In this document: one piece after another, positions 1-64,000 of the stretch
Position numbering within the stretch: position 1 is the first letter of the stretch
How the letters are laid out: every line of letters begins with the position of its first letter
Source of the DNA: Chlorokybus atmophyticus
Taxonomy: Eukaryota > Plantae > Mesostigma and Chlorokybus algae
Direction of reading: 5' to 3'
NCBI GenBank assembly: GCA_009103225.1
Contig: RHPI01002112.1
Coordinates: forward strand, 342,150-406,149
Length of the DNA stretch: 64,000 nucleotides
Position numbers and translations under genes: made by a program
Notes under the pieces: model-generated
What the model was told of the DNA's origin: nothing
The model's database searches: none
What the model saw: only the letters and a program-made list of their open reading frames with translations

Positions 1-3000
1 TCTGCTAGCATGCCTTCATAAAAGGCCCTGGCATGCTCCCTCGCGTATACCAGCCCCACCTCCTTCCATGACCCTGCGCAGTAGTACAAGTGGGGAGGTG
101 GAATGAGTGACTGTGTGAGAGCGCATGCACAGCGCAGCGTACGCATGTGTGCATGCGTGCGTGCGCGTGTGCGTATTTGAGAGGATGGCATAAATTGGGG
201 TCTTTCTGGCCCGATGCTTAGAGCTTCAGGAGTCAAATGGGATCTTCGTAAAGTTGATAATTACGAGTGCTATGATGAACTAGATTGGTCTATACAATGG
301 CAATCTGATGGCGATTGTTTAGCTCGATACCAAGTACGAATTGGTGAAATGAGAGAATCTATTAAAATAATTCAACAGGCATTAAAAGCTATTCCAGGTG
401 GTCCCTACGAAAATCTTGAGGCACGCAGACTAAGTAAAGGACGAAAATCCGAGTGGAATAATTTTGAATATCAATTTATTGGAAAAAAACCTTCGCCAAC
501 TTTTAAAATACCTAAGCAAGAACACTACGTACGAGTGGAAGCTCCTAAAGGTGAGCTAGGTGTATTTTTAATTGGTGATGATAATGTTTTTCCATGGCGC
601 TGGAAGATTCGTGCACCAGGTTTTATAAATTTACAAATTCTTCCACAGTNGTACAAGGGCTGAAGTTAGCGTATCAGCAGCCCAACACGCTCAGCCAGTA
701 CCTGTGCTGTACTGCCAGTTCTGGTTGTCCAGCTGCAGTGCTATGGTTTCAGGCTCATCAGCATCCAGCCACCACGCCTGCAAAGAGCGAAAGTGTATTG
801 AAGTTGTTCACCGGCACAAATCGCACTGCACTCGCTTCACAAAACAACAACCTTGAGACGTTAATGCTATCTATGTGTGCGATGGGACAAGGTTCACTTA
901 GCCCAGTTTGCTTAATGCATCTGACTGTATGACAGTAGCTGGAAGCCTGGCAATGCGAATTTTGCAGTTCTCCACACATGTTTGGCAGCCACATGTCCAA
1001 GCATGCAATGTCTCAAGTACATGCAGCGAGCGCAAGCACCTTGATGCCGCTGTCGTAGTAGTTGCGCTTCACTTGCTGCCAAATGAACTGTCTGGCCTCA
1101 GGCAGCGTCGGATCCAGCAGATACGTGTCTTCACCCCACACGCTCGCAAAGCCGTTGCCCGTCTCAATAAACACTCCTGCGTCACGCGCGGCCTCCCAGT
1201 TTTCACTCCTCATCGAGACTTTGGGCCACACAGACACCATCACCTGTACGGCACGCACGATTTCAAGCACACATGTTGCGTAGATGTGTCGGTGTGATGA
1301 AACCAACATAAACATACAACGCTTACTTTCACTCCTTGTTTTTCGAACTTGGCTGTCATGGCTTTTGGGTCTGGCCAACAGTTGGGACTGAGCTTCCAGT
1401 CGCCAAACTGTGGCCAATGGAAAAAGTCCACCACAATCACTGACAGCGGCAGGCCTCTGCGCTTGTACTCGCCCACCACAGACTCCAACTGTTCCTGCGA
1501 GCGATACCTGAGGGGTGTACAACAGTACTGAGTTTGCATGTTGCTTGTAAGAGTCAATATGTGTCAAACCTGATAGCCGTGCAAACACACGTGTGCATGG
1601 TCTACCTTAGCTTGCACTGCCAGAAGCCGCTTGCATACTCGGGAAGCACGGGTGCATGTCCCGTCGCATCTGCAAGAAAACCACCATTTACGCACACGCA
1701 CACGTGTGCGTAAATGGTGTACGCATGCATATGTGCGTATGTGTACTTGTTCTGTGTTGTCGCACACAGAACAAAAGGGGCAGCATTCTGTCCTGTGTGT
1801 TACCACACAACCTTACCGACATACAGCCTCTCTGGCACTGATGAACCCACCTACATAGTGCTCCATGATGGAAGCGGGCCAGCTGGTGGCATTCGCAGAG
1901 CTCGTTGTGACCCAATAATCCACTTGATGGCCGACTTCGGCCCGCCACCGCGTGCGATCCTGTCCTAATGACACGTACCCAAAGGCGGGGAGATTCCACA
2001 AGAACCCGTACCCGCGGCTAGAGAAAAGGAACGGTATGGACACCTCCGTGTTGAGTTGTGTCAACGGGACGTGCAGGCCCTTCTGGTCGAGGTGGTCGTT
2101 CATGTGCTGACCCAACCCGAAGAACTTCTCGCCCAAGTGCGCAGCGAACTCGGCGCTGATGGCGAACTTTTTGCCCTCTCCGAGAGGCTCGTAATGCCGC
2201 GATTGCGGGGAGTGACCGTACGGGTGAGCGTACTCTGCCAGTAGCTGCTGGCCGGTGGACACCTATTGTTTGCATGCGCGTGTATGCATGTGCACGTGTG
2301 TCGACAACCAGCCCACATACATTTGAAATGGTGAGCATGCAAACCGCACGACCAGTTGTGTGTATGTGCTTGCCTTGTAGAATGTAATGTACCCTCTGTC
2401 CGTGACTTCAGCCCGCAGATTGCCATTGGTGATGCTCATGCCATTGTTGATGGGTTGCACATATGTGGCGTTGCGGTTGGATGATTGCTCAGGACACTCC
2501 AGCAGCGCCTGCCAAACAATGACAACCGTCAACAACATCAGTCCAGATCATAGTGCGGGCTGCAATGCAAGCATGCTCCACCTGTGGAAGGTCATCGCGC
2601 AGCTTTCGCGAGCTGGCTTGGACGCGCAGCGAGTCCCTTCCCCACGCTTCGATGCGCAGTTGCTGCAAGTGCAAGCGACAAGTAAGCATACCTCCTTTTG
2701 GTTCACCAGTACGTTGCGGTGAGATGCATGGTCTTGTTTGTGTGAAGCCTCAACATGGCATTTCCAAGAGGTTGAATTCTTGGCTGCTGGCTAGGACCCA
2801 TGTCACGCATGTGACTTACGCAGCACCCAAAAAACAGGCTCTCTCAAGAACAAACTCTATACCAAGCACCCTAGAAAAGGATCCGCTCAGCAAGGCCAGC
2901 CAAATGCAACAAGCTGCAAGGCAGGGCTGTTGTGCATGCATCACACCCCCAACCCCATGCACAACTCCGTGCAAGGAATCACACCCCATTCAGCTTCGGT

Positions 3001-3241
3001 CGGAAAATACAAGTCTTGGTTGCAAGTGGTGAGAAAGCGCTTGCGTTGATTGTTCAAGTATGCCGCAATGCTTACTTCCCCTGTAGCAGACAGCCAGCTG
3101 CTGTCGGCCCGCCACACGAGGGCGGTGGTGGCTCCATTGGCGTCGAGTGGTGTGCTGAACGTCCCGGGCGCGGGGGCGACGCGGGGCAACGATGAGGCCA
3201 GTGCCCCCCCGCAGAACAACAACGCCGCCAGCTGAAGCCAC

Positions 3242-3273
<32 letters not shown>

Positions 3274-3276
3274 CAT
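1..3276 (-). CDS. Secreted GH31 alpha-xylosidase/alpha-glucosidase II-like glycoside hydrolase, multi-exon, 3' part runs off the left edge
   Basis: ATG at 3276 with signal peptide ([27 protein letters not shown]). Spliced exons give [21 protein letters not shown]...[26 protein letters not shown]|RYRSQEQL...[22 protein letters not shown], the nucleophile exon [10 protein letters not shown] (777-702), and [22 protein letters not shown] (73-1). Confidence 0.9.
177..671 (+). pseudogene. ndhH: Plastid ndhH fragment (NUPT) inside a GH31 intron (74-701)
   Basis: AT-rich island translating to [17 protein letters not shown]...[10 protein letters not shown]...KKPSPTF...[10 protein letters not shown]...[20 protein letters not shown], then LVQGLKLA after a 1-nt shift at the N (650). 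Green-plastid type. Both ends are truncated and it has no introns. Confidence 0.93.
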
Positions 3277-3442
3277 GCTCACAGTTGCAGGCAGGAAGCT
3301 CAATGCCTCACGTGCTAGCGGACAAGTTGGTTGGGAGTGCTCAACGGCAGCAATTTTCAAAGCATTGCAAGTTACAAGCGCAACCACAAGTATTGTGGTG
3401 TCTGTTGCTGTTGTTGGCGGCGGCGGCGGCGGCGGCGGCGCC

Positions 3443-4667
3443 ATGGCGGGTCTCGACACGCGGGATGTGGTTGAGTCCCCCCCCCCCCTCTCCCTTCACC
3501 TCCCTCTGCTCCCACCCCACCGCCTACGGCACACGTGGCGTCGCAGGTGGTGCACGCTGTTCAACATATGTCTATGTCTGTCTTGTGTGCATGTGCGTCA
3601 GCCAGTGTGTCTTCATGCGTTTTGCTTGCTTCTGCGTGCGTGCATGCCAGGCAGCTGGGGTTGGATCGAGTACTGTGCTGTGCTGATGTTTAGCTTGCAA
3701 GTTGGTCGGGACGTGTGTACCCGTGTGCATCATCAAGCGACAACGAAAACTGTGTGGGAGAACACTAGAGGGTTGCTGATGTAACACTGGTTGACACGTG
3801 TTGGCATTATGCATGACATGCAACCAGGAGCAAACGTGACTCTGTCTGTTGTTGATGTCCACATCAAATGCGGCATTCCTGTTTGGCTGCATTTGCAGCG
3901 GTTGTGGTGGCCATCAAGCATTGACCGTGGCTTCGGTCTGCGTGTTGTGTGTGTGCCGACAACACGTACACCCAGGGCGGCGACCACCACCGCTATGACC
4001 ATTACTATGACCAAACCACCAGCAATAACCACAACAACAACCACATCAGGTGTTGGCGGGCATGCCTTTGCGTTGTTTTACGACACGGGGTTGTCGGCGC
4101 GTAGAGGCTGTGCTTGGCAACGGGCGCAGCCCCGCCGCGCTCACGATGGACCTCGTGCGAGCAGGGGTTTGAAGCGGGGAGACCGCTCTTCCATGGGATG
4201 TCCGTGGCAAGTGTATGTGTGTCGTGGTATGGGAGGGTTGTACACCATGCACATGCAAGCATGTGCGAGTTCACGCATGCGTATGCCCCATGCAAGATCG
4301 CATGCATGTGTGAGTGCGCTTACGCACTCACGCACAAGCGCACGCGCACGCGCATGCAAGCAAGCGCATGCGCTCGGATAACTTGAACCAAACATAGACC
4401 CCAGCTCACGAGATGTCATCTTCATGTCAACAATGTGCCTGTAGGCGCCTCTGCGGCGTGGGTTGATGTAAAGGAGCGCTTCCGCAAGCTGTCGCTGGCG
4501 CAGGTACAGCGCATGTAGGTGGGTAAGCAACTCTTTCAACACGTGGTGTTGTTTGTTGGGTTATAATAATTACTCATTTCGCTTGCAGGTGCTTCAACTG
4601 GCAATCGGGCTAGCACAGAACGGTTACCCCTTTGCGCCCACACAATAACACAGCACTGGCAGGTTCA

Positions 4668-4699
<32 letters not shown>

Positions 4700-5820
4700 C
4701 ACAAATGTGTCGAGCCCTCCACGGTTCCACATTCACACATGTGTTGACCTGCACAGCGACGACCTGCTGATCGGAGGAGGGCAAGGGCGGATTCTACAAA
4801 GGACGGGATTGTATGTGTCCGTGCGAGTGTGCGTATACACGCACATGCTCGTCTCTCTCTCTCTCTCTGCGTGTGCGTGTGTGTGAGCGTGAGCGTGAGC
4901 GTGAGCGTGAGCGTGAGCGTGAGCGTGACTGCACGCGCGTGCATGTGTGTGTCTGCTCGCTGGTGTGCATGTAGGCATGCGTTCGACAACTATGGCGTGT
5001 TTCTGCATGTGCATGTGCGTGAGTACTGTCTGCATGTATTGCGGGTGTGCTCGCGTGTGTGTGCGCGTCTCCCACTGAACATGTGTGTAGCAGATAGCGG
5101 AGGCTATTGCGACTGCGGTGAAGGCGCGGGGGGGGCGGCGTGATGGAGCTGTTGGATCTGGCGGAGCATACCAATGAGATCGGGCAACCCATCTGCATGT
5201 GCTACCGAGGGGTGCATGTGTACGCGCGCGCAAAACTGCGTGTGTGCAGGTGGACACCGTTCAATGGTGGAGAGTCACATGTGTTGGTGATCATCTTGTG
5301 GCGTGCGCGCAGGTGGCCATATGGGAGGTGTGGCCTCCGACGCAGGGGTGGGCCACCCTGCTGGCGCTTAACATTTTCAAGGCTTACGAAGGGACAGACA
5401 AGCTGTCGGTGCAGCTGGTTGTGGTTGTGCAATTGAGTCAGATGTGACGACAGCTGCGTAAAGGCACAGACAGACAAGATGGACAATAAGCACATGCATG
5501 TGCTTATTGTCCACAGATGCATGCACGCACATACTTGTTCAGGCACGCACACATACGCACGCAGAAACATGAGCGCGCGCGCGCTCATGCATGCGATGAT
5601 GCGCTAGCACAAACATACACACTGTTCCTTGAGAGAGGTGGTTGCAACGCGCAGCGGTTGTCCACAGGCTGCTCAGGACTCCCCCGACTACTTCCGCACA
5701 TGGCCGTCGAGGCCATGCGGGTGTCGTTTAGAAACACCCTGCACCACATTTGTAACGTGCCCACAGAGCGTCCCGCAAGTCCCTATTCAAGGACTCTTGT
5801 CAAAGGTGCGGCCGTAGAGT
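3443..5820 (+). pseudogene. Gamma-glutamyltransferase pseudogene (frameshifted, lacks the small-subunit region)
   Basis: Collinear GGT-like pieces in shifting frames: FTS...AYGTRGVA; SGVGGHAFALFYD; VLGNGRSPAALTMDLVRAG; ASAAWVDVKERFRKLSLAQ|VLQLAIGLAQNG; EEGKGGFYKGR; IAEAIATAVKARGG...DLAEH...PI..YRG; VWPPTQGWATLLALNIF; AVEAMRVSF...VPIQGLLSK. Frameshifts near 4160 and 4770. Confidence 0.8.
4884..4928. repeat. (TGAGCG)n hexanucleotide tandem repeat
   Basis: About 7 direct copies, intronic. Confidence 0.9.
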
Positions 5821-7549
5821 AATGTGTTGTGTTGTATCTCTTAGTATGTGAGGAAGCTGAAGGGGAAGGTCACTTATTGTGCAGAACTATGGCAATGGTG
5901 GCGCACATAACAGTGAATTTAGTATACGACATAATGTTCTTCATTATATTGATTTACATAAATTCATGTATGATAATTTGAAACTCTCCCTACGCATGTG
6001 ACTTTACATAATATTCATGAAGCAGATCGTGCATATTGTAACGTATATACACGTCAAAGATGTGTATATACAAATTATACAATGCATTTGAGCATGTGGC
6101 AGCTTGTTGTGATTTTATACAGCTTTACACAATAAACATGGTGCACAATTGCAGATCAAGATATTATGCACATGATCTCATGCACGAGTACTGTATAATA
6201 AAAGAAAGCCGCAAAGTTAATGCTTCCCTTATGACTGCACAAATATTCATTCAAATCATGCAGTTCTTCATTATATCATACCATAACCATTAGTAAACCA
6301 TCAAATTTAAATGTCTGACTCTATATTCATCTAAGCAGCTCATTATTCAAGTAAAGTCAAACTTTTTGCAACATTTTTGCTATGGTTTATGAGCTATAGC
6401 ATGAGTGTCACACTCATGCTATACCCGTATATTATACGAAAGTACTCATTACACTTGATGTACAATCATTATACGCCATAAATGGAAAGTTAATCAATAC
6501 ATATCATCCTTAGAAGTAACACGCAAGCAACATATTTGGGCATACATGATTGTTGCTAAATATGGGTTCTCCTACCTAAAAATAAGAATGGTTATAAGAT
6601 TTATTTCATACATGATTATAATGACCATTGGGATTGCATGTATTTGTGTACAATACAACTCAAGATATTATGATATAATTCAAAGTATCTTTGCAAAGTT
6701 CTCAAGACACGAATGCTCAATCTTTCGCTTTTCCGCATTATATTGGGCAGGGCAGGAATTCATGCTACCATTGATTACCTGGCCAGGCTACCACTTGTAC
6801 ATTCTTTCTTTCATGTACAGGACAGGGTGCTACCCTGCACCTGCCTGCTGCAAAAGTACACTGTGTACTGCCGCGGACATTGCGTGACGCGTACAGCATC
6901 GATCCCCCCTGTAAGCCACACCTAGACATCAAAGTAGGCCTAAGCCTACTGCAATGGTTTGTTACATGAGCACAGGAGCAGCCAGCGTATCCATCCAAAT
7001 GCAACTGTGCCTGCGCAATGCGTGACGGCTTGCTAGCTCCAAGGCTACGTGTGTCCCGTGCGTCTCCTGGCCACTGCGGCGGCGGCGGCGGTGGGGCAGG
7101 CATGGCTGTATTGTGATGCTGTATGCCTCATTGATGAGAGCTCAGCATCCTCTTTGCCCAGAGTTGTTTGCGGACACTGTGAGTTGCTAACTACAGAGGT
7201 GGTTGTTGCTCCTGAGCAGCTGCGTGGCTAGAAGTGCAAGCTAGACGACGACGGGGGCAGTTGCAGCAAGCGAGGTCAACGTGCTGGAGGAGGAAAACGA
7301 GTTATAGAATGGTTGAGTGCACACCCTGAGTTAGCTACTGCTGTCCACTGTCAGTTCAAAGCACATTGTGCGCAGAGTTCCTAGCTTGCTGGTTGCTTGT
7401 CCCGTCAGTCAAGTTATCAGCTGATAATAGACTTCAGGCCGCAGCAATGAGACTTTATGTGATTTATTTTTGTATGTGTAGTTGATTTGTCTATCGTAGA
7501 TATAGTTGTAATTGTGGGTGCAATAGCCTACTGTGGTGGAGCCTTCAGG

Positions 7550-9803
7550 ATGTTGTCTCCGCTGGTGAGGGGGCTGTTGATGCTGGCTGCTGTGGCATGC
7601 GCCGCCTCCTTCGGAGCCTTCGTGGGAGCTGTCTTCGCAGGGCGCTTTGCCACTGTGGCGGCTCGCGGAATTGGCCGTTGGCCATATGAGGGAAACTACC
7701 ACACCAGGTTTGAGCTCTCAACCAGTGCACAATGCAGTACAGTGGTAGTCAGCTCACCACACAGTAAAAGCAGTGCAACTGCTCTCTCAACTGCTTGTGG
7801 AGCGGTCAGGTTGTCGGCCAACAAGCTCAAATCCATCGCTTGCTGTGCGTCACCCGCAGGAATTTGTTTCAGCTGGTGGAGGATCCAATGACATCGAATG
7901 TAACGACCGATACAATCGAGACAATTATGCAGACACTAGCACCGCCACAGCCACCACCAGCATCGCCTCCGCCAGCACTACCACCATCACCGCCTGCACT
8001 CACAGTACAACAGGTGCTCATTGAGCCAATCCAGCACTTACTCTAACACAATGGTTACTTGAGCGACGTGCTATGGACGTTCTACTTGCGCGCGTGCTCT
8101 CACACTGACAGTTGCCATGAAGTGCACCTTGCTGCGCTGTTTGCAAGCAATGCATGTCATGGTGCAAGGTGGTTCTATTGCCACAACACACATGTTGGCC
8201 GCTGCAGATTTGGGAGCGCGAGGTGTGGGCTGACGCAGAGAATTGGATCAAGCAGCCTTCATCACTTTGTTTTGGTATAGGAAACATCACGATGGTCACC
8301 ATAGCATTCGGGCTATCACATGTAAGGCTGCCTCTTGTGTGTGAGTCTTGCGCATGATGTGTGGCTGGTCGAGTTCACTCGCATGAAGTAACAAAGATGA
8401 CGCTGTTTGCTTGCAGGAGTACATGGTGGGATTGCGACGCAACCGTCTTGTGTATGCTGCAGAGCATGGGTACCGTGTCTGCGAGATACCATCCGTCGCA
8501 GATCCAACGAGACCGGTACGTACATGACCGGTGCATATCCGAGTTCTGTGATGCAGTTTGGCGTCATCACAGCTGTTTGTCACAGATTGTACGCGTACAG
8601 GCATGCACATTTCAATCACACACGCATGCATGCACGCGTACCCTTACCCTCACGAGCACACGCGCACATTCTCTCGCGCATGGTGGTGTGCCTTCAACAA
8701 GCAGATGGTGTTGCCAGCACGTGCTGCAGTTGAGCGCAAGCGCTTTAGTGTTGCGTTGGTTGATGTGTAATACATATTGCAGGTCCCATGGAGCAAGATA
8801 CCAGCAATGCTGATATTGTTGCCTACATCAGAGTACATTGTGAGCATGGATGCTGATGCCTTGATTACAAACAATGACATCAGGTACTTCGCTGCTTGCA
8901 AAAGAAAGCCACAACATTTTGCTGCGTTATTAATGGTGATGCACAAGACTGTGCGCCACAAAATTGAATGACCTACTTGTTTGGTATCAAGGTTTGAGTC
9001 AATGCTGGACCTCAAAGAGTACCCCAACGTAGCGTCAAAGGACATTGTCTTCACCAACGACTTTGATGAGCCATGGAATGCCATTCCGAGACCCAGCTCC
9101 AGCATCAACACCGGTGTGTTCATGATGAAGAACACCGAGTGGTCGGCATCATTCATGAAGCGCGTCTACTCGGACTTCCCGTAAGTACAAGTGCAACAAG
9201 CTCATTCCATCATGTTGTCTGCTTTGTTGCTTACTCGCTTTCGTGTGCAGGCAAAGCATCAATCATCCTTGGTGAGCTTATCATATGGGCGTCAATGTGG
9301 TGAGAGCATGGGTGCAGTGAGTGTCACATTGAACTGTTATCGCGAACAGGTGGGAGCAGCAAGGTGTACTGTTGTTCAGAAACGTACACCCTGAAGAATT
9401 TGCCCAGGTCAGTCGGTTGCCTATCTTTGTGAGCAATGCCGCTTGTTTGCAGTACGTCTGGTGAAGATATCATCAGAGCTATACTTTCTGATGCTCTACA
9501 TGCATGTCAAGCACAACTGGCTTCCGGTGAGAACATGCCTATTGATTCTGATATGCCTTCCGCATATGCCTTCTACAGCATGTACAGATAATCGCATACC
9601 GACACATGAACTATCATCGCCCGCAATGGCGCGCGGGTTCGTTCATAATGCATGCTGCTGGCGGCCACTCGCAGGACAAGTACCGGGATCTGCTGCGCGA
9701 AGTGCTCGCGCATCAGCAAGCAACACCGAGAAACATAGCCTGGGTCAGGCACTCAGGAATTGCAGGGAAGCGCAAGCTGTCACGGCGTTTGAAGTTGAGG
9801 TAG
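7550..9803 (+). CDS. GT34 (GMA12/MNN10 galactosyl/xylosyltransferase family) type II membrane glycosyltransferase
   Basis: N-terminal TM segment (MLSPLVRGLLMLAAVACAASFGAFVG). Later exons give NRLVYAAEHGY, VPWSKIPAM...EYIVSMDADALITN (DxD motif), INTGVFMMKNTEWSASFM, and WRAGSFIMHAAG. Stop at 9801-9803. The exact start and middle exons are uncertain. Confidence 0.8.
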
Positions 9804-10571
9804 CACAACAAATGTGTGTTTGCATATATTATTATGATACACTGCGTGATCGTTGACCACTAGCGCTGCTTGGCATATCACATATATCTACTATTTTTGG
9901 CATTACACAGTCAACGATGCCCATGCGTCTACCAAAAGCCGTAATTCATGTTTACTCTACTCTAGCTAGCAACATGTGATGTTGTACGTGCTTGTGTCAT
10001 AACTATTGCTTAATTAACATGTAGAGACTTGCGGCATGTGCAATATCAACTCAACGCGAGTGTATGTTGGTGACTTGCCTTGTGTGCAAACACCGTAATT
10101 GCAAACATGTCATTGCACTTCGCTAGTTATGACATGTGTACAAACTAAGTTGACATCGATAAACTTGTGACGTAGAACGGCGGTATGACTTGTTTACACG
10201 CCTATGTGTTGTATTATATATATCTAAATATTGCGTTTTGCAATATATGATCATATTGCGGACATGGGGGCTTATTTCCCTTAAATACACAACGACCATG
10301 GCTACTTTTCAAACCCTAAGTATAGCATTAATTGATAATGTAAACATTGATGGTATGTATGGTATTAAAGCGGATGCAGTTTGTAGCTACTTTACAACAG
10401 GCAAAGACACATATTGCAAGTACAGGTATCGGTACATACGTCAACAACTTTGACCAGGCTTGGACGTGTATTACAATTCAACATTTAAAAAGATTTATTA
10501 TAGCTCATCATTCTATGTCAGATGCATCTCCGGCTGCATGCTCAGGTTGGCAGCTGGTGTAACGGAGTGCT

Positions 10572-10781
10572 ACCTCTATAGAGGTTCCCCGCCCTTATTT
10601 AGGATTAAATAAGGGTCCCAACGGGTATATACAGCCAATTAAGCCGTATTAGGGCCGTTAACCTAGTGTTAAGGCCCTAATGTAGTGTTACTTAACTGTA
10701 ACACTGATATCGACATGAGACATGAGTCTCATGTCGATATCAGCTGTATGGCGGCACTGCTAACGCAGCAGCCGCCATAGC
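10572..10781. repeat. Array of about six consecutive inverted repeats/hairpins
   Basis: ACCTCTATAGAGGT (10572-10585); CCCTTATTTA/TAAATAAGGG (10592-10615); ATTAGGGCC(G)TTAAC/GTTAAGGCCCTAAT (10648-10681); AGTGTTAC/GTAACACT (10684-10705); perfect 18-bp CTGATATCGACATGAGAC/GTCTCATGTCGATATCAG (10704-10743); imperfect TATGGCGGC/GCCGCCATA stem (10743-10781). Confidence 0.85.
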
Positions 10782-11329
10782 CAGGGATCTTCTGCTTCGA
10801 CAGTTGCCCCTGGCGGCGGCGGTGTGGTCGGCGTGGCTTGTGGTGGTGTTGGGGTAGGGGATTAAAGGGAGGAGGTAGCACCCCCTCTCCTTACAGCTGG
10901 GTCCTACTTCACCACCTGCTCTAACTTGCCGGCCTTGGACGAGCCTAATGGCATACACGTTGTGTAGCCTTTGCCCCCGTTGATGTTGGTAATTGAATCT
11001 GCTTGCTTTGCTTGTTCACTACTGTGAGTGCGTGAGTGCTATGCATCTTTGCATCGTTGGATTGCCTATGCATACAGTATGCATGTGACATGAATGCATG
11101 TGCTTGCAGCAGGTAGAGGGGGGGAGGAAATACCTGGAGGGGCACACGTTTTGGACTGAATGTAAGCTAGATGTCTGATTTTGTATTGCTGCTCCAGTAC
11201 TTATACTTATATACGATTGCTCATATACCGTACTGGTAGAGACTATCCAACCTCTTTTTAATAAATGATGTGGTTTTGACGTGCGACAAACTTCGACGTA
11301 TGTATGATGCATAATTTGTTGCGCGAGCT

Positions 11330-11630
11330 AATTAACACGGCATCAATCACATGAAGATAAAAAGCTAGTTTGGGGACATTCTAAGTTCCATATAGGGGGC
11401 AAAAGTGAAGGTTGGGGCTTAAAGAACGTCGTGGTGTAAAATTGATTTATGCTATGCAAACCATAAATCTGATGTGTACTAATATCAGTTCCAGGCTTAT
11501 TTGGCTGCCTTGCGTGTTTTCCCGCGTTTCCCCACAAAAAACTAAATAAAATGCATGCTGCAGGAAGAGTAATCTGTTCACTATATCAGATTGTGAACAG
11601 TGAATAGTCTATCTGCCAAGTTGGTCTTCA
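11330..11630 (+). repeat. Diverged dispersed AT-rich repeat, copy 1 (related to ~61240-61470)
   Basis: Collinear shared blocks: CACGGCATC, CATGAAGA(T/C)AAAAAGCTA, CTTATTTGGC.GCC, CATGCA.GCTGC, GTTGGTCTTCATG. Confidence 0.6.
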
Positions 11631-13543
11631 TGTGATAGAGTGCATGCAGTGACCCGTTAAGCAAAAGGATTTTTCTTTTCGACACCCCTCATTTCCTATT
11701 TAATAGAAGCTTTAATAGTACGTGGCAGTACGGTATAAACGAAATGAGTTCTTTATTTCAGCGCGGTTTTATTGTCCATCTCAACATGAACATGACTTAA
11801 AACATAACATGCTAATAAAAAATAATTATTAAATGTGAACGCATTCTACAATATTGCTCGATTATACAGATGCACTGATGCTGTTCTTTCCATTGGGAAG
11901 CTACCCTGTACTTTAGGTAGAGGTCATAGAGTCATCACGACCTATCTACCAAGGTACTTGAATCGAGAGGTATTCATTTAGCCTCATTTGTCATGACTCG
12001 TGAGCTATGAGAACTGGCACCCCTACATGAGTCATGACAGCCAAGTTGGCTGAGCCAACTCATCCGTGCTTAGAAACCATCAAACTGGGCTCGCGGGAAC
12101 CCCGCAAACACGTAACCATTTTGGACGGTTGGAGGGTTGCAACCTCAGTTAAGAGTCCCGCGCTTTCCGGAGCACCTTTCTGCCAGCAGCGGCAACGTTG
12201 CTCGAGCACAGCTGATACCGTCACTTGAATTGGGTCAAGGAGTAGATATCCGTTCTGTGCGAAGGCTATAGCCGCTGCCGTCCATCTAATCGCGGCTGCG
12301 CATCACTTTAACAGCAGATACAGCGGCGGCGTATCGCGTACCGTGTCGCTGGCGTCATCACTGGCGTCGCCTGCGTCATCAGCTGTCGCGTGCGGCGTGT
12401 GCTTGTACGAAAGAGAATTACGGCCGGTCGGCGTAACCCGTTTGGCCGTGACCGCGGCCTAGTAGCCGGTCGGAGTTACGCGCGTAATCGCTGACGAGGG
12501 ACTGTAACACCCGCCGAAAAGCCGAGGCGCACCGGTCCGGAGCTGAAGTTCAAAGTTTTTGCATTGCAATGGTGCTGTCATTCGCCGCATAGACGTTAGC
12601 GGTGTTGCTGTTGGTGGCGGTGGTGGTGGCCGTGGAGGCTGCGTCGTGGCTGTTGCTAGCTGGCGGCGCTTGAGGTAAGTGTGCCGGTTGCTCTAGTGAT
12701 GGCGGGTGTTTGGGTTGGGCTTGACGAGAGTATGCTCGTAAGGCTCCGCTTCTGTGGCGGTTATGCCATTGTTTTGCCGCCTTTATTCCCCAGCTTGACT
12801 TGTCTCTGCACCGCAAGCAAGAGAGCTGTGAAGTCACATTTTCAGAAGCAGCTTGAGACGTGTGCTTGACTTGTTTGCTGTCAAGGGGCAAAGGATTAGG
12901 GTTTGTGTCAGTTGCTTAAAGCGAAAATAATCAATCCAACGGGCATTCAGCAGTGAACGCGCTGTTAGCAGTGAAAGCTCTATCAGTGGTAGTGCATCTA
13001 AGCTGCTGTCTGCATTGCTGTTGTGGAAGCAAGCGAGGATAGAGTGAAGCAATGAAGTGTTCCACCCGCAATTGGCTTTGTTATGCATGGCATGGCCGTC
13101 TCATGGGACTGCCAGCTGTGCTTGGCCGCCGCAAGACTTGGCGTAGTCGGTCAGTGCGGCGAGCCCGTGCGCAATACTTATACGCGTGGCTCAGTGGCTG
13201 CTTAGCTTGTTGGATGCCCTGCGCTGCTGACGCTTGTGAGCGTAGCTCCTTATGCATGGCTGCAATGATTGTGGTTTGTCGAGCATGTCATGCTTCTTAG
13301 GTGAGACGCGCACACTGAGTTGCAGCTTGTGTCTTTGTGTTACATTCGCGTTCAAAATGCAGCATGCAACAGCAGTGGTTGCAGCATTGCTGTACTTAAC
13401 CTGCTGCATGGCTGTGCTGCAGCTGAGACAGCTTCAAACGCTTTGTGAAGCAACGTCCTTCCAGCCAGCCGTAAAACCTTCCCTTGCAGCAGCGGCCTTC
13501 AGCAAACTTGGCTTAAGCTTGAAGTTAAACTATCTTACAGTGC

Positions 13544-15082
13544 ATGGACCAAAGACGTGCCGGGGTGAACTTACAGAGCCCCATGGCAAGGCAGCATATC
13601 TCACCCGAGGTACCCTATGCATGGCCGGTAGGTCAGCTCAAGTGTATACGTATGCTGCTGTAAGTTTATATTACGAGTTGTGAAGTGTCCTCAACTATAC
13701 GTGTTGGTTGCGCAGCAAGTAGCAGAGGTGCTGGTAGACATACAACAAGCGACGCGCGAGGTGGAACGCCACAGCATCGAGTTGATGAAACAGGTCCGCT
13801 GTCTATGTATTTTAACGCATGTGCAAGCGTGTTATTAGGCCATTAGGTCATGCAAATTCAGTGTGACCGGAAGATTGTAGCTGTGCGTCCAGAGGGACTA
13901 TGCCACATGTGCCTAAATGCTGTGTGTTGTGTGGTGCAGACGGTGGCCATCAACAGCAAGCTAGACAGAGTTATGCAGCTGCTTGCTGCGGGCTTGGCAA
14001 CGAACACCTACACCACAGACACCAGCTTGTTACAGCTACCTCCTATCCCCTTGGAACCTCCAAACCCACAGGCATGCCCCTGGACTGCAGTCACACTCAC
14101 CGCAACATGTTGTAGCATGTGAACCCATGTGTTGAACCCAATGTATACAGGGCCGACCAACATTGGACTCGCAACCGATGCAGCACGCGGTGTCGGGGGT
14201 TGTGGGCGGCGTGCATCTGTCGAGCGCACTGAACTCTCCCACAAGCATGCTGAAGTCCCGCAAGGCTAAACCTCCATCCGCTCCCAAGCCCACCTCATCC
14301 GGCGGGCGAACACCCTCGGCTCTGCCCATGAACACAACGGTCCCGCAACTCGATCTTCAAAAGTCGTTACGTACAGTGCAGGTGAGATTGTGTATAAGCA
14401 GTTGGCGCAATGTGTGTTTGCTCCCCATGTTGAAGTGACCCTTGTTGTGACCGTGTATGAGTAGGAAGTTTGGGACGAGTGGACTAAAGGCGACCCCGCC
14501 CATGGCGTGCTGTCCATAGAGGAGCGGGAGGCAACGTGGCCGGGTGGCGGCTGGCGGCGTCGAAACCTTGTGAAGCAGGCGTTTCATAGACGAAAGATTA
14601 TTGTGGACGCTATCAAGCAACGCATTCATGAAAACGGCAACGATGTGCAGGTATGCTCCAGTCTTGTTGCACTCGTTGCACACGAACCTGTGAGCGCTAT
14701 CTGTGGTTGTCACCCTGTTCGCGCATGTGCGTGTGCGTCCTTGAGTGTTAGTGTATGTGTTTCTGTGCGCACTTGTGCGCGTATGCGTGTGCATGCGCAA
14801 CCGCAAGTGCATGCGTGTGCCTGCATGCTTGATGCGGACAGCTGCATGCGCGCATGTATCAGTGTGGTTATGAAATTACTTCTCACTGTGCAGGAGGCAA
14901 TCAACTATTTTGAGCAGTTACGAGAGCAGAGCAAGCCCAGCAGTGTGGACGCGCTGAGTAAGATCCTTCGAGAGCTGCGCAAACAAGCTGAGGGCGGGCC
15001 GAGGAAACGGCCTAAGACAACCGATGACCATGTTGGGGACGATGGTGATGGCGAAGGAGATCCCGACGATGTCATGTCATGA
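13544..15082 (+). CDS. GCR1_C-domain putative transcription factor, paralog a
   Basis: Exons give a coiled-coil region (QVAEVLVDIQQATREVERHSIELMKQ|TVAINSKLDRV) and LRTVQ|EVWDEWTKGDPAHGVLSIEEREATWPGGGWRRRNLVKQAFHRRKIIVDAIKQR, the GCR1_C pattern. NLS-like GPRKRPK. Stop at 15080-15082. Start inferred by comparison with paralog b. Confidence 0.75.
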
Positions 15083-15689
15083 CGCACACTTCAACAGCAC
15101 TGTACAGGGCCCGCCTGATTGGTTCCCCAAGTTCTCCTGACACATAGTAAATAAGATGCTTGCGTGTATGTAGGCTAGTGCATCCCCGTCTCGCTGTCCA
15201 TGTTAGAATGGCGGCGAGCAGCGCAGCTTCCCACCCTGCTTGCAATAAGACATATGGCAGCTATGTATTCTGTAATTTATGTTGTACACAATAGCACTGC
15301 GGTTTAGGTAGTCAACTCAAGGCCGCCTCTTGATGCAATTGGGTTGGCTTTGTTCCTGATGCTGTGCACGGAATTGGACGACAAAAAAAAATAGGCCTCT
15401 GCATGTTTGGAGTACTGGTAGTCGTGCCTTTGTGCTCAAATACATGCGCGCAACCAAAGATGCACGGGTAGCATGCACATGCATGGACGTGTATGGAGGT
15501 AGCAGGAGCTTTTGGTTATCCGCGTTGTGTTCCTGGTGTGAACATTGTTGTTCGGTGTGCAGCCTGCAGACCAACTGCCTTGGCAGTTTCCAAAAGTTGG
15601 CGTTAGAATTGTGGCAGAACTTGCATGGGCGTGTCTCAGTATCAGCGGTAGCGGCGGCGGCGGCGGCGGTGACGACCTGTCTAGCCGAC

Positions 15690-16889
15690 ATGGCGTCGTT
15701 GCTATCTACGGTGTCGTTGTCCCCGTTGTCTCTGCCGTTGTGCGCAGCGCCAGCGTCATGTTCGCGGCGACCAGCTTCGCACGCAACACGGCGACGGCAG
15801 CAGGCGGCACTCCAACCTTCAGGCCTTGGCGTTAGGTCGGGACCCCTCAGCACAAGCAATGCGCTGGATAGAGCAGGCCGCCGGCTTATCGTTGTTGGCG
15901 CCCTGGGCAGAGAGGAGGGAGCGGCTCAGTCAGAGGTGAGAAGCAGTTGTATCACTGACACTTTGACATTGAGACTACTGTGCACGGTCACAGTAGTCAC
16001 CGGTTCAGTTTCAATGCTCGTTACTCACAACAGCAGCATCAAAACAAACTCAGTTTTGAACCTACAGTCACAGGACTAGTGCGCAGCTGTTCATGCATGC
16101 GCATACACATGCGTCTGCACATGTATATGTGCATGCGCGCATTCGTGTAAGTATATATAGTGCTGCTGTCGGCAGATTGTTGTCCATAACCTCTAGATAG
16201 CAGCAGAAGGGCGTGGCCGTTTGCTATGTATGCAACGTTGCAGATACACTAGTATTGCTGGCTACACTACCTTGTGTCCAACTGTTAAACGGTAAATGAT
16301 GATCAACCGCTGTGTCCCGGGGATACTGGAATGATGTGCGGTGCTCAGGGACAGGGTGCGTCGGAAATGGAAGAGTATCTGAACAGAATGGATATTGAGT
16401 ACGAAAGCGTATGGAACACAAAACCCCCGTGGTGAGTGCATGGCATTGTGCGTCGGTTTGGTCAAGGGTAGCGCTTCCCCCACTTGCGCGCACGCGCACG
16501 CGCACATGAACATGCACTCATTTTGATCGTACGCTTGCAGGTGCCAGCCCTGGACAATCACCCTGACAGGCAGCACAGCAGTGGTTGGGTCATACGGGCT
16601 GGTTCATTCATTTGTGTTGACGGGACTCATCACAGTGGCTGTGTCTCTGTGGTGGTATGTCTTCCTATATGCATACCCAAAGGTGAACAACTGCTCCGAT
16701 GCTACAAGCATGCATGTGTGTCTCCTCTGTTTTAAGCAATATATAGCACTGAATCGTTCCAATATACACACAATGACTCTGTGCACTTTCCCCATAAGCT
16801 GGGCTTGTTGCTCAAACATCCCGCCTCCCAACCCCTCGCAGGCCTTTGCAGAAATGTTGGAGGTGCGCCGAGCACAGCGGCAACAATAA
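15690..16889 (+). CDS. Chloroplast-targeted DUF6737 membrane protein (cyanobacterial origin; At5g52960-like)
   Basis: S/R/A-rich transit peptide (MASLLSTVSLSPLSLPLC...), then EMEEYLNRMDIEYESVWNTKPPW|CQPWTITLTG...VSLWWYVFLYAYPK|AFAEMLEVRR, matching the recalled KPxWCQPW family signature. Confidence 0.85.
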
Positions 16890-16957
16890 TTGCTAGTTAT
16901 TGTAGACAGAGACAATTGAATGTAAGTCTGCAGAATTGTCTGCATTGCTGTCTTAGT

Positions 16958-19900
16958 TTACAATTTAATCCTGGTGCGGTCCACATCCACCCCGCGCACC
17001 TGTTATGCAAATTGTTCACTATTGCGAACAGCGTGTTTACAAGCAAATCAATCCAACTGCAGCAAGTATGGTACTTGCACTGGCAGCATTACCTCATAAC
17101 CCTTCCCTTGGACGTACATGTGGTCATACAGGCCCTGCTCCTCAGGATCCTTGCTTGCCTGGCGAATAGCACGCGCCCACATGTCATTGGTTGTCCAAAC
17201 TCGCAAAACAAAAGAATGGACAGAGAGAACATTGTCACCACGTAGCATGATGCACATCACAAAACTTGTCAATGACAACTGCTTTTCTAAGTGTTGGTAC
17301 AATATGCTATATAGCATAGCGCATATCACAAGCGTGCTCACCTTTGCAGTATCAATGGCCTTATCAATCTCAACCCGCACCTCCTTCTCAATTGCCTGCA
17401 GCATGGCAGCAACGTTGGCATCCAACTGCAGGCAACCGAGTACAAGGGGCCATTGGGCTTTCAACAGACTGCCTACCTTCAGCTCATCAACGGATGCCCA
17501 GTCATGCTCCAGCAATAACTTCCTTACAAACTCGATGGGATCACGCTTCTGCGCAACAACGTAGTTGTTACAACATCAGGTTTCAACCGACACCCGTGCA
17601 CAGAGAAACAACCAGCACATGCTTGCAAAACTTACTGCTCTTATCGCCTGAATCTCCTCACGCCTACGATACGTGACACCGGGATCGGACATGGAGTGGC
17701 CGTGGTACCTGTAAGTGTCCATCTCCAGTATCTGTAGGATTGCCGATGGCATCACGTGTTACCACCTCACTCAGCCCGAATGGCGTGCTTGTGAAACAAC
17801 AGGCAACTTACAATGGGCCCAGCGCCTGATAGGCAATGCTCCTTCGCAAACCTGATGCCTTCCTTCACGGCCATCGCGTTCATGCCGTCAACCTGTTGCG
17901 CCACATGACCACATCAGAGGGAGCCAACGCTTGCATGCCGTAGGTGGCACAACACGGACACATCGTTGCAGGAAGCCCTGTACCAGCAACCCGGGAGTGT
18001 AATGCCCGCGCTTGTAGTAGACAGGGTCAGCGGCAGAGCGCTTTGTTGGTGTGCCCATGCCTGTACCGAATACATTCAACTGTGTCATGCAGACTAGCTG
18101 CGCAGCGGACCACAATGACAACAGTATGCGACCAAGAGACGTACCGTACTGGTTGTTCTCGCATACATAAATGAGTGGAAGCTTCCACAAAGCCGCCATG
18201 TTCAATGCCTCAAACAGCTGCACACCGTCGTTGCCCACAATCAGCATGCTATTCGTGCAACATACTACAGCAAGCCGCGCCTTCCATTTTGGAACCAACA
18301 GCAAAAAACTGTTATGAGATGTAGTTACGCCCAAACGCTGCCTATCTGCGACCCAATAGATGTCCACAACAACAGACCTGCCCTTGGTTTGCAGCTCCGT
18401 CGCCATACATAGCGATGCAGACGTTCTGTAAGAAAGTAATAATTGTGTCATCAGCAAGCGCCTTCAAGCCTACAGGTGAGAGAGCACAGCATGGCACATT
18501 GCTACGCAAAATGCAGGGAAGTGGTCCGGCCACTTACAGGTTTCTGTTGGTACTTCAGACCAAACGCTATGCCGGCTCCAACAGCTTGCTGTACACAATG
18601 GGGTGAATTCAACTCACGGACCACATTGATATGAGACAAACAAACTCTATCACTCAACCACTCAACCAACCAAGCAAAACACTTGCAAGTGATACAATTG
18701 CACGCTTCTCATCCTGTTCTGACCTGTGCACCAACAATGCCGTTGCCGCCATAGAAGTTGTTCTTGCGCTTGTACATATGCATTGAACCGCCTTTGCCCA
18801 GAGAGCAACCATCAACCTTCCCCATCAACTCTGCCATGACCTACACGCAGGCACATGTTAAACCAACATGTACAGCGGCAATTGAAAGAAAACAGTTGCT
18901 GACTCCAAGTGTACCTCCAGAACTGTACCCCCTCGCCCAAGATGCGTGCAATGGTCGCGGTACGCTGTGATGATGGCGTCATCGAAATTCAGGGAGGCCT
19001 CCATACCAACAGCAATCTATGCAACACGCCAGCCATTACATGAGTGTTGCACCAGAAGTAGGGCAGAAAGTGCAGCAAGTTTACCCACATATTACGCACC
19101 GCTTCCTGCCCATCATAGAGGTGGCAAAAGCCGCGAATAAACTTTGATTTGTACAGCACGTCGGCTTGAATCTCCATCCGTCGCATGCGAGACATCTCAG
19201 TGAAGAATTTGAGGAGCTCATCTGCAACAATGCAGCGTGTGAAGTATGTGCGACAAGCACGCCATCGTTGCGTGGCGCATGTGCACACGAGTTCAACTAG
19301 CAGAACTGCAACTACAGCGATATTTGTAGCACAGTTCAAGTGTTGCTGTTATGTTGAATCAATATGCAACAACTCGCTGAGGGTATGCTCAGTTGGTTTG
19401 CTGCCTTGCATGCACAGCTGTCGTCGAGTTGCACGACTAGGGAGATTGGCAGTCACCAATAGTTACATGCTGCCTAGTCTGGGAGCTTACCCTTGGTGGT
19501 CTCCACAGTAGAAGAAGGCGGGTCGATGAGATAGCCTTGAAACGGGATGCCTACGTCAACTTTGATCGTCTCATTGGCAGCAGCTGCAGTAAATCCTCGC
19601 TGCATGCGTGGGCATGCAACAAGGTGTCAGCACAGCAAAAACACCACATGCAAGCGCAAGCTAGTCCAACACCAACCGCATGTTACAACGATAGTGCTGC
19701 ATGCAATTACTTGAGTCTGGACCTGGTCGCTGAATCTCGCACAAAAACAACAACATTTTAGAATATAGGCACTAAGTCTGCTTGCGACGCAGGGGCCATA
19801 GTGCTTGCAGGAGATTACCATGCGTGTTGAGATGTGATGCAAGCTGCAATTGAGCAGTAAAGCTGTACTGCATGCTGCTGCGAGTATTACTCGAACACGC

Positions 19901-20448
19901 CAGAACAGCGCACGCATTGCAGGCTACAATCTCCTTGCAGTGGTCGCAAAATTCGATGGTCAACTACTACTTTAAACGCAACATGTGCCACAGCAACCTT
20001 TACAGTGCTGCCGCCGCCAATGCCAGTGAAAGAGCAAGTCACCTAATGAAACTGTACTGAAACACATGCTCGTTACAGGTTCAGCAGCTAGCGCTTGGGC
20101 TTACTGCTGGAGCGCACTCGCGCTCAACCACCACCACTACGTAACGTCCTCACTAACTCACAAGCTGAGTCACAACCCAAGCTGAAGCCAGCATGCAACC
20201 ATCGTGATACACATCGCATTGCATCAAACGATGTTAAAGGTGACAATCCCAAGCTATTGACTCCACAGCTCGCCAACATCAGCCTTATGACAGTGCCAAC
20301 CTTGACAGCAACAACAACCCACACAGCACCCAGCTGTTCTTACAGCGCTACCGCCGACGGCAGCGGATCTGGCCTGCAACGCCGTAGAGGTGGAAGCAGA
20401 TACAGAACGGCGCAGCAGGCCGGCCAACGCCGTCGCCCGCCCCGCCAT
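16958..20448 (-). CDS. PDHA: Mitochondrial pyruvate dehydrogenase E1 alpha, canonical copy
   Basis: Mitochondrial presequence [15 protein letters not shown]. Motifs [65 protein letters not shown] and [11 protein letters not shown] are present. TAA at 16958-16960. Confidence 0.95.
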
Positions 20449-20494
20449 TGCTGCCGCTAACCACAGCAACCACAACGCCAGCGACATGCACAGC

Positions 20495-20625
20495 AAACCC
20501 TAAATTTGTCTCCGCACAATCCTTGTGCGCCAGCCCGCACAAGCTTTGTGCGCTTAACTGCACAAGCTGCACTACATTTGTTCGCGGGATATCGCGCTGA
20601 GCGATATCGCGACAACGTATCGCGT
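20495..20625. promoter_or_regulatory. Divergent PDHA/GCR1_C-b promoter with telo-box and GATATCGC cluster
   Basis: AAACCCTAA at 20495-20503; GATATCGC at 20588-20595; palindrome GCGATATCGC at 20601-20610; GTATCGCG at 20617-20624. Confidence 0.5.
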
Positions 20626-21615
20626 GCGATTGGTCCCAAGGCGTATCCGGTATTTCCCGGTTAGAAGGCGTCCAACTCAGAGACTGCCTTGATTGCCCGC
20701 TAACCGCTCACGTGAACTGATTGAGTGAAGACGGACTGAGTCAACCCGACACACAGTGAATCGATGTGACACAATGCCGAGCCGACTTTGGTGATTCACT
20801 TGCAACATTCACTTGCAGTGAAGTTAACTGAGGTAGTGAAAAGTGGGAAGAAAGTTGGTGCATTGTCGCTGAAGCGGCGGCGGCGGCGGCCGGGGTGGCG
20901 GCCGCGTTGGCGGCATCCACGTTGTCACAGCTGGCATTAAACAGGACGAAGCTTGGAGTACAGCGTGGTTTGCACTCACTGGCAGATCTTTCCCTACTGG
21001 CCGTCATCAGCTGGGTGGCCTTCGCCCTTGGCCTCCTTCACAGTCTTCCAGGTGAGCGATGTGGGAGAACTTAGAGAACAACTGAATTTGATCATTTGCA
21101 TGTGATACAGCAACTCTTGAAACTTTCAGGATGAGGTCTACATGCTGGCCTGCTTGTTGAGGCGGTTGGTGAGTGCTACCACTTGAATTTCTTGGCCACT
21201 GCTGCTGAAGAGTGCTAATCGACACAATGCAGTATAAACAGACGCGACATCTCCATGCAACTTGACACAGTTGCATAAGCAAGGCTACATGTTTGTGACT
21301 AAACAGAGCCACAATGCCACACACACGCGCACGCGCACATGTCAGAGAAGAACCGGACGTGCATTGCCGTTCGCATGCATTCAGACTCACGAACTCAGCC
21401 GAGTTCAGCTGTATTGTTGTTCCAGAGCTGTTGCATGCAAAACACTGGACACTTTAACATTTGCACTTTTGCAATCGCCTAAGACTGTGTCTGATATGTG
21501 TGCGTGCGGGGAAATGTCACAACAAGTCATACATGCACAGTTTGTGGCATTGCTGTCTGATTGTTGGTTGATCCCCAGGCTGGATCCCGGTGCGTCGTTC
21601 GCGTCGTCGCTCCAC

Positions 21616-23491
21616 ATGGATCGCGGGGTGGGGCCGGCGTCCCCGATGCCGATGCCGGTCCCGCTCGGGGGGCACCAGCACCAGCACCACTCCCACCACT
21701 CCCCGCCGCCCTACATGCAGATGCCGCAGATGCAGCAAAACATGAACAGGCCGCCGCAAGTGCCCGCGGAGGTGAGAGAGAGTGTGCGTGCGTGCGTACG
21801 TGCGTGCGCATGTGTTTATTTGCATACATGCGTGTTTATTTGCATACGTGCGTGTGTGGGCGCGCACGCTTTCGCATGCGTGCGTGGTTGCACGTGCCTG
21901 TGCGCGCGTGTGCTTCTCGGCGCATGTGTGTGCTCGCGTCTGTACGTGTCACTGTTTATTGCTTGGTCCATGCGTTGGTTGCTTCGTTTGTCATTGTGAA
22001 CTTGCAGTGTTCATGGAGCGTTGCGTGCAGGTGGTTGATGTGTTGAAGGAGTTGCAGAGGCAAACTGCGGAGGTGGAGCGGCAGGGCATGCTTCTTATGA
22101 GACAGACGGTGGCGATCAACACGAAGCTGGACAGGGTGCTGGAGATCCTCAACAACATGCAGGCGACGTACCAAATGACCATCACGCAACAACAACAACA
22201 CCAACATTCCCAACAACAACAACCCCAACAACAGCAGCAGCAACAACAACAACAGTTTCATCCCCTGGACGCCCTCCCCGTCAACAACCCCAGCACGGCT
22301 ACCACCACCAACAATAACAACAACAGCATCAACAACAATAACACCAGCAGCAGCTCCTCAATGTATGCACGCGGCAACTCCTCTTGCCTCGTGCCCATCC
22401 TCCCGCGACCCGGCACAGCGCACGCCCTCAGCCCGCTCCCAACAGCACTCCTACAACCACAACAACACTCCGACCACCTCCACCATCATCAACAACAACA
22501 ACAACAACAGCACTTAGGAATAGCAGGGATAGCAGACCTCCAACACCCAGACAAGACCCAACATCAAGTAGCACAACAAGCGCAACAACTACTCCACACC
22601 CAACAAACCCAACATCACAAGCGTGATCAGCCTAAGGTTGCCACAGCCCGCAAGCTCCACGCCTACCCCGCCACCGACATCCCTCAGCTCGACATGATCA
22701 AGTCCTTATCGACCGTGCAAGGCGTGTGGGACGAGTGGATGAAGGGGGACCCTGAGAGTGGTGTGTTACCGATAGAAGAGAGAGAGAGGTTGTGGCCCGG
22801 GGCGGGGTGGAGAAAAAGGAACCCCGTGAAGCAAGCGTTCCATAGGAGGAAGTTGATCGTGGATGCGATCAAGCAACGAGCGAGGGCGGGAGGAGGGGAT
22901 TACGAGGAAGCGGTCGCGTACTTTGAACAGCTGAGGATGGCATCGGTGCCGAGCAGCGTAGATCACCTCTCTAAGGTGGGGTTGTTGGCTATATTATTTA
23001 TGTTGATACATATACAGTCCCGCTCGTCATATGTGTTATGTAAACACGTATGCACAAGTCTTGTGAAATGACACAGATGCACGCACACACGCGTGCGCGC
23101 GTGTGTAGTCGCACAGATTTATGCATAACCTTCATTGAAATTCTCATGAGACCTTGAGAGTACTTCTCATTTTGCTAGCACATTCTGCTTGTAACCTGAT
23201 AGGAGAGGCCCTTGCGTCACGCAGGTGTTGAGGAAACTCCGCACCGAGGCCGAGGGCGGTCCCCGCAAGAAGCGCAAGTCGCCTTCTTCCTCCGGTCTCC
23301 CCGGCGGCGAGGAGGACGTCCCGTCGATCGCGGCTGGCAGTCTCGCGCACATGGACGGCAGCGGTGGAGTGGCTCGCGCTCATCACATGCACCAACACCA
23401 TCACCACCATCATGATCCTGGGCATGCGGATAGCAATGAGAATGAGGAGGATGAGGAGGATGAAGATAACGACCTGGGCCTGGACGCGTGA
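21616..23491 (+). CDS. GCR1_C-domain putative transcription factor, paralog b (poly-Q/N linker)
   Basis: MDRGVGPASPM..., VVDVLKELQRQTAEVERQGMLLMRQTVAINTKLDRV, Q/N/H tracts, LSTVQGVWDEWMKGDPESGVLPIEERERLWPGAGWRKRNPVKQAFHRRKLIVDAIKQR, then the last exon VLRKLRTEAEGGPRKKRK. Stop at 23489-23491. Confidence 0.8.
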
Positions 23492-24066
23492 TCTGCTGTT
23501 GTTGGACGGGAAAACTGTACCAGCGCACGCACGCGCATGCATGCGCAGTCGTGCACGCACGCAAAGATACACACAGCATGAAGCAGCGTACATGCCCCTG
23601 CCCCTTACAAGTATACATATATATTTACCACCCTATATAGCGCATGCTGCTTGATGGCAAGCAGCAGAGGGGCTCCCAGTCGCTTCAGACGTTGCCTCTC
23701 TCGGGCATCTGCCTGTGGTCTCTCTCATGGATAAATGCGCTCTCTGTGCGACAGCAACAACATGCTGGCATGCTGGCAATGATGTTGTATCATCACCATG
23801 TACCTAAACTACATCATAATGTGATCTTGGGGCGTCCAACAAGTGCAGGCTTTAACTTGTGCAGCCATTGTGCACACGCGTCTTGCCTGTGTACTGTCAA
23901 GGCACAGCCGAGGCACAGCGCCTGAGAAAGTACACTGCGTCCGCCAAGCATGACATGTAGGTTGATTCACCCCGGGTGCATTCCTGTACAGCCAACATAC
24001 ACACTAACCGCAGGAGGGATCGACGAGCCATTGATCCCACCCACAGCTCCCTCGCAACCTCTCCCC

Positions 24067-25660
24067 TCATCTCACTTTTCTCTGCTTGCGCACCTTTGCC
24101 TCCTCTTCCTTCTTCTCCTCCTCCCCCTCATCGTCCCATGCCGACCTCCCCCCCCCCCGTCTTAATGTCCCCCTCCCGTCCAGCCAACAGCGCACGCACC
24201 AGCTCCACGCCACGGCCACCACCTTGCCTCCCTTTTCAATGTCGTGCCCACGCTTTGGGTCGGAAACGATTTTGACGGCCACAACATCGGACGCGATGCG
24301 AGGCTTGGTTGATGCGGGCTTGTTGTTGTATAAGAGGCGAGGGATGGCTCGTCATCCACCGCATCATCGTGTGGTTTTCTTCTCGTTGGTTTCTTGCGCT
24401 TGCGCGCGGGAGTAAGTGTGCCTTGGCCTCATCCTCTTGCTTGCATTGGCCCTTGGCCTTGTCCTCACCCTTCTCCTCTTCCATATACTTGTCCCCTGTC
24501 CTTGTCTGTAGCCTTCTTCTTGCCATCACGGATGCGATGCCCGTCCAACACTTTCAACCCAGGCACAGTCGCCAACACCTGACCACAGCCACAACACTGA
24601 CAATCACACACGCACGCGCGCGCGCGTGCACACACCACACCACACCACGCACGTTGTCACGGTGGGGTTCCGCGTCGGCGCACGGGTTTCCCGCAAGGCG
24701 GAGGGGGAGGAGGGGGTGAGAGGAGATGCGGTTGTGGCCGAGGTCGAGATGCGGGTGCGCGAGAGGAGGAAGAGGGAGGAGGGGAGGAACTGTATGCGCG
24801 TGCGTGCGCGCGTGTGCGTGTGCGTGAGGAAAGGGGGGAGGACTGGTCTTAGTTGCGATTCAGTGTACGATCGCATCGACATTCCAATGCACATGAACAC
24901 ATCAACAAACACATGGCAGAGAAAGAACCCGAGCGCGCACAATATTACATTCACACGGTTCCATCAAACACGCACACACACACACATCCCCACGGAGCCT
25001 GTTGTGTGCGCTAGCCTCAGCTCCCCTCACACTCCTCCCCCTCCCCGATCTCACGAGGGCGTGAAGTTTGGCCTTGAGGAGGAGTGGAGTGGAGTGGAGT
25101 GGAGTGGAGTGAGGGGCTGAGAAGAAGGTTGTTGTTAGAGGAGGAGGGCGTGGAGGGAGGGGAGNGGGGGGGTGGGGGAAGGTCGTGAGGGTGATGGTGT
25201 GGAGTGTCATATGTGGTTTAGAGGAGTACGTGCGGGTGCGGGTGCGCTCGTGTGAGTGTCTGCACAAGCGTGCGTATGCCTGCGGTCGTGTGCTCGTGTG
25301 GGTGTATGTGCGTGCGTGGGCATGCATGTGCGAACGTGCACACATTCGTGTATTTAAGCGTGCATGTATGTATATGTGCGTGTGTGCGCATGCACCGACA
25401 CTCACCCTCAGGGCGGTGGGATGTTGGTTCCGTCAAGCGACACCGCGGTTGTTGGAGACGTCCATCCACGTCAGGGACGGACGGCGGCAGGGCTGACTTG
25501 GACTTGAACTTGGAGGACGACGAGGAGGAGGACGAGGAGGAGGAGGAGGAGGAGGAGCAGGGGGGGAGAGAGCAGGAGGGAGGAGATGCAGTTGCGGGCG
25601 AGAGAGAGGCGGGAGGGAACAGTCAGGGAGGCCAGGGACACTTGCAAGTGCATTCCTAAA
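24067..25660 (-). pseudogene. Decayed copy of the SDS22-like LRR gene (43387-45681)
   Basis: Remnants VSLASLT..RLSLARN, SLTWMDVSNN, VPGLKVLDGHRI and GGGRSAWDDEGEEE, broken by frameshifts, deletions and repeat expansion. Confidence 0.8.
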
Positions 25661-26553
25661 TACAAGCATGACGCATACGTCTCACATCAACGTGGCGCAC
25701 GCGTTCTTCTTCAACGAAAGAGTTGTAGAGTCAGATGAATACAGCAACGCAAAGTCAACGGCATGTGCGCCTATGAAAGCATAACAGCGCCATGCAACGT
25801 GTAATGTATGCATCACATGCAAGACGTGCGAGAATTGTGCTTGACTACCATCAGACAAAGCATCGAACAGTCTCCTGTTGCGGCACCCAGTAACAGATTC
25901 TATCACACGAACTGGCTATTGCAGTACAACTCCTGATCATATCCAGTTGTCCGTTTTGAGGGGTCCTGCTTCTCCTCCTTACTCGCCGCCGCCGCTTGGC
26001 CTGGCCTGACGGACCAGGCTGGTCCCCAGCAAGATAGTTGTGTTCGTCTGCGCTTGTGCACAGCACACTACTTGTGCTTAGCAGGCTACGTTCTCCTCCG
26101 CTCAGTCTGCTTACTCAGCTGCTGCATTTCATCTGTCTGGCCTGGTCTGATGTGGAGTGGCCTGGTGTCTGGCCTGGTCTGATCTGGTCTGCTGTCGCCT
26201 GGTGGCTATCTGTCTTGGCCTGCAGGAGCGAGTAGGCGTAGGACTCTCGTGACAGTTACTTGCTAATAACATGCATATGTGGCATGCGCGTGTGTCAGGA
26301 GGTGGTACATGCATGGTCACAACTTCCTGTCTGCATTGAGGTCGCTGCTCTGTTACCGCAGGTTCAATGGCACACACATGCATTTGAAAAAGAAGTCTCA
26401 GTCAAGTCAAGGAAGCAATCAAAGCAAGGCGTGCAAGGCGGGGGACGGTGCATAGAGACTCTTGTTAGCTCTTGTTGGGGGCGGTCAACAGGCTGCGACA
26501 GCAGGGGGAGTGGGTTGACTAGCATCAGGAGGAGAGAGGGTTTGGGGGACGGA

Positions 26554-26642
26554 GTGTTACCGCTGGAGCGAAGCGCCGCACGGGCACTGCTGCTGTCAAG
26601 AAGCAGTCGCTCCTTTGCTCTTAAGCAGGCAAGCATGACAAA

Positions 26643-26674
<32 letters not shown>

Positions 26675-28902
26675 GAGCGCGCTTGCACAATGCACACAAC
26701 AACACCACTTCACCCCTTCTCTCCACAGCCCCCACCTCCGCCTCTTCTCAAACACATCACCCTCCTCCTCCTCCTCCACCTCCACCGATGACACCCATGA
26801 CGACGATCCCCTCCTTGACTTGGACATCCCTCAGCCGCACGGCACCTATCTATTAGACAGAGATGCGCTCGGCACGAGGGTGCAGACGAGTCGGTCGGAG
26901 CTGATGCGTTGGTTCCGCGACATGAACATGATGCGACGCATGGAGATCAGGGCGGACGTGATGTACAAGATGAAGGAGGGGGTTAGGGGGTTCTGTCACC
27001 TGCATGACGGGAAGGAAGCGGTGAGTGGGAGGGGAAGGAGAGGGGGATGAAAGTGTTGCTTCCGTTGGTTGCGCACATGTACTTGGGCATGATGTGTGTG
27101 TAAGCAACCACGTGTATGCAAACAAGGGCACACACGAGACACAGCATGACGTGTGGCGTTGTCTGGTGTGCCCACCCACATTGACACCCACCTCCCCACT
27201 CCCACGCAGGTCCCCGCCGGCATGGAGTCCGCCCTCACCCGGGACGACGCCGTCATCACATCCTACCGCAATCACGCCATCTACCTCGCGCGCGGCGGCA
27301 CCGTAGAAGCAGTAAGACACACTCTCTCTCTCCCCCCCTCCCCACACTCACCCACACACTCACACCACTCCTTCCCCAGGTTATGGCGGAGCTTCTTGGC
27401 AAGTCCACGGGTGCGGCCCGTGGTAAAGGCGGGTCCATGCATCTGTACAAGAGGGAGAACGCGATGTACGGAGGGTGGGGGATTGTCGGGTCGCAGTGCC
27501 CCATCGGGACGGGACTGGTGTTCGTGCACAAGTATAGGGGACAACAGGTGGGTGGGTGGGAATTGCCTTAAGCGGTTTTGTGAGGATCAGTGAGGTGGCA
27601 CTGTTATGATAACACCTTTTGGATTTGACTTCAGACTGTCAGCGTGACAATGTATGGTGATGGCGCTGCCCAGCAAGGGCAGGTCAGCAAGTAGAAGTAG
27701 TGAGATGCATGCGCACATACGCACACAAGTAGTACACACGCACATATGTGCGCATGCACATGCCCACACACGCGCATGCGCATGGTTACACCCAAACGCT
27801 CGCACACACGCATACACTCCTATTGGCGGGAGCATCGACTCAATCGGTTGCGCTTGCACTGATGTGGTGTGTGGTGTTTGTGGTATCTCATCACCAGCTG
27901 GTGGAGGCCATGAACATGGCAGCGCTGTGAAAGCTCCCCGTCATCTACACCTGCGAGAACAACCAACGCGGTACCTACTTCTTCACCTGCCCACACCACA
28001 CATGTGGACACCCCAACTCCCCCACCCCCCCACCCCCCCACCCACTCACTCAGGCATGGGCACTCGCATTGAGCGCTCCGCCGCCGACCCGCGTCTCTAC
28101 ACGCGTGGGCATGACATCCCCGGCGTCACGGTGGACGGCATCGACCCACTCGCGGTCAAACGGGCGTTCGGGTTCGCTAGACAATTTGCACTTGAGAACG
28201 GGCCCATTGTGAGTGAGGATGAGGAGCACGCACGCATATGCGATGGTACAGATACAAGCACACGTGCACGCGCGTGTTCACGCATGCTTGTGCTTGCGCC
28301 TGTGCTCGCGCGCCCGCGAACACACACACACACACAGTGTCATGCTTTTTATTCTGTTGTTATTTCGCAGGTTTTGGAGTTGGACACGTACCGCCCTGAA
28401 CCGTTTGGCATGAGCGACCCGGGGGTGTCGTATCGCTAGCGCCAAGAGGTACGGGACAGGTGAGAAGGAGCAGTAGTAGTAGTAGTAGCCACTGCTGGTG
28501 TGTGCTCTCAGGGCTCAGCTGGTGACGTGTGTGGTCTTTCAGTACCACGATCCGATTCAACTGGTGAGAAACCAAGTGCTGGACAACAACTTCGCCAGCC
28601 AGCCGGAGGAGCTGAAAAGCGTCGAGAAGGAGGTCAAGAAAGAGGTGGAAGAAGCCGTTGTTAGAGCAAAGGCAGAGAGTTGAGGGAGGGCAGGTGCCTG
28701 TCTGCGTGTGTGCGCATGCGTGCGTGTGCATGTGCGTGTGAGTGTGTATTATGACCCCCCAAAGGCTGTTTTTGGTTTGTTGCGCAGGAGGCGCCTTTCC
28801 CTGAGGACAAGGAGCTGTATCGCAACATCTACGTGAACGACAAGGGCATCCCCGTGCGCGGCGTGGACCATCATGAGCGCGCACTTCACACTGCCCGTGT
28901 GA
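26554..28902 (+). pseudogene. PDHA: PDH E1 alpha pseudogene (copy of 39849-42469)
   Basis: Same exon structure as the divergent copy. The ATG is replaced by GTG (26554), W>TGA at 27928-27930, Q>TAG at 28437-28439, HPHS is altered to PEPFG, and there is a 1-nt insertion in the last exon. Confidence 0.9.
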
Positions 28903-29439
28903 TCGAGGTGACTGCTTAGACACGTATTGAGGTGAGGGTGGGACTTGTATCAACGTGTGATGTGTGGATGGGGCACGCGAGGCGATGCAAGGACAGCTCC
29001 ATTGTGGTTGCGCAGCCCAAGCTCAACTTATGAACTGCGGCTCAAGTTGATGAGAACAGCTTTGTGAAATCTCTTCACACGTGTAACAGAGTGTGCGCGG
29101 GTGATTGCGTGCGTGTGCGTGTGCGGCTGTGGCTTGAGCAGCGCCAGAAGACTTCCAATCCGTGTGTGACTTTTGCAAGACCTGGCTTGAAGTCAAAGGT
29201 CCCTCTCAACAATCTACGGTACAGTTATGACCCAACATTACCACAACAACCCAATGCCTAAGCTAGAACCATACACTGATACCGGGTTGATGGGAAACTC
29301 GCGTGTACGCCTGCGTAGCTGATGTACCGTGTTAGTATGTCGGGGGTCGTGTACTGCACATCCATTGGTCACTCTTCAGTCGCCTTTTGCTGTTGCCACG
29401 CTTGCACACATGCACACATATGCATGTGTGCATGTGTGT

Positions 29440-30455
29440 GCATGTGTCGCACCCGTTGCGCCGCCACGGATGCCATCGCGCTCATGGCCGCTGCGATCGC
29501 ATACGCCTCCGACATCTCCACAACCACACGCGCGCGCACATGCGCACATGCACACATATGAACACACGCCCGAGCGCGCGCGCGCGCAGGCTCCCACACA
29601 CACGCCAACCTCAACCTCAACCTCAACCTCAACCTCAACCTCAACCTCAACAACCTTACACCGAACTTCCACTTACCCGCCTCCTCCATCATCCTTGACT
29701 TCGACCCCCTCGTCCCCAACGCACTTCCTCCCCCCCCCCCCCCTCCTTGCGCAATGTCGGTATTGGCAACGGTGGCGTGCCGGGTATCATCACCACTGTT
29801 GTTTGTGTGGGCGATGAGAGTGTCTTCAAGGCGGAGGGGGGAGGGCTGTCGATGTTGGAGGGGTATCTGCCAGGAGGGGTGAGGATGTTAGAACAAGTGC
29901 ATGTTGTGTCGCTTAACACTTGACAATGGTAACGACAAATATATACCGGTACCGATGCGTGTGGTGTGTGAATGTTGTGTCACACTTGCATACCGAACCA
30001 AGAGTGATGCTGTGGATGCAGTTTTAAAGTGTGACGCAACTGAATGATGTTGTTGTGTTACAGTTATACTGCTGTACTGTGTACATACAACCCACGAACC
30101 TCGTGAGCGCAAGCGCGGTGACTATGAGCGCGGAGGAGGATGCGCCAACACCGGAGTACATAGAGTTGTTGTTGCCTCCAAACAGAAGCACCCGTGCGGC
30201 CTCCCTCATATGTACCTGGTTCCCCCCACCTCCACCACTTCCGCAAACCCGTGGGGTGGAAGGCTCTCCCCAGCGCCCTCCCCTCCCCTTAATCCCTTCT
30301 ATTGCCGCCGAGTATCACCTTCTTGTTGGCAAACAAGACAACACGTTGCACAAATCTTGTGGGATGCGCACACGGCGTCCCCATGGGACTCGCCCGCGCT
30401 CGCGATGGCGGACGCGCCGTCGCAAGACACGCTTTCGGAGGATGAGAGTGGAGAG
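29440..30455 (-). pseudogene. 3' fragment of the CH-PH-LRR gene carried in the duplicate
   Basis: EMSEAYAIAAAMSAMASVAAQRVR and ARVLLFGGNNN...VGASSSALIVTALAL match 39300-39370 and 38550-38660. Confidence 0.8.
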
Positions 30456-30479
30456 GCGCGCGCGTGCGTGCGTGCACAT

Positions 30480-30675
30480 ATGCGCGTGTGCTCCTCCTCA
30501 TCTTTATACCCTCCTACTCGCTATCACGAGTGACGCATACTGTGCTCTTGTCCGCACAATCTGAGGACGTGTCCAACTTCGACGAGGGCTTCGCGAGCGA
30601 GGTTCCCCAGGACAGCTACGTGGAGAGGCCACCTGGCGGGGGGCCACCTCGCTAACCACTTCGAGGGATGCTCGT
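30480..30675 (+). pseudogene. Fragment of the last intron and exon of the AGC kinase gene
   Basis: [22 protein letters not shown]...HFEG matches [23 protein letters not shown]...HFEGF at 46190-46090. Confidence 0.85.
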
Positions 30676-30989
30676 GATGATGATGTTGGTAATGTGTTAG
30701 TTGTAGGGTTAGCTTGTAACAGTCATCTTATGATGCAGTATTAGTGCACACCATGCGTAGCGCATCTATATTGAACTTTTTGATTCCTGTCTACTGTGTT
30801 TGTCGCCTCAGAGCCGACAATGACAGTAGACAGAATACCTAAACATTATCATCCTGTCGCTTCGTACTTGAGTTACACTTGAAAATGAGTCTCAAGTCCA
30901 GGCATGCGGCTCAACTCGCGTAAGCACCCACAGCCTCAACAACACCAACACTGTACACTATACACGCGATCCACACAACCTCATCGTCG

Positions 30990-33105
30990 TCATCCTTCAG
31001 ACAGCAGCTCCGCCTCCAGCTGGTCCGCTAGCTCCTCATGCAGCTGCAGCTCCTCACCCTCCTCCTTGCCCTCCTTACGCTGCTGCTGGTGGCCCCCAAC
31101 ACTCTCTCGCCTCTCTGTATGCACCCAACAATCAACTCAACGGCAGACCCCGCAAGCAACACCACCACTTGTCACCATCAACAGTGTGATAGTATAGTCA
31201 TCGTACCGTGCTCGAGTGGTGTCCCGTTGCGGCCGCGCTTGCGCTTGCGGCCCGAGCGCGGACGGGAGGACGGGGAGGGGACGTGGACTTCGTTGTTGCT
31301 GTTGGCGTTGGGGGGCAATGGTACGGATGCCTGGTGTGGTTGCAGAAGGGAGTACGTAAACGTTTAGGGATGACTCGAATGACAGTTGAGGAACATGGAG
31401 CTTTGAGCTTTGGTCACGCGCACGTGCACATATGCAGTCACACAAGGACACGCGCACACAGATCTGTGTTTCATCTGTGTGTTACAGCTGCACACAGATG
31501 AAACACCAATGCACGCACAATGTACACGCGCGCACCCTGTTACACGCGCATATGCACGCACGCACATGCACTCGCGCCCGCACTGATACATGCGCATATG
31601 CACACCTGTTCGAGGGTGACCCGCAGCTGGTCCGCAATGTCCTCCCTCGCCAGGCCGAGCTCGAACGTGCCGGGCTCGTCCGGAACGGCCACCGACGAGG
31701 CGGGCTCCTCTGCTCCCATGCACCCTGCATTGCAATGAGGAGAGCAACTCACACCAGTCCAAACAGACACCAGAGCCACCCACAGTATTCAGACAAGTAA
31801 CCCAGTCCCATTCAACCCCATTCGTTTATCAGTCAATCCCCTCTCGTACCCACAAACAGGTGCTGGCGCGCTGCCGCATAGCTTCTCGACGACGCGTCCA
31901 ACTCTGCAACATCAGCAATCCCCTTCTGCAAAAGGAAAAGGAAAACCACAGACGTCCAAGAAGAACTCACCACCACCACCAACAACAACAACACCACATC
32001 CCCCCTCCCTCCCTCACCAGATTGGTAGCAAGGTGGAACCGCGCAGCCCTGACCAACCCCTCATCCTTCCCACTCATCTGCTTCACCCCATCCCCAGCAA
32101 AAGACGAACTGCTTGAGAACGTCTCCAGTCTGGGATTAGCGGCCCCGAACCGGAAGGCCCGCGCGTCCCACAGGGCCCGCAGCGCGCCCGCGGCCTCCCA
32201 CGCGGGGATGCTGTTGCTGTTGCGGCGGAGGGGGAGGGAGCGGGAGAGGGAGAGGAGGGAGGAGAGGTGGTCTGGGGTGAGGAAGATGGGGACTGGTGGG
32301 GTGATGTGTTGGGTTTCGTAGAGGCAGAAGAGGGTGAAGATGGCGCCAATTTGCATCTCGAGGCGCTCGTCCAGCAGCTGCGCTGTGAACAACACGGGCA
32401 AGCATACAGGGTGTAAAAGCAACTCTCCGCCATGCATATGTTGTGGAAGCAGAAAGCGTACAGTATTGTTTACAATTTTCATACACGCACACGCGCGCAG
32501 ACACATGCGCGCACACGCACACGCACACGCGCCCGCACACGCGCGCACATGCGTGCACACGCGCACACGCACACACGCACACACGCACACAAAGCATGCA
32601 CGTATACGCTCGTGTACAGCGCCACCCCACAACAGTTAGAGCGAAGGGAAGCCGTGCATGCATGCGTGAATAGACGACAGCGAACAACAAAGGTTACATG
32701 CCTGGATCAATGACTGATCAATCAGTGACACCAGTGCATGCACGAAGACCAACGACCAGACCAACAAATGACAAGTATCATGTTGATCAGAGTCCCATCC
32801 CCTTTGCTTTGGAGGGGCCCTTGTGTTCACGCACCCAATGCCTCCTGGAACGCGTGCTGCAGGTGCGACCCGGCGGGCTGCATCAGGCCGTCGTGGAGGA
32901 ACGTCATGCCGCGACCGAGCCAAGCCGCCTTGAAGGACGCCAGGGAGCAGGCGGGGCTCTGCGGGACGCAAGGGGAGGATGAGAGGGGGAAGAAGATGGG
33001 GGTGAGGGGTTGCTGTTGTTGTGGTAGTGGTCGTTGATGGTTTCTGCTTCTTACCTGCACGAAGTCGGAGAGGAGTGCCTGGACGTCCAGACGGATGGCT
33101 TCCAT
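30990..33105 (-). CDS. SNAPC1: snRNA-activating protein complex subunit 1 (SNAP43/SRD2-like)
   Basis: MEAIRLDVQALLSDFVQ|SPACSLASFKAAWLGRGMTFLHDG...RLEMQIGAIFTLFCLYETQ...PIFLT...ALRALWDARAFRFGA follows the recalled SNAPC1/SRD2 N-terminal pattern. The C-terminal exons and the stop position are less certain. Confidence 0.75.
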
Positions 33106-33489
33106 GATGACGACAACGACGAGGGGGAGGCGGGAGAGGAGGAGGACGGCGATGTCAACCAGACCGATTAGTCGTCAGGTCAACAGCCCTGTCGCTGCTG
33201 TTGTACCAACCACTAGCTTGGAAGTGCATGCGCCGCATGCCATACCAGACGCAACCCACCCCCCAGCCGTGTCGCCCAGAGACCACCTCCATCACCTCCT
33301 CCTGCTTGTTTCCCTGATCTTCCCTCGCAAATTCTCCTACTCGTCGCTTTCATCCTCCACCCGGCGTGCCGCCGGCGACGACACCACCGCCGCCATTTCC
33401 TCCTCCTCCTCCTCCTCGTCCTCCTCCACCTCCTCCTCCACCTCGGCCGCCACAGCCAGGCCCTAACTCAAGACTCCAGTTGTGAATTG

Positions 33490-33565
33490 CAATCTGTCTC
33501 GATATCGCGAGGGTCGAGGCGTCTTTATCTCACAAGTAGAGAGCCGCTGTCGATATCGCCTGCAT
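33490..33565. promoter_or_regulatory. Divergent SNAPC1/CH-PH-LRR promoter with two CGATATCGC sites
   Basis: GATATCGC at 33501-33508 and 33552-33559, between head-to-head genes. Confidence 0.45.
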
Positions 33566-33883
33566 ACGCAGCCCGTCGTATCTCCGTCTGTGCCTCTCTC
33601 ACGTGATGGAGGGGTATGCAAAGCGCTCCTCCTTGCGGCCCTGCCTTGTGCAAAGTGCGAGGGTGTGATGTGGTGTGGACTTTGGTGGGGAGGTGAGACT
33701 GTGTAAATCCTGCTGGGCATGCATCTGGAGGGTTGCGGGTCAAGCTTGGGTCAGGGCAGGCCACAGGGGTTGACAAGTTATTGGTGAAGCAGTGCTAGGA
33801 GTGGTGGAATGAAGACAGAAGGTTGATGGTGACCGTGTAGTTTTGTAGTTTTGTACCACCCCGCGCGCGTGTGCGTGTGCATC

Positions 33884-36800
33884 ATGGAGGAGGAGATGGA
33901 GACGAGTGTGCCCAAGGCCAGCCTGGGAGGTGGTGGTGGCAGCGCCCGCGCGATGCTGATGGCAGCAATCAGGCGACGGGGTGGCACCGACAACAACGGC
34001 GACGACAGTTCCAGCGACAGCGACAGCGACCCTGGCGACACTGAGGATCATGCTCATGCCAACAACGCTGCCTTGCATGCTGTCACCGCGCCGAAGGTGC
34101 CTGCTGATGCGAATCCGAACACTCTGTTCAGTGTGACTGTTGGGGACCTCAATGAAGAGGCGGCCAAAACGGAGGTGGACGTTGGCAATGTTGTTGAAGT
34201 GAGACGTAAGCATCAAGAGGAGGTGTTGTCGTCAACGAGGGAAGCCCATTCATCATCAGTGCCGGCAGTAGCGTTCTCGGAGCAGATGGTGCCCACAGAA
34301 ACAACAACAATGCCAGTGCCAGTGTCAATGCCAATGGCAGTGACAATGCCGGCTCCCATACCAGCACCAGCATCAGTGCCAGTGCCAGTTCCGTTACCAG
34401 TGCCAGAGTCTCCTGCGCCAACGCCGATGGCAGTACCGTTACCAATCCCAGTACGAACCCCGATAGCCGCAACCATGGCTTTACCAGTTGCTGCGGCGCC
34501 ACCACCGCCTCCACCGCCATCACCAGCATCGTTGCCAACACCACTAACTGTGCCAACACCACAACCGCCACCACCACCGACAACGACAACGACAACGACA
34601 ACAACACTCTCTGTGCCGGCGCCGCCTCCTCCGCCAGCTGCAGTGCATACGATGCCAGAATCAGTTCCGGCTCCTCCGTCAGTGGCGGCATTGGCATCAG
34701 TGGGAGCGTTGACGGCGGATGCGCAGGTGCTGGCGTGGGCGAATGGGCACCTTGCAGCGCGGTCCCTGCGTGCGCGTACACTCGGGGGTGACTTTGCTGA
34801 CGGCGTGAGGTGGGTAAAAGGGGGAAGGGTGGGGTGCTATGCGTGTCGCACGCACGCACACACATGCACGCATAATTGCTCACGCATGTTTGCATGCAAG
34901 CGCACACATACGCATGCATACACAGACATAGACACATGCACACACGCGCGCACACGCTCACGCACACATGAGAGTGCATGCAAACGCAAAGACGCAACCA
35001 CACGCGTGTGTACAGACTGGTCAACCTGGTGGAGATGACGGAGAGCGTCCGCATCAGGCGCTACCACGCCCGCCCTACACTCCAAATCAAAAAGGTGTGT
35101 TGACTTAAAAACACGCATCGCGCTCTCATCATAGTGACACTCGCCCACACTCGCACAGATCGAGAACGTCAATCTTGCCCTCGCTGTCCTCCGATCCCTT
35201 TCCCTGCCCCTCCCTGCCATCTCTGCTGAGGACATCGTCAACGGTAAGACATCGCGTGCCTGCGTGCGTGTGATGCACAATCACACCTTACTTTCATGCG
35301 CGTACGTATAGGTAATGAAAGGGCCACCGCGGGTCTTCTGTGGCACCTCCTGCGCCACTACGCCAAGCGCGAGGCCATGCGCGTCCTTGCACACGAGGAC
35401 AAGGAGAAGGAGGGCAAAGCGGGCGGTGGAGACAAGGCGGAGGGTGAGGAAGAAGAACAACAACAGGGGCGCAGAGAGCGGTTCTTGCAGTGGTGCGAAG
35501 CTGTGGTATCCGCCGCAGCACCTGCACTGGTAAGGCATTGAGAATATATTGAAACAACATGACCATTCACAACACACACACATACACACACATTTCGGAT
35601 TGGTTCTGATGCAGGACACAAGTGATGCGCAAGTCTGGCTGAGCGGAGAAGCCTTGTCAAAACTTCTGGCTCCATGGCTGCCCTCAGACACCGATCTCAC
35701 CACCGACACCACCTCCAACACCAACCCCAACCCCACCCTCGTCTCCCGTGTGGCCGCCGCCGTCGAGAAGCACCTTGGCGTCCCTGCCTCAACACTAACC
35801 CCTCCTCCCAACAACACACTCAGTGTGGCTCGCGTGAAGGCGTACGCGGTGCTCGCGCTCGCCCGCGCCGCCGAACGCGCCAACACCAACTCGGGTGCCA
35901 CGTCCACAAGACCACATGTGTCCACTCCACCACCCTCACTCGCGGCAGGAAAGCTCTTCAAACAAGCAAATGTGACCAAGTCTCAGAACAAGGGAGCCAA
36001 TATGAAGTCATCAGAGGCGAAAGAGGAGGAAAAGAAGCGAGATAGTGTGGGTGTCGTGAAGAGGATGAGTGATTCAGCGTGTATCTGTGGTTGTGAGTCT
36101 CAAGTCGACGAGTTGGAGTCTGAAGTCGACGACCTTCGTCTCGAGCTCTACCGCACCCACGAGGAGTCGGAGATGCGCGCTTCCCTTCTCGTCGAAGCCG
36201 TGGCGACCGCGCGGGCAGAGGCCGCCGCCGCACAGAGACGGTTCGATGAGCAGATACAAGCACTCAGTCACTACGCGCGTGCGAACAATGCACAAATCAG
36301 TCCGCGTGCCAACGGCGGGAGCGTCGCGGCGGCTACGAATTATAACAATAACAACAGCAATAGCAGCAATGCGGGGGGTGCGGGGGCAACCAAGGCAGAG
36401 AAGGGCAGAGGCAAGGGTGACACCAACAACAGTAGTGTTAGCGGCAACAGCAGTAGCAACAACAGTAGCAGCGGCAGTGGTAACCACAGCAGCAATGCGG
36501 TTGTTCATCAGGGGTGGATGTGGAAGACTCCGCTCACGCCGGTGGAGAGGCCCGATCTGCGGCTCGGATGGAAGCGCCGATGGTGAGACACGCGGGTCGT
36601 TGTTTGCTGTTGTGAAGTGTAACCAACTGCACGTGCAGGTTTGTGATGCGGGGTGCAACGCTGCACTACTATTCATCCGATCGAGCGTGCGTGCGAGGAG
36701 GGAGTCCCAAGGGGGAGATACGCCTCGATGCGGGTGCCGCAAGCCTCCACTCGCCCAACGCAGGTGCAGACATTTCTTCATTCTTGAACGACAATGCGTT

Positions 36801-39401
36801 ACAAGTTATATATACTGTGTTGTACACGCTATGCTGTATTACCAAAAAAGGTGCTGCTACACCATTGCGAGACGCATTTGTCACACAGCAGTATGTTGCA
36901 TATCATGTAACACATTGTTATGCTGACACTATGTGACTGTGTGCACACTGTATGTACCTTACACACCAGGTGACATGGCGGGTTCGATCTTCACCCTTGG
37001 AAAGCTCCTCGAGCCCGTCGACAAGGACACTCACAATCACAAGGGCAAGGACAAGGAGAACGGGTCGGGCGGCAAGAACTGGGCGGCGGAGGTGGCGGAG
37101 AGGACCATGGTGCTGACGACCGAGAAGGAAAAGCTGGCGCTGAGGGCGGAGAGCGCGGAGGACTTGGCGGCGTGGATGCCCCACCTGTGCATCAAAGTGG
37201 GTATCTGTGGACACGTGATCATTCAGTCTTGCACTCGCGCACACACATACTTTCACGTGTGCGTGACACGAACATGTGTACCTACGCGCGTGGTCACACA
37301 CGTACATGCACACCCAATGTACAGTTACACGCAGCGCAACATATCCCATTCGAGCGTGTCCGCAGCACATCTGAACTTGTATCCCTATTCCCCCCCCCTT
37401 CTCTCTCAGGTCGCTGAGCTCCGTTACCTCGACTCCCTCCGCGGCTCCCCCCCCGACCCCATACTCCTCTCCGCCCTCCGTGCCGACCGCAACTCCACCG
37501 TCCTGCGTGTGGATCGCGCGCGGGACGGGGGAGCGGCGGCGCTCGCGGTCGCGGAACCGATGAGGTGGAACAAGGGCCTGGTGACGTTCTCGGCGCGGGA
37601 GTGCGGGTTCGGGGACCTACAGATGCAGCTGCTCCACGCACCCCTGACAGCGGCGGCCTCACGCAACACCCTCACCGTCATCGACCTGAGCGTGAGTGCT
37701 TGTCTGTGTATGCAAGCACCCACCCACCCACCCACCCACCCACCATCCATCCTCACCCCCCCCTCTCCCCTCTCAGGGCAACAGCCTCGGTCCCAAGGGC
37801 GCCTCCGCCCTCGGTTCCGCCCTCAAGTCCTCCTCCTCCCTCCGCGAGCTGCTGCTGGAGCGCAACGCCATCGGGGACGCGGGACTGGCGGCCCTCGCGG
37901 CGTACTTGTTCCAGGGAGGGGTGGCGAGAACGCTGGAGAGGTTGGGATTGGGGGATAACCGCATAGGGGACCAGGTGGGTGGGAGGGTGGGTGTTTCTGT
38001 CTTGCTGTGCGTGCGTGCGTGCGTATAGACTTGCGTCCGCATGTTACCAACCTGTTAGTTGCTGTCTTTCTAGGGTGTGTCGAAGCTGCTGGAGTGTGTC
38101 GAGTCCAGCGCCCCCGGCGAGCACGCCCTCACCGCCATCGAACTAGCCCAGAACGACATCGGCGACGTCGGCGCAACCGCAGTAAGACTATGCCAAGCTC
38201 CCCCAACCCCACCCACCCCACCCAACATCCCGCTAACCTCACCTCCCCCCTCTCTCCAGCTCTCCCGCCTCATCCTCCTCCCCGGCACCCGCATCTCCAC
38301 CCTCAACCTCCACTCCAACAGCATCTCCTGCGACGGCGCTGTCGCCATCGCTCACGCAGCGGAGTCCCAATGGGACGCCGCCTGCACCGCCCACAAGAAG
38401 GGTGAACATGTTGTCGTGTTCCCTCTGAAGAAGGTGGTGCTGAGCTGCAATCGAGTGGGGATGAGGGGAGCGGAGGCGCTCGGGAGAGCCTTCCATCGGG
38501 GGTTCGTGGAAGGGGTGGATGTGGGAGGGAATGCGGCAATGACGGGGGAGGCGGCACGGGCGCTGCTGTTTGGAGGAAACATCAACAACAATACCACACA
38601 TTCTGTTGGCGCATCTTCCGCGCTCACCGTCACGGCGCTGGCACTCATGAGGTGTGTGAGTCGCATGTACAAGGGTTGGCACATGTTGTGAAGTGCGATA
38701 CAACCAAGATAGCATTGAAAAAGTGCAGAAGTGTGACACAACCGGATGATGATGTTGTGTAACAACATTCTACCAGCAGCATCAATCCTTTCTTGGTACA
38801 CGTGTGTGACTCAACATGCACTTGTGCTGATTATCAACATCCCCCCTTTCTTCCAGATCTCCCTCCAACGTCGACAGCCCTCCCCCTCCCCCTCTCCCAA
38901 CACCCACCCCCACCCTCCCCGCTCCCGTCCCCGCCGCCCCGAAGATGCTCTTATCGCCCGCAAACAACAACAACAACAACTCCAGGCACACCCACGGCGG
39001 CGCGCGAGAGGATGGAGGGGAGGGGGAGGAGGGGGGAAGCACGAGGGGGAAGAGGGGGTCGAAGCGGCCGGATGATGATGCGGGTAACTGAAGACAATGT
39101 TGGGATTGATGTCGGTGTTGTTGTCGTTGAGGGCACGGGTGTATGCAGGAGTGCGCGTGCATGCGTGTGGGGGTGTGGGAGTGCATGTGTGCATGCGCCC
39201 ACATGCGTGCGTGCGTGAGAGTGCCTGCATGTGCTTGTGCATGCTCGTGGGTATATAATCGTAAACGACTGACCCCAACTTGTGCCAGACCCGGGGAAGA
39301 TGTCGGAGGCCTACTCGATTGCAGCGGCCATGAGCGCAATGGCGTCCGCGGCGGCTCAGCGTGTTCGCGCACGCCAGCAGCAGCAACAGGAGGAAGAGTG
39401 A
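33884..39401 (+). CDS. Large cytoskeletal/membrane adaptor: Pro-rich region, actinin/filamin-type CH domain, coiled coil, PH domain, RNI-like LRRs
   Basis: In-frame exons give VLAWANGHL...DFADGVR|LVNLVEM...RRYHARPTLQIKK|IENVNLAL...ISAEDIVNG|NERATAGLLWHLLRHY (CH1), RERFLQWCE, QVDELESEVDDLRLEL (coiled coil), VVHQGWMWK...WKRRW|FVM.GATLHYY...LALRAESAEDLAAW (PH), and DLS|GNSLGPKGA, LERNAIGDAG, LGDNRIGDQG, LAQNDIGDVG, LHSNSISCDG (LRR_RI). Start and last exons are inferred. Confidence 0.8.
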
Positions 39402-39848
39402 TGGACGGTGTACAACATGCGTGAAAGTTCCAATCCCAAGACATGTTCGGTACATCCTCTACGAAGGCGTACGTGAGGCGTGAGGCGACACGCGAATATG
39501 TGATTGGATAGTTCTAGGTTAGGCATTGATTGAGGAGTTCTGGTGATGTCTGGTCATGACTGTATCATACATTGTTGAGAGGACCTTCCCCTCCATGTTC
39601 TACCAGGGACGTACACGGATCGTCCAAGCGCTGCACATGCACATGCGCACACAGGCACACACATGCTGTTGCGCACTTCACGTGTGGTTGAGCAGCGTAA
39701 AGGTTGGGCTTGATCTGCAAAACAACAACGCGAAGCTGTCCTTGCCACACCTCACGTGGCATCTACACATACTGATACTTACAGTCCCATCCTCAAGTCC
39801 ACAAGCAACTGCAAGCCATCGAATCCCTACAGGCAACGCAATGCGTGT

Positions 39849-42287
39849 TCACACGGGCAGCGTGAAGTGCGCCTCATGATAGTCCACGCCGCGCACGGGG
39901 ATGCCCTTGTCGTTCACGTAGATGTTGCGGTACAGCTCCTTGTCTTCGGGAAACGGCGCCTCCTGCATTACAAAAAAATGGCTGGGTTGGGACATGCTAT
40001 ATACAAACAATGCAAACACACTGAGTGCTAGGCAAGCAACATGCCCTCCCTCACCTTTGCTTTCTTGATGGCATCCTCCACCTCTTGCTTGACCTCCTTC
40101 ATGACGTCCTTGAGCTCCTCCTCAGTGGCGAAGTTGTTGTCCAGCAGCAGCTTTCTTACCCTCTCGATCGGATCATGCCCCTGAGAGTAAGTGCTCATCA
40201 GCGCAAGCACATACAGCACATACATACACATGCGCACGTTGCCAACAGCAATCTTTGGTGTACTCCCTCACCTCCCGCCACTCTTGTATCTCCTTGCGCT
40301 GGCGATACAAACCCGGGTCGCTCATGCTGTGAGGATGGTAGCGGTACGTGTTTAACTCCAGAACCTGCGATGTGCGAGTGGGTGTGTGCGCGTGCATGTG
40401 CAACCGCGCATGCCGTTGCAATAGACTCTTGCGTCAACTCACTCCACATTCATTCAAGGCACCAACACGACACAACATCCACTCACAATGGGTCCGTTCT
40501 CCAGCACGAAGCTCTTGGCGAATCCGAATGCCTGCTTGACGGCGAGCGGGTCCATGCCGTCCACCTTGATGCCGGGGATGTAGTGGCCGCGCGTGTAGAA
40601 ACGGGGGTCGGCGGCGGAACGCTTGATTGAGGTGCCCATGCCTGAATTGGGGTGGTGTTGGGGTGAGTGGTGGTTGGATGCTTAAGGTATGGGGAGGTAA
40701 GGAACATACCGTATTGGTTGTTCTCGCAGGTGTAGATGACGGGGAGCTTCCACAGCGCCGCCATGTTCATCGCCTCCGCTAGCTGTTGGATACCATAAAC
40801 ACCACATCACCACGTGCGCAACTGAGCAACTCGATGACCCCTCCAGCCCGCTACTCGAGTGTGTATCACGCGTGTTTATGGGTGTGCATCTCTCACCATC
40901 TTCTCACCTGTCCTTGCTGGGCAGCGCCATCACCGTACATCGTCACGCTCACATTCTACAACAGAGACAAGGTGTTGTCGTATCAGAGTCACCTCACAAG
41001 AGAAAGCGCACACACACTCCCTCTCCCACCCACCTGTTGTCCCCTATACTTATGCGCGAACGCCAGTCCCGTCCCGAGCGGGCACTGCGACCCGACGATC
41101 CCCCACCCTCCATACATCCCGTTCTCCCTTTTATACAGATGCATGGACCCGCCTTTGCCCCGAGCCGCACCCGTGGACTTGCCAAGAAGCTCCGCCATAA
41201 CCTGGGGAAGGAGTGGTGTGAGTGTGTGGGTGGGTGTGGGTGAGTGTGGGGAGGCGGGGGNGGGGGGGGGGGGAGAGAGAGAGTGTGTCTTACTGCTTCT
41301 ACGGTGCCGCCGCGTGCGATGTAGATGGCGTGGTCGCGGTAGGCGGTGATGACGGCGTCGTCCCACGTCAGGGCGGACTCCATGCCGGCGGGAACCTGCG
41401 AGTGGAGTTGGTTTGTTGTGGTAGGCACAACATAACCACACTTCATATTGCTCGTGTGACCCATAACACCAACATTGCGAGATACAAGACACACTGGACG
41501 GGGTCACTTGCACGAGCATGGGCTGGCTAGCAACTGCAGGATAGAGGTGGCACACATGCAGCGACCAAGCGATCACGCCATCCATTAGTCATGTGACTGA
41601 TGATCGCATGAGGGGAGTCAGGTGTTCTCGGGCGTGCGCACGTGTGAGAAAGCCCGAGAACACACCTGGGTGCGTGTGCGTGCGTGTGATGCATATGCAC
41701 ATGTACGTTATGGGTGCGAGGGTGGAGGCGTGCGTGCGTGTACGGGTGCAAGTGTGCATGCTCTTACGCGCGTGCATGCGTGCTTGCGTGTGTCTGCGCC
41801 ACACAGTGTGCACATGTGCGTTGCGCAACAAACGGCAATATCACTCAATATCACTCACCGCTTCCTGCCCGTCGTACAGGTGACAAAACCCCCTGATCTC
41901 CCTGTTCTTATACAGCATGTCCGCCCTGATCTCCATGGTTCTCATGACGTTCATGGCGCGGAACCAGCGCGACAGCTCCGACCGACTCGTCTGCACCCGC
42001 GTGCCGAGAACATCTTTGTCCAAGAGATAAGTGTCATACGGGCGAAGGAGATCCACCTCAAGGAGGTCGTCGGAGTCGTCGTGGGAGGGGGAGGGGGAAG
42101 CAGAGGAGGCTGATGCGGTTGACAAGAGGCGGAGGTTGGGCTGTGTGGAGAGAAGAGAGGTGGAGTGTTGGCACTTGTGGGCAGCGTGCACAGGCGTGCA
42201 TGAGAACACGTAGATGAAACAGACACTTGTACTCGTGTACGAGCGTGCACGCGGGCGCGTGGCAGGGGTACGGGCATGTAGCGCACG

Positions 42288-42376
<89 letters not shown>

Positions 42377-42469
42377 GTATCGTTTTGTCATCCTTGCCTG
42401 TTGGTGAGCTGAGGAGCGACTGCTTGTGGATAGAAGCGCCCGTGCGACGCTTCGCGCCAGCGGTAACAT
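39849..42469 (-). CDS. PDHA: Divergent pyruvate dehydrogenase E1 alpha paralog, reading frame intact
   Basis: ATG at 42469 with an R/S-rich presequence. Motifs [62 protein letters not shown] and [14 protein letters not shown] at 39849-39851. I found no stop or frameshift across the spliced exons. Confidence 0.88.
42290..42374. repeat. (GA)n microsatellite in intron 1 of the divergent PDHA
   Basis: About 42 units. A shorter (CT)n tract sits at the homologous position of the pseudogene (~26645-26675). Confidence 0.95.
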
Positions 42470-43386
42470 CGTCGCCAACCTCTTCCGCTTGCTTTAGTCC
42501 AGTCCTTCTGCCTCCTTTGACCGCCCCTACCGAGAGCGGCTGCGTTCGCACCCCGCTTGCACTCTCCCCTCAAGCGCCTATCTGGTTCTTTCTTTGTCTA
42601 GTCGTCTACTTTCTTTCAACTTTGATCTGCATACACGCGAGTTTGATGAACTGGTAACGCGTCGACTAGAAACTTGCCTGCAAGCGACAAGCGGAGATTA
42701 TGTGGGTGTCGCGACGTGCGGGCAATTGCTCACTGACTGCTGAGTATCGTAGAGAAGTAAAGATACCACAGAATGAGGTGATGTTTGGCAAGCCAACATG
42801 TTGAGGAAAGCGATGAAAGTCGAGTCGAGTGCACGAGGGGCAGGTTGCATGCATGTACTGGATTGCCTGTTAGCAATGATTCCTCACTGTTGAACCGTCT
42901 ATGGCACATTCACAGCTGGTTTCAACACAACATCATGCACGTAAAAACTGGCGTTCAGCATGCATGCATGCATGTGTGCTTGCAGTTGGTACAGGTCTCG
43001 ACCGCAATGCAGAGATGTTGTACTCACGCATATCCACACAAACGCACATCAAGCATGCAGTAAGCGCATACATTGACGAGTCCCACGCCTTCTCGCTCCA
43101 CGAGTCCAGATAAGACGCCAGGCTGCACCACACCAGACCAGACCGGACCAGGCCAAAGCGAAACGTACCAGGCCTGGCTGCTGACGTAAGCAGGCTGATC
43201 AGGATCTCTCTCTTACCACTTGTGCGTCCGCAGCACAAGCAGTGCGATTAGCACAAGCACAGCACTTGTGCGCCGCACAAGCGCTGGCCTGGGACCAGAC
43301 CAAGCCCAGGCCAGAGCAAGCGGCGGCGGCGGCGGCGAGAAAGGAGGGGGAGGAGGGGGAGGAGAGAGACCAGGAAGGACACGTAG

Positions 43387-45681
43387 ATGGTGGTGTTTAC
43401 TGCGGAGGATGCGGTGGCGCTGGCGGGGGTGGCGACGGCGGGGGAGGTGACGAGGCTGGACCTGGCGGGGAGGGACATCCACGAGGTGGGCCCGCCCACC
43501 TGTGTTTGATGCAGTGCTGACTAGATAGATGTACACGTGTGTTGCATCTACAAGTTTTGTACGATGTGCGCCACCCCACAAAAGCCCCGTTGCATGAAAC
43601 GGTACGTTATTTTGACGGTTGTCACGCAGAGATTGCATGTCATGTAGGTTTGCATTATGACGCGACAATTGGCAAGTGTCGGCACATGCCCTGACACGTG
43701 CTTGTGCTGTTAACTTGACGCACATCGTATGACAATGCGTCATGTATTGTTACGAAGCATTTGTTGAACCAATGCATGCGGCTGGTGATTTGGTGTAAGA
43801 CAAACTCAAACTTTCATTGCCATCCTGCTCATGACCTCTTTGTCCTCTTGCAATAATGCATATATGCTTCGCAGGTCTCACTGGCCTCCCTGACGTCCCT
43901 CACCCGCCTGTCCCTCGCCCGCAACCGCCTTTCCTCCCTCCTGCTCTCCCCCTCATCATCTAAGTCATCCTCCTCGACGTCAGCCACGTCGGCGCTGCCG
44001 CCGTCCCTCACGTGGCTGGACGTGTCCAACAACCAGCTCACGTTGCTCGACGGCATTCAACACCTCACCTCCCTCACGGTGAGTACACATACAAGCACGT
44101 GCATCTGCATAGGTACATGCGCGCGCATCAAGACACAAACATGCACGAGCACGTACGCACGCACGCACACACACAGGCAGGCCGGCATGCGCTCGCATGT
44201 GCACTTTCACCCCCATGTCGCTTGTGCGAGTGTGTGCACGTGTGGGCGCGTGTGGGCGCGCATACCCGCTCGTGTGCACGCGCACGCGCACGCGCACGCA
44301 TCTCTCGGTTGCAGTTGACTCACCACACCCACCCCTCATTTCCGCAGGTCCTGAACATCGCCCACAACTCCCTCCCCTCCCTCTCCCCTCTCCGCCTCCT
44401 CCCCTCCCTCCGCGCCCTCCTCGCCAACAACAACCGCCTCTCCACCTCCCCCTTCCCCTTACTCAACTCCAAACTCCACACCCTCGTCCTGAGCCACAAC
44501 GGCATCAGCGCGGGTGTGGGGGATGCTCTGAAGGAGCAGAGCGAGTTGGTGAAATTGTCGCTGAGTTACAATGAGATCGGGGAGGTGGGGGAGAAGGAGT
44601 TGGAGGAGTGTAAGGGGAGTCTCGTGGAGCTGAGACTGGCGCACAACAGGATGGAGGTGAGTGAGTGTGGTTGGGGGAGTGGGTGGCGGGCACGAGTGCA
44701 CGCGCGCTTGTGATCAATATCCATTCATGTACACATACAGTTCCTCCCCCCCTCCCTGTCCCTCCTCTCCCGCCTCCGCATCCTCGACCTCGGCCACAAC
44801 CGCATCTCCTCTCTCGCGCCCGCCTCCGCACGGGTGCTGGCGGCCCTGGCGCGACCGAGCGGGGAACTGCGGAACCTCAACCTGGCGGGGAATGGGTGCG
44901 CGGGGGCGGAAGATCACCGGGAGAAGGTAGGTGGGGTGGGAGAGTTGTGTTTCGGTTGTTGGGCACCTGTTGAGTTGGTTGGTCGAGTCGTGTGGGTGTG
45001 TCTTTTGTTGGTCAGGTGTTGGCGATTGTGCCCGGGTTGGAGGTGTTGGACGGGCATCGGATCATTGGCGGCCAGGATGGCAAAAGGAAGGCCAGAGATA
45101 CAGACAAGGACAAGGAGCACGCTCGGCGTAAGGACAGGGATGAGGTCCAGGAGGAAGAGGAGAAAGTCAAGGACACTGTGAAGGCCAAGGGCAAAGGCAA
45201 TGACAAGGATGAGGCCAGAGGCAATGGCAGGCCCGATCCCGCGCGCAAGCGCAAGAAACCAGTGAGAGAAGACCGGACGACACACGACAACGAGGGCGAC
45301 GTCGACGATGATGCGTTGGATGAAGAGCAGTTCCTCTCCACAGCAGCAGCGCAGCCCGCCCCCTCTCATCACAACAACAACAACAACAAGCCCACAACCA
45401 AAAAGGCCCGCGCCGCGTCCGGCGTGGTGGCCGTGAAGACCGTCACGAACGCGAAGGCGCACAACAAGGAGCGGGACGGGGGGCTCCGCGGCAAGGGAGC
45501 GGTGGCGGAGCTGGTGCGGGCGCTGTCGGCGATGCGGGAGGGGGAGGTTGGGGCGGGAGGGAGGTCAGCGTGGGACGATGAGGAGGAGGAGGGGGAGGGG
45601 AAGGAGGAGGAGGGTGAAAGGGAGAAGAGGCAGGGGAAGGGGGAGAAGGTTAGGGTGCACAAGCGGAGTAGAGAGTGGTGA
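43387..45681 (+). CDS. SDS22/pprA-like LRR protein with LRRcap and charged tail (At5g22320-like)
   Basis: VTRLDLAGRDIHE|...WLDVSNNQLTLLDGIQHLTSLT|VLNIAHN..LRALLANNN..LHTLVLSHN..LVKLSLSYN..ELRLAHN|..ILDLGHN..LNLAGN|VLAIVPGLEVLDGHRI, a K/D/E-rich tail, GVVAVK and GGRSAWD. Confidence 0.8.
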
Positions 45682-46039
45682 GGTGACAGGGGAGACTTAG
45701 AGGGAGCTGTGGTGGGGTCAATGGCTCGTTGATCCCCACTGCTGCTGGTTGTGTGCATGTGAGTTGTACTTTGCTTGTGTATATGAACAGGTCGGACAGG
45801 TTGGCAATGGTTCATCATCTCAGTCGACTCTGTTGTGGATGCGTCCAGAAAATCCTTGCGTGTGCTTCGTGTGGTGCGCTGCATGTTGTGTGGTACACTA
45901 CATTATGAGATACTGTTACAAAGCTAACCCTATTATTTCTACCAACCATACCGCCTTCATCATCACATGTTGCATTGGTCAAATTGCATTCTCCAGTGGT
46001 GCCCCTTGAAGAGGGGTATATATTGCCCAGTTTCCCTCT

Positions 46040-49000
46040 TCAAGCCTGTGCGGCGGGCGGCATCATGAGCAGGGCCGACTCCGGCGCATATGAGAACCCC
46101 TCGAAGTGGTGCGCCAGGTGGCTGCTCTCCACGTAGCTGTCCTGAGGCACCTCGCTCGTGAAGCCCTCGTCGAAGTTGGACACGTCCTCCTCAGACTGCA
46201 GGAGAATGAAACAGCCAGTATGTGTCATCACTCGTGATGGTGAGCAGAAGGGATCATGGCGAGGAGGAACACGCGTGTGTGCGTATGCGATGATGTGTGT
46301 GCGCGCCCATGCACTCGCATGCAAACAAGCAGATGCGCACACTCATGCGCAAGCCCTCACTTGCCCACGCACACGCTGACACACAACCACCACATCCCCT
46401 CCTCCCGCCCACACCCCTCACCCACCTGTATCTTCGGTCTGAACGGCGCGGGCACTTCCATCCTCATCATCGCCTCCCACTCCACCCCCTCGAAGAACGG
46501 GTGCGTCTTGATGTCCTCCGCGTCGTCGGGACCACCTCCAAGCCGGCTCTCCGGATCCCTGTCAAGGAGCTGTGGAGGCACACAGAGGGGTGAGGATGTT
46601 GGGTAAATAGTGGTAGTGGTCGTGGTAGTGGTAGTGGTAGTATCAGACAACATCACACCTTGGTCAGGATGTCTATGGCGGCCGGGGGGGTAAAGGGGGG
46701 GAAGTGGAGGGGGGCGCGGAGGATCTTGGCGTACATCGACTGCATGTTGGTGTCGTAGAAGGGGGGCTGTGTGACCAAGCGATCACGCCATCCATTAGTC
46801 ATGTGACTGATGATCGCATGAGNNNNNNNNNNNNNNNNNNNNNNNNNNNNNNNNNNNNNNNNNNNNNNNNNNNNNNNNNNNNNNNNNNNNNNNNNNNNNN
46901 NNNNNNNNNNNNNNNNNNNNNNNNNNNNNNNNNNNNNNNNNNNNNNNNNNNNNNNNNNNNNNNNNNNNNNNNNNNNNNNNNNNNNNNNNNNNNNNNNNNN
47001 NNNNNNNNNNNNNNNNNNNNNNNNNNNNNNNNNNNNNNNNNNNNNNNNNNNNNNNNNNNNNNNNNNNNNNNNNNNNNNNNNNNNNNNNNNNNNNNNNNNN
47101 NNNNNNNNNNNNNNNNNNNNNNNNNNNNNNNNNNNNNNNNNNNNNNNNNNNNNNNNNNNNNNNNNNNNNNNNNNNNNNNNNNNNNNNNNNNNNNNNNNNN
47201 NNNNNNNNNNNNNNNNNNNNNNNNNNNNNNNNNNNNNNNNNNNNNNNNNNNNNNNNNNNNNNNNNNNNNNNNNNNNNNNNNNNNNNNNNNNNNNNNNNNN
47301 NNGGGGGGGGAGCACATAAGCGTGCATTGCGCAGTTAGCGGGAGCAGTGGCGGTGCGTGTGTGCGCAAAAGTGTGTAAGGTTGTGTGCGTGGTTATGCGT
47401 GCATCTGTGTGCGTGGTTATGCGTGCATCTGTGGGTGTGGGTGGGTGGGTGGGTGGGTGTCTGCGCACGCGCGCATGCGTGCGTGCATGTGTGTGCGTGA
47501 ATGTGCATACATATGTGTATGTGCGTGTGCTGCACGTTTGTGTATGTGTGTGTGCTGCACGTGTGCACGCGTACCAGCCCGGACAACATCTCATACAGCA
47601 GAGTCCCGAAGCTCCACCAGTCCGCCGCGCGGCCGTGGCCCTCACCCGCAAGTATCTCAGGCGCTGGGGTGGGGAGAGAGCAGAGCGTAACAGATATATT
47701 GAGGGCGACATCCTCGTCAGGTAACTACACATGCACACAACACACGCCCAACAGCTATACCGAGGTACTCGGGCGTGCCGCAGAACGTCGTCGCGGACGA
47801 GTTGTCAGCGATGCCACCCTTCGCCAGCCCAAAGTCTGTCAGATGGATGTGCCCTGAAGCATTCAACCAAACACGTGAGCATCAACCCAACATGCGCGTT
47901 CCGTGTTAGCCTCTGCGTGTGTTGTCGTACCCGCGGCGTCGAGCAGGATGTTCTCGGGCTTGAGGTCCCGGTATATGATGCCGAGGGAGTGGAGGTGACC
48001 CACAGCCAGGACCATCTCCGCGGCGTAGGAACGGGCGCGGTCCACGTCGAAGCAACCCGCGTTCTGAGAGACAGAGCGAGTAGGTGTTTGTGTTGGTTTA
48101 TGTGTGTTTGCAAGCATTGCAGCCAACATTGTTGGCTGCAATGCGTGCGCTTGTATTGGAGTGCTTTGGGTTGCGTGCGTGCGTGCGTGTGTCGGAGTGC
48201 GCGCGTAAGTGTTCAGGTGTGGCGGTGCGTATGTGTGCGCCTGAGTGCGTGTGCGTGTACATGCGCGTGCATGTATTTGTATGCGTGCCTTGAGGTGGAA
48301 GAAGAGCTCCCCGCCGTTGAGGTAGTCCAGCACCAGGTACAGCTTGTGCTCCGTCTGGAAGGCGTACCGCAGCCCCACCAGGTACGGATGCTGCACCGCC
48401 TGTCCCACGCAACAACCCAACATACCACATCACCACCAACCATCACACACACACCCAACATCGTCATCAACATGCACTTGCCTGGAGGATGTGGCGTTCG
48501 GTGAGGGTGTGCTCGCGCTGTCCCTTGACGGCGATGTGTTGCTTGGACAGGACCTTCATCGCGTAGATGCCGTGGGCGCCCTCGGTGCCCTTTTTCCTCA
48601 CCAACATCACCTGCACGCGTGTGTGTAGGTGTTGTGTCAGCAATACATAAGTTGAGAACATGAGCTTGGTTGGTGTGAGATGACTACTGCGTGCTGTTGT
48701 GTGCATGTGTGTGTACAGAACAGACCTTGCCGAAGGAGCCCTTGCCCAGCACGCGTAGCAGCTCAAAGTCGTCCTTGCTCACCTTCTCCTTGCCTTGGGT
48801 GTAGCACATCTCCTGCGGGTGACACCACAACAGGCATGCTTAAGCAAGAGCAATTGCTGCCCACAGACGTGCAGGCACGCACATGTACATGCACGTGTTC
48901 CGCACACGCCCCCCCCCCCGAAAGCATCTAAGTAGGAAGCCCACCTCAAGATGAGTGCTCNGTACAACACAGCTATTGTATGCATGTTCATTTGCATTAA

Positions 49001-51351
49001 CTTGACGTAGAGTGAGCATGCAATGATATGCTAGCATGCACAACTGCACGCCCAGTACACATACCTGCAGTTTATAAGCTGTGCCACACATTCTTACCAT
49101 ATGTAATACCTTGCAACAACTTTGAAACAATTCCACTAAATTGATGTATGCGAAGGCGTGTGCAGTGTAGTGTATTTCCAAGTTCAACGAAATGTGCATG
49201 AAGCACCGTTTCTATAGAAGGCCTTTTCCCCGCCTGTCACAATGTGATAGGCGGGGAAAAGGCCGACGTCTGCAGAAACTGCAATGCACCAATTAGTTGA
49301 AATTGTTAATACTTTGATTCCGCGAAATCTTCGGATAAAATAGTGGTCATAAAGTTGTTTTTCATTTGCTTAGAACCGCCAGCCTATGCATTCTTGTCTA
49401 CAATTGTACACTTTATAATATCGCCAACAAATAGCTTTGCCAAACAACCAACCAGAGTTATTTTTTCACAAAGATTATGCGGCACTATGGCAATGTAAAA
49501 GTGGACACATGTGCAATCCATTGCAGGACGTATATAGCCAGCTCATGACCTTGCCTCTCCTCTGTTTTAGAGAATCGTTGGCAATCAAGCCTAACAATGC
49601 ATTTCCCCTTATTGTCACAAGTTGTTGCTCATTGCTTCGCCCATGTCATTATTGCATAAATCAGCAGGATGTACAGCCCCCCCCATCTTCACACTCACCC
49701 ACACCGACACCCACGCATGCACGCAATCATGTCACAGCAGATGATTTACCGCATTCTCGGCCCCGCTCTGCGTGCGCGAGGTGCTGTTGCTGCTGGAGCT
49801 GCTGCTCCCCGAACCGCTGCTGACCGAGAAGCCGCTACTGTTGCCTGCCACAGCGCTGCTGACGGATGCGTCCGAGGCGCTAATGTTGTTGTTGTTGCTG
49901 CTGCTGTTGTTGTTGGCGGTCGCTTCACCACTCGAGGCCGGAAGGGCTGACACTGAAGTCCCAACCGTAGCCACAGCCTGAGCAATGGATACATACTTTA
50001 CTCAATCCCCGCACGCATTACACATTTCCCCAACCCAACATGCTTCAACATCTCTCTCCTTGTCTCTACTCACCGGTGACGGGCTCGCCGCCGACATCGA
50101 CATCTGCGTGCCCTTGTCCGTTCCCCCCACACTCTCCCCCTTCTCCCCCTTCTCCCCCTTGTCTCCCCCCTTGACTACCGAATCACCCTGCGCGTGTGCC
50201 CCTCCTCCGGTCCGCTGCTGCCGGCGTGCGGACTTCTTCGTGGTCACCATGGGACGCAGGTCCGCCATGTCCTGTAGATGGGAAGTGTGGGTTGGGGTTC
50301 GGGTTGTGTGTGGGTGTGGGTGTGGGTGTGGGTGTGGGTGTGGTCGTGGGTGTGTCTGTTAGTGGGTGGGTGCTCACCACCAGTATGGTCTCGGGACGGG
50401 AACCGGTGAGTACTCGTCGCAGGGTGGCGATGGCCTCCACTGCTTCGTCTGCGCGTGCGCTCGCGTAGTGGTAGTCGTACTCCTGCGCAGCAGCGACGAG
50501 GAGAAAAGGGTGGTTGTTGGGTTGTGTGGAGCATGTTGATATTTGTTTGCATAAGAGTGTGAGCAGTGTCCTTGTTGCCACGCTTACTGAAGGGACGTGC
50601 AGAACAAACTGGCCGGACATTGTTGAGCGCATCAGCACAGGAATCTCCTGCGCATACCAAAGGAGAGAGAAGTTGTTGCAGCGAGTTACAGGGTCAGTTG
50701 GTTCCCTTGTTCTTGTTGCTGCTGCTGATGCTGGTGTTGCTGTTATTGTCGCCAGACGTGTGCAAAAAGAGACCTGCAGGGGTATGCGTCGCTTGCAGCG
50801 GTGTTTGTCGAGGTTGTAGATGGCGCGTTCCGTCACCATGAGAACGCGTCGCTGCACGACATGAGAATTGACGGCGCGAATGATCAATAAAGACCTCATC
50901 ATCAACTCGCAGTCAGTGAACACCCACCTGCACTTTGCCGCGACTATTGATCTTGTCCACTGCATCTGAGAAACGCACCCTTTCATTGCCAGCACCTAGT
51001 TGAGATCACAGATATCATGAATGTCGCTGCTTTGACAGTAGACTTGGTGCGCGTGTGCGGATACACAACGCTGTAACGCTGCCAATCGTTGTTGTTCATC
51101 GTTGCTAGATGATGACGTATGACACGTGCGCGTGTGCTTGCACGCTTGTGAATGCATGTGCTCTGTTGAATCATTCCGTCACTATGCCGTCACGCGCGAG
51201 CGTGTCATTGTGTGCATCACTGCGAGTTATACAATCGCCGAGCTGCACATTGTTGTTGTCGGAAGCTGACAACAACAATGTGCAACATACTGTATGAGGC
51301 CAGCATCTTCATCACGGCAGCGCTTGCCGCCAGGTTCAGGTAGTCCTCCAT
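46040..51351 (-). CDS. Myosin TH1-like (PH-fold) domain fused to an AGC (SGK/Akt/Ypk-like) Ser/Thr kinase
   Basis: MEDYLNL..., [15 protein letters not shown]|[14 protein letters not shown]...CKRRIPLQ|...FVLHVPS|EYDYHY (TH1-like), phase-0 linker exons, then [63 protein letters not shown] and the hydrophobic motif FEGFSY. Stop at 46040-46042. Further 5' exons up to ~51.8 kb are possible. Confidence 0.85.
46823..47302. other. Assembly gap (480 N), intronic in the kinase gene
   Basis: Run of N. The flanking exons join as SGL|PPFY, so no coding sequence appears to be missing. Confidence 0.95.
48961..49676 (+). repeat. 716-bp AT-rich direct repeat, copy in the kinase intron
   Basis: Appears identical to 60206-60921 at a constant 11245 offset. 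Bounded by (N)GTACA and TGTACA, with an internal 21-bp hairpin at 49220-49264. Confidence 0.9.
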
Positions 51352-52459
51352 GCCTTCTTCCTCCCTGGATACTTGTCTCACAGTAGTAGTCGTAGTAGCA
51401 GTAGTAGTGACCACAACACAATCAGGTCATCTCCTGCATGCGCTACAGACACTTTCTCTCACTCACTAAAACCAGGACCACCGCCCTTGTTCGATCCGCA
51501 TTCTCGATCCGGATCGGGTCTGCCTCAGATCCGAAGCGCCCTGCATCAAAAGCGCCCGTAATCCGCGGCAACTATGATGGTATATCCGTATGCGGCATTA
51601 TATACGGGCGGTGTTATGGATATCTCTCACCCTGTCGACGCTTTCCTCGTCGACATTATCAACGTCGATGTTGTCAGCGGCGGCGGCGGTGGCAGTGGCG
51701 GCATCATCGCTGGTATGGTGATGATGATGTTGGGTGTTGTGGATGATGAGGGCGTATGTTGTGGTGTGGTGACTCAGTGCCGACAATCGTAAACCAGTGC
51801 ATCGTGGACTTAAACTGGCTATGTGTTGAACTGACTGACGGTTGTGGACAGAGTGTACTTGTGGCTTTTTGACTCGATTGTCACAGATCCGCAGGGCATC
51901 AATGCTCAACCGAACCTCTGCGTACCATCATTAACCTGTCTGTGAGCAAGTTCTTTCTGAGATGCGAACAGTACAACACGTGACATAGCACTATCTCGTC
52001 ACTCAAGAACATGACTTGGCGCTGAGCATGTTGAGCCTAATCCTAAGCCTCCTGCAGTAAACATTGACTCTTCATCGTTGGTCTTGAACATTATTGTACC
52101 ATCAAACGTGCACACAGGATAAATCGTCTCTGTAGTGTTTGCAAGTCCATCGGTCCTGTCGACACTGCGGAACTGCAGTGCTTTCTTCTTATGGCTGACT
52201 GCTATCCCCAGCTGCTAGTGGTATGGACATGACATTCCTCCTAATGTGTTTGAACTGTAATACCATCACAGCAACTTGTTCCCGGCAGCTTCACGCTGTG
52301 TATGCTGACGCTTGCGCACGAGGACACGCTCGTGTGTGTGCATGTGTGTCTGTCACATCAACACGCCTGTCACAGCTCATGTAGCATACTTAGCCGCAAA
52401 GCACACATAGACGCTGCCTACTGCAGGTGACACTCTAGAGAGAAGTGAACAGCAGCTCA

Positions 52460-55065
52460 ATGCCGCCGCGTCCTCAGCCTGCCCGCAAGGCTCCCGACAC
52501 CAATGCCGCGAGCAGTAGTAGGACAAGCACGGCACCACCGCGGCCAGCACCAGCAACAACCACATCTACAACAACCAGAAGAACAAGCAGGACCACACCC
52601 ACGACCACGCCGTCGACAACGACTGCACCTGCGACTAGATCAACGAGCACCAGCGCATCGATCGCCAGGTGAGTGTGTGTATCAAACGCGCGTGTTGTAT
52701 TAGTTCATGCACCCATTTCGCGCGTGTTGTTGTATCAGAAACGTCTCGCGTGCGGGGTCTGAGGACAAACCCAACACAACAAGTGCGGGGGCTCCCAAGC
52801 CGCGTCCGATGAGAAGCAGCAGCACGTTGAACTCCGCATCCAAACCGCGTAACACCAACACCAACACCAACAGCAGCACTCGCCCAACATCCTTTGGTCC
52901 TGACTCGCTGGCCTCTGACCTGCCGCCAGACGCCCTCTTTCAGGTGAAGCGTTGATTGGCGTACTACTTACAATCTACCCACAAGTGTGCACTCAACTGT
53001 ACACTCAACCTCTCCTCACAGGTCTTCCGGTGGCTCTCCCCGCGCGACGTGGCCTCCGCCGCCTGCGCCTGCTCCACGTGGGCCGCCGCAGGCCGCTCTG
53101 AGGCCCTCTGGAAGGCCCTTTACTCCTCACGCTGGGGCGACAAGTCAAACCCAACAACAACAACAACAGTTACCCTCTCCTCCTTGTGGCAAGATAGGTT
53201 CAGGGATAGGTGGGTGAGGGATGCGCAAGCGCGCGTGGACCGCGCGCTGAGGAGGTTGTGTAAGGTATCCATCGTGGCGAAGCAACAGCACAACAATGTG
53301 TACAATATAGCTCCCGGGCAGTCTCGCCGTGCCATTGATATGTTGGACGTTACGCACACGCTGGCGGGTGAAGGGTTTGGCCACAAGAGCAAAGGATCCG
53401 TGTCGGGGTTCCCGCAGTCTCAGTTGATAAGACTCAATGTGGACGGGAACCTCATTGTCAAGAGTTTGAGGAGTCTCAAGGTGTGTGTGAATGAAAGTTA
53501 TAGTTGTGCTTGTTGCGTGGCAGCAAGGTGAGAAGGTGTTCCTTTTGCAGGTGGCGAGTTACAGTAGGGTGACGGAGAATGCATTCACGGCGCTGTGCGC
53601 TGATGTTGGGATGACTGCTGCGTGGACGCGTGTGGCGAGCGGGGCAGGCGGGATGACACTCTGGCAACTACCTGCTGGTAGGTGGTGGTGGTCCCCGTCG
53701 TTGTTGTTGTTATTGTCTTCTGCATGTTATACATTGCTCGCGCACCAACTACATGCTCTCACTTATGCATGTGTGTGCGTGCATGCAAAGGTGCCGGCAG
53801 TGCGGTATTCATGGGCGTGTTCGTGGACACTGCTGACGACCATGACGAGGACGGTAAAAACAACAACAAGCAGCAGCGCATAGAGCCCAACGCGCAGGTG
53901 GGCTTCGTGGCCGTCAGCCTGCACCACGTGGACGTCCTGCGGTCGGCCCTGCGGCTGCCTGTCGCCAGGCCACCTGTGCGCTATGATGACATCGATCCAA
54001 TACGTGGTGGGTATGTGTGTACGTGCGTGCTTGTGCGCTTCTGTGTGCACACGCACGTGTGCGAATACAGGTGTGTGCGCACACGTGCGTACGTGCACGT
54101 CCGTGCGAGCGCGCGTGTGTGTTTGTGGGTGTGTGGGTGTATGCGTGCGCGCAAGCGCTTGTGCACGCGCGCGTGTGTGTATCAGTGCACATCTGTCTGT
54201 CTGTGTTGTTGACATTGTATTATGTTAGACCAACTCTTCTGCTTCAGGTCTGCACGGGTACTTCTTGAGCGTGCAGCTGCGCATGTTGGGGAAGCTCCTG
54301 TGGCACGAGAACTTTCCTGATGTGAGTACGCCAATCATGTGCATTTACTTGCCGTAGTCCCTGGCATTGACTTTGCACATGTGCGCAGCTGCACTTCGAC
54401 AAAGACGCATCTGTGGCTCGCAATGCAGCAGTGTTTCCTCTCATCACCAACGCCAAAGCCTGCTCGGTAAGCTCCCCTCCCCCCCNNNNNNNNNNNNNNN
54501 NNNNNNNNNNNNNNNNNNNNNNNNNNNNNNNNNNNNNNNNNNNNNNNNNNNNNNNNNNNNNNNNNNNNNNNNNNNNNNNNNNNNNNNNNNNNNNNNNNNN
54601 NNNNNNNNNNNNNNNNNNNNNNNNNNNNNNNNNNNNNNNNNNNNNNNNNNNNNNNNNNNNNNNNNNNNNNNNNNNNNNNNNNNNNNNNNNNNNNNNNNNN
54701 NNNNNNNNNNNNNNNNNNNNNNNNNNNNNNNNNNNNNNNNNNNNNNNNNNNNNNNNNNNNNNNNNNNNNNNNNNNNNNNNNNNNNNNNNNNNNNNNNNNN
54801 NNNNNNNNNNNNNNNNNNNNNNNNNNNNNNNNNNNNNNNNNNNNNNNNNNNNNNNNNNNNNNNNNNNNNNNNNNNNNNNNNNNNNNNNNNNNNNNNNNNN
54901 NNNNCTCCCCCCCGTGTGTATAGAAGCACACAGTATGCTTATGCGTAATGTTGATACTGTGTATAATTTGTCACAATGCGATTGCGAGTGTCTGTCTCAC
55001 TCTCTCGGCACCACGTGTAGGCGTGGCACGTGTGCTTCCATACGCAATGTGCAATCTCGTCCCCT

Positions 55066-55100
<35 letters not shown>

Positions 55101-55465
55101 GTCAAGTCATCCACTTCCTTGGCTCTCTCTCCCTCCCCTGGCGCACGGACGCCTTCTCCGGCTCCCTCACCAACGTTGTCGTAGCCGAAATCTCCCTCTG
55201 GTCCGAGTCTGGTGCGTGGGTGTCGCATGGCAGTAGAGCCATCATGGCACGCCCCGCTGAGAGGCCTTGCTTGCGGTATGATGACTTTGATGGGGAGGTA
55301 AGGTACTCTGAGGCGAGAGTGGTGAGTGGGGAAGGAGGGGTGCGAGTAGAGTTTGGGTTTGTTGAGGGGAAGAGGAGAGGGGAAGCGGGCGTGATGGTGG
55401 AGAAGATGGAAATGGTGCTGGAGAGAGAGTGGTTGAGAGAGCATTGTGGGTGCATCCGCTTTTAA
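52460..55465 (+). CDS. F-box protein, FBXO15-like
   Basis: F-box SDLPPDALFQ|VFRWLSPRDVASAACACSTW...SEALWKALY. The C-terminus, VGFVAVSLHH...YDDIDPIR|GLHGYFLSVQL and FLGSLSLPWRTDAFSGSL, resembles recalled FBXO15 (LDDSPEYGLHGY; GKVGLSWKTDIFDG). Stop at 55463-55465. Confidence 0.7.
54486..54904. other. Assembly gap (419 N), probably intronic
   Basis: Run of N between phase-compatible F-box gene exons. Confidence 0.95.
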
Positions 55466-57692
55466 GTAGGGTTGAGAAGTTGTTAATTTGCTTTTCAGCA
55501 ATAGTCACGCGCATGCTATCTGGGTTCAAAGTAGGCATGTAAACAGCCCTCCTTGCTTGTCATCCCGTAAGCAACGTCTTGTCAATCAATCTTCCAACCA
55601 CAAGTGTCACAAGTAGTGCATCTTAGCTTGTATGTTGCCTTCATTTGCAAGTTGATTGCACGCAATCTATTAAGACAAAAAGAAACCGGTGACTATTATT
55701 GCTATGCTATGAACCGCAAGCTTTTATAAAAGATAAAGTTATGGTCTTTCAGCAATACATTGGTCAAAATTAGATAAGACCCAAAGTTTTGAGGGATCTT
55801 AATTGCTACACCACTTTGATATGGTTATGAATGCCATGTGCAGTTACTTTTTTGTTAAAGTGTAAAATCACTGCTTTGTGGACCAAAATGGATTATACCG
55901 TCAAAATGGTAAATACCACAATAAAAAAGAACGTGTCAACGCGATTGTGAGAGGCTCGTTCTATACATTTATGTGACTCATTCCGTTGCCATCACCACGA
56001 TATCATCAATCAAGTTCAATGTACATATATAAAATATAACAACAGGCTGATCAACAAGAAAGGGCCAACTGCGGGACACGGCAACCAACATAATAGGTAC
56101 AAAAGGTACAGGATGCCTAACCGAATAGATGCAAGCACACTGACACAGTACCCTCAAACGTCACAATCACCAGACGCAGTCAGCAACGCAATAGCCTCGT
56201 ATTGCTGTTACTTTAAGCAAAGATAGCTGTAGTTGCATAGGCTTCCCAATATTACCAATGCAAGGTGCAAATGCACATGCACACAGAGCGTGCAACGCAA
56301 GCCAGCAGCAGACATGTAAGGCTTCAACAACTACAACGGGGCAATACCACTAGCTAAGTGCTCAAGCTAAGTGCCAATGCAAGAGGGGTAGGATAGCAAG
56401 GAGGCAGGCGAGTTGAGGCAAGGAGGGGCAAGAACCTGTGCAACATGCGATGATGGTGAGGACGAGGGTTGAGTAGATCGAGGCCAAGGCAGTAGAGTAG
56501 AGCGCAGCAGCAGCAAGCATTAGCAGGTTAGTACAATGCATGTTTTGCCCATGATAGTACAGATGCAACTTACGGCTTGTAATCATCAGCTTCAAAGTGA
56601 ACATGTGCTTTCCTTGAAGTTGCCCTTCAAAGATAACATGTCATCCTTACAACTTACAAACTTGAAAATGCGCCACATACTGGTAACTTGCGTGACAGAA
56701 GGGGACTTCATTGCTGTACCAAAGTCACTTCATGGTAACTGGTCAGTCTGTACGTTGCCAAGCGAGGTACCCCTGTTAACGTTTGAGTGCGTTCTTCTTG
56801 GCGCAGCTGCCCGCCCGCGACCAGATGCGGCGGATAGCCGAGCGCGACGCCAAAAGTCGCTTTGGCAAGCAAGTGACGAGCGACCCGCACAGCGAGCACA
56901 GTACAGTGTCGCACGTTGCAAGAGGCGGTTTCAACCGCAGGCGGGCATCCCATTCGCAGAAAGTCAAGCAAGCAAGTTGCATGTTCAACCGCGACTCGCG
57001 CCGAGGCGTTACAACAGTTCAGCAGTTGATGCACTCCATAAGTTGACCGTGGGGTCAGGGCCGGCTGATGTCGGTCACATCTCCTTAAAAATCTCATCTC
57101 GACCGATAGATCTGAGTCGCCGATCCGCCGATAGCATCGTTCGCACCGGCCAGTGCTTTGCACCTCGGGCGTATCGACCGATACTTCTAGAGTGGTGCGA
57201 GCCACAAACCATGTCATGTGATGTGCGAGATACGCGCGGCAGGGCTTAGCGAGAGATACGCCTCGACGAGCGTGACACGTGGCAGAGTTCATCTGCGGTC
57301 GTCAGACCGCAAAACGTAACGCAGTTACAGCGGTGTCAGGCGCAGCCGGCTGCGTGCACGGCGTAGCCCGGTTACGTTGGCGTTGTCTTTGGGGTCAAGC
57401 AGCTCCTCTCTCAAACGTGTTGTTGCTGACATTGGCAACGTCGTTGCACTGGTGGAGAGGGTCGGCGGCACCATCACCCTTCAGGAGTTCCCTGCTTCGT
57501 GTTGCTGTGTACAGGTTGTTGATTTAGTTTCAAGACGTTGTCGAGCGCCGGCGGGTTGATTACTAGTTGCGGAGTTGACTGGAAGCCGGGAGCTGTTTTG
57601 AATTAGGGTTTTGACGGTGTGCAAGCGGGAGGTTGCTTTGAGAGGAGGTATTGTTGCTGTGCGGAGGCCGTTTGATGGCAGATAGCTTTGTC

Positions 57693-59655
57693 ATGGGGCA
57701 AGCACAGTCCACTCGTGATGAAGGTCGGATGGAGGTGGAGGAGGCGCCTACTGCTTTTGGTGCTGTTGCTGCTTCGGCGACAGAGGGTTCACAGGAGAGG
57801 GGGCCTGCAACGGAGCCAGCTGGCCCGTCTAGATGGTACTGCCACACCTGTGCAGAGGAGGTGAGCAGTCGTGCTCTGTTCCGGTTTATGGTGCCACAGG
57901 TTTGGTCTTAAATCAAATCACGATTGTTATGATGTCCGGCAAAGTGGACGAAGCTGTGACGTGTATTTGTTGTGCTTTTCTGTTTGGCAGCCCAATCAAC
58001 CATGCATAACTATCCGTCTGCAAGCAATCGGATGTGGTAGCTGTGAAGGGGTTTTTTTGATTAGTAACAGCCCAACAATTGTGTAATCGCTTGCTGATAT
58101 CATGCAATGTAGCCAGTTTTTGTACAATACGTCATGAAGATGACGTATTGCATGCAAAGTGTGCCTCACACAAGTGGTCATAGAGGTGCTTGCGGTGTTA
58201 CTCGTCACTTTTACTGGTCGGTCTGGGGGATGTCTTGTCTCTCTATTCCAATTGACCTCGGCTGAAGCAAGCTGTCGCCTTTCCGTGCTGGTTTCAAGTG
58301 CTTATCAGTGTGCCACGTGCTTATATGTTGCGTTGTTGTTGGTTGAGAATGTGACCACTATCTCATCAGCAGCAAGGGTTGTGACTGGGCTGTAACTGAT
58401 GAGGTATTTGCTGTTTTTATGCGGATGTACCTGCTGCACTGTCTTTGTGTTGTTCTTGCGCTGCACGTCACACAGTGTGCACTGTGCATGCTGCTTGACA
58501 TTTGTGCGCAGTAAGTTAAAGAACGCTTTCAGGGTTGTCTGGCATGTGCCTCGTCTGTTGCAGTTTAGGTTGTTTATTAAACTGCATTTGTTGCGCTGTT
58601 TATCAGTCAGTATCTATTTTTATTTGCTGCACTGTGTTTGGCGGAGTCTGGTTGCAAGTGATCAGTACCCGCTGCACCAGAGCCTTGCTACTCTGGACGG
58701 TGCAAGTTCAGTTAATGACAAAGCTGTTTGCACTTGCAGATAGGAGACGCAAGGGCAGGGTTGCCGGATGGGCATGACCCGGCGTGCCCACAATGTCAAG
58801 GAGAGTTTGTGGAACAGTTAGAGGGAGACAATCAGTTGGAGGCGGCCCGCGCCTGGACAGCAGATGACCATGCTGAAGAAGATGAAGACATGGAGTTTGA
58901 CCCTGGTAAGTCAAGGGAATAGTGCGTGCTATTATGTCTGTGTTTGCTGTCAACTATCATATTTCTTTGTTTCTCACTGAGCTGGTCATGCAGGTGCAGA
59001 GCAGCAGGGTCATACCCTTCGCAGTGAAACATGGCCAGGCGCCTCTGGAGGAGGAGTTTCGTTTCGCGGAGGCTCGGTTGGGGGTCCGTATTTTGAATTC
59101 CGCATCTCAACTTCTGATGGCCTTGGCGGCATGAATGCACCGCAATCCTTCATGCAGCACATGGTGCATCTGTTGCATCACACAATGGGCGCTGGCCAAG
59201 GTGGTGGTGCGCAAATACAGTTCAGAACTGTCCCTGGTGGAGAGGGAGGTGCTGCTGCAGACCCTCGGTCACCGCGCAACACGGCACTGTCCATGCCAAT
59301 TGAGGCCATCCTTAATCAGGCGCTCGGCCTGCATGGCAACCCCGGCGACTATGTCCTTGGCGACGCTGCTTTGCACAACATTATCTCCGAGCTAATGCAG
59401 AATGACCCTAATCGCCATGGCAACCCACCAGCTGCACAGGAAGCAATTGATCGGCTGCCTGTCGTGCTGGTTCCCAAGGAGGACGTGGCTATCAGCACAG
59501 AGTGTGCTGTGTGTAGAGAAGTCTACAAGGAGGGCGACAAGGCCATGCAGATGCCATGTGGTCATATGTTCTGCTCCACATGCTTGGTGCCCTGGCTGCA
59601 GCAGCGGAACACTTGCCCAACCTGCCGCTTCGAGCTGCCCGCACAGCAGCAGTAG
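57693..59655 (+). CDS. RNF126/RNF115-like E3 ligase (N-terminal zinc ribbon, C-terminal RING)
   Basis: WYCHTC|...ACPQCQGEFVEQL, GNPGDYVLG...LHNIISELMQND...GNPPAAQEAIDRLP, and CAVCRE...MPCGHMFCSTCLVPWLQQRNTCPTCR. An alternative in-frame ATG lies at 57675. Confidence 0.9.
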
Positions 59656-60205
59656 TTGGTATCTGCAATCAGCAGCGTTGCAGTACTACAGTACGCTTTT
59701 TACAGGGTGCAGGGCAGTGCGGTGCTGAAAAAGTTGCCATTCGGTGAAGATTGTCTCAGCCCTTCACGTGAACTTCAGTTCATCTTCTCCGAGCAACCAA
59801 GTGGGATGCTGACTGCAGATTGCGCAGTCATGTTCCCTCTGCTGTGATAGCAGCCTATAGATGACGTCAGTGTGTTGCAACTGTATGCAGGGTTTCAGCT
59901 CTGCGGTACTAGCTGTTTTGCAGGACTGGTATTGGGTGTTCTGCACTGTTGGTGGCCTGGTGTGGTCCACCAGCTATGGCTCGTAATAAGGTGGGTTAAT
60001 TAAGGTGTGCAGATGCAATAACTATTGTGGTTCTATCAATAAGGTCAGCGATTGTGACTCCGAAAGGTAGATTCTAAAAACATGGTGGTAGCCAGTTATG
60101 TTGCAGGAGTACGTCCAGTTACTGGGCGTGCAGTTATGCATGCTAGCATATCATTGCCTGCTCACTCTATGCCATCATGTGTGCGGCAATCTACTGAGCC
60201 GTTTT

Positions 60206-60921
60206 TGTACAACACAGCTATTGTATGCATGTTCATTTGCATTAACTTGACGTAGAGTGAGCATGCAATGATATGCTAGCATGCACAACTGCACGCCCAG
60301 TACACATACCTGCAGTTTATAAGCTGTGCCACACATTCTTACCATATGTAATACCTTGCAACAACTTTGAAACAATTCCACTAAATTGATGTATGCGAAG
60401 GCGTGTGCAGTGTAGTGTATTTCCAAGTTCAACGAAATGTGCATGAAGCACCGTTTCTATAGAAGGCCTTTTCCCCGCCTGTCACAATGTGATAGGCGGG
60501 GAAAAGGCCGACGTCTGCAGAAACTGCAATGCACCAATTAGTTGAAATTGTTAATACTTTGATTCCGCGAAATCTTCGGATAAAATAGTGGTCATAAAGT
60601 TGTTTTTCATTTGCTTAGAACCGCCAGCCTATGCATTCTTGTCTACAATTGTACACTTTATAATATCGCCAACAAATAGCTTTGCCAAACAACCAACCAG
60701 AGTTATTTTTTCACAAAGATTATGCGGCACTATGGCAATGTAAAAGTGGACACATGTGCAATCCATTGCAGGACGTATATAGCCAGCTCATGACCTTGCC
60801 TCTCCTCTGTTTTAGAGAATCGTTGGCAATCAAGCCTAACAATGCATTTCCCCTTATTGTCACAAGTTGTTGCTCATTGCTTCGCCCATGTCATTATTGC
60901 ATAAATCAGCAGGATGTACAG
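60206..60921 (+). repeat. 716-bp AT-rich direct repeat, intergenic copy
   Basis: Appears identical to 48961-49676. Starts with TGTACA and ends with TGTACAG. Confidence 0.9.
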
Positions 60922-61239
60922 TTAAATACAATGCATTGACAATTGGCCCAAGTGTTTATTGGCATGCATGGCAATAATGGCTATGTTAAACGGTTTGATA
61001 TGCCATGCTGATCGACATGGTCTATTGCAACAATTTAACGATGATATGATTTCATTGTTGTGCATGATGCGAATAAACTTTGTAACGAATTAAAGTGACA
61101 AACTTAAACTAGTTAGGTTATACTGCACAATGTGTCATAAACAATACACTAGTCTGCTGCAAAACAACAACCTCAATACTACTCCATCCCTTGCTACTCC
61201 TAACTACTCCCGAGGTCATAACATGCAGTATTTAACGCC

Positions 61240-61470
61240 CCAACCCACGGCATCGATGTTTGCATGGATACCGCATGTAGTTAATGGCTCATGAAGACAA
61301 AAAGCTAATAAATGCAACATGAATTACGATTCACATTTTTAATAATATAACTACCTTGCTTATTTGGCCGCCGTGTTTTCCCTCATTTCGCCATCAAAGA
61401 CAAACCCAAAACATGCACGCTGCCGGGAAAGTTATCCGTCCACTATCTGTCAGGTTGGTCTTCATGCGGC
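61240..61470 (+). repeat. Diverged dispersed AT-rich repeat, copy 2 (related to ~11330-11630)
   Basis: Same ordered short blocks as the 11.3-11.6 kb copy. Confidence 0.6.
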
Positions 61471-63126
61471 GTTGTACAATTGTACAATGGTGTGTGATAG
61501 CAATACCATATAGGTAGCACGACTTGGGCCAATTGTGTAACCACAAGAAATGACGTTCTAATCCATTCACGTGGCCTACATAACCGCAGACAGCAATTAT
61601 AGTATGTATAATGTCACTTGCGACGGCATTTTCGTGTCGTGTTTTTGCTTACACGCTGTGGTTGGATGTAACCGCTAACGTGACTTACTTGAACACCATG
61701 CATGCACACCCATCATACTGCAAGCTAATAACAACCACTTGATGCCACACCCTTACCATCACTCCACCTTCGCTGATCAATATAAAGTGTAGCAGTGGTG
61801 GGGGTGCGTATCGGCGAACTTGCCGGCCAGTTTGCCAATACGCACTCCACCTCCTTCCCTGACCCAATCATTAGCGCAGTGTCCGCATCATGATCAACGG
61901 CCCATTTGGCTCAAATGCTCAACCCAGCATTCCTGCCACATGTTTCTTTACCATACATACCGTTAAACATGCATTCACAGTGCTATCGCTGTTCACGCAT
62001 TACTGCGTACACACATAACTCATAATACACATCATGCTTATACGTAATCTGCTGGCCCAGCATATTACATTGCTATTAACTTACGCTAAGGCAACATCCA
62101 GATACACGAGTGCTGCGTTCGTGATGGGGGGTCATTAGCTATCGGTGCCTTGACATTGCTACCATCGCCGTTGCTCAACACTTCATAATCGCAATGGCTT
62201 ACATGCACAGCAAAGCGCATGCCACACGCTCACGGCATAGATACACACTTCTCAAGCGTCGCTGCTCGCGCCATGCACCGTCATGATGTGGCGCGGGCAC
62301 AAGCGTAGGACATACCGAAAGTCCTCCCCCGTTATGGCATGCGTCTTTATCGCCAGCGAGCAGAACATGTCCCACGGCGGATAATAGCTATACTTTTGCT
62401 GCCGCAATTGATCTCGCCCAAAGAGCGCCTACAGAGCGCAGACCACAACCGGCTAAGCTACTCCACTCCCTTCTCCGTCCGAGTGTGCGAGGCACATTCC
62501 AGAATGTGCCTCACAGCCCTTTCAGCGCCTGCTGCGGCTGAGTGCAGGACGCATTCCAATGGCTGGGAGCTGAAGAGCCTCGCCGAAACGGCCGTGGTTG
62601 TCCATTGCAAGCTGGTACAACACATCGCCCACACGTGAGCAATGTATCACTACGCCGCCACACCAGTCCACTGCGCAGCGTTGTGGTTACAGCGCTTCTC
62701 AGCAATGGCTTTGCATTGGCATGCAGTGTAGACATTACACCTATTCATAAAGCACTCATTTGCTGAGCGTGTCTACTCCTGCAATTTATGTATCTGCAAA
62801 GACACCCACGCCTGCAATGACATCCTCAAACCGAACTGCATGCATTTGCATGACTTGCAACTAAAGAGCAAAGGTTTGGCACAGGCAGGCAGCCTGGCAG
62901 AGGCACTGGCTGACATGGGCCTACATCACTCAACTGATGGCACGTACTTAATAATGTATGTACATGTCGAAGCTTTTTGAGTGCAAGCGACAGCAAGGAG
63001 CTGTCCAATGTGCAAGAATAAACGACCAGTGTGCCAACTTGGTATCTTTCCTACATTTGCGTCCTATGTATTTCTGGTGCAAGGCCTGTCATGCTGTGCA
63101 TCAGGACCATGCGCAAGTCGGGCTGA

Positions 63127-64000
63127 TCATGACGTCTGTGGAGCAGAGTTCAACGCAGCATACTCTTCACGTAACTCCTGCAACCGCACGGACACCTGCA
63201 GACAAGTTGTGAGTGCTACCGGCATAGACGACCACCCAAATGCAATCACAATTTAGGTTCCCAGTTGCATACAAACCTTGAACTCCAAAGCCAAGGGGAT
63301 CAACGAGTCTGCCTCGAGGAGATCTTTGGGGAAGTTTCGCAGTGCTTGTATCAGCTTTTCAAAGGGCATAGTGATCTGCCAGCCAGCCAGTTGTAAGACA
63401 ATCTGCAAACCATAGCAACCTCCAAGACAATGGCAACTACAACACGGCTCCTAGGGGAACAAACCCACTGCACACGCCACATGCAATGTACGAACGACCT
63501 TTGGTGTTTTGCTTCTTCTCACATCTTACCAGTTGGTCGTGCATTCTCTTGAGTAGTGCAAGGCCAACTCGAAACACTATCTTCATCCCCTGCATGAAGA
63601 TTACATATCAACATGGCTGGACACAGCTGGTACACACGCTGATTGCAACAGCTGTGTGCTGCAATAAGATGGCAAACCAAGTACCTCAAGCAGAAAGATG
63701 TCCCAAATTCGCAGTGCCAACGGGAATGGCAGGGAATATGAGAAAACGCAAATGAACCACTGGCTAGCGTACATGGATGGATTGACGTGTTCATCTCTGC
63801 ACCGGAGTTGTAGTATCAGAAGCGAGGGATACTGGCCAAGCTGTGCCAGTGCTAGGCAGCAACACAATGCGGCGCGTGGAGGCTTACCTGAAATGCTGGC
63901 TTAGGCGCGGCATGTGCTCGTCCACCAACTTCTCAAACTGGAAGAGATACTGCTGGACAAGCGGGAGACCAGGGTGGTACATGCCTTCCATGGGGGAGTG
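63127..64000 (-). CDS. TBC-domain Rab GTPase-activating protein (EVI5/RABGAP1-like), 3' part
   Basis: EGMYHPGLPLVQQYLFQFEKLVDEHMPRL..HF|..PSMYASQWFICVFSYSLPFPLALRIWDIFLLE|GMKIVFRVGLALL|..FEKLIQALRNF|VSVRLQELREEY. TGA at 63127-63129. Confidence 0.9.

Follow-up and report, generated by a model that had tools for sequence, protein, structure and literature searches.

The stretch of DNA analysed here, referred to as the window, comprises 64,000 nucleotides of the genome of the streptophyte alga Chlorokybus atmophyticus (contig RHPI01002112.1). It contains a block with four genes, two of them whole and two in part, d, c, b and a in the order of the + strand, with Pfam matches to E1_dh, LRR_8/LRR_4, LRR_6 and Pkinase_C (Table 1). 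In the case of the CH-PH-LRR gene, ORF-level Pfam scans confirm the LRR part alone and did not recover the CH and PH domains. The PDHA gene has exons at 39852-41954 or further, and the protein jgi/Chlat1/6688 (P0014) maps to it at 100% identity, while the kinase-domain exons of the AGC kinase gene are found at 47338-48429, outside the block. The same ~8-kb block is present a second time, duplicated in reverse 7.5 kb from the donor, where its neighbours are a GCR1_C-domain gene and a SNAPC1 gene, whose 3' ends converge on it. A third PDHA copy, at 17.3-19.6 kb, was considered as another copy of the block; it has the PDHA exons alone in common with it, without the neighbour genes, and is a separate, older duplication.

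Table 1. Donor block, segments of the copy and associated features (positions in the window; primes mark the copies of donor segments A to D)
Feature	Position	Strand	Description
Donor block	38291..46309		Order d-c-b-a on the + strand: 3' part of the CH-PH-LRR gene (+), PDHA gene Chrsp49S00480 (-), LRR gene (+), 3' end of the AGC kinase gene (-)
B'	23986..26500	-	Degenerate copy of the LRR gene and part of the divergent promoter spacer (donor 45769 to ~42540; blastn HSPs)
C'	26751..28899	+	Copy of the divergent PDHA gene over its full length, with matches to all nine donor exons; now a pseudogene
D'	28900..30458	-	Copy of the 3' part of the CH-PH-LRR gene, cut within an LRR exon; 27131-30463 corresponds to 41458-38285
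Internal junction	30453-30463		In a three-way view the copy follows D up to here and A from here; joins donor ~38291 and ~46309
A'	30464..30764	+	Tail of the last kinase intron, last exon (Pkinase_C) and part of the 3' UTR or spacer (alignments)
Imperfect palindrome, 47 nt	30787..30833		Self-reverse-complement match, 23 nt past the right end of the copy
Donor interval missing from the copy	45770-45874		Spacer between the convergent LRR and kinase genes; candidate opening point of a circle, or gap between two invasion points

Self-BLAST of the window reveals a long anti-diagonal, along which positions 23986-30463 (+) of the copy correspond to 45769-38285 of the source with HSP identities of 63-91%, and a second, short one (30442-30638 to 46320-46112, E 1e-30). 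By local alignment, the short piece pairs 30480-30764 of the copy with 46290-45875 of the source, spanning a deletion of ~120 bp in the copy. The two blocks keep the same relative orientation and their order is swapped with respect to the donor, giving two parallel diagonals with strong E-values. A first-pass annotation of this DNA had predicted such a permuted inverted duplicate, with two anti-diagonals and abutting donor coordinates, and had placed its outer ends at ~23960/45790 and 30765/45875, its internal junction at 30455-30480 and the source limits at 38290/46300; both self-BLAST and local alignment confirm this arrangement, to within ~25 bp. As ~25% of the aligned sites differ between copy and source, the pair is not a collapsed or duplicated assembly repeat.

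The segments of the copy have decayed to different degrees. B' is identical to the donor at ~74% of the aligned sites, with a few LRR exons still seen by tblastx (24519-24584 and 25564-25644) and no LRR domain detected in the scanned ORFs. The PDHA exons of C' retain 84.8% identity (dS 0.40, dN 0.11, dN/dS 0.28) and carry two stop codons (TGG>TGA and CAG>TAG) and a 1-nt insertion, which shifts the frame in the last exon. A dN/dS value well below 1 suggests that this gene copy evolved under partial constraint, consistent with a functional period before the stops. In D', the homologous coding stretch, which lies in a single frame in the donor, shifts frame (-3 versus -2), and no long ORF is left on the - strand. 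In A', the splice acceptor has changed from CAG to CAA, 13 nt have been inserted with loss of the frame, and ~120 bp are deleted with respect to donor positions 46087-45966. The gene fragments in the copy were dead on arrival.

No protein model for the PDHA copy turned up among the best 120 of 8000 scored hits in the P0014 protein search: apart from the donor PDHA itself, nothing among them is more than 63% identical to it, and no PDHA orthologue from another Chlorokybus that could serve for dating is found among them. Exact look-ups gave no match either for the annotated PDHA product, in search of a second assembly, or for 18 ORFs across the junctions and neighbour genes, and a scan of JGI metagenomes with the PDHA protein returned distant relatives alone (at most 59% identity).

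One donor breakpoint falls in an LRR-coding exon (38291 lies inside the LRR_6 ORF 38074-38688) and the other in the AGC kinase gene's last intron; each of these genes runs on outside the block. Since the donor genes span both breakpoints, while D' and A' are frameshifted stubs, the polarity from donor to copy, as previously annotated, is clear from the gene structures. The accompanying description of the copy as a set of truncated pieces holds for these two stubs, but a complete PDHA gene was also carried, together with the LRR gene and the divergent promoter region that the two share.

The age of the two pieces is informative with respect to the number of events. Exon identities differ, with 92% in the exon part of A' (n=87) and 75% in the D' exon, as would be expected if an inverted duplication of 38291-45769 had been followed later by the independent insertion of a 435-bp kinase 3' fragment beside it. 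At neutral sites this difference disappears: the intron tail of A' is 75% identical to the donor (n=84) and the PDHA introns 75.8% (n=693), with 72-75% in D' and 74% in B', and A' as a whole falls at the 87th-92nd percentile among windows of equal size. High identity in the A' exon is to be expected because the donor's exon for the AGC hydrophobic motif is constrained. Independent events would moreover need a double coincidence, in that the inserted piece came from the donor segment next to B and landed beside D' in the same orientation, and we consider them exceedingly unlikely. Because the non-coding identities are equal, as had been predicted, the two pieces may derive from one event of one age, within the limited power that a piece as short as A' affords. 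Judging from the synonymous divergence of the PDHA exons, the event is old (dS 0.40).

At the internal junction, the outer ends of the donor block meet. Possible microhomology there amounts to a few bases at most, and at ~25% divergence the junctions are too altered for a base-level reading of microhomology or filler. No significant homology exists between the two donor ends (71% of shuffles give a best local score at least as high), and no tRNA genes or Rfam families lie at the breakpoints, none being found in the window. The junction adjoins (GCGT)n-like simple sequence, which forms part of the kinase intron, and such low-complexity sequence might have led to a chimeric join of D' and A', or to a false outer join, during assembly. 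The scaffold does contain runs of N and two exact repeats, one of 50 bp (41563-41612 = 46773-46822), which abuts a gap and comes within 500 bp of donor segment A, and one of 715 bp, which begins at a single N. None of the three junctions contains N, however, the nearest being the single N at 25165 and the run of 480 N at 46823-47302. The divergence of ~17-25% between A' and A marks a real second locus, and a random misjoin would not hit the exact position set by a copy of one lap, which makes an assembly artefact very improbable.

The outer ends of the copy, 23986 and 30764, correspond to donor positions 45769 and 45875. In the donor these positions are separated by no more than 105 bp, so that the copy covers one donor unit (~8019 bp) to within 1.3%, with at most 105 bp unaccounted for. 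A weak colinear match between 30825-30858 and 45829-45795 (p ~0.04 against windows of real sequence) may reduce the missing donor interval to ~25 bp. A right end placed at random within one unit would leave a gap or an overlap no larger than 105 bp with a chance of 2 x 105 / 8019, or ~2.6% by our own calculation. This figure bears on the proposal that the template was a head-to-tail concatemer, arising from a short-lived tandem duplication in the donor or from a rolling circle, and that it was copied in reverse across the unit junction, with later collapse of the donor tandem. A tandem duplication also creates the head-to-tail junction 46309|38291, and tandem repeats collapse cleanly by recombination. 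Such a course takes three events, however, and leaves the one-unit length to that ~2.6% chance. Neither the donor nor the sequence past A' in the copy shows any trace of a second unit: an overlap, or B following A', was looked for as the sign of a second lap, and the extension past the ends of the copy does not exceed the background of real sequence. Homology continuing unpermuted past the ends was found in neither flank. We therefore regard a concatemeric template as improbable.

The permuted order, the end-to-end junction, the near-abutting outer ends, the equal non-coding divergence and the polarity are observed directly, and their most economical reading is a circular DNA intermediate of one lap, for which we see an even chance; the free circle, its closing and its opening are inferred. 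According to this model, ~8.0 kb (~38291-46309) would have been copied, or excised from a sister chromatid, and then circularised through a non-homologous end-to-end join. A single cut in the LRR-kinase spacer (45770-45875) would then have opened the circle, at a cost of up to 105 bp, and the linear molecule would have entered the interval that separates the GCR1_C and SNAPC1 genes, 7.5 kb away, in reverse orientation. The PDHA copy would have been under partial constraint at first, acquiring its stop codons later. Opening at one point would make the copy almost exactly one donor unit long, with no extra assumptions. The first-pass annotation had also attributed the duplicate to a circle, which the permutation and the one-unit length fit, although a replicative route, which it also named, gives the same end product; the simple excision that it envisaged does not agree with a donor still in place, which implies copying or excision from the sister chromatid.

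Such a replicative route, without any free circle, is possible but doubtful, and might have taken two forms. In a template switch of the MMBIR/FoSTeS type, a strand stalled or broken at the target, perhaps at the palindrome (30787-30833), would have copied from 45875 to 46309, jumped to ~38291, copied to 45769 and returned. Following a two-ended break, both ends would have primed outward on one donor spot, copying from 45769 downward and from 45875 upward, and then joined at 38291|46309. An inverted copy 7.5 kb from its source is the usual result of strand switching at or behind a fork, and donor ends without homology are compatible with it. The palindrome, 23 nt from the insertion point, folds strongly as DNA (-15.6 kcal/mol, z -6.4, with none of 200 shuffles as good) and is a possible fragile or stall site that would mark the break at the target. 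Template-switching repair typically leaves short templated insertions copied from near another breakpoint, and A', of ~300-435 bp and derived from a point 105 bp beside the other breakpoint, could be one of these. MMBIR/FoSTeS events are complex rearrangements with templated insertions; the present locus resembles them in its local inverted copy, in the short extra piece from beside another breakpoint and in the presence of secondary-structure sequence at the target. These models do not predict, however, copied pieces that sum to exactly one donor unit. Stopping within 105 bp of the start is either a coincidence of ~3-10% or the result of a looped or blocked template, which is nearly a circle, and neither the orientation of A', the same as that of B'C'D', nor its origin from exactly the adjacent side is required. 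Events of the MMBIR/FoSTeS type are discussed in PMC7450558, where Chicote et al. invoke MMBIR for the insertion step. The sequence of one old example cannot by itself separate a free circle from replication on a looped template.

The surroundings of the insertion also bear on the capture of the block by a transposon with a circular intermediate, such as a Helitron or a Crypton. Near the right end of the copy is a palindrome able to form a hairpin, with CTAA after it, and the gene 0.9 kb to its left encodes a GCR1_C domain, a type derived from Cryptons. The protein consists of a coiled coil, poly-Q and the DNA-binding domain and nothing else, without a recombinase part, and the palindrome is single-copy in the window. 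Around the copy, neither transposon ends, terminal repeats nor a target-site duplication were found, and the scanned ORFs contained no transposase, RepHel or tyrosine recombinase. The donor itself is host DNA of an ordinary kind, with genes crossing both breakpoints, and transposon capture is thus hardly credible.

A replication error with a circular intermediate is reportedly also at the basis of origin-dependent inverted-repeat amplification in yeast (ODIRA), said to have been put forward by Brewer et al. in 2011. The inverted local copy is a common trait, but ODIRA gives an in-place inverted triplication, with short inverted repeats at its bounds and an origin inside, whereas the Chlorokybus locus has a single, displaced and permuted copy. 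In cattle, the colour-sidedness events of Durkin et al. are reportedly hundreds of kilobases long. These translocations of KIT via circular intermediates (Durkin et al. 2012, Nature 482:81, cited in PMC7450558 and PMC10462705) are reported to share with our case a permuted segment, an internal junction fusing the donor outer ends and breakpoints without homology. They are recent and took place between chromosomes, whereas the Chlorokybus copy is 8 kb long, lies inverted 7.5 kb from its donor and is old.

The first-pass annotation placed the signature in a few animal cases, but it is also known from yeast and from ~20 human segmental duplications (PMC7450558, PMC7188851). The human pairs described by Chicote et al. 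2020 (PMC7450558) and the eccDNA-mediated duplications of Takahashi and Innan 2020 (PMC7188851) show the same flip from A-B/C-D to B-A/D-C, with two parallel dot-plot lines, and there, too, the donor was inferred from gene content. NHEJ or MMBIR has been discussed for their closing and insertion (PMC7450558, PMC7188851), and in published cases the donor ends lack homology, as in the Chlorokybus block (PMC7450558). The human duplications of Takahashi and Innan extend over 20-130 kb at 95-97% identity and were reported without new coding gene copies (PMC7188851); the Chlorokybus block is small, is ~75% identical at neutral sites and includes a whole PDHA gene, duplicated and then partly constrained. 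No permuted duplicate of the circle type from the green lineage was found in the literature searched, and according to a 2023 plant paper, how eccDNA relates to genome structure has been described only poorly except in cancer, yeast and cattle (PMC10462705).

The Chlorokybus duplicate is one old, unprovable example of a signature already described. The origin of dispersed, non-tandem duplicates is still poorly understood, and permuted duplicates are one of the few lasting traces that point to a mechanism. A case with three junctions in an early-branching streptophyte alga widens the taxonomic range beyond cattle, yeast and humans, and shows that whole genes can be duplicated in this way. It is conceivable, though rather unlikely, that genic DNA circles re-inserting in the germline provide a streptophyte alga with a working route of gene duplication, which here would have supplied a complete extra pair of PDHA and LRR genes with its own bidirectional promoter region, the PDHA copy being partly constrained before its death.

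Comparison of the window with itself has revealed an inverted, permuted duplicate, located at 23986–30764, of a donor block at 38291–46309. On the minus strand the donor reads A-B-C-D, with the 3' end of an AGC kinase gene (A), an LRR gene (B), a divergent PDHA gene (C) and the 3' part of a CH-PH-LRR gene (D), and the copy reads B-C-D-A (primes denote the segments of the copy). In self-BLAST, a long inverted match split into HSPs of 63–91% identity pairs copy positions 23986–30463 with source positions 45769–38285, and a short one adjoins it (30442–30638 = 46320–46112, E 1e-30). By local alignment, A' consists of about 105 nt from the end of the final kinase intron, followed by the final exon with its AGC C-terminal motif and then some of the 3' UTR or spacer, up to 30764 (= 45875), with about 120 bp lost from the copy before this last part. 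In a three-way view of the junction, D gives way to A at copy positions 30453–30463, where donor positions near 38291 and 46309 are fused. As the left end is 23986 (= 45769), the outer ends of the copy are 105 bp apart on the donor. These analyses confirm both the description and the coordinates of the permuted copy in the first-pass annotation. The full-identity match of protein jgi/Chlat1/6688 to the divergent PDHA exons assigns the window to Chlorokybus atmophyticus (Chlat1 assembly).

Features around the copy and its donor (window coordinates)
Feature	Position	Strand	Remarks
GCR1_C gene, second paralog	14360–15082	+	
Canonical PDHA gene	17297–19566	-	
GCR1_C-domain gene	21782–23071	+	
Copy	23986–30764		
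SNAPC1 exon	31967–32632	-	
CH-PH-LRR gene	38074–38688	+	Position is that of the confirmed LRR_6 ORF
Divergent PDHA gene	39852–41954 or further	-	Protein jgi/Chlat1/6688 (Chrsp49S00480; P0014) maps on nine exons, 39852–41954, 100% identity
LRR gene (LRR_8, LRR_4)	about 43.9–45.1 kb (exons)	+	
AGC kinase gene	46040 to beyond 48429	-	Pkinase_C in last exon; kinase-domain exons 47338–48429

The copy equals one donor unit to within 1.3%. A weak colinear match (30825–30858 = 45829–45795), which ranks at the 4% level when compared with real sequence of the window, may reduce the donor sequence missing from the copy to only about 25 bp. A run of the right flank into B was rejected, 2.3% of real-sequence comparisons being as good and the match looking like low-complexity noise. 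No homology continues past the copy ends in either flank, and thus the copy has no second lap; a concatemeric or tandem template is a much less likely origin.

The first-pass annotation had proposed that an ~8-kb circle was excised and re-integrated, inverted, 8 kb from its source. The geometry and polarity of this proposal stand, and a putative circular intermediate is the most economical explanation of the sequence, one that we hold with middling confidence. The 38291 end would have been joined to the 46309 end, closing the donor block as a circle, and a single cut would then have released a linear copy of one donor unit, which directly explains its length. If the right end were free within one unit, the calculated chance of a gap or overlap of at most 105 bp would be ~2.6%. 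No homology was found between the two donor ends, so that closure would be by end joining, as in published cases. Replicative repair without a free circle, by two template switches or by a break with both ends priming outward at one donor spot, is the main rival, a less likely but plausible route that at this age would leave much the same sequence: the copy is local and inverted, and a 47-nt imperfect palindrome (30787–30833; 20-bp stem; DNA fold -15.6 kcal/mol, z -6.4; single-copy within the window), 23 nt past the right end of the copy, could stall a fork or break, but the one-lap length is unexplained unless the template itself looped. Capture by a Helitron or Crypton is disfavoured: the donor consists of ordinary host DNA, and no transposon features were found around the copy within the window.

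The direction of the duplication is indicated by the breakpoints. On the donor, a 205-codon open frame encoding RNI-type LRRs runs across position 38291, and position 46309 falls in the last kinase intron, with the kinase-domain exons extending beyond. The coding stretch of D' shifts frame, and A' has lost the splice acceptor and bears a 13-nt insertion; these damaged stubs identify the copy as the derived one, in line with the earlier polarity. A 12-nt inverted repeat (46293–46304/46335–46346, 92% complementary), at and just past the kinase-intron breakpoint, may be due to chance in CA/GC-rich simple sequence.

At aligned, ungapped sites, identity between copy and donor is 75.8% in the PDHA introns (n=693), 74.0% in B', 74.9% in the D' exon fragment, 72.2% in the rest of D' and 75.0% in the A' intron tail (n=84). 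The A' exon part reaches 92% (n=87), a high value to be expected since the exon is under constraint in the donor and changes can accumulate freely only along the copy lineage. Whole A' (83.6%) falls at the 87th–92nd percentile of same-size windows in the long block, which is compatible with the equal divergence of both segments predicted previously, the short piece giving this comparison little power; two independent events are much less probable, as is an assembly chimera. The dS of the PDHA pair, 0.40, shows that the duplication is old.

The earlier statement that the copy holds truncated pieces applies to D' and A' but is incomplete, since the PDHA and LRR genes lie wholly within the block. 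The PDHA copy has 9/9 exons, with 84.8% identity and a dN/dS of 0.28. At sites conserved across six outgroup PDHAs, 25 replacements fall in the copy lineage versus 7 in the donor lineage; splitting dN by these counts gives a rough copy-lineage dN/dS of ~0.4, which means relaxed constraint, although the copy has changed less than it would have under neutral decay from the time of duplication onward. The gene now carries two premature stops (TGG>TGA, CAG>TAG) and a 1-nt insertion in its last exon, and its YRYHxHS loop is degraded. Among the best 120 of 8000 scored hits, no protein is closer than 63% identity to the donor PDHA, and hence none models the copy. The ORFs scanned in B', which is more degraded than the PDHA copy, contain no detectable LRR domain.

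The canonical PDHA is a third such gene, nearer to Arabidopsis PDHA than Chrsp49S00480 is; it retains a 12-residue loop, and Chrsp49S00480 reads YRYHPHS. Because only PDHA exons are common to it and the duplicated block, it stems from an older, separate duplication. It is flanked by two paralogous genes with GCR1_C, a DNA-binding domain of Crypton-derived type; the one nearer the copy combines coiled-coil, poly-Q and GCR1_C without the recombinase part, and terminates 0.9 kb short of the copy's left edge. Of a 50-bp exact repeat, one unit lies in a stretch of PDHA intron 1 absent from the duplicate (41563–41612) and the other abuts a 480-N gap inside the kinase gene (46773–46822); the repeat is either the terminus of a young transposon shared by the two introns or an artefact of gap closing. 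A 715-bp direct repeat of 100% identity (48962–49676 and 60207–60921), starting directly after a single N at 48961 in the kinase gene region, resembles an error of assembly or gap filling, or alternatively a duplication of very recent date.

A flip of block order is the published diagnostic of duplication through circular intermediates (PMC7450558, PMC7188851); the cases described are the cattle KIT translocations (Durkin 2012, cited in PMC7450558), one in yeast (cited in PMC7188851), sixteen human duplicate pairs, cSDPs 1–16 (PMC7450558), and three human cases of 20–130 kb (PMC7188851). The Chlorokybus copy displays every sequence-level criterion of these papers, the physical circle itself being putative. 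Full-text literature searches returned no green-lineage case of a permuted duplicate. Unlike the published cases, the Chlorokybus duplicate is small, local and inverted, and old, with whole genes duplicated. Duplication with a flipped block order is thus already known, and Chlorokybus adds another example.
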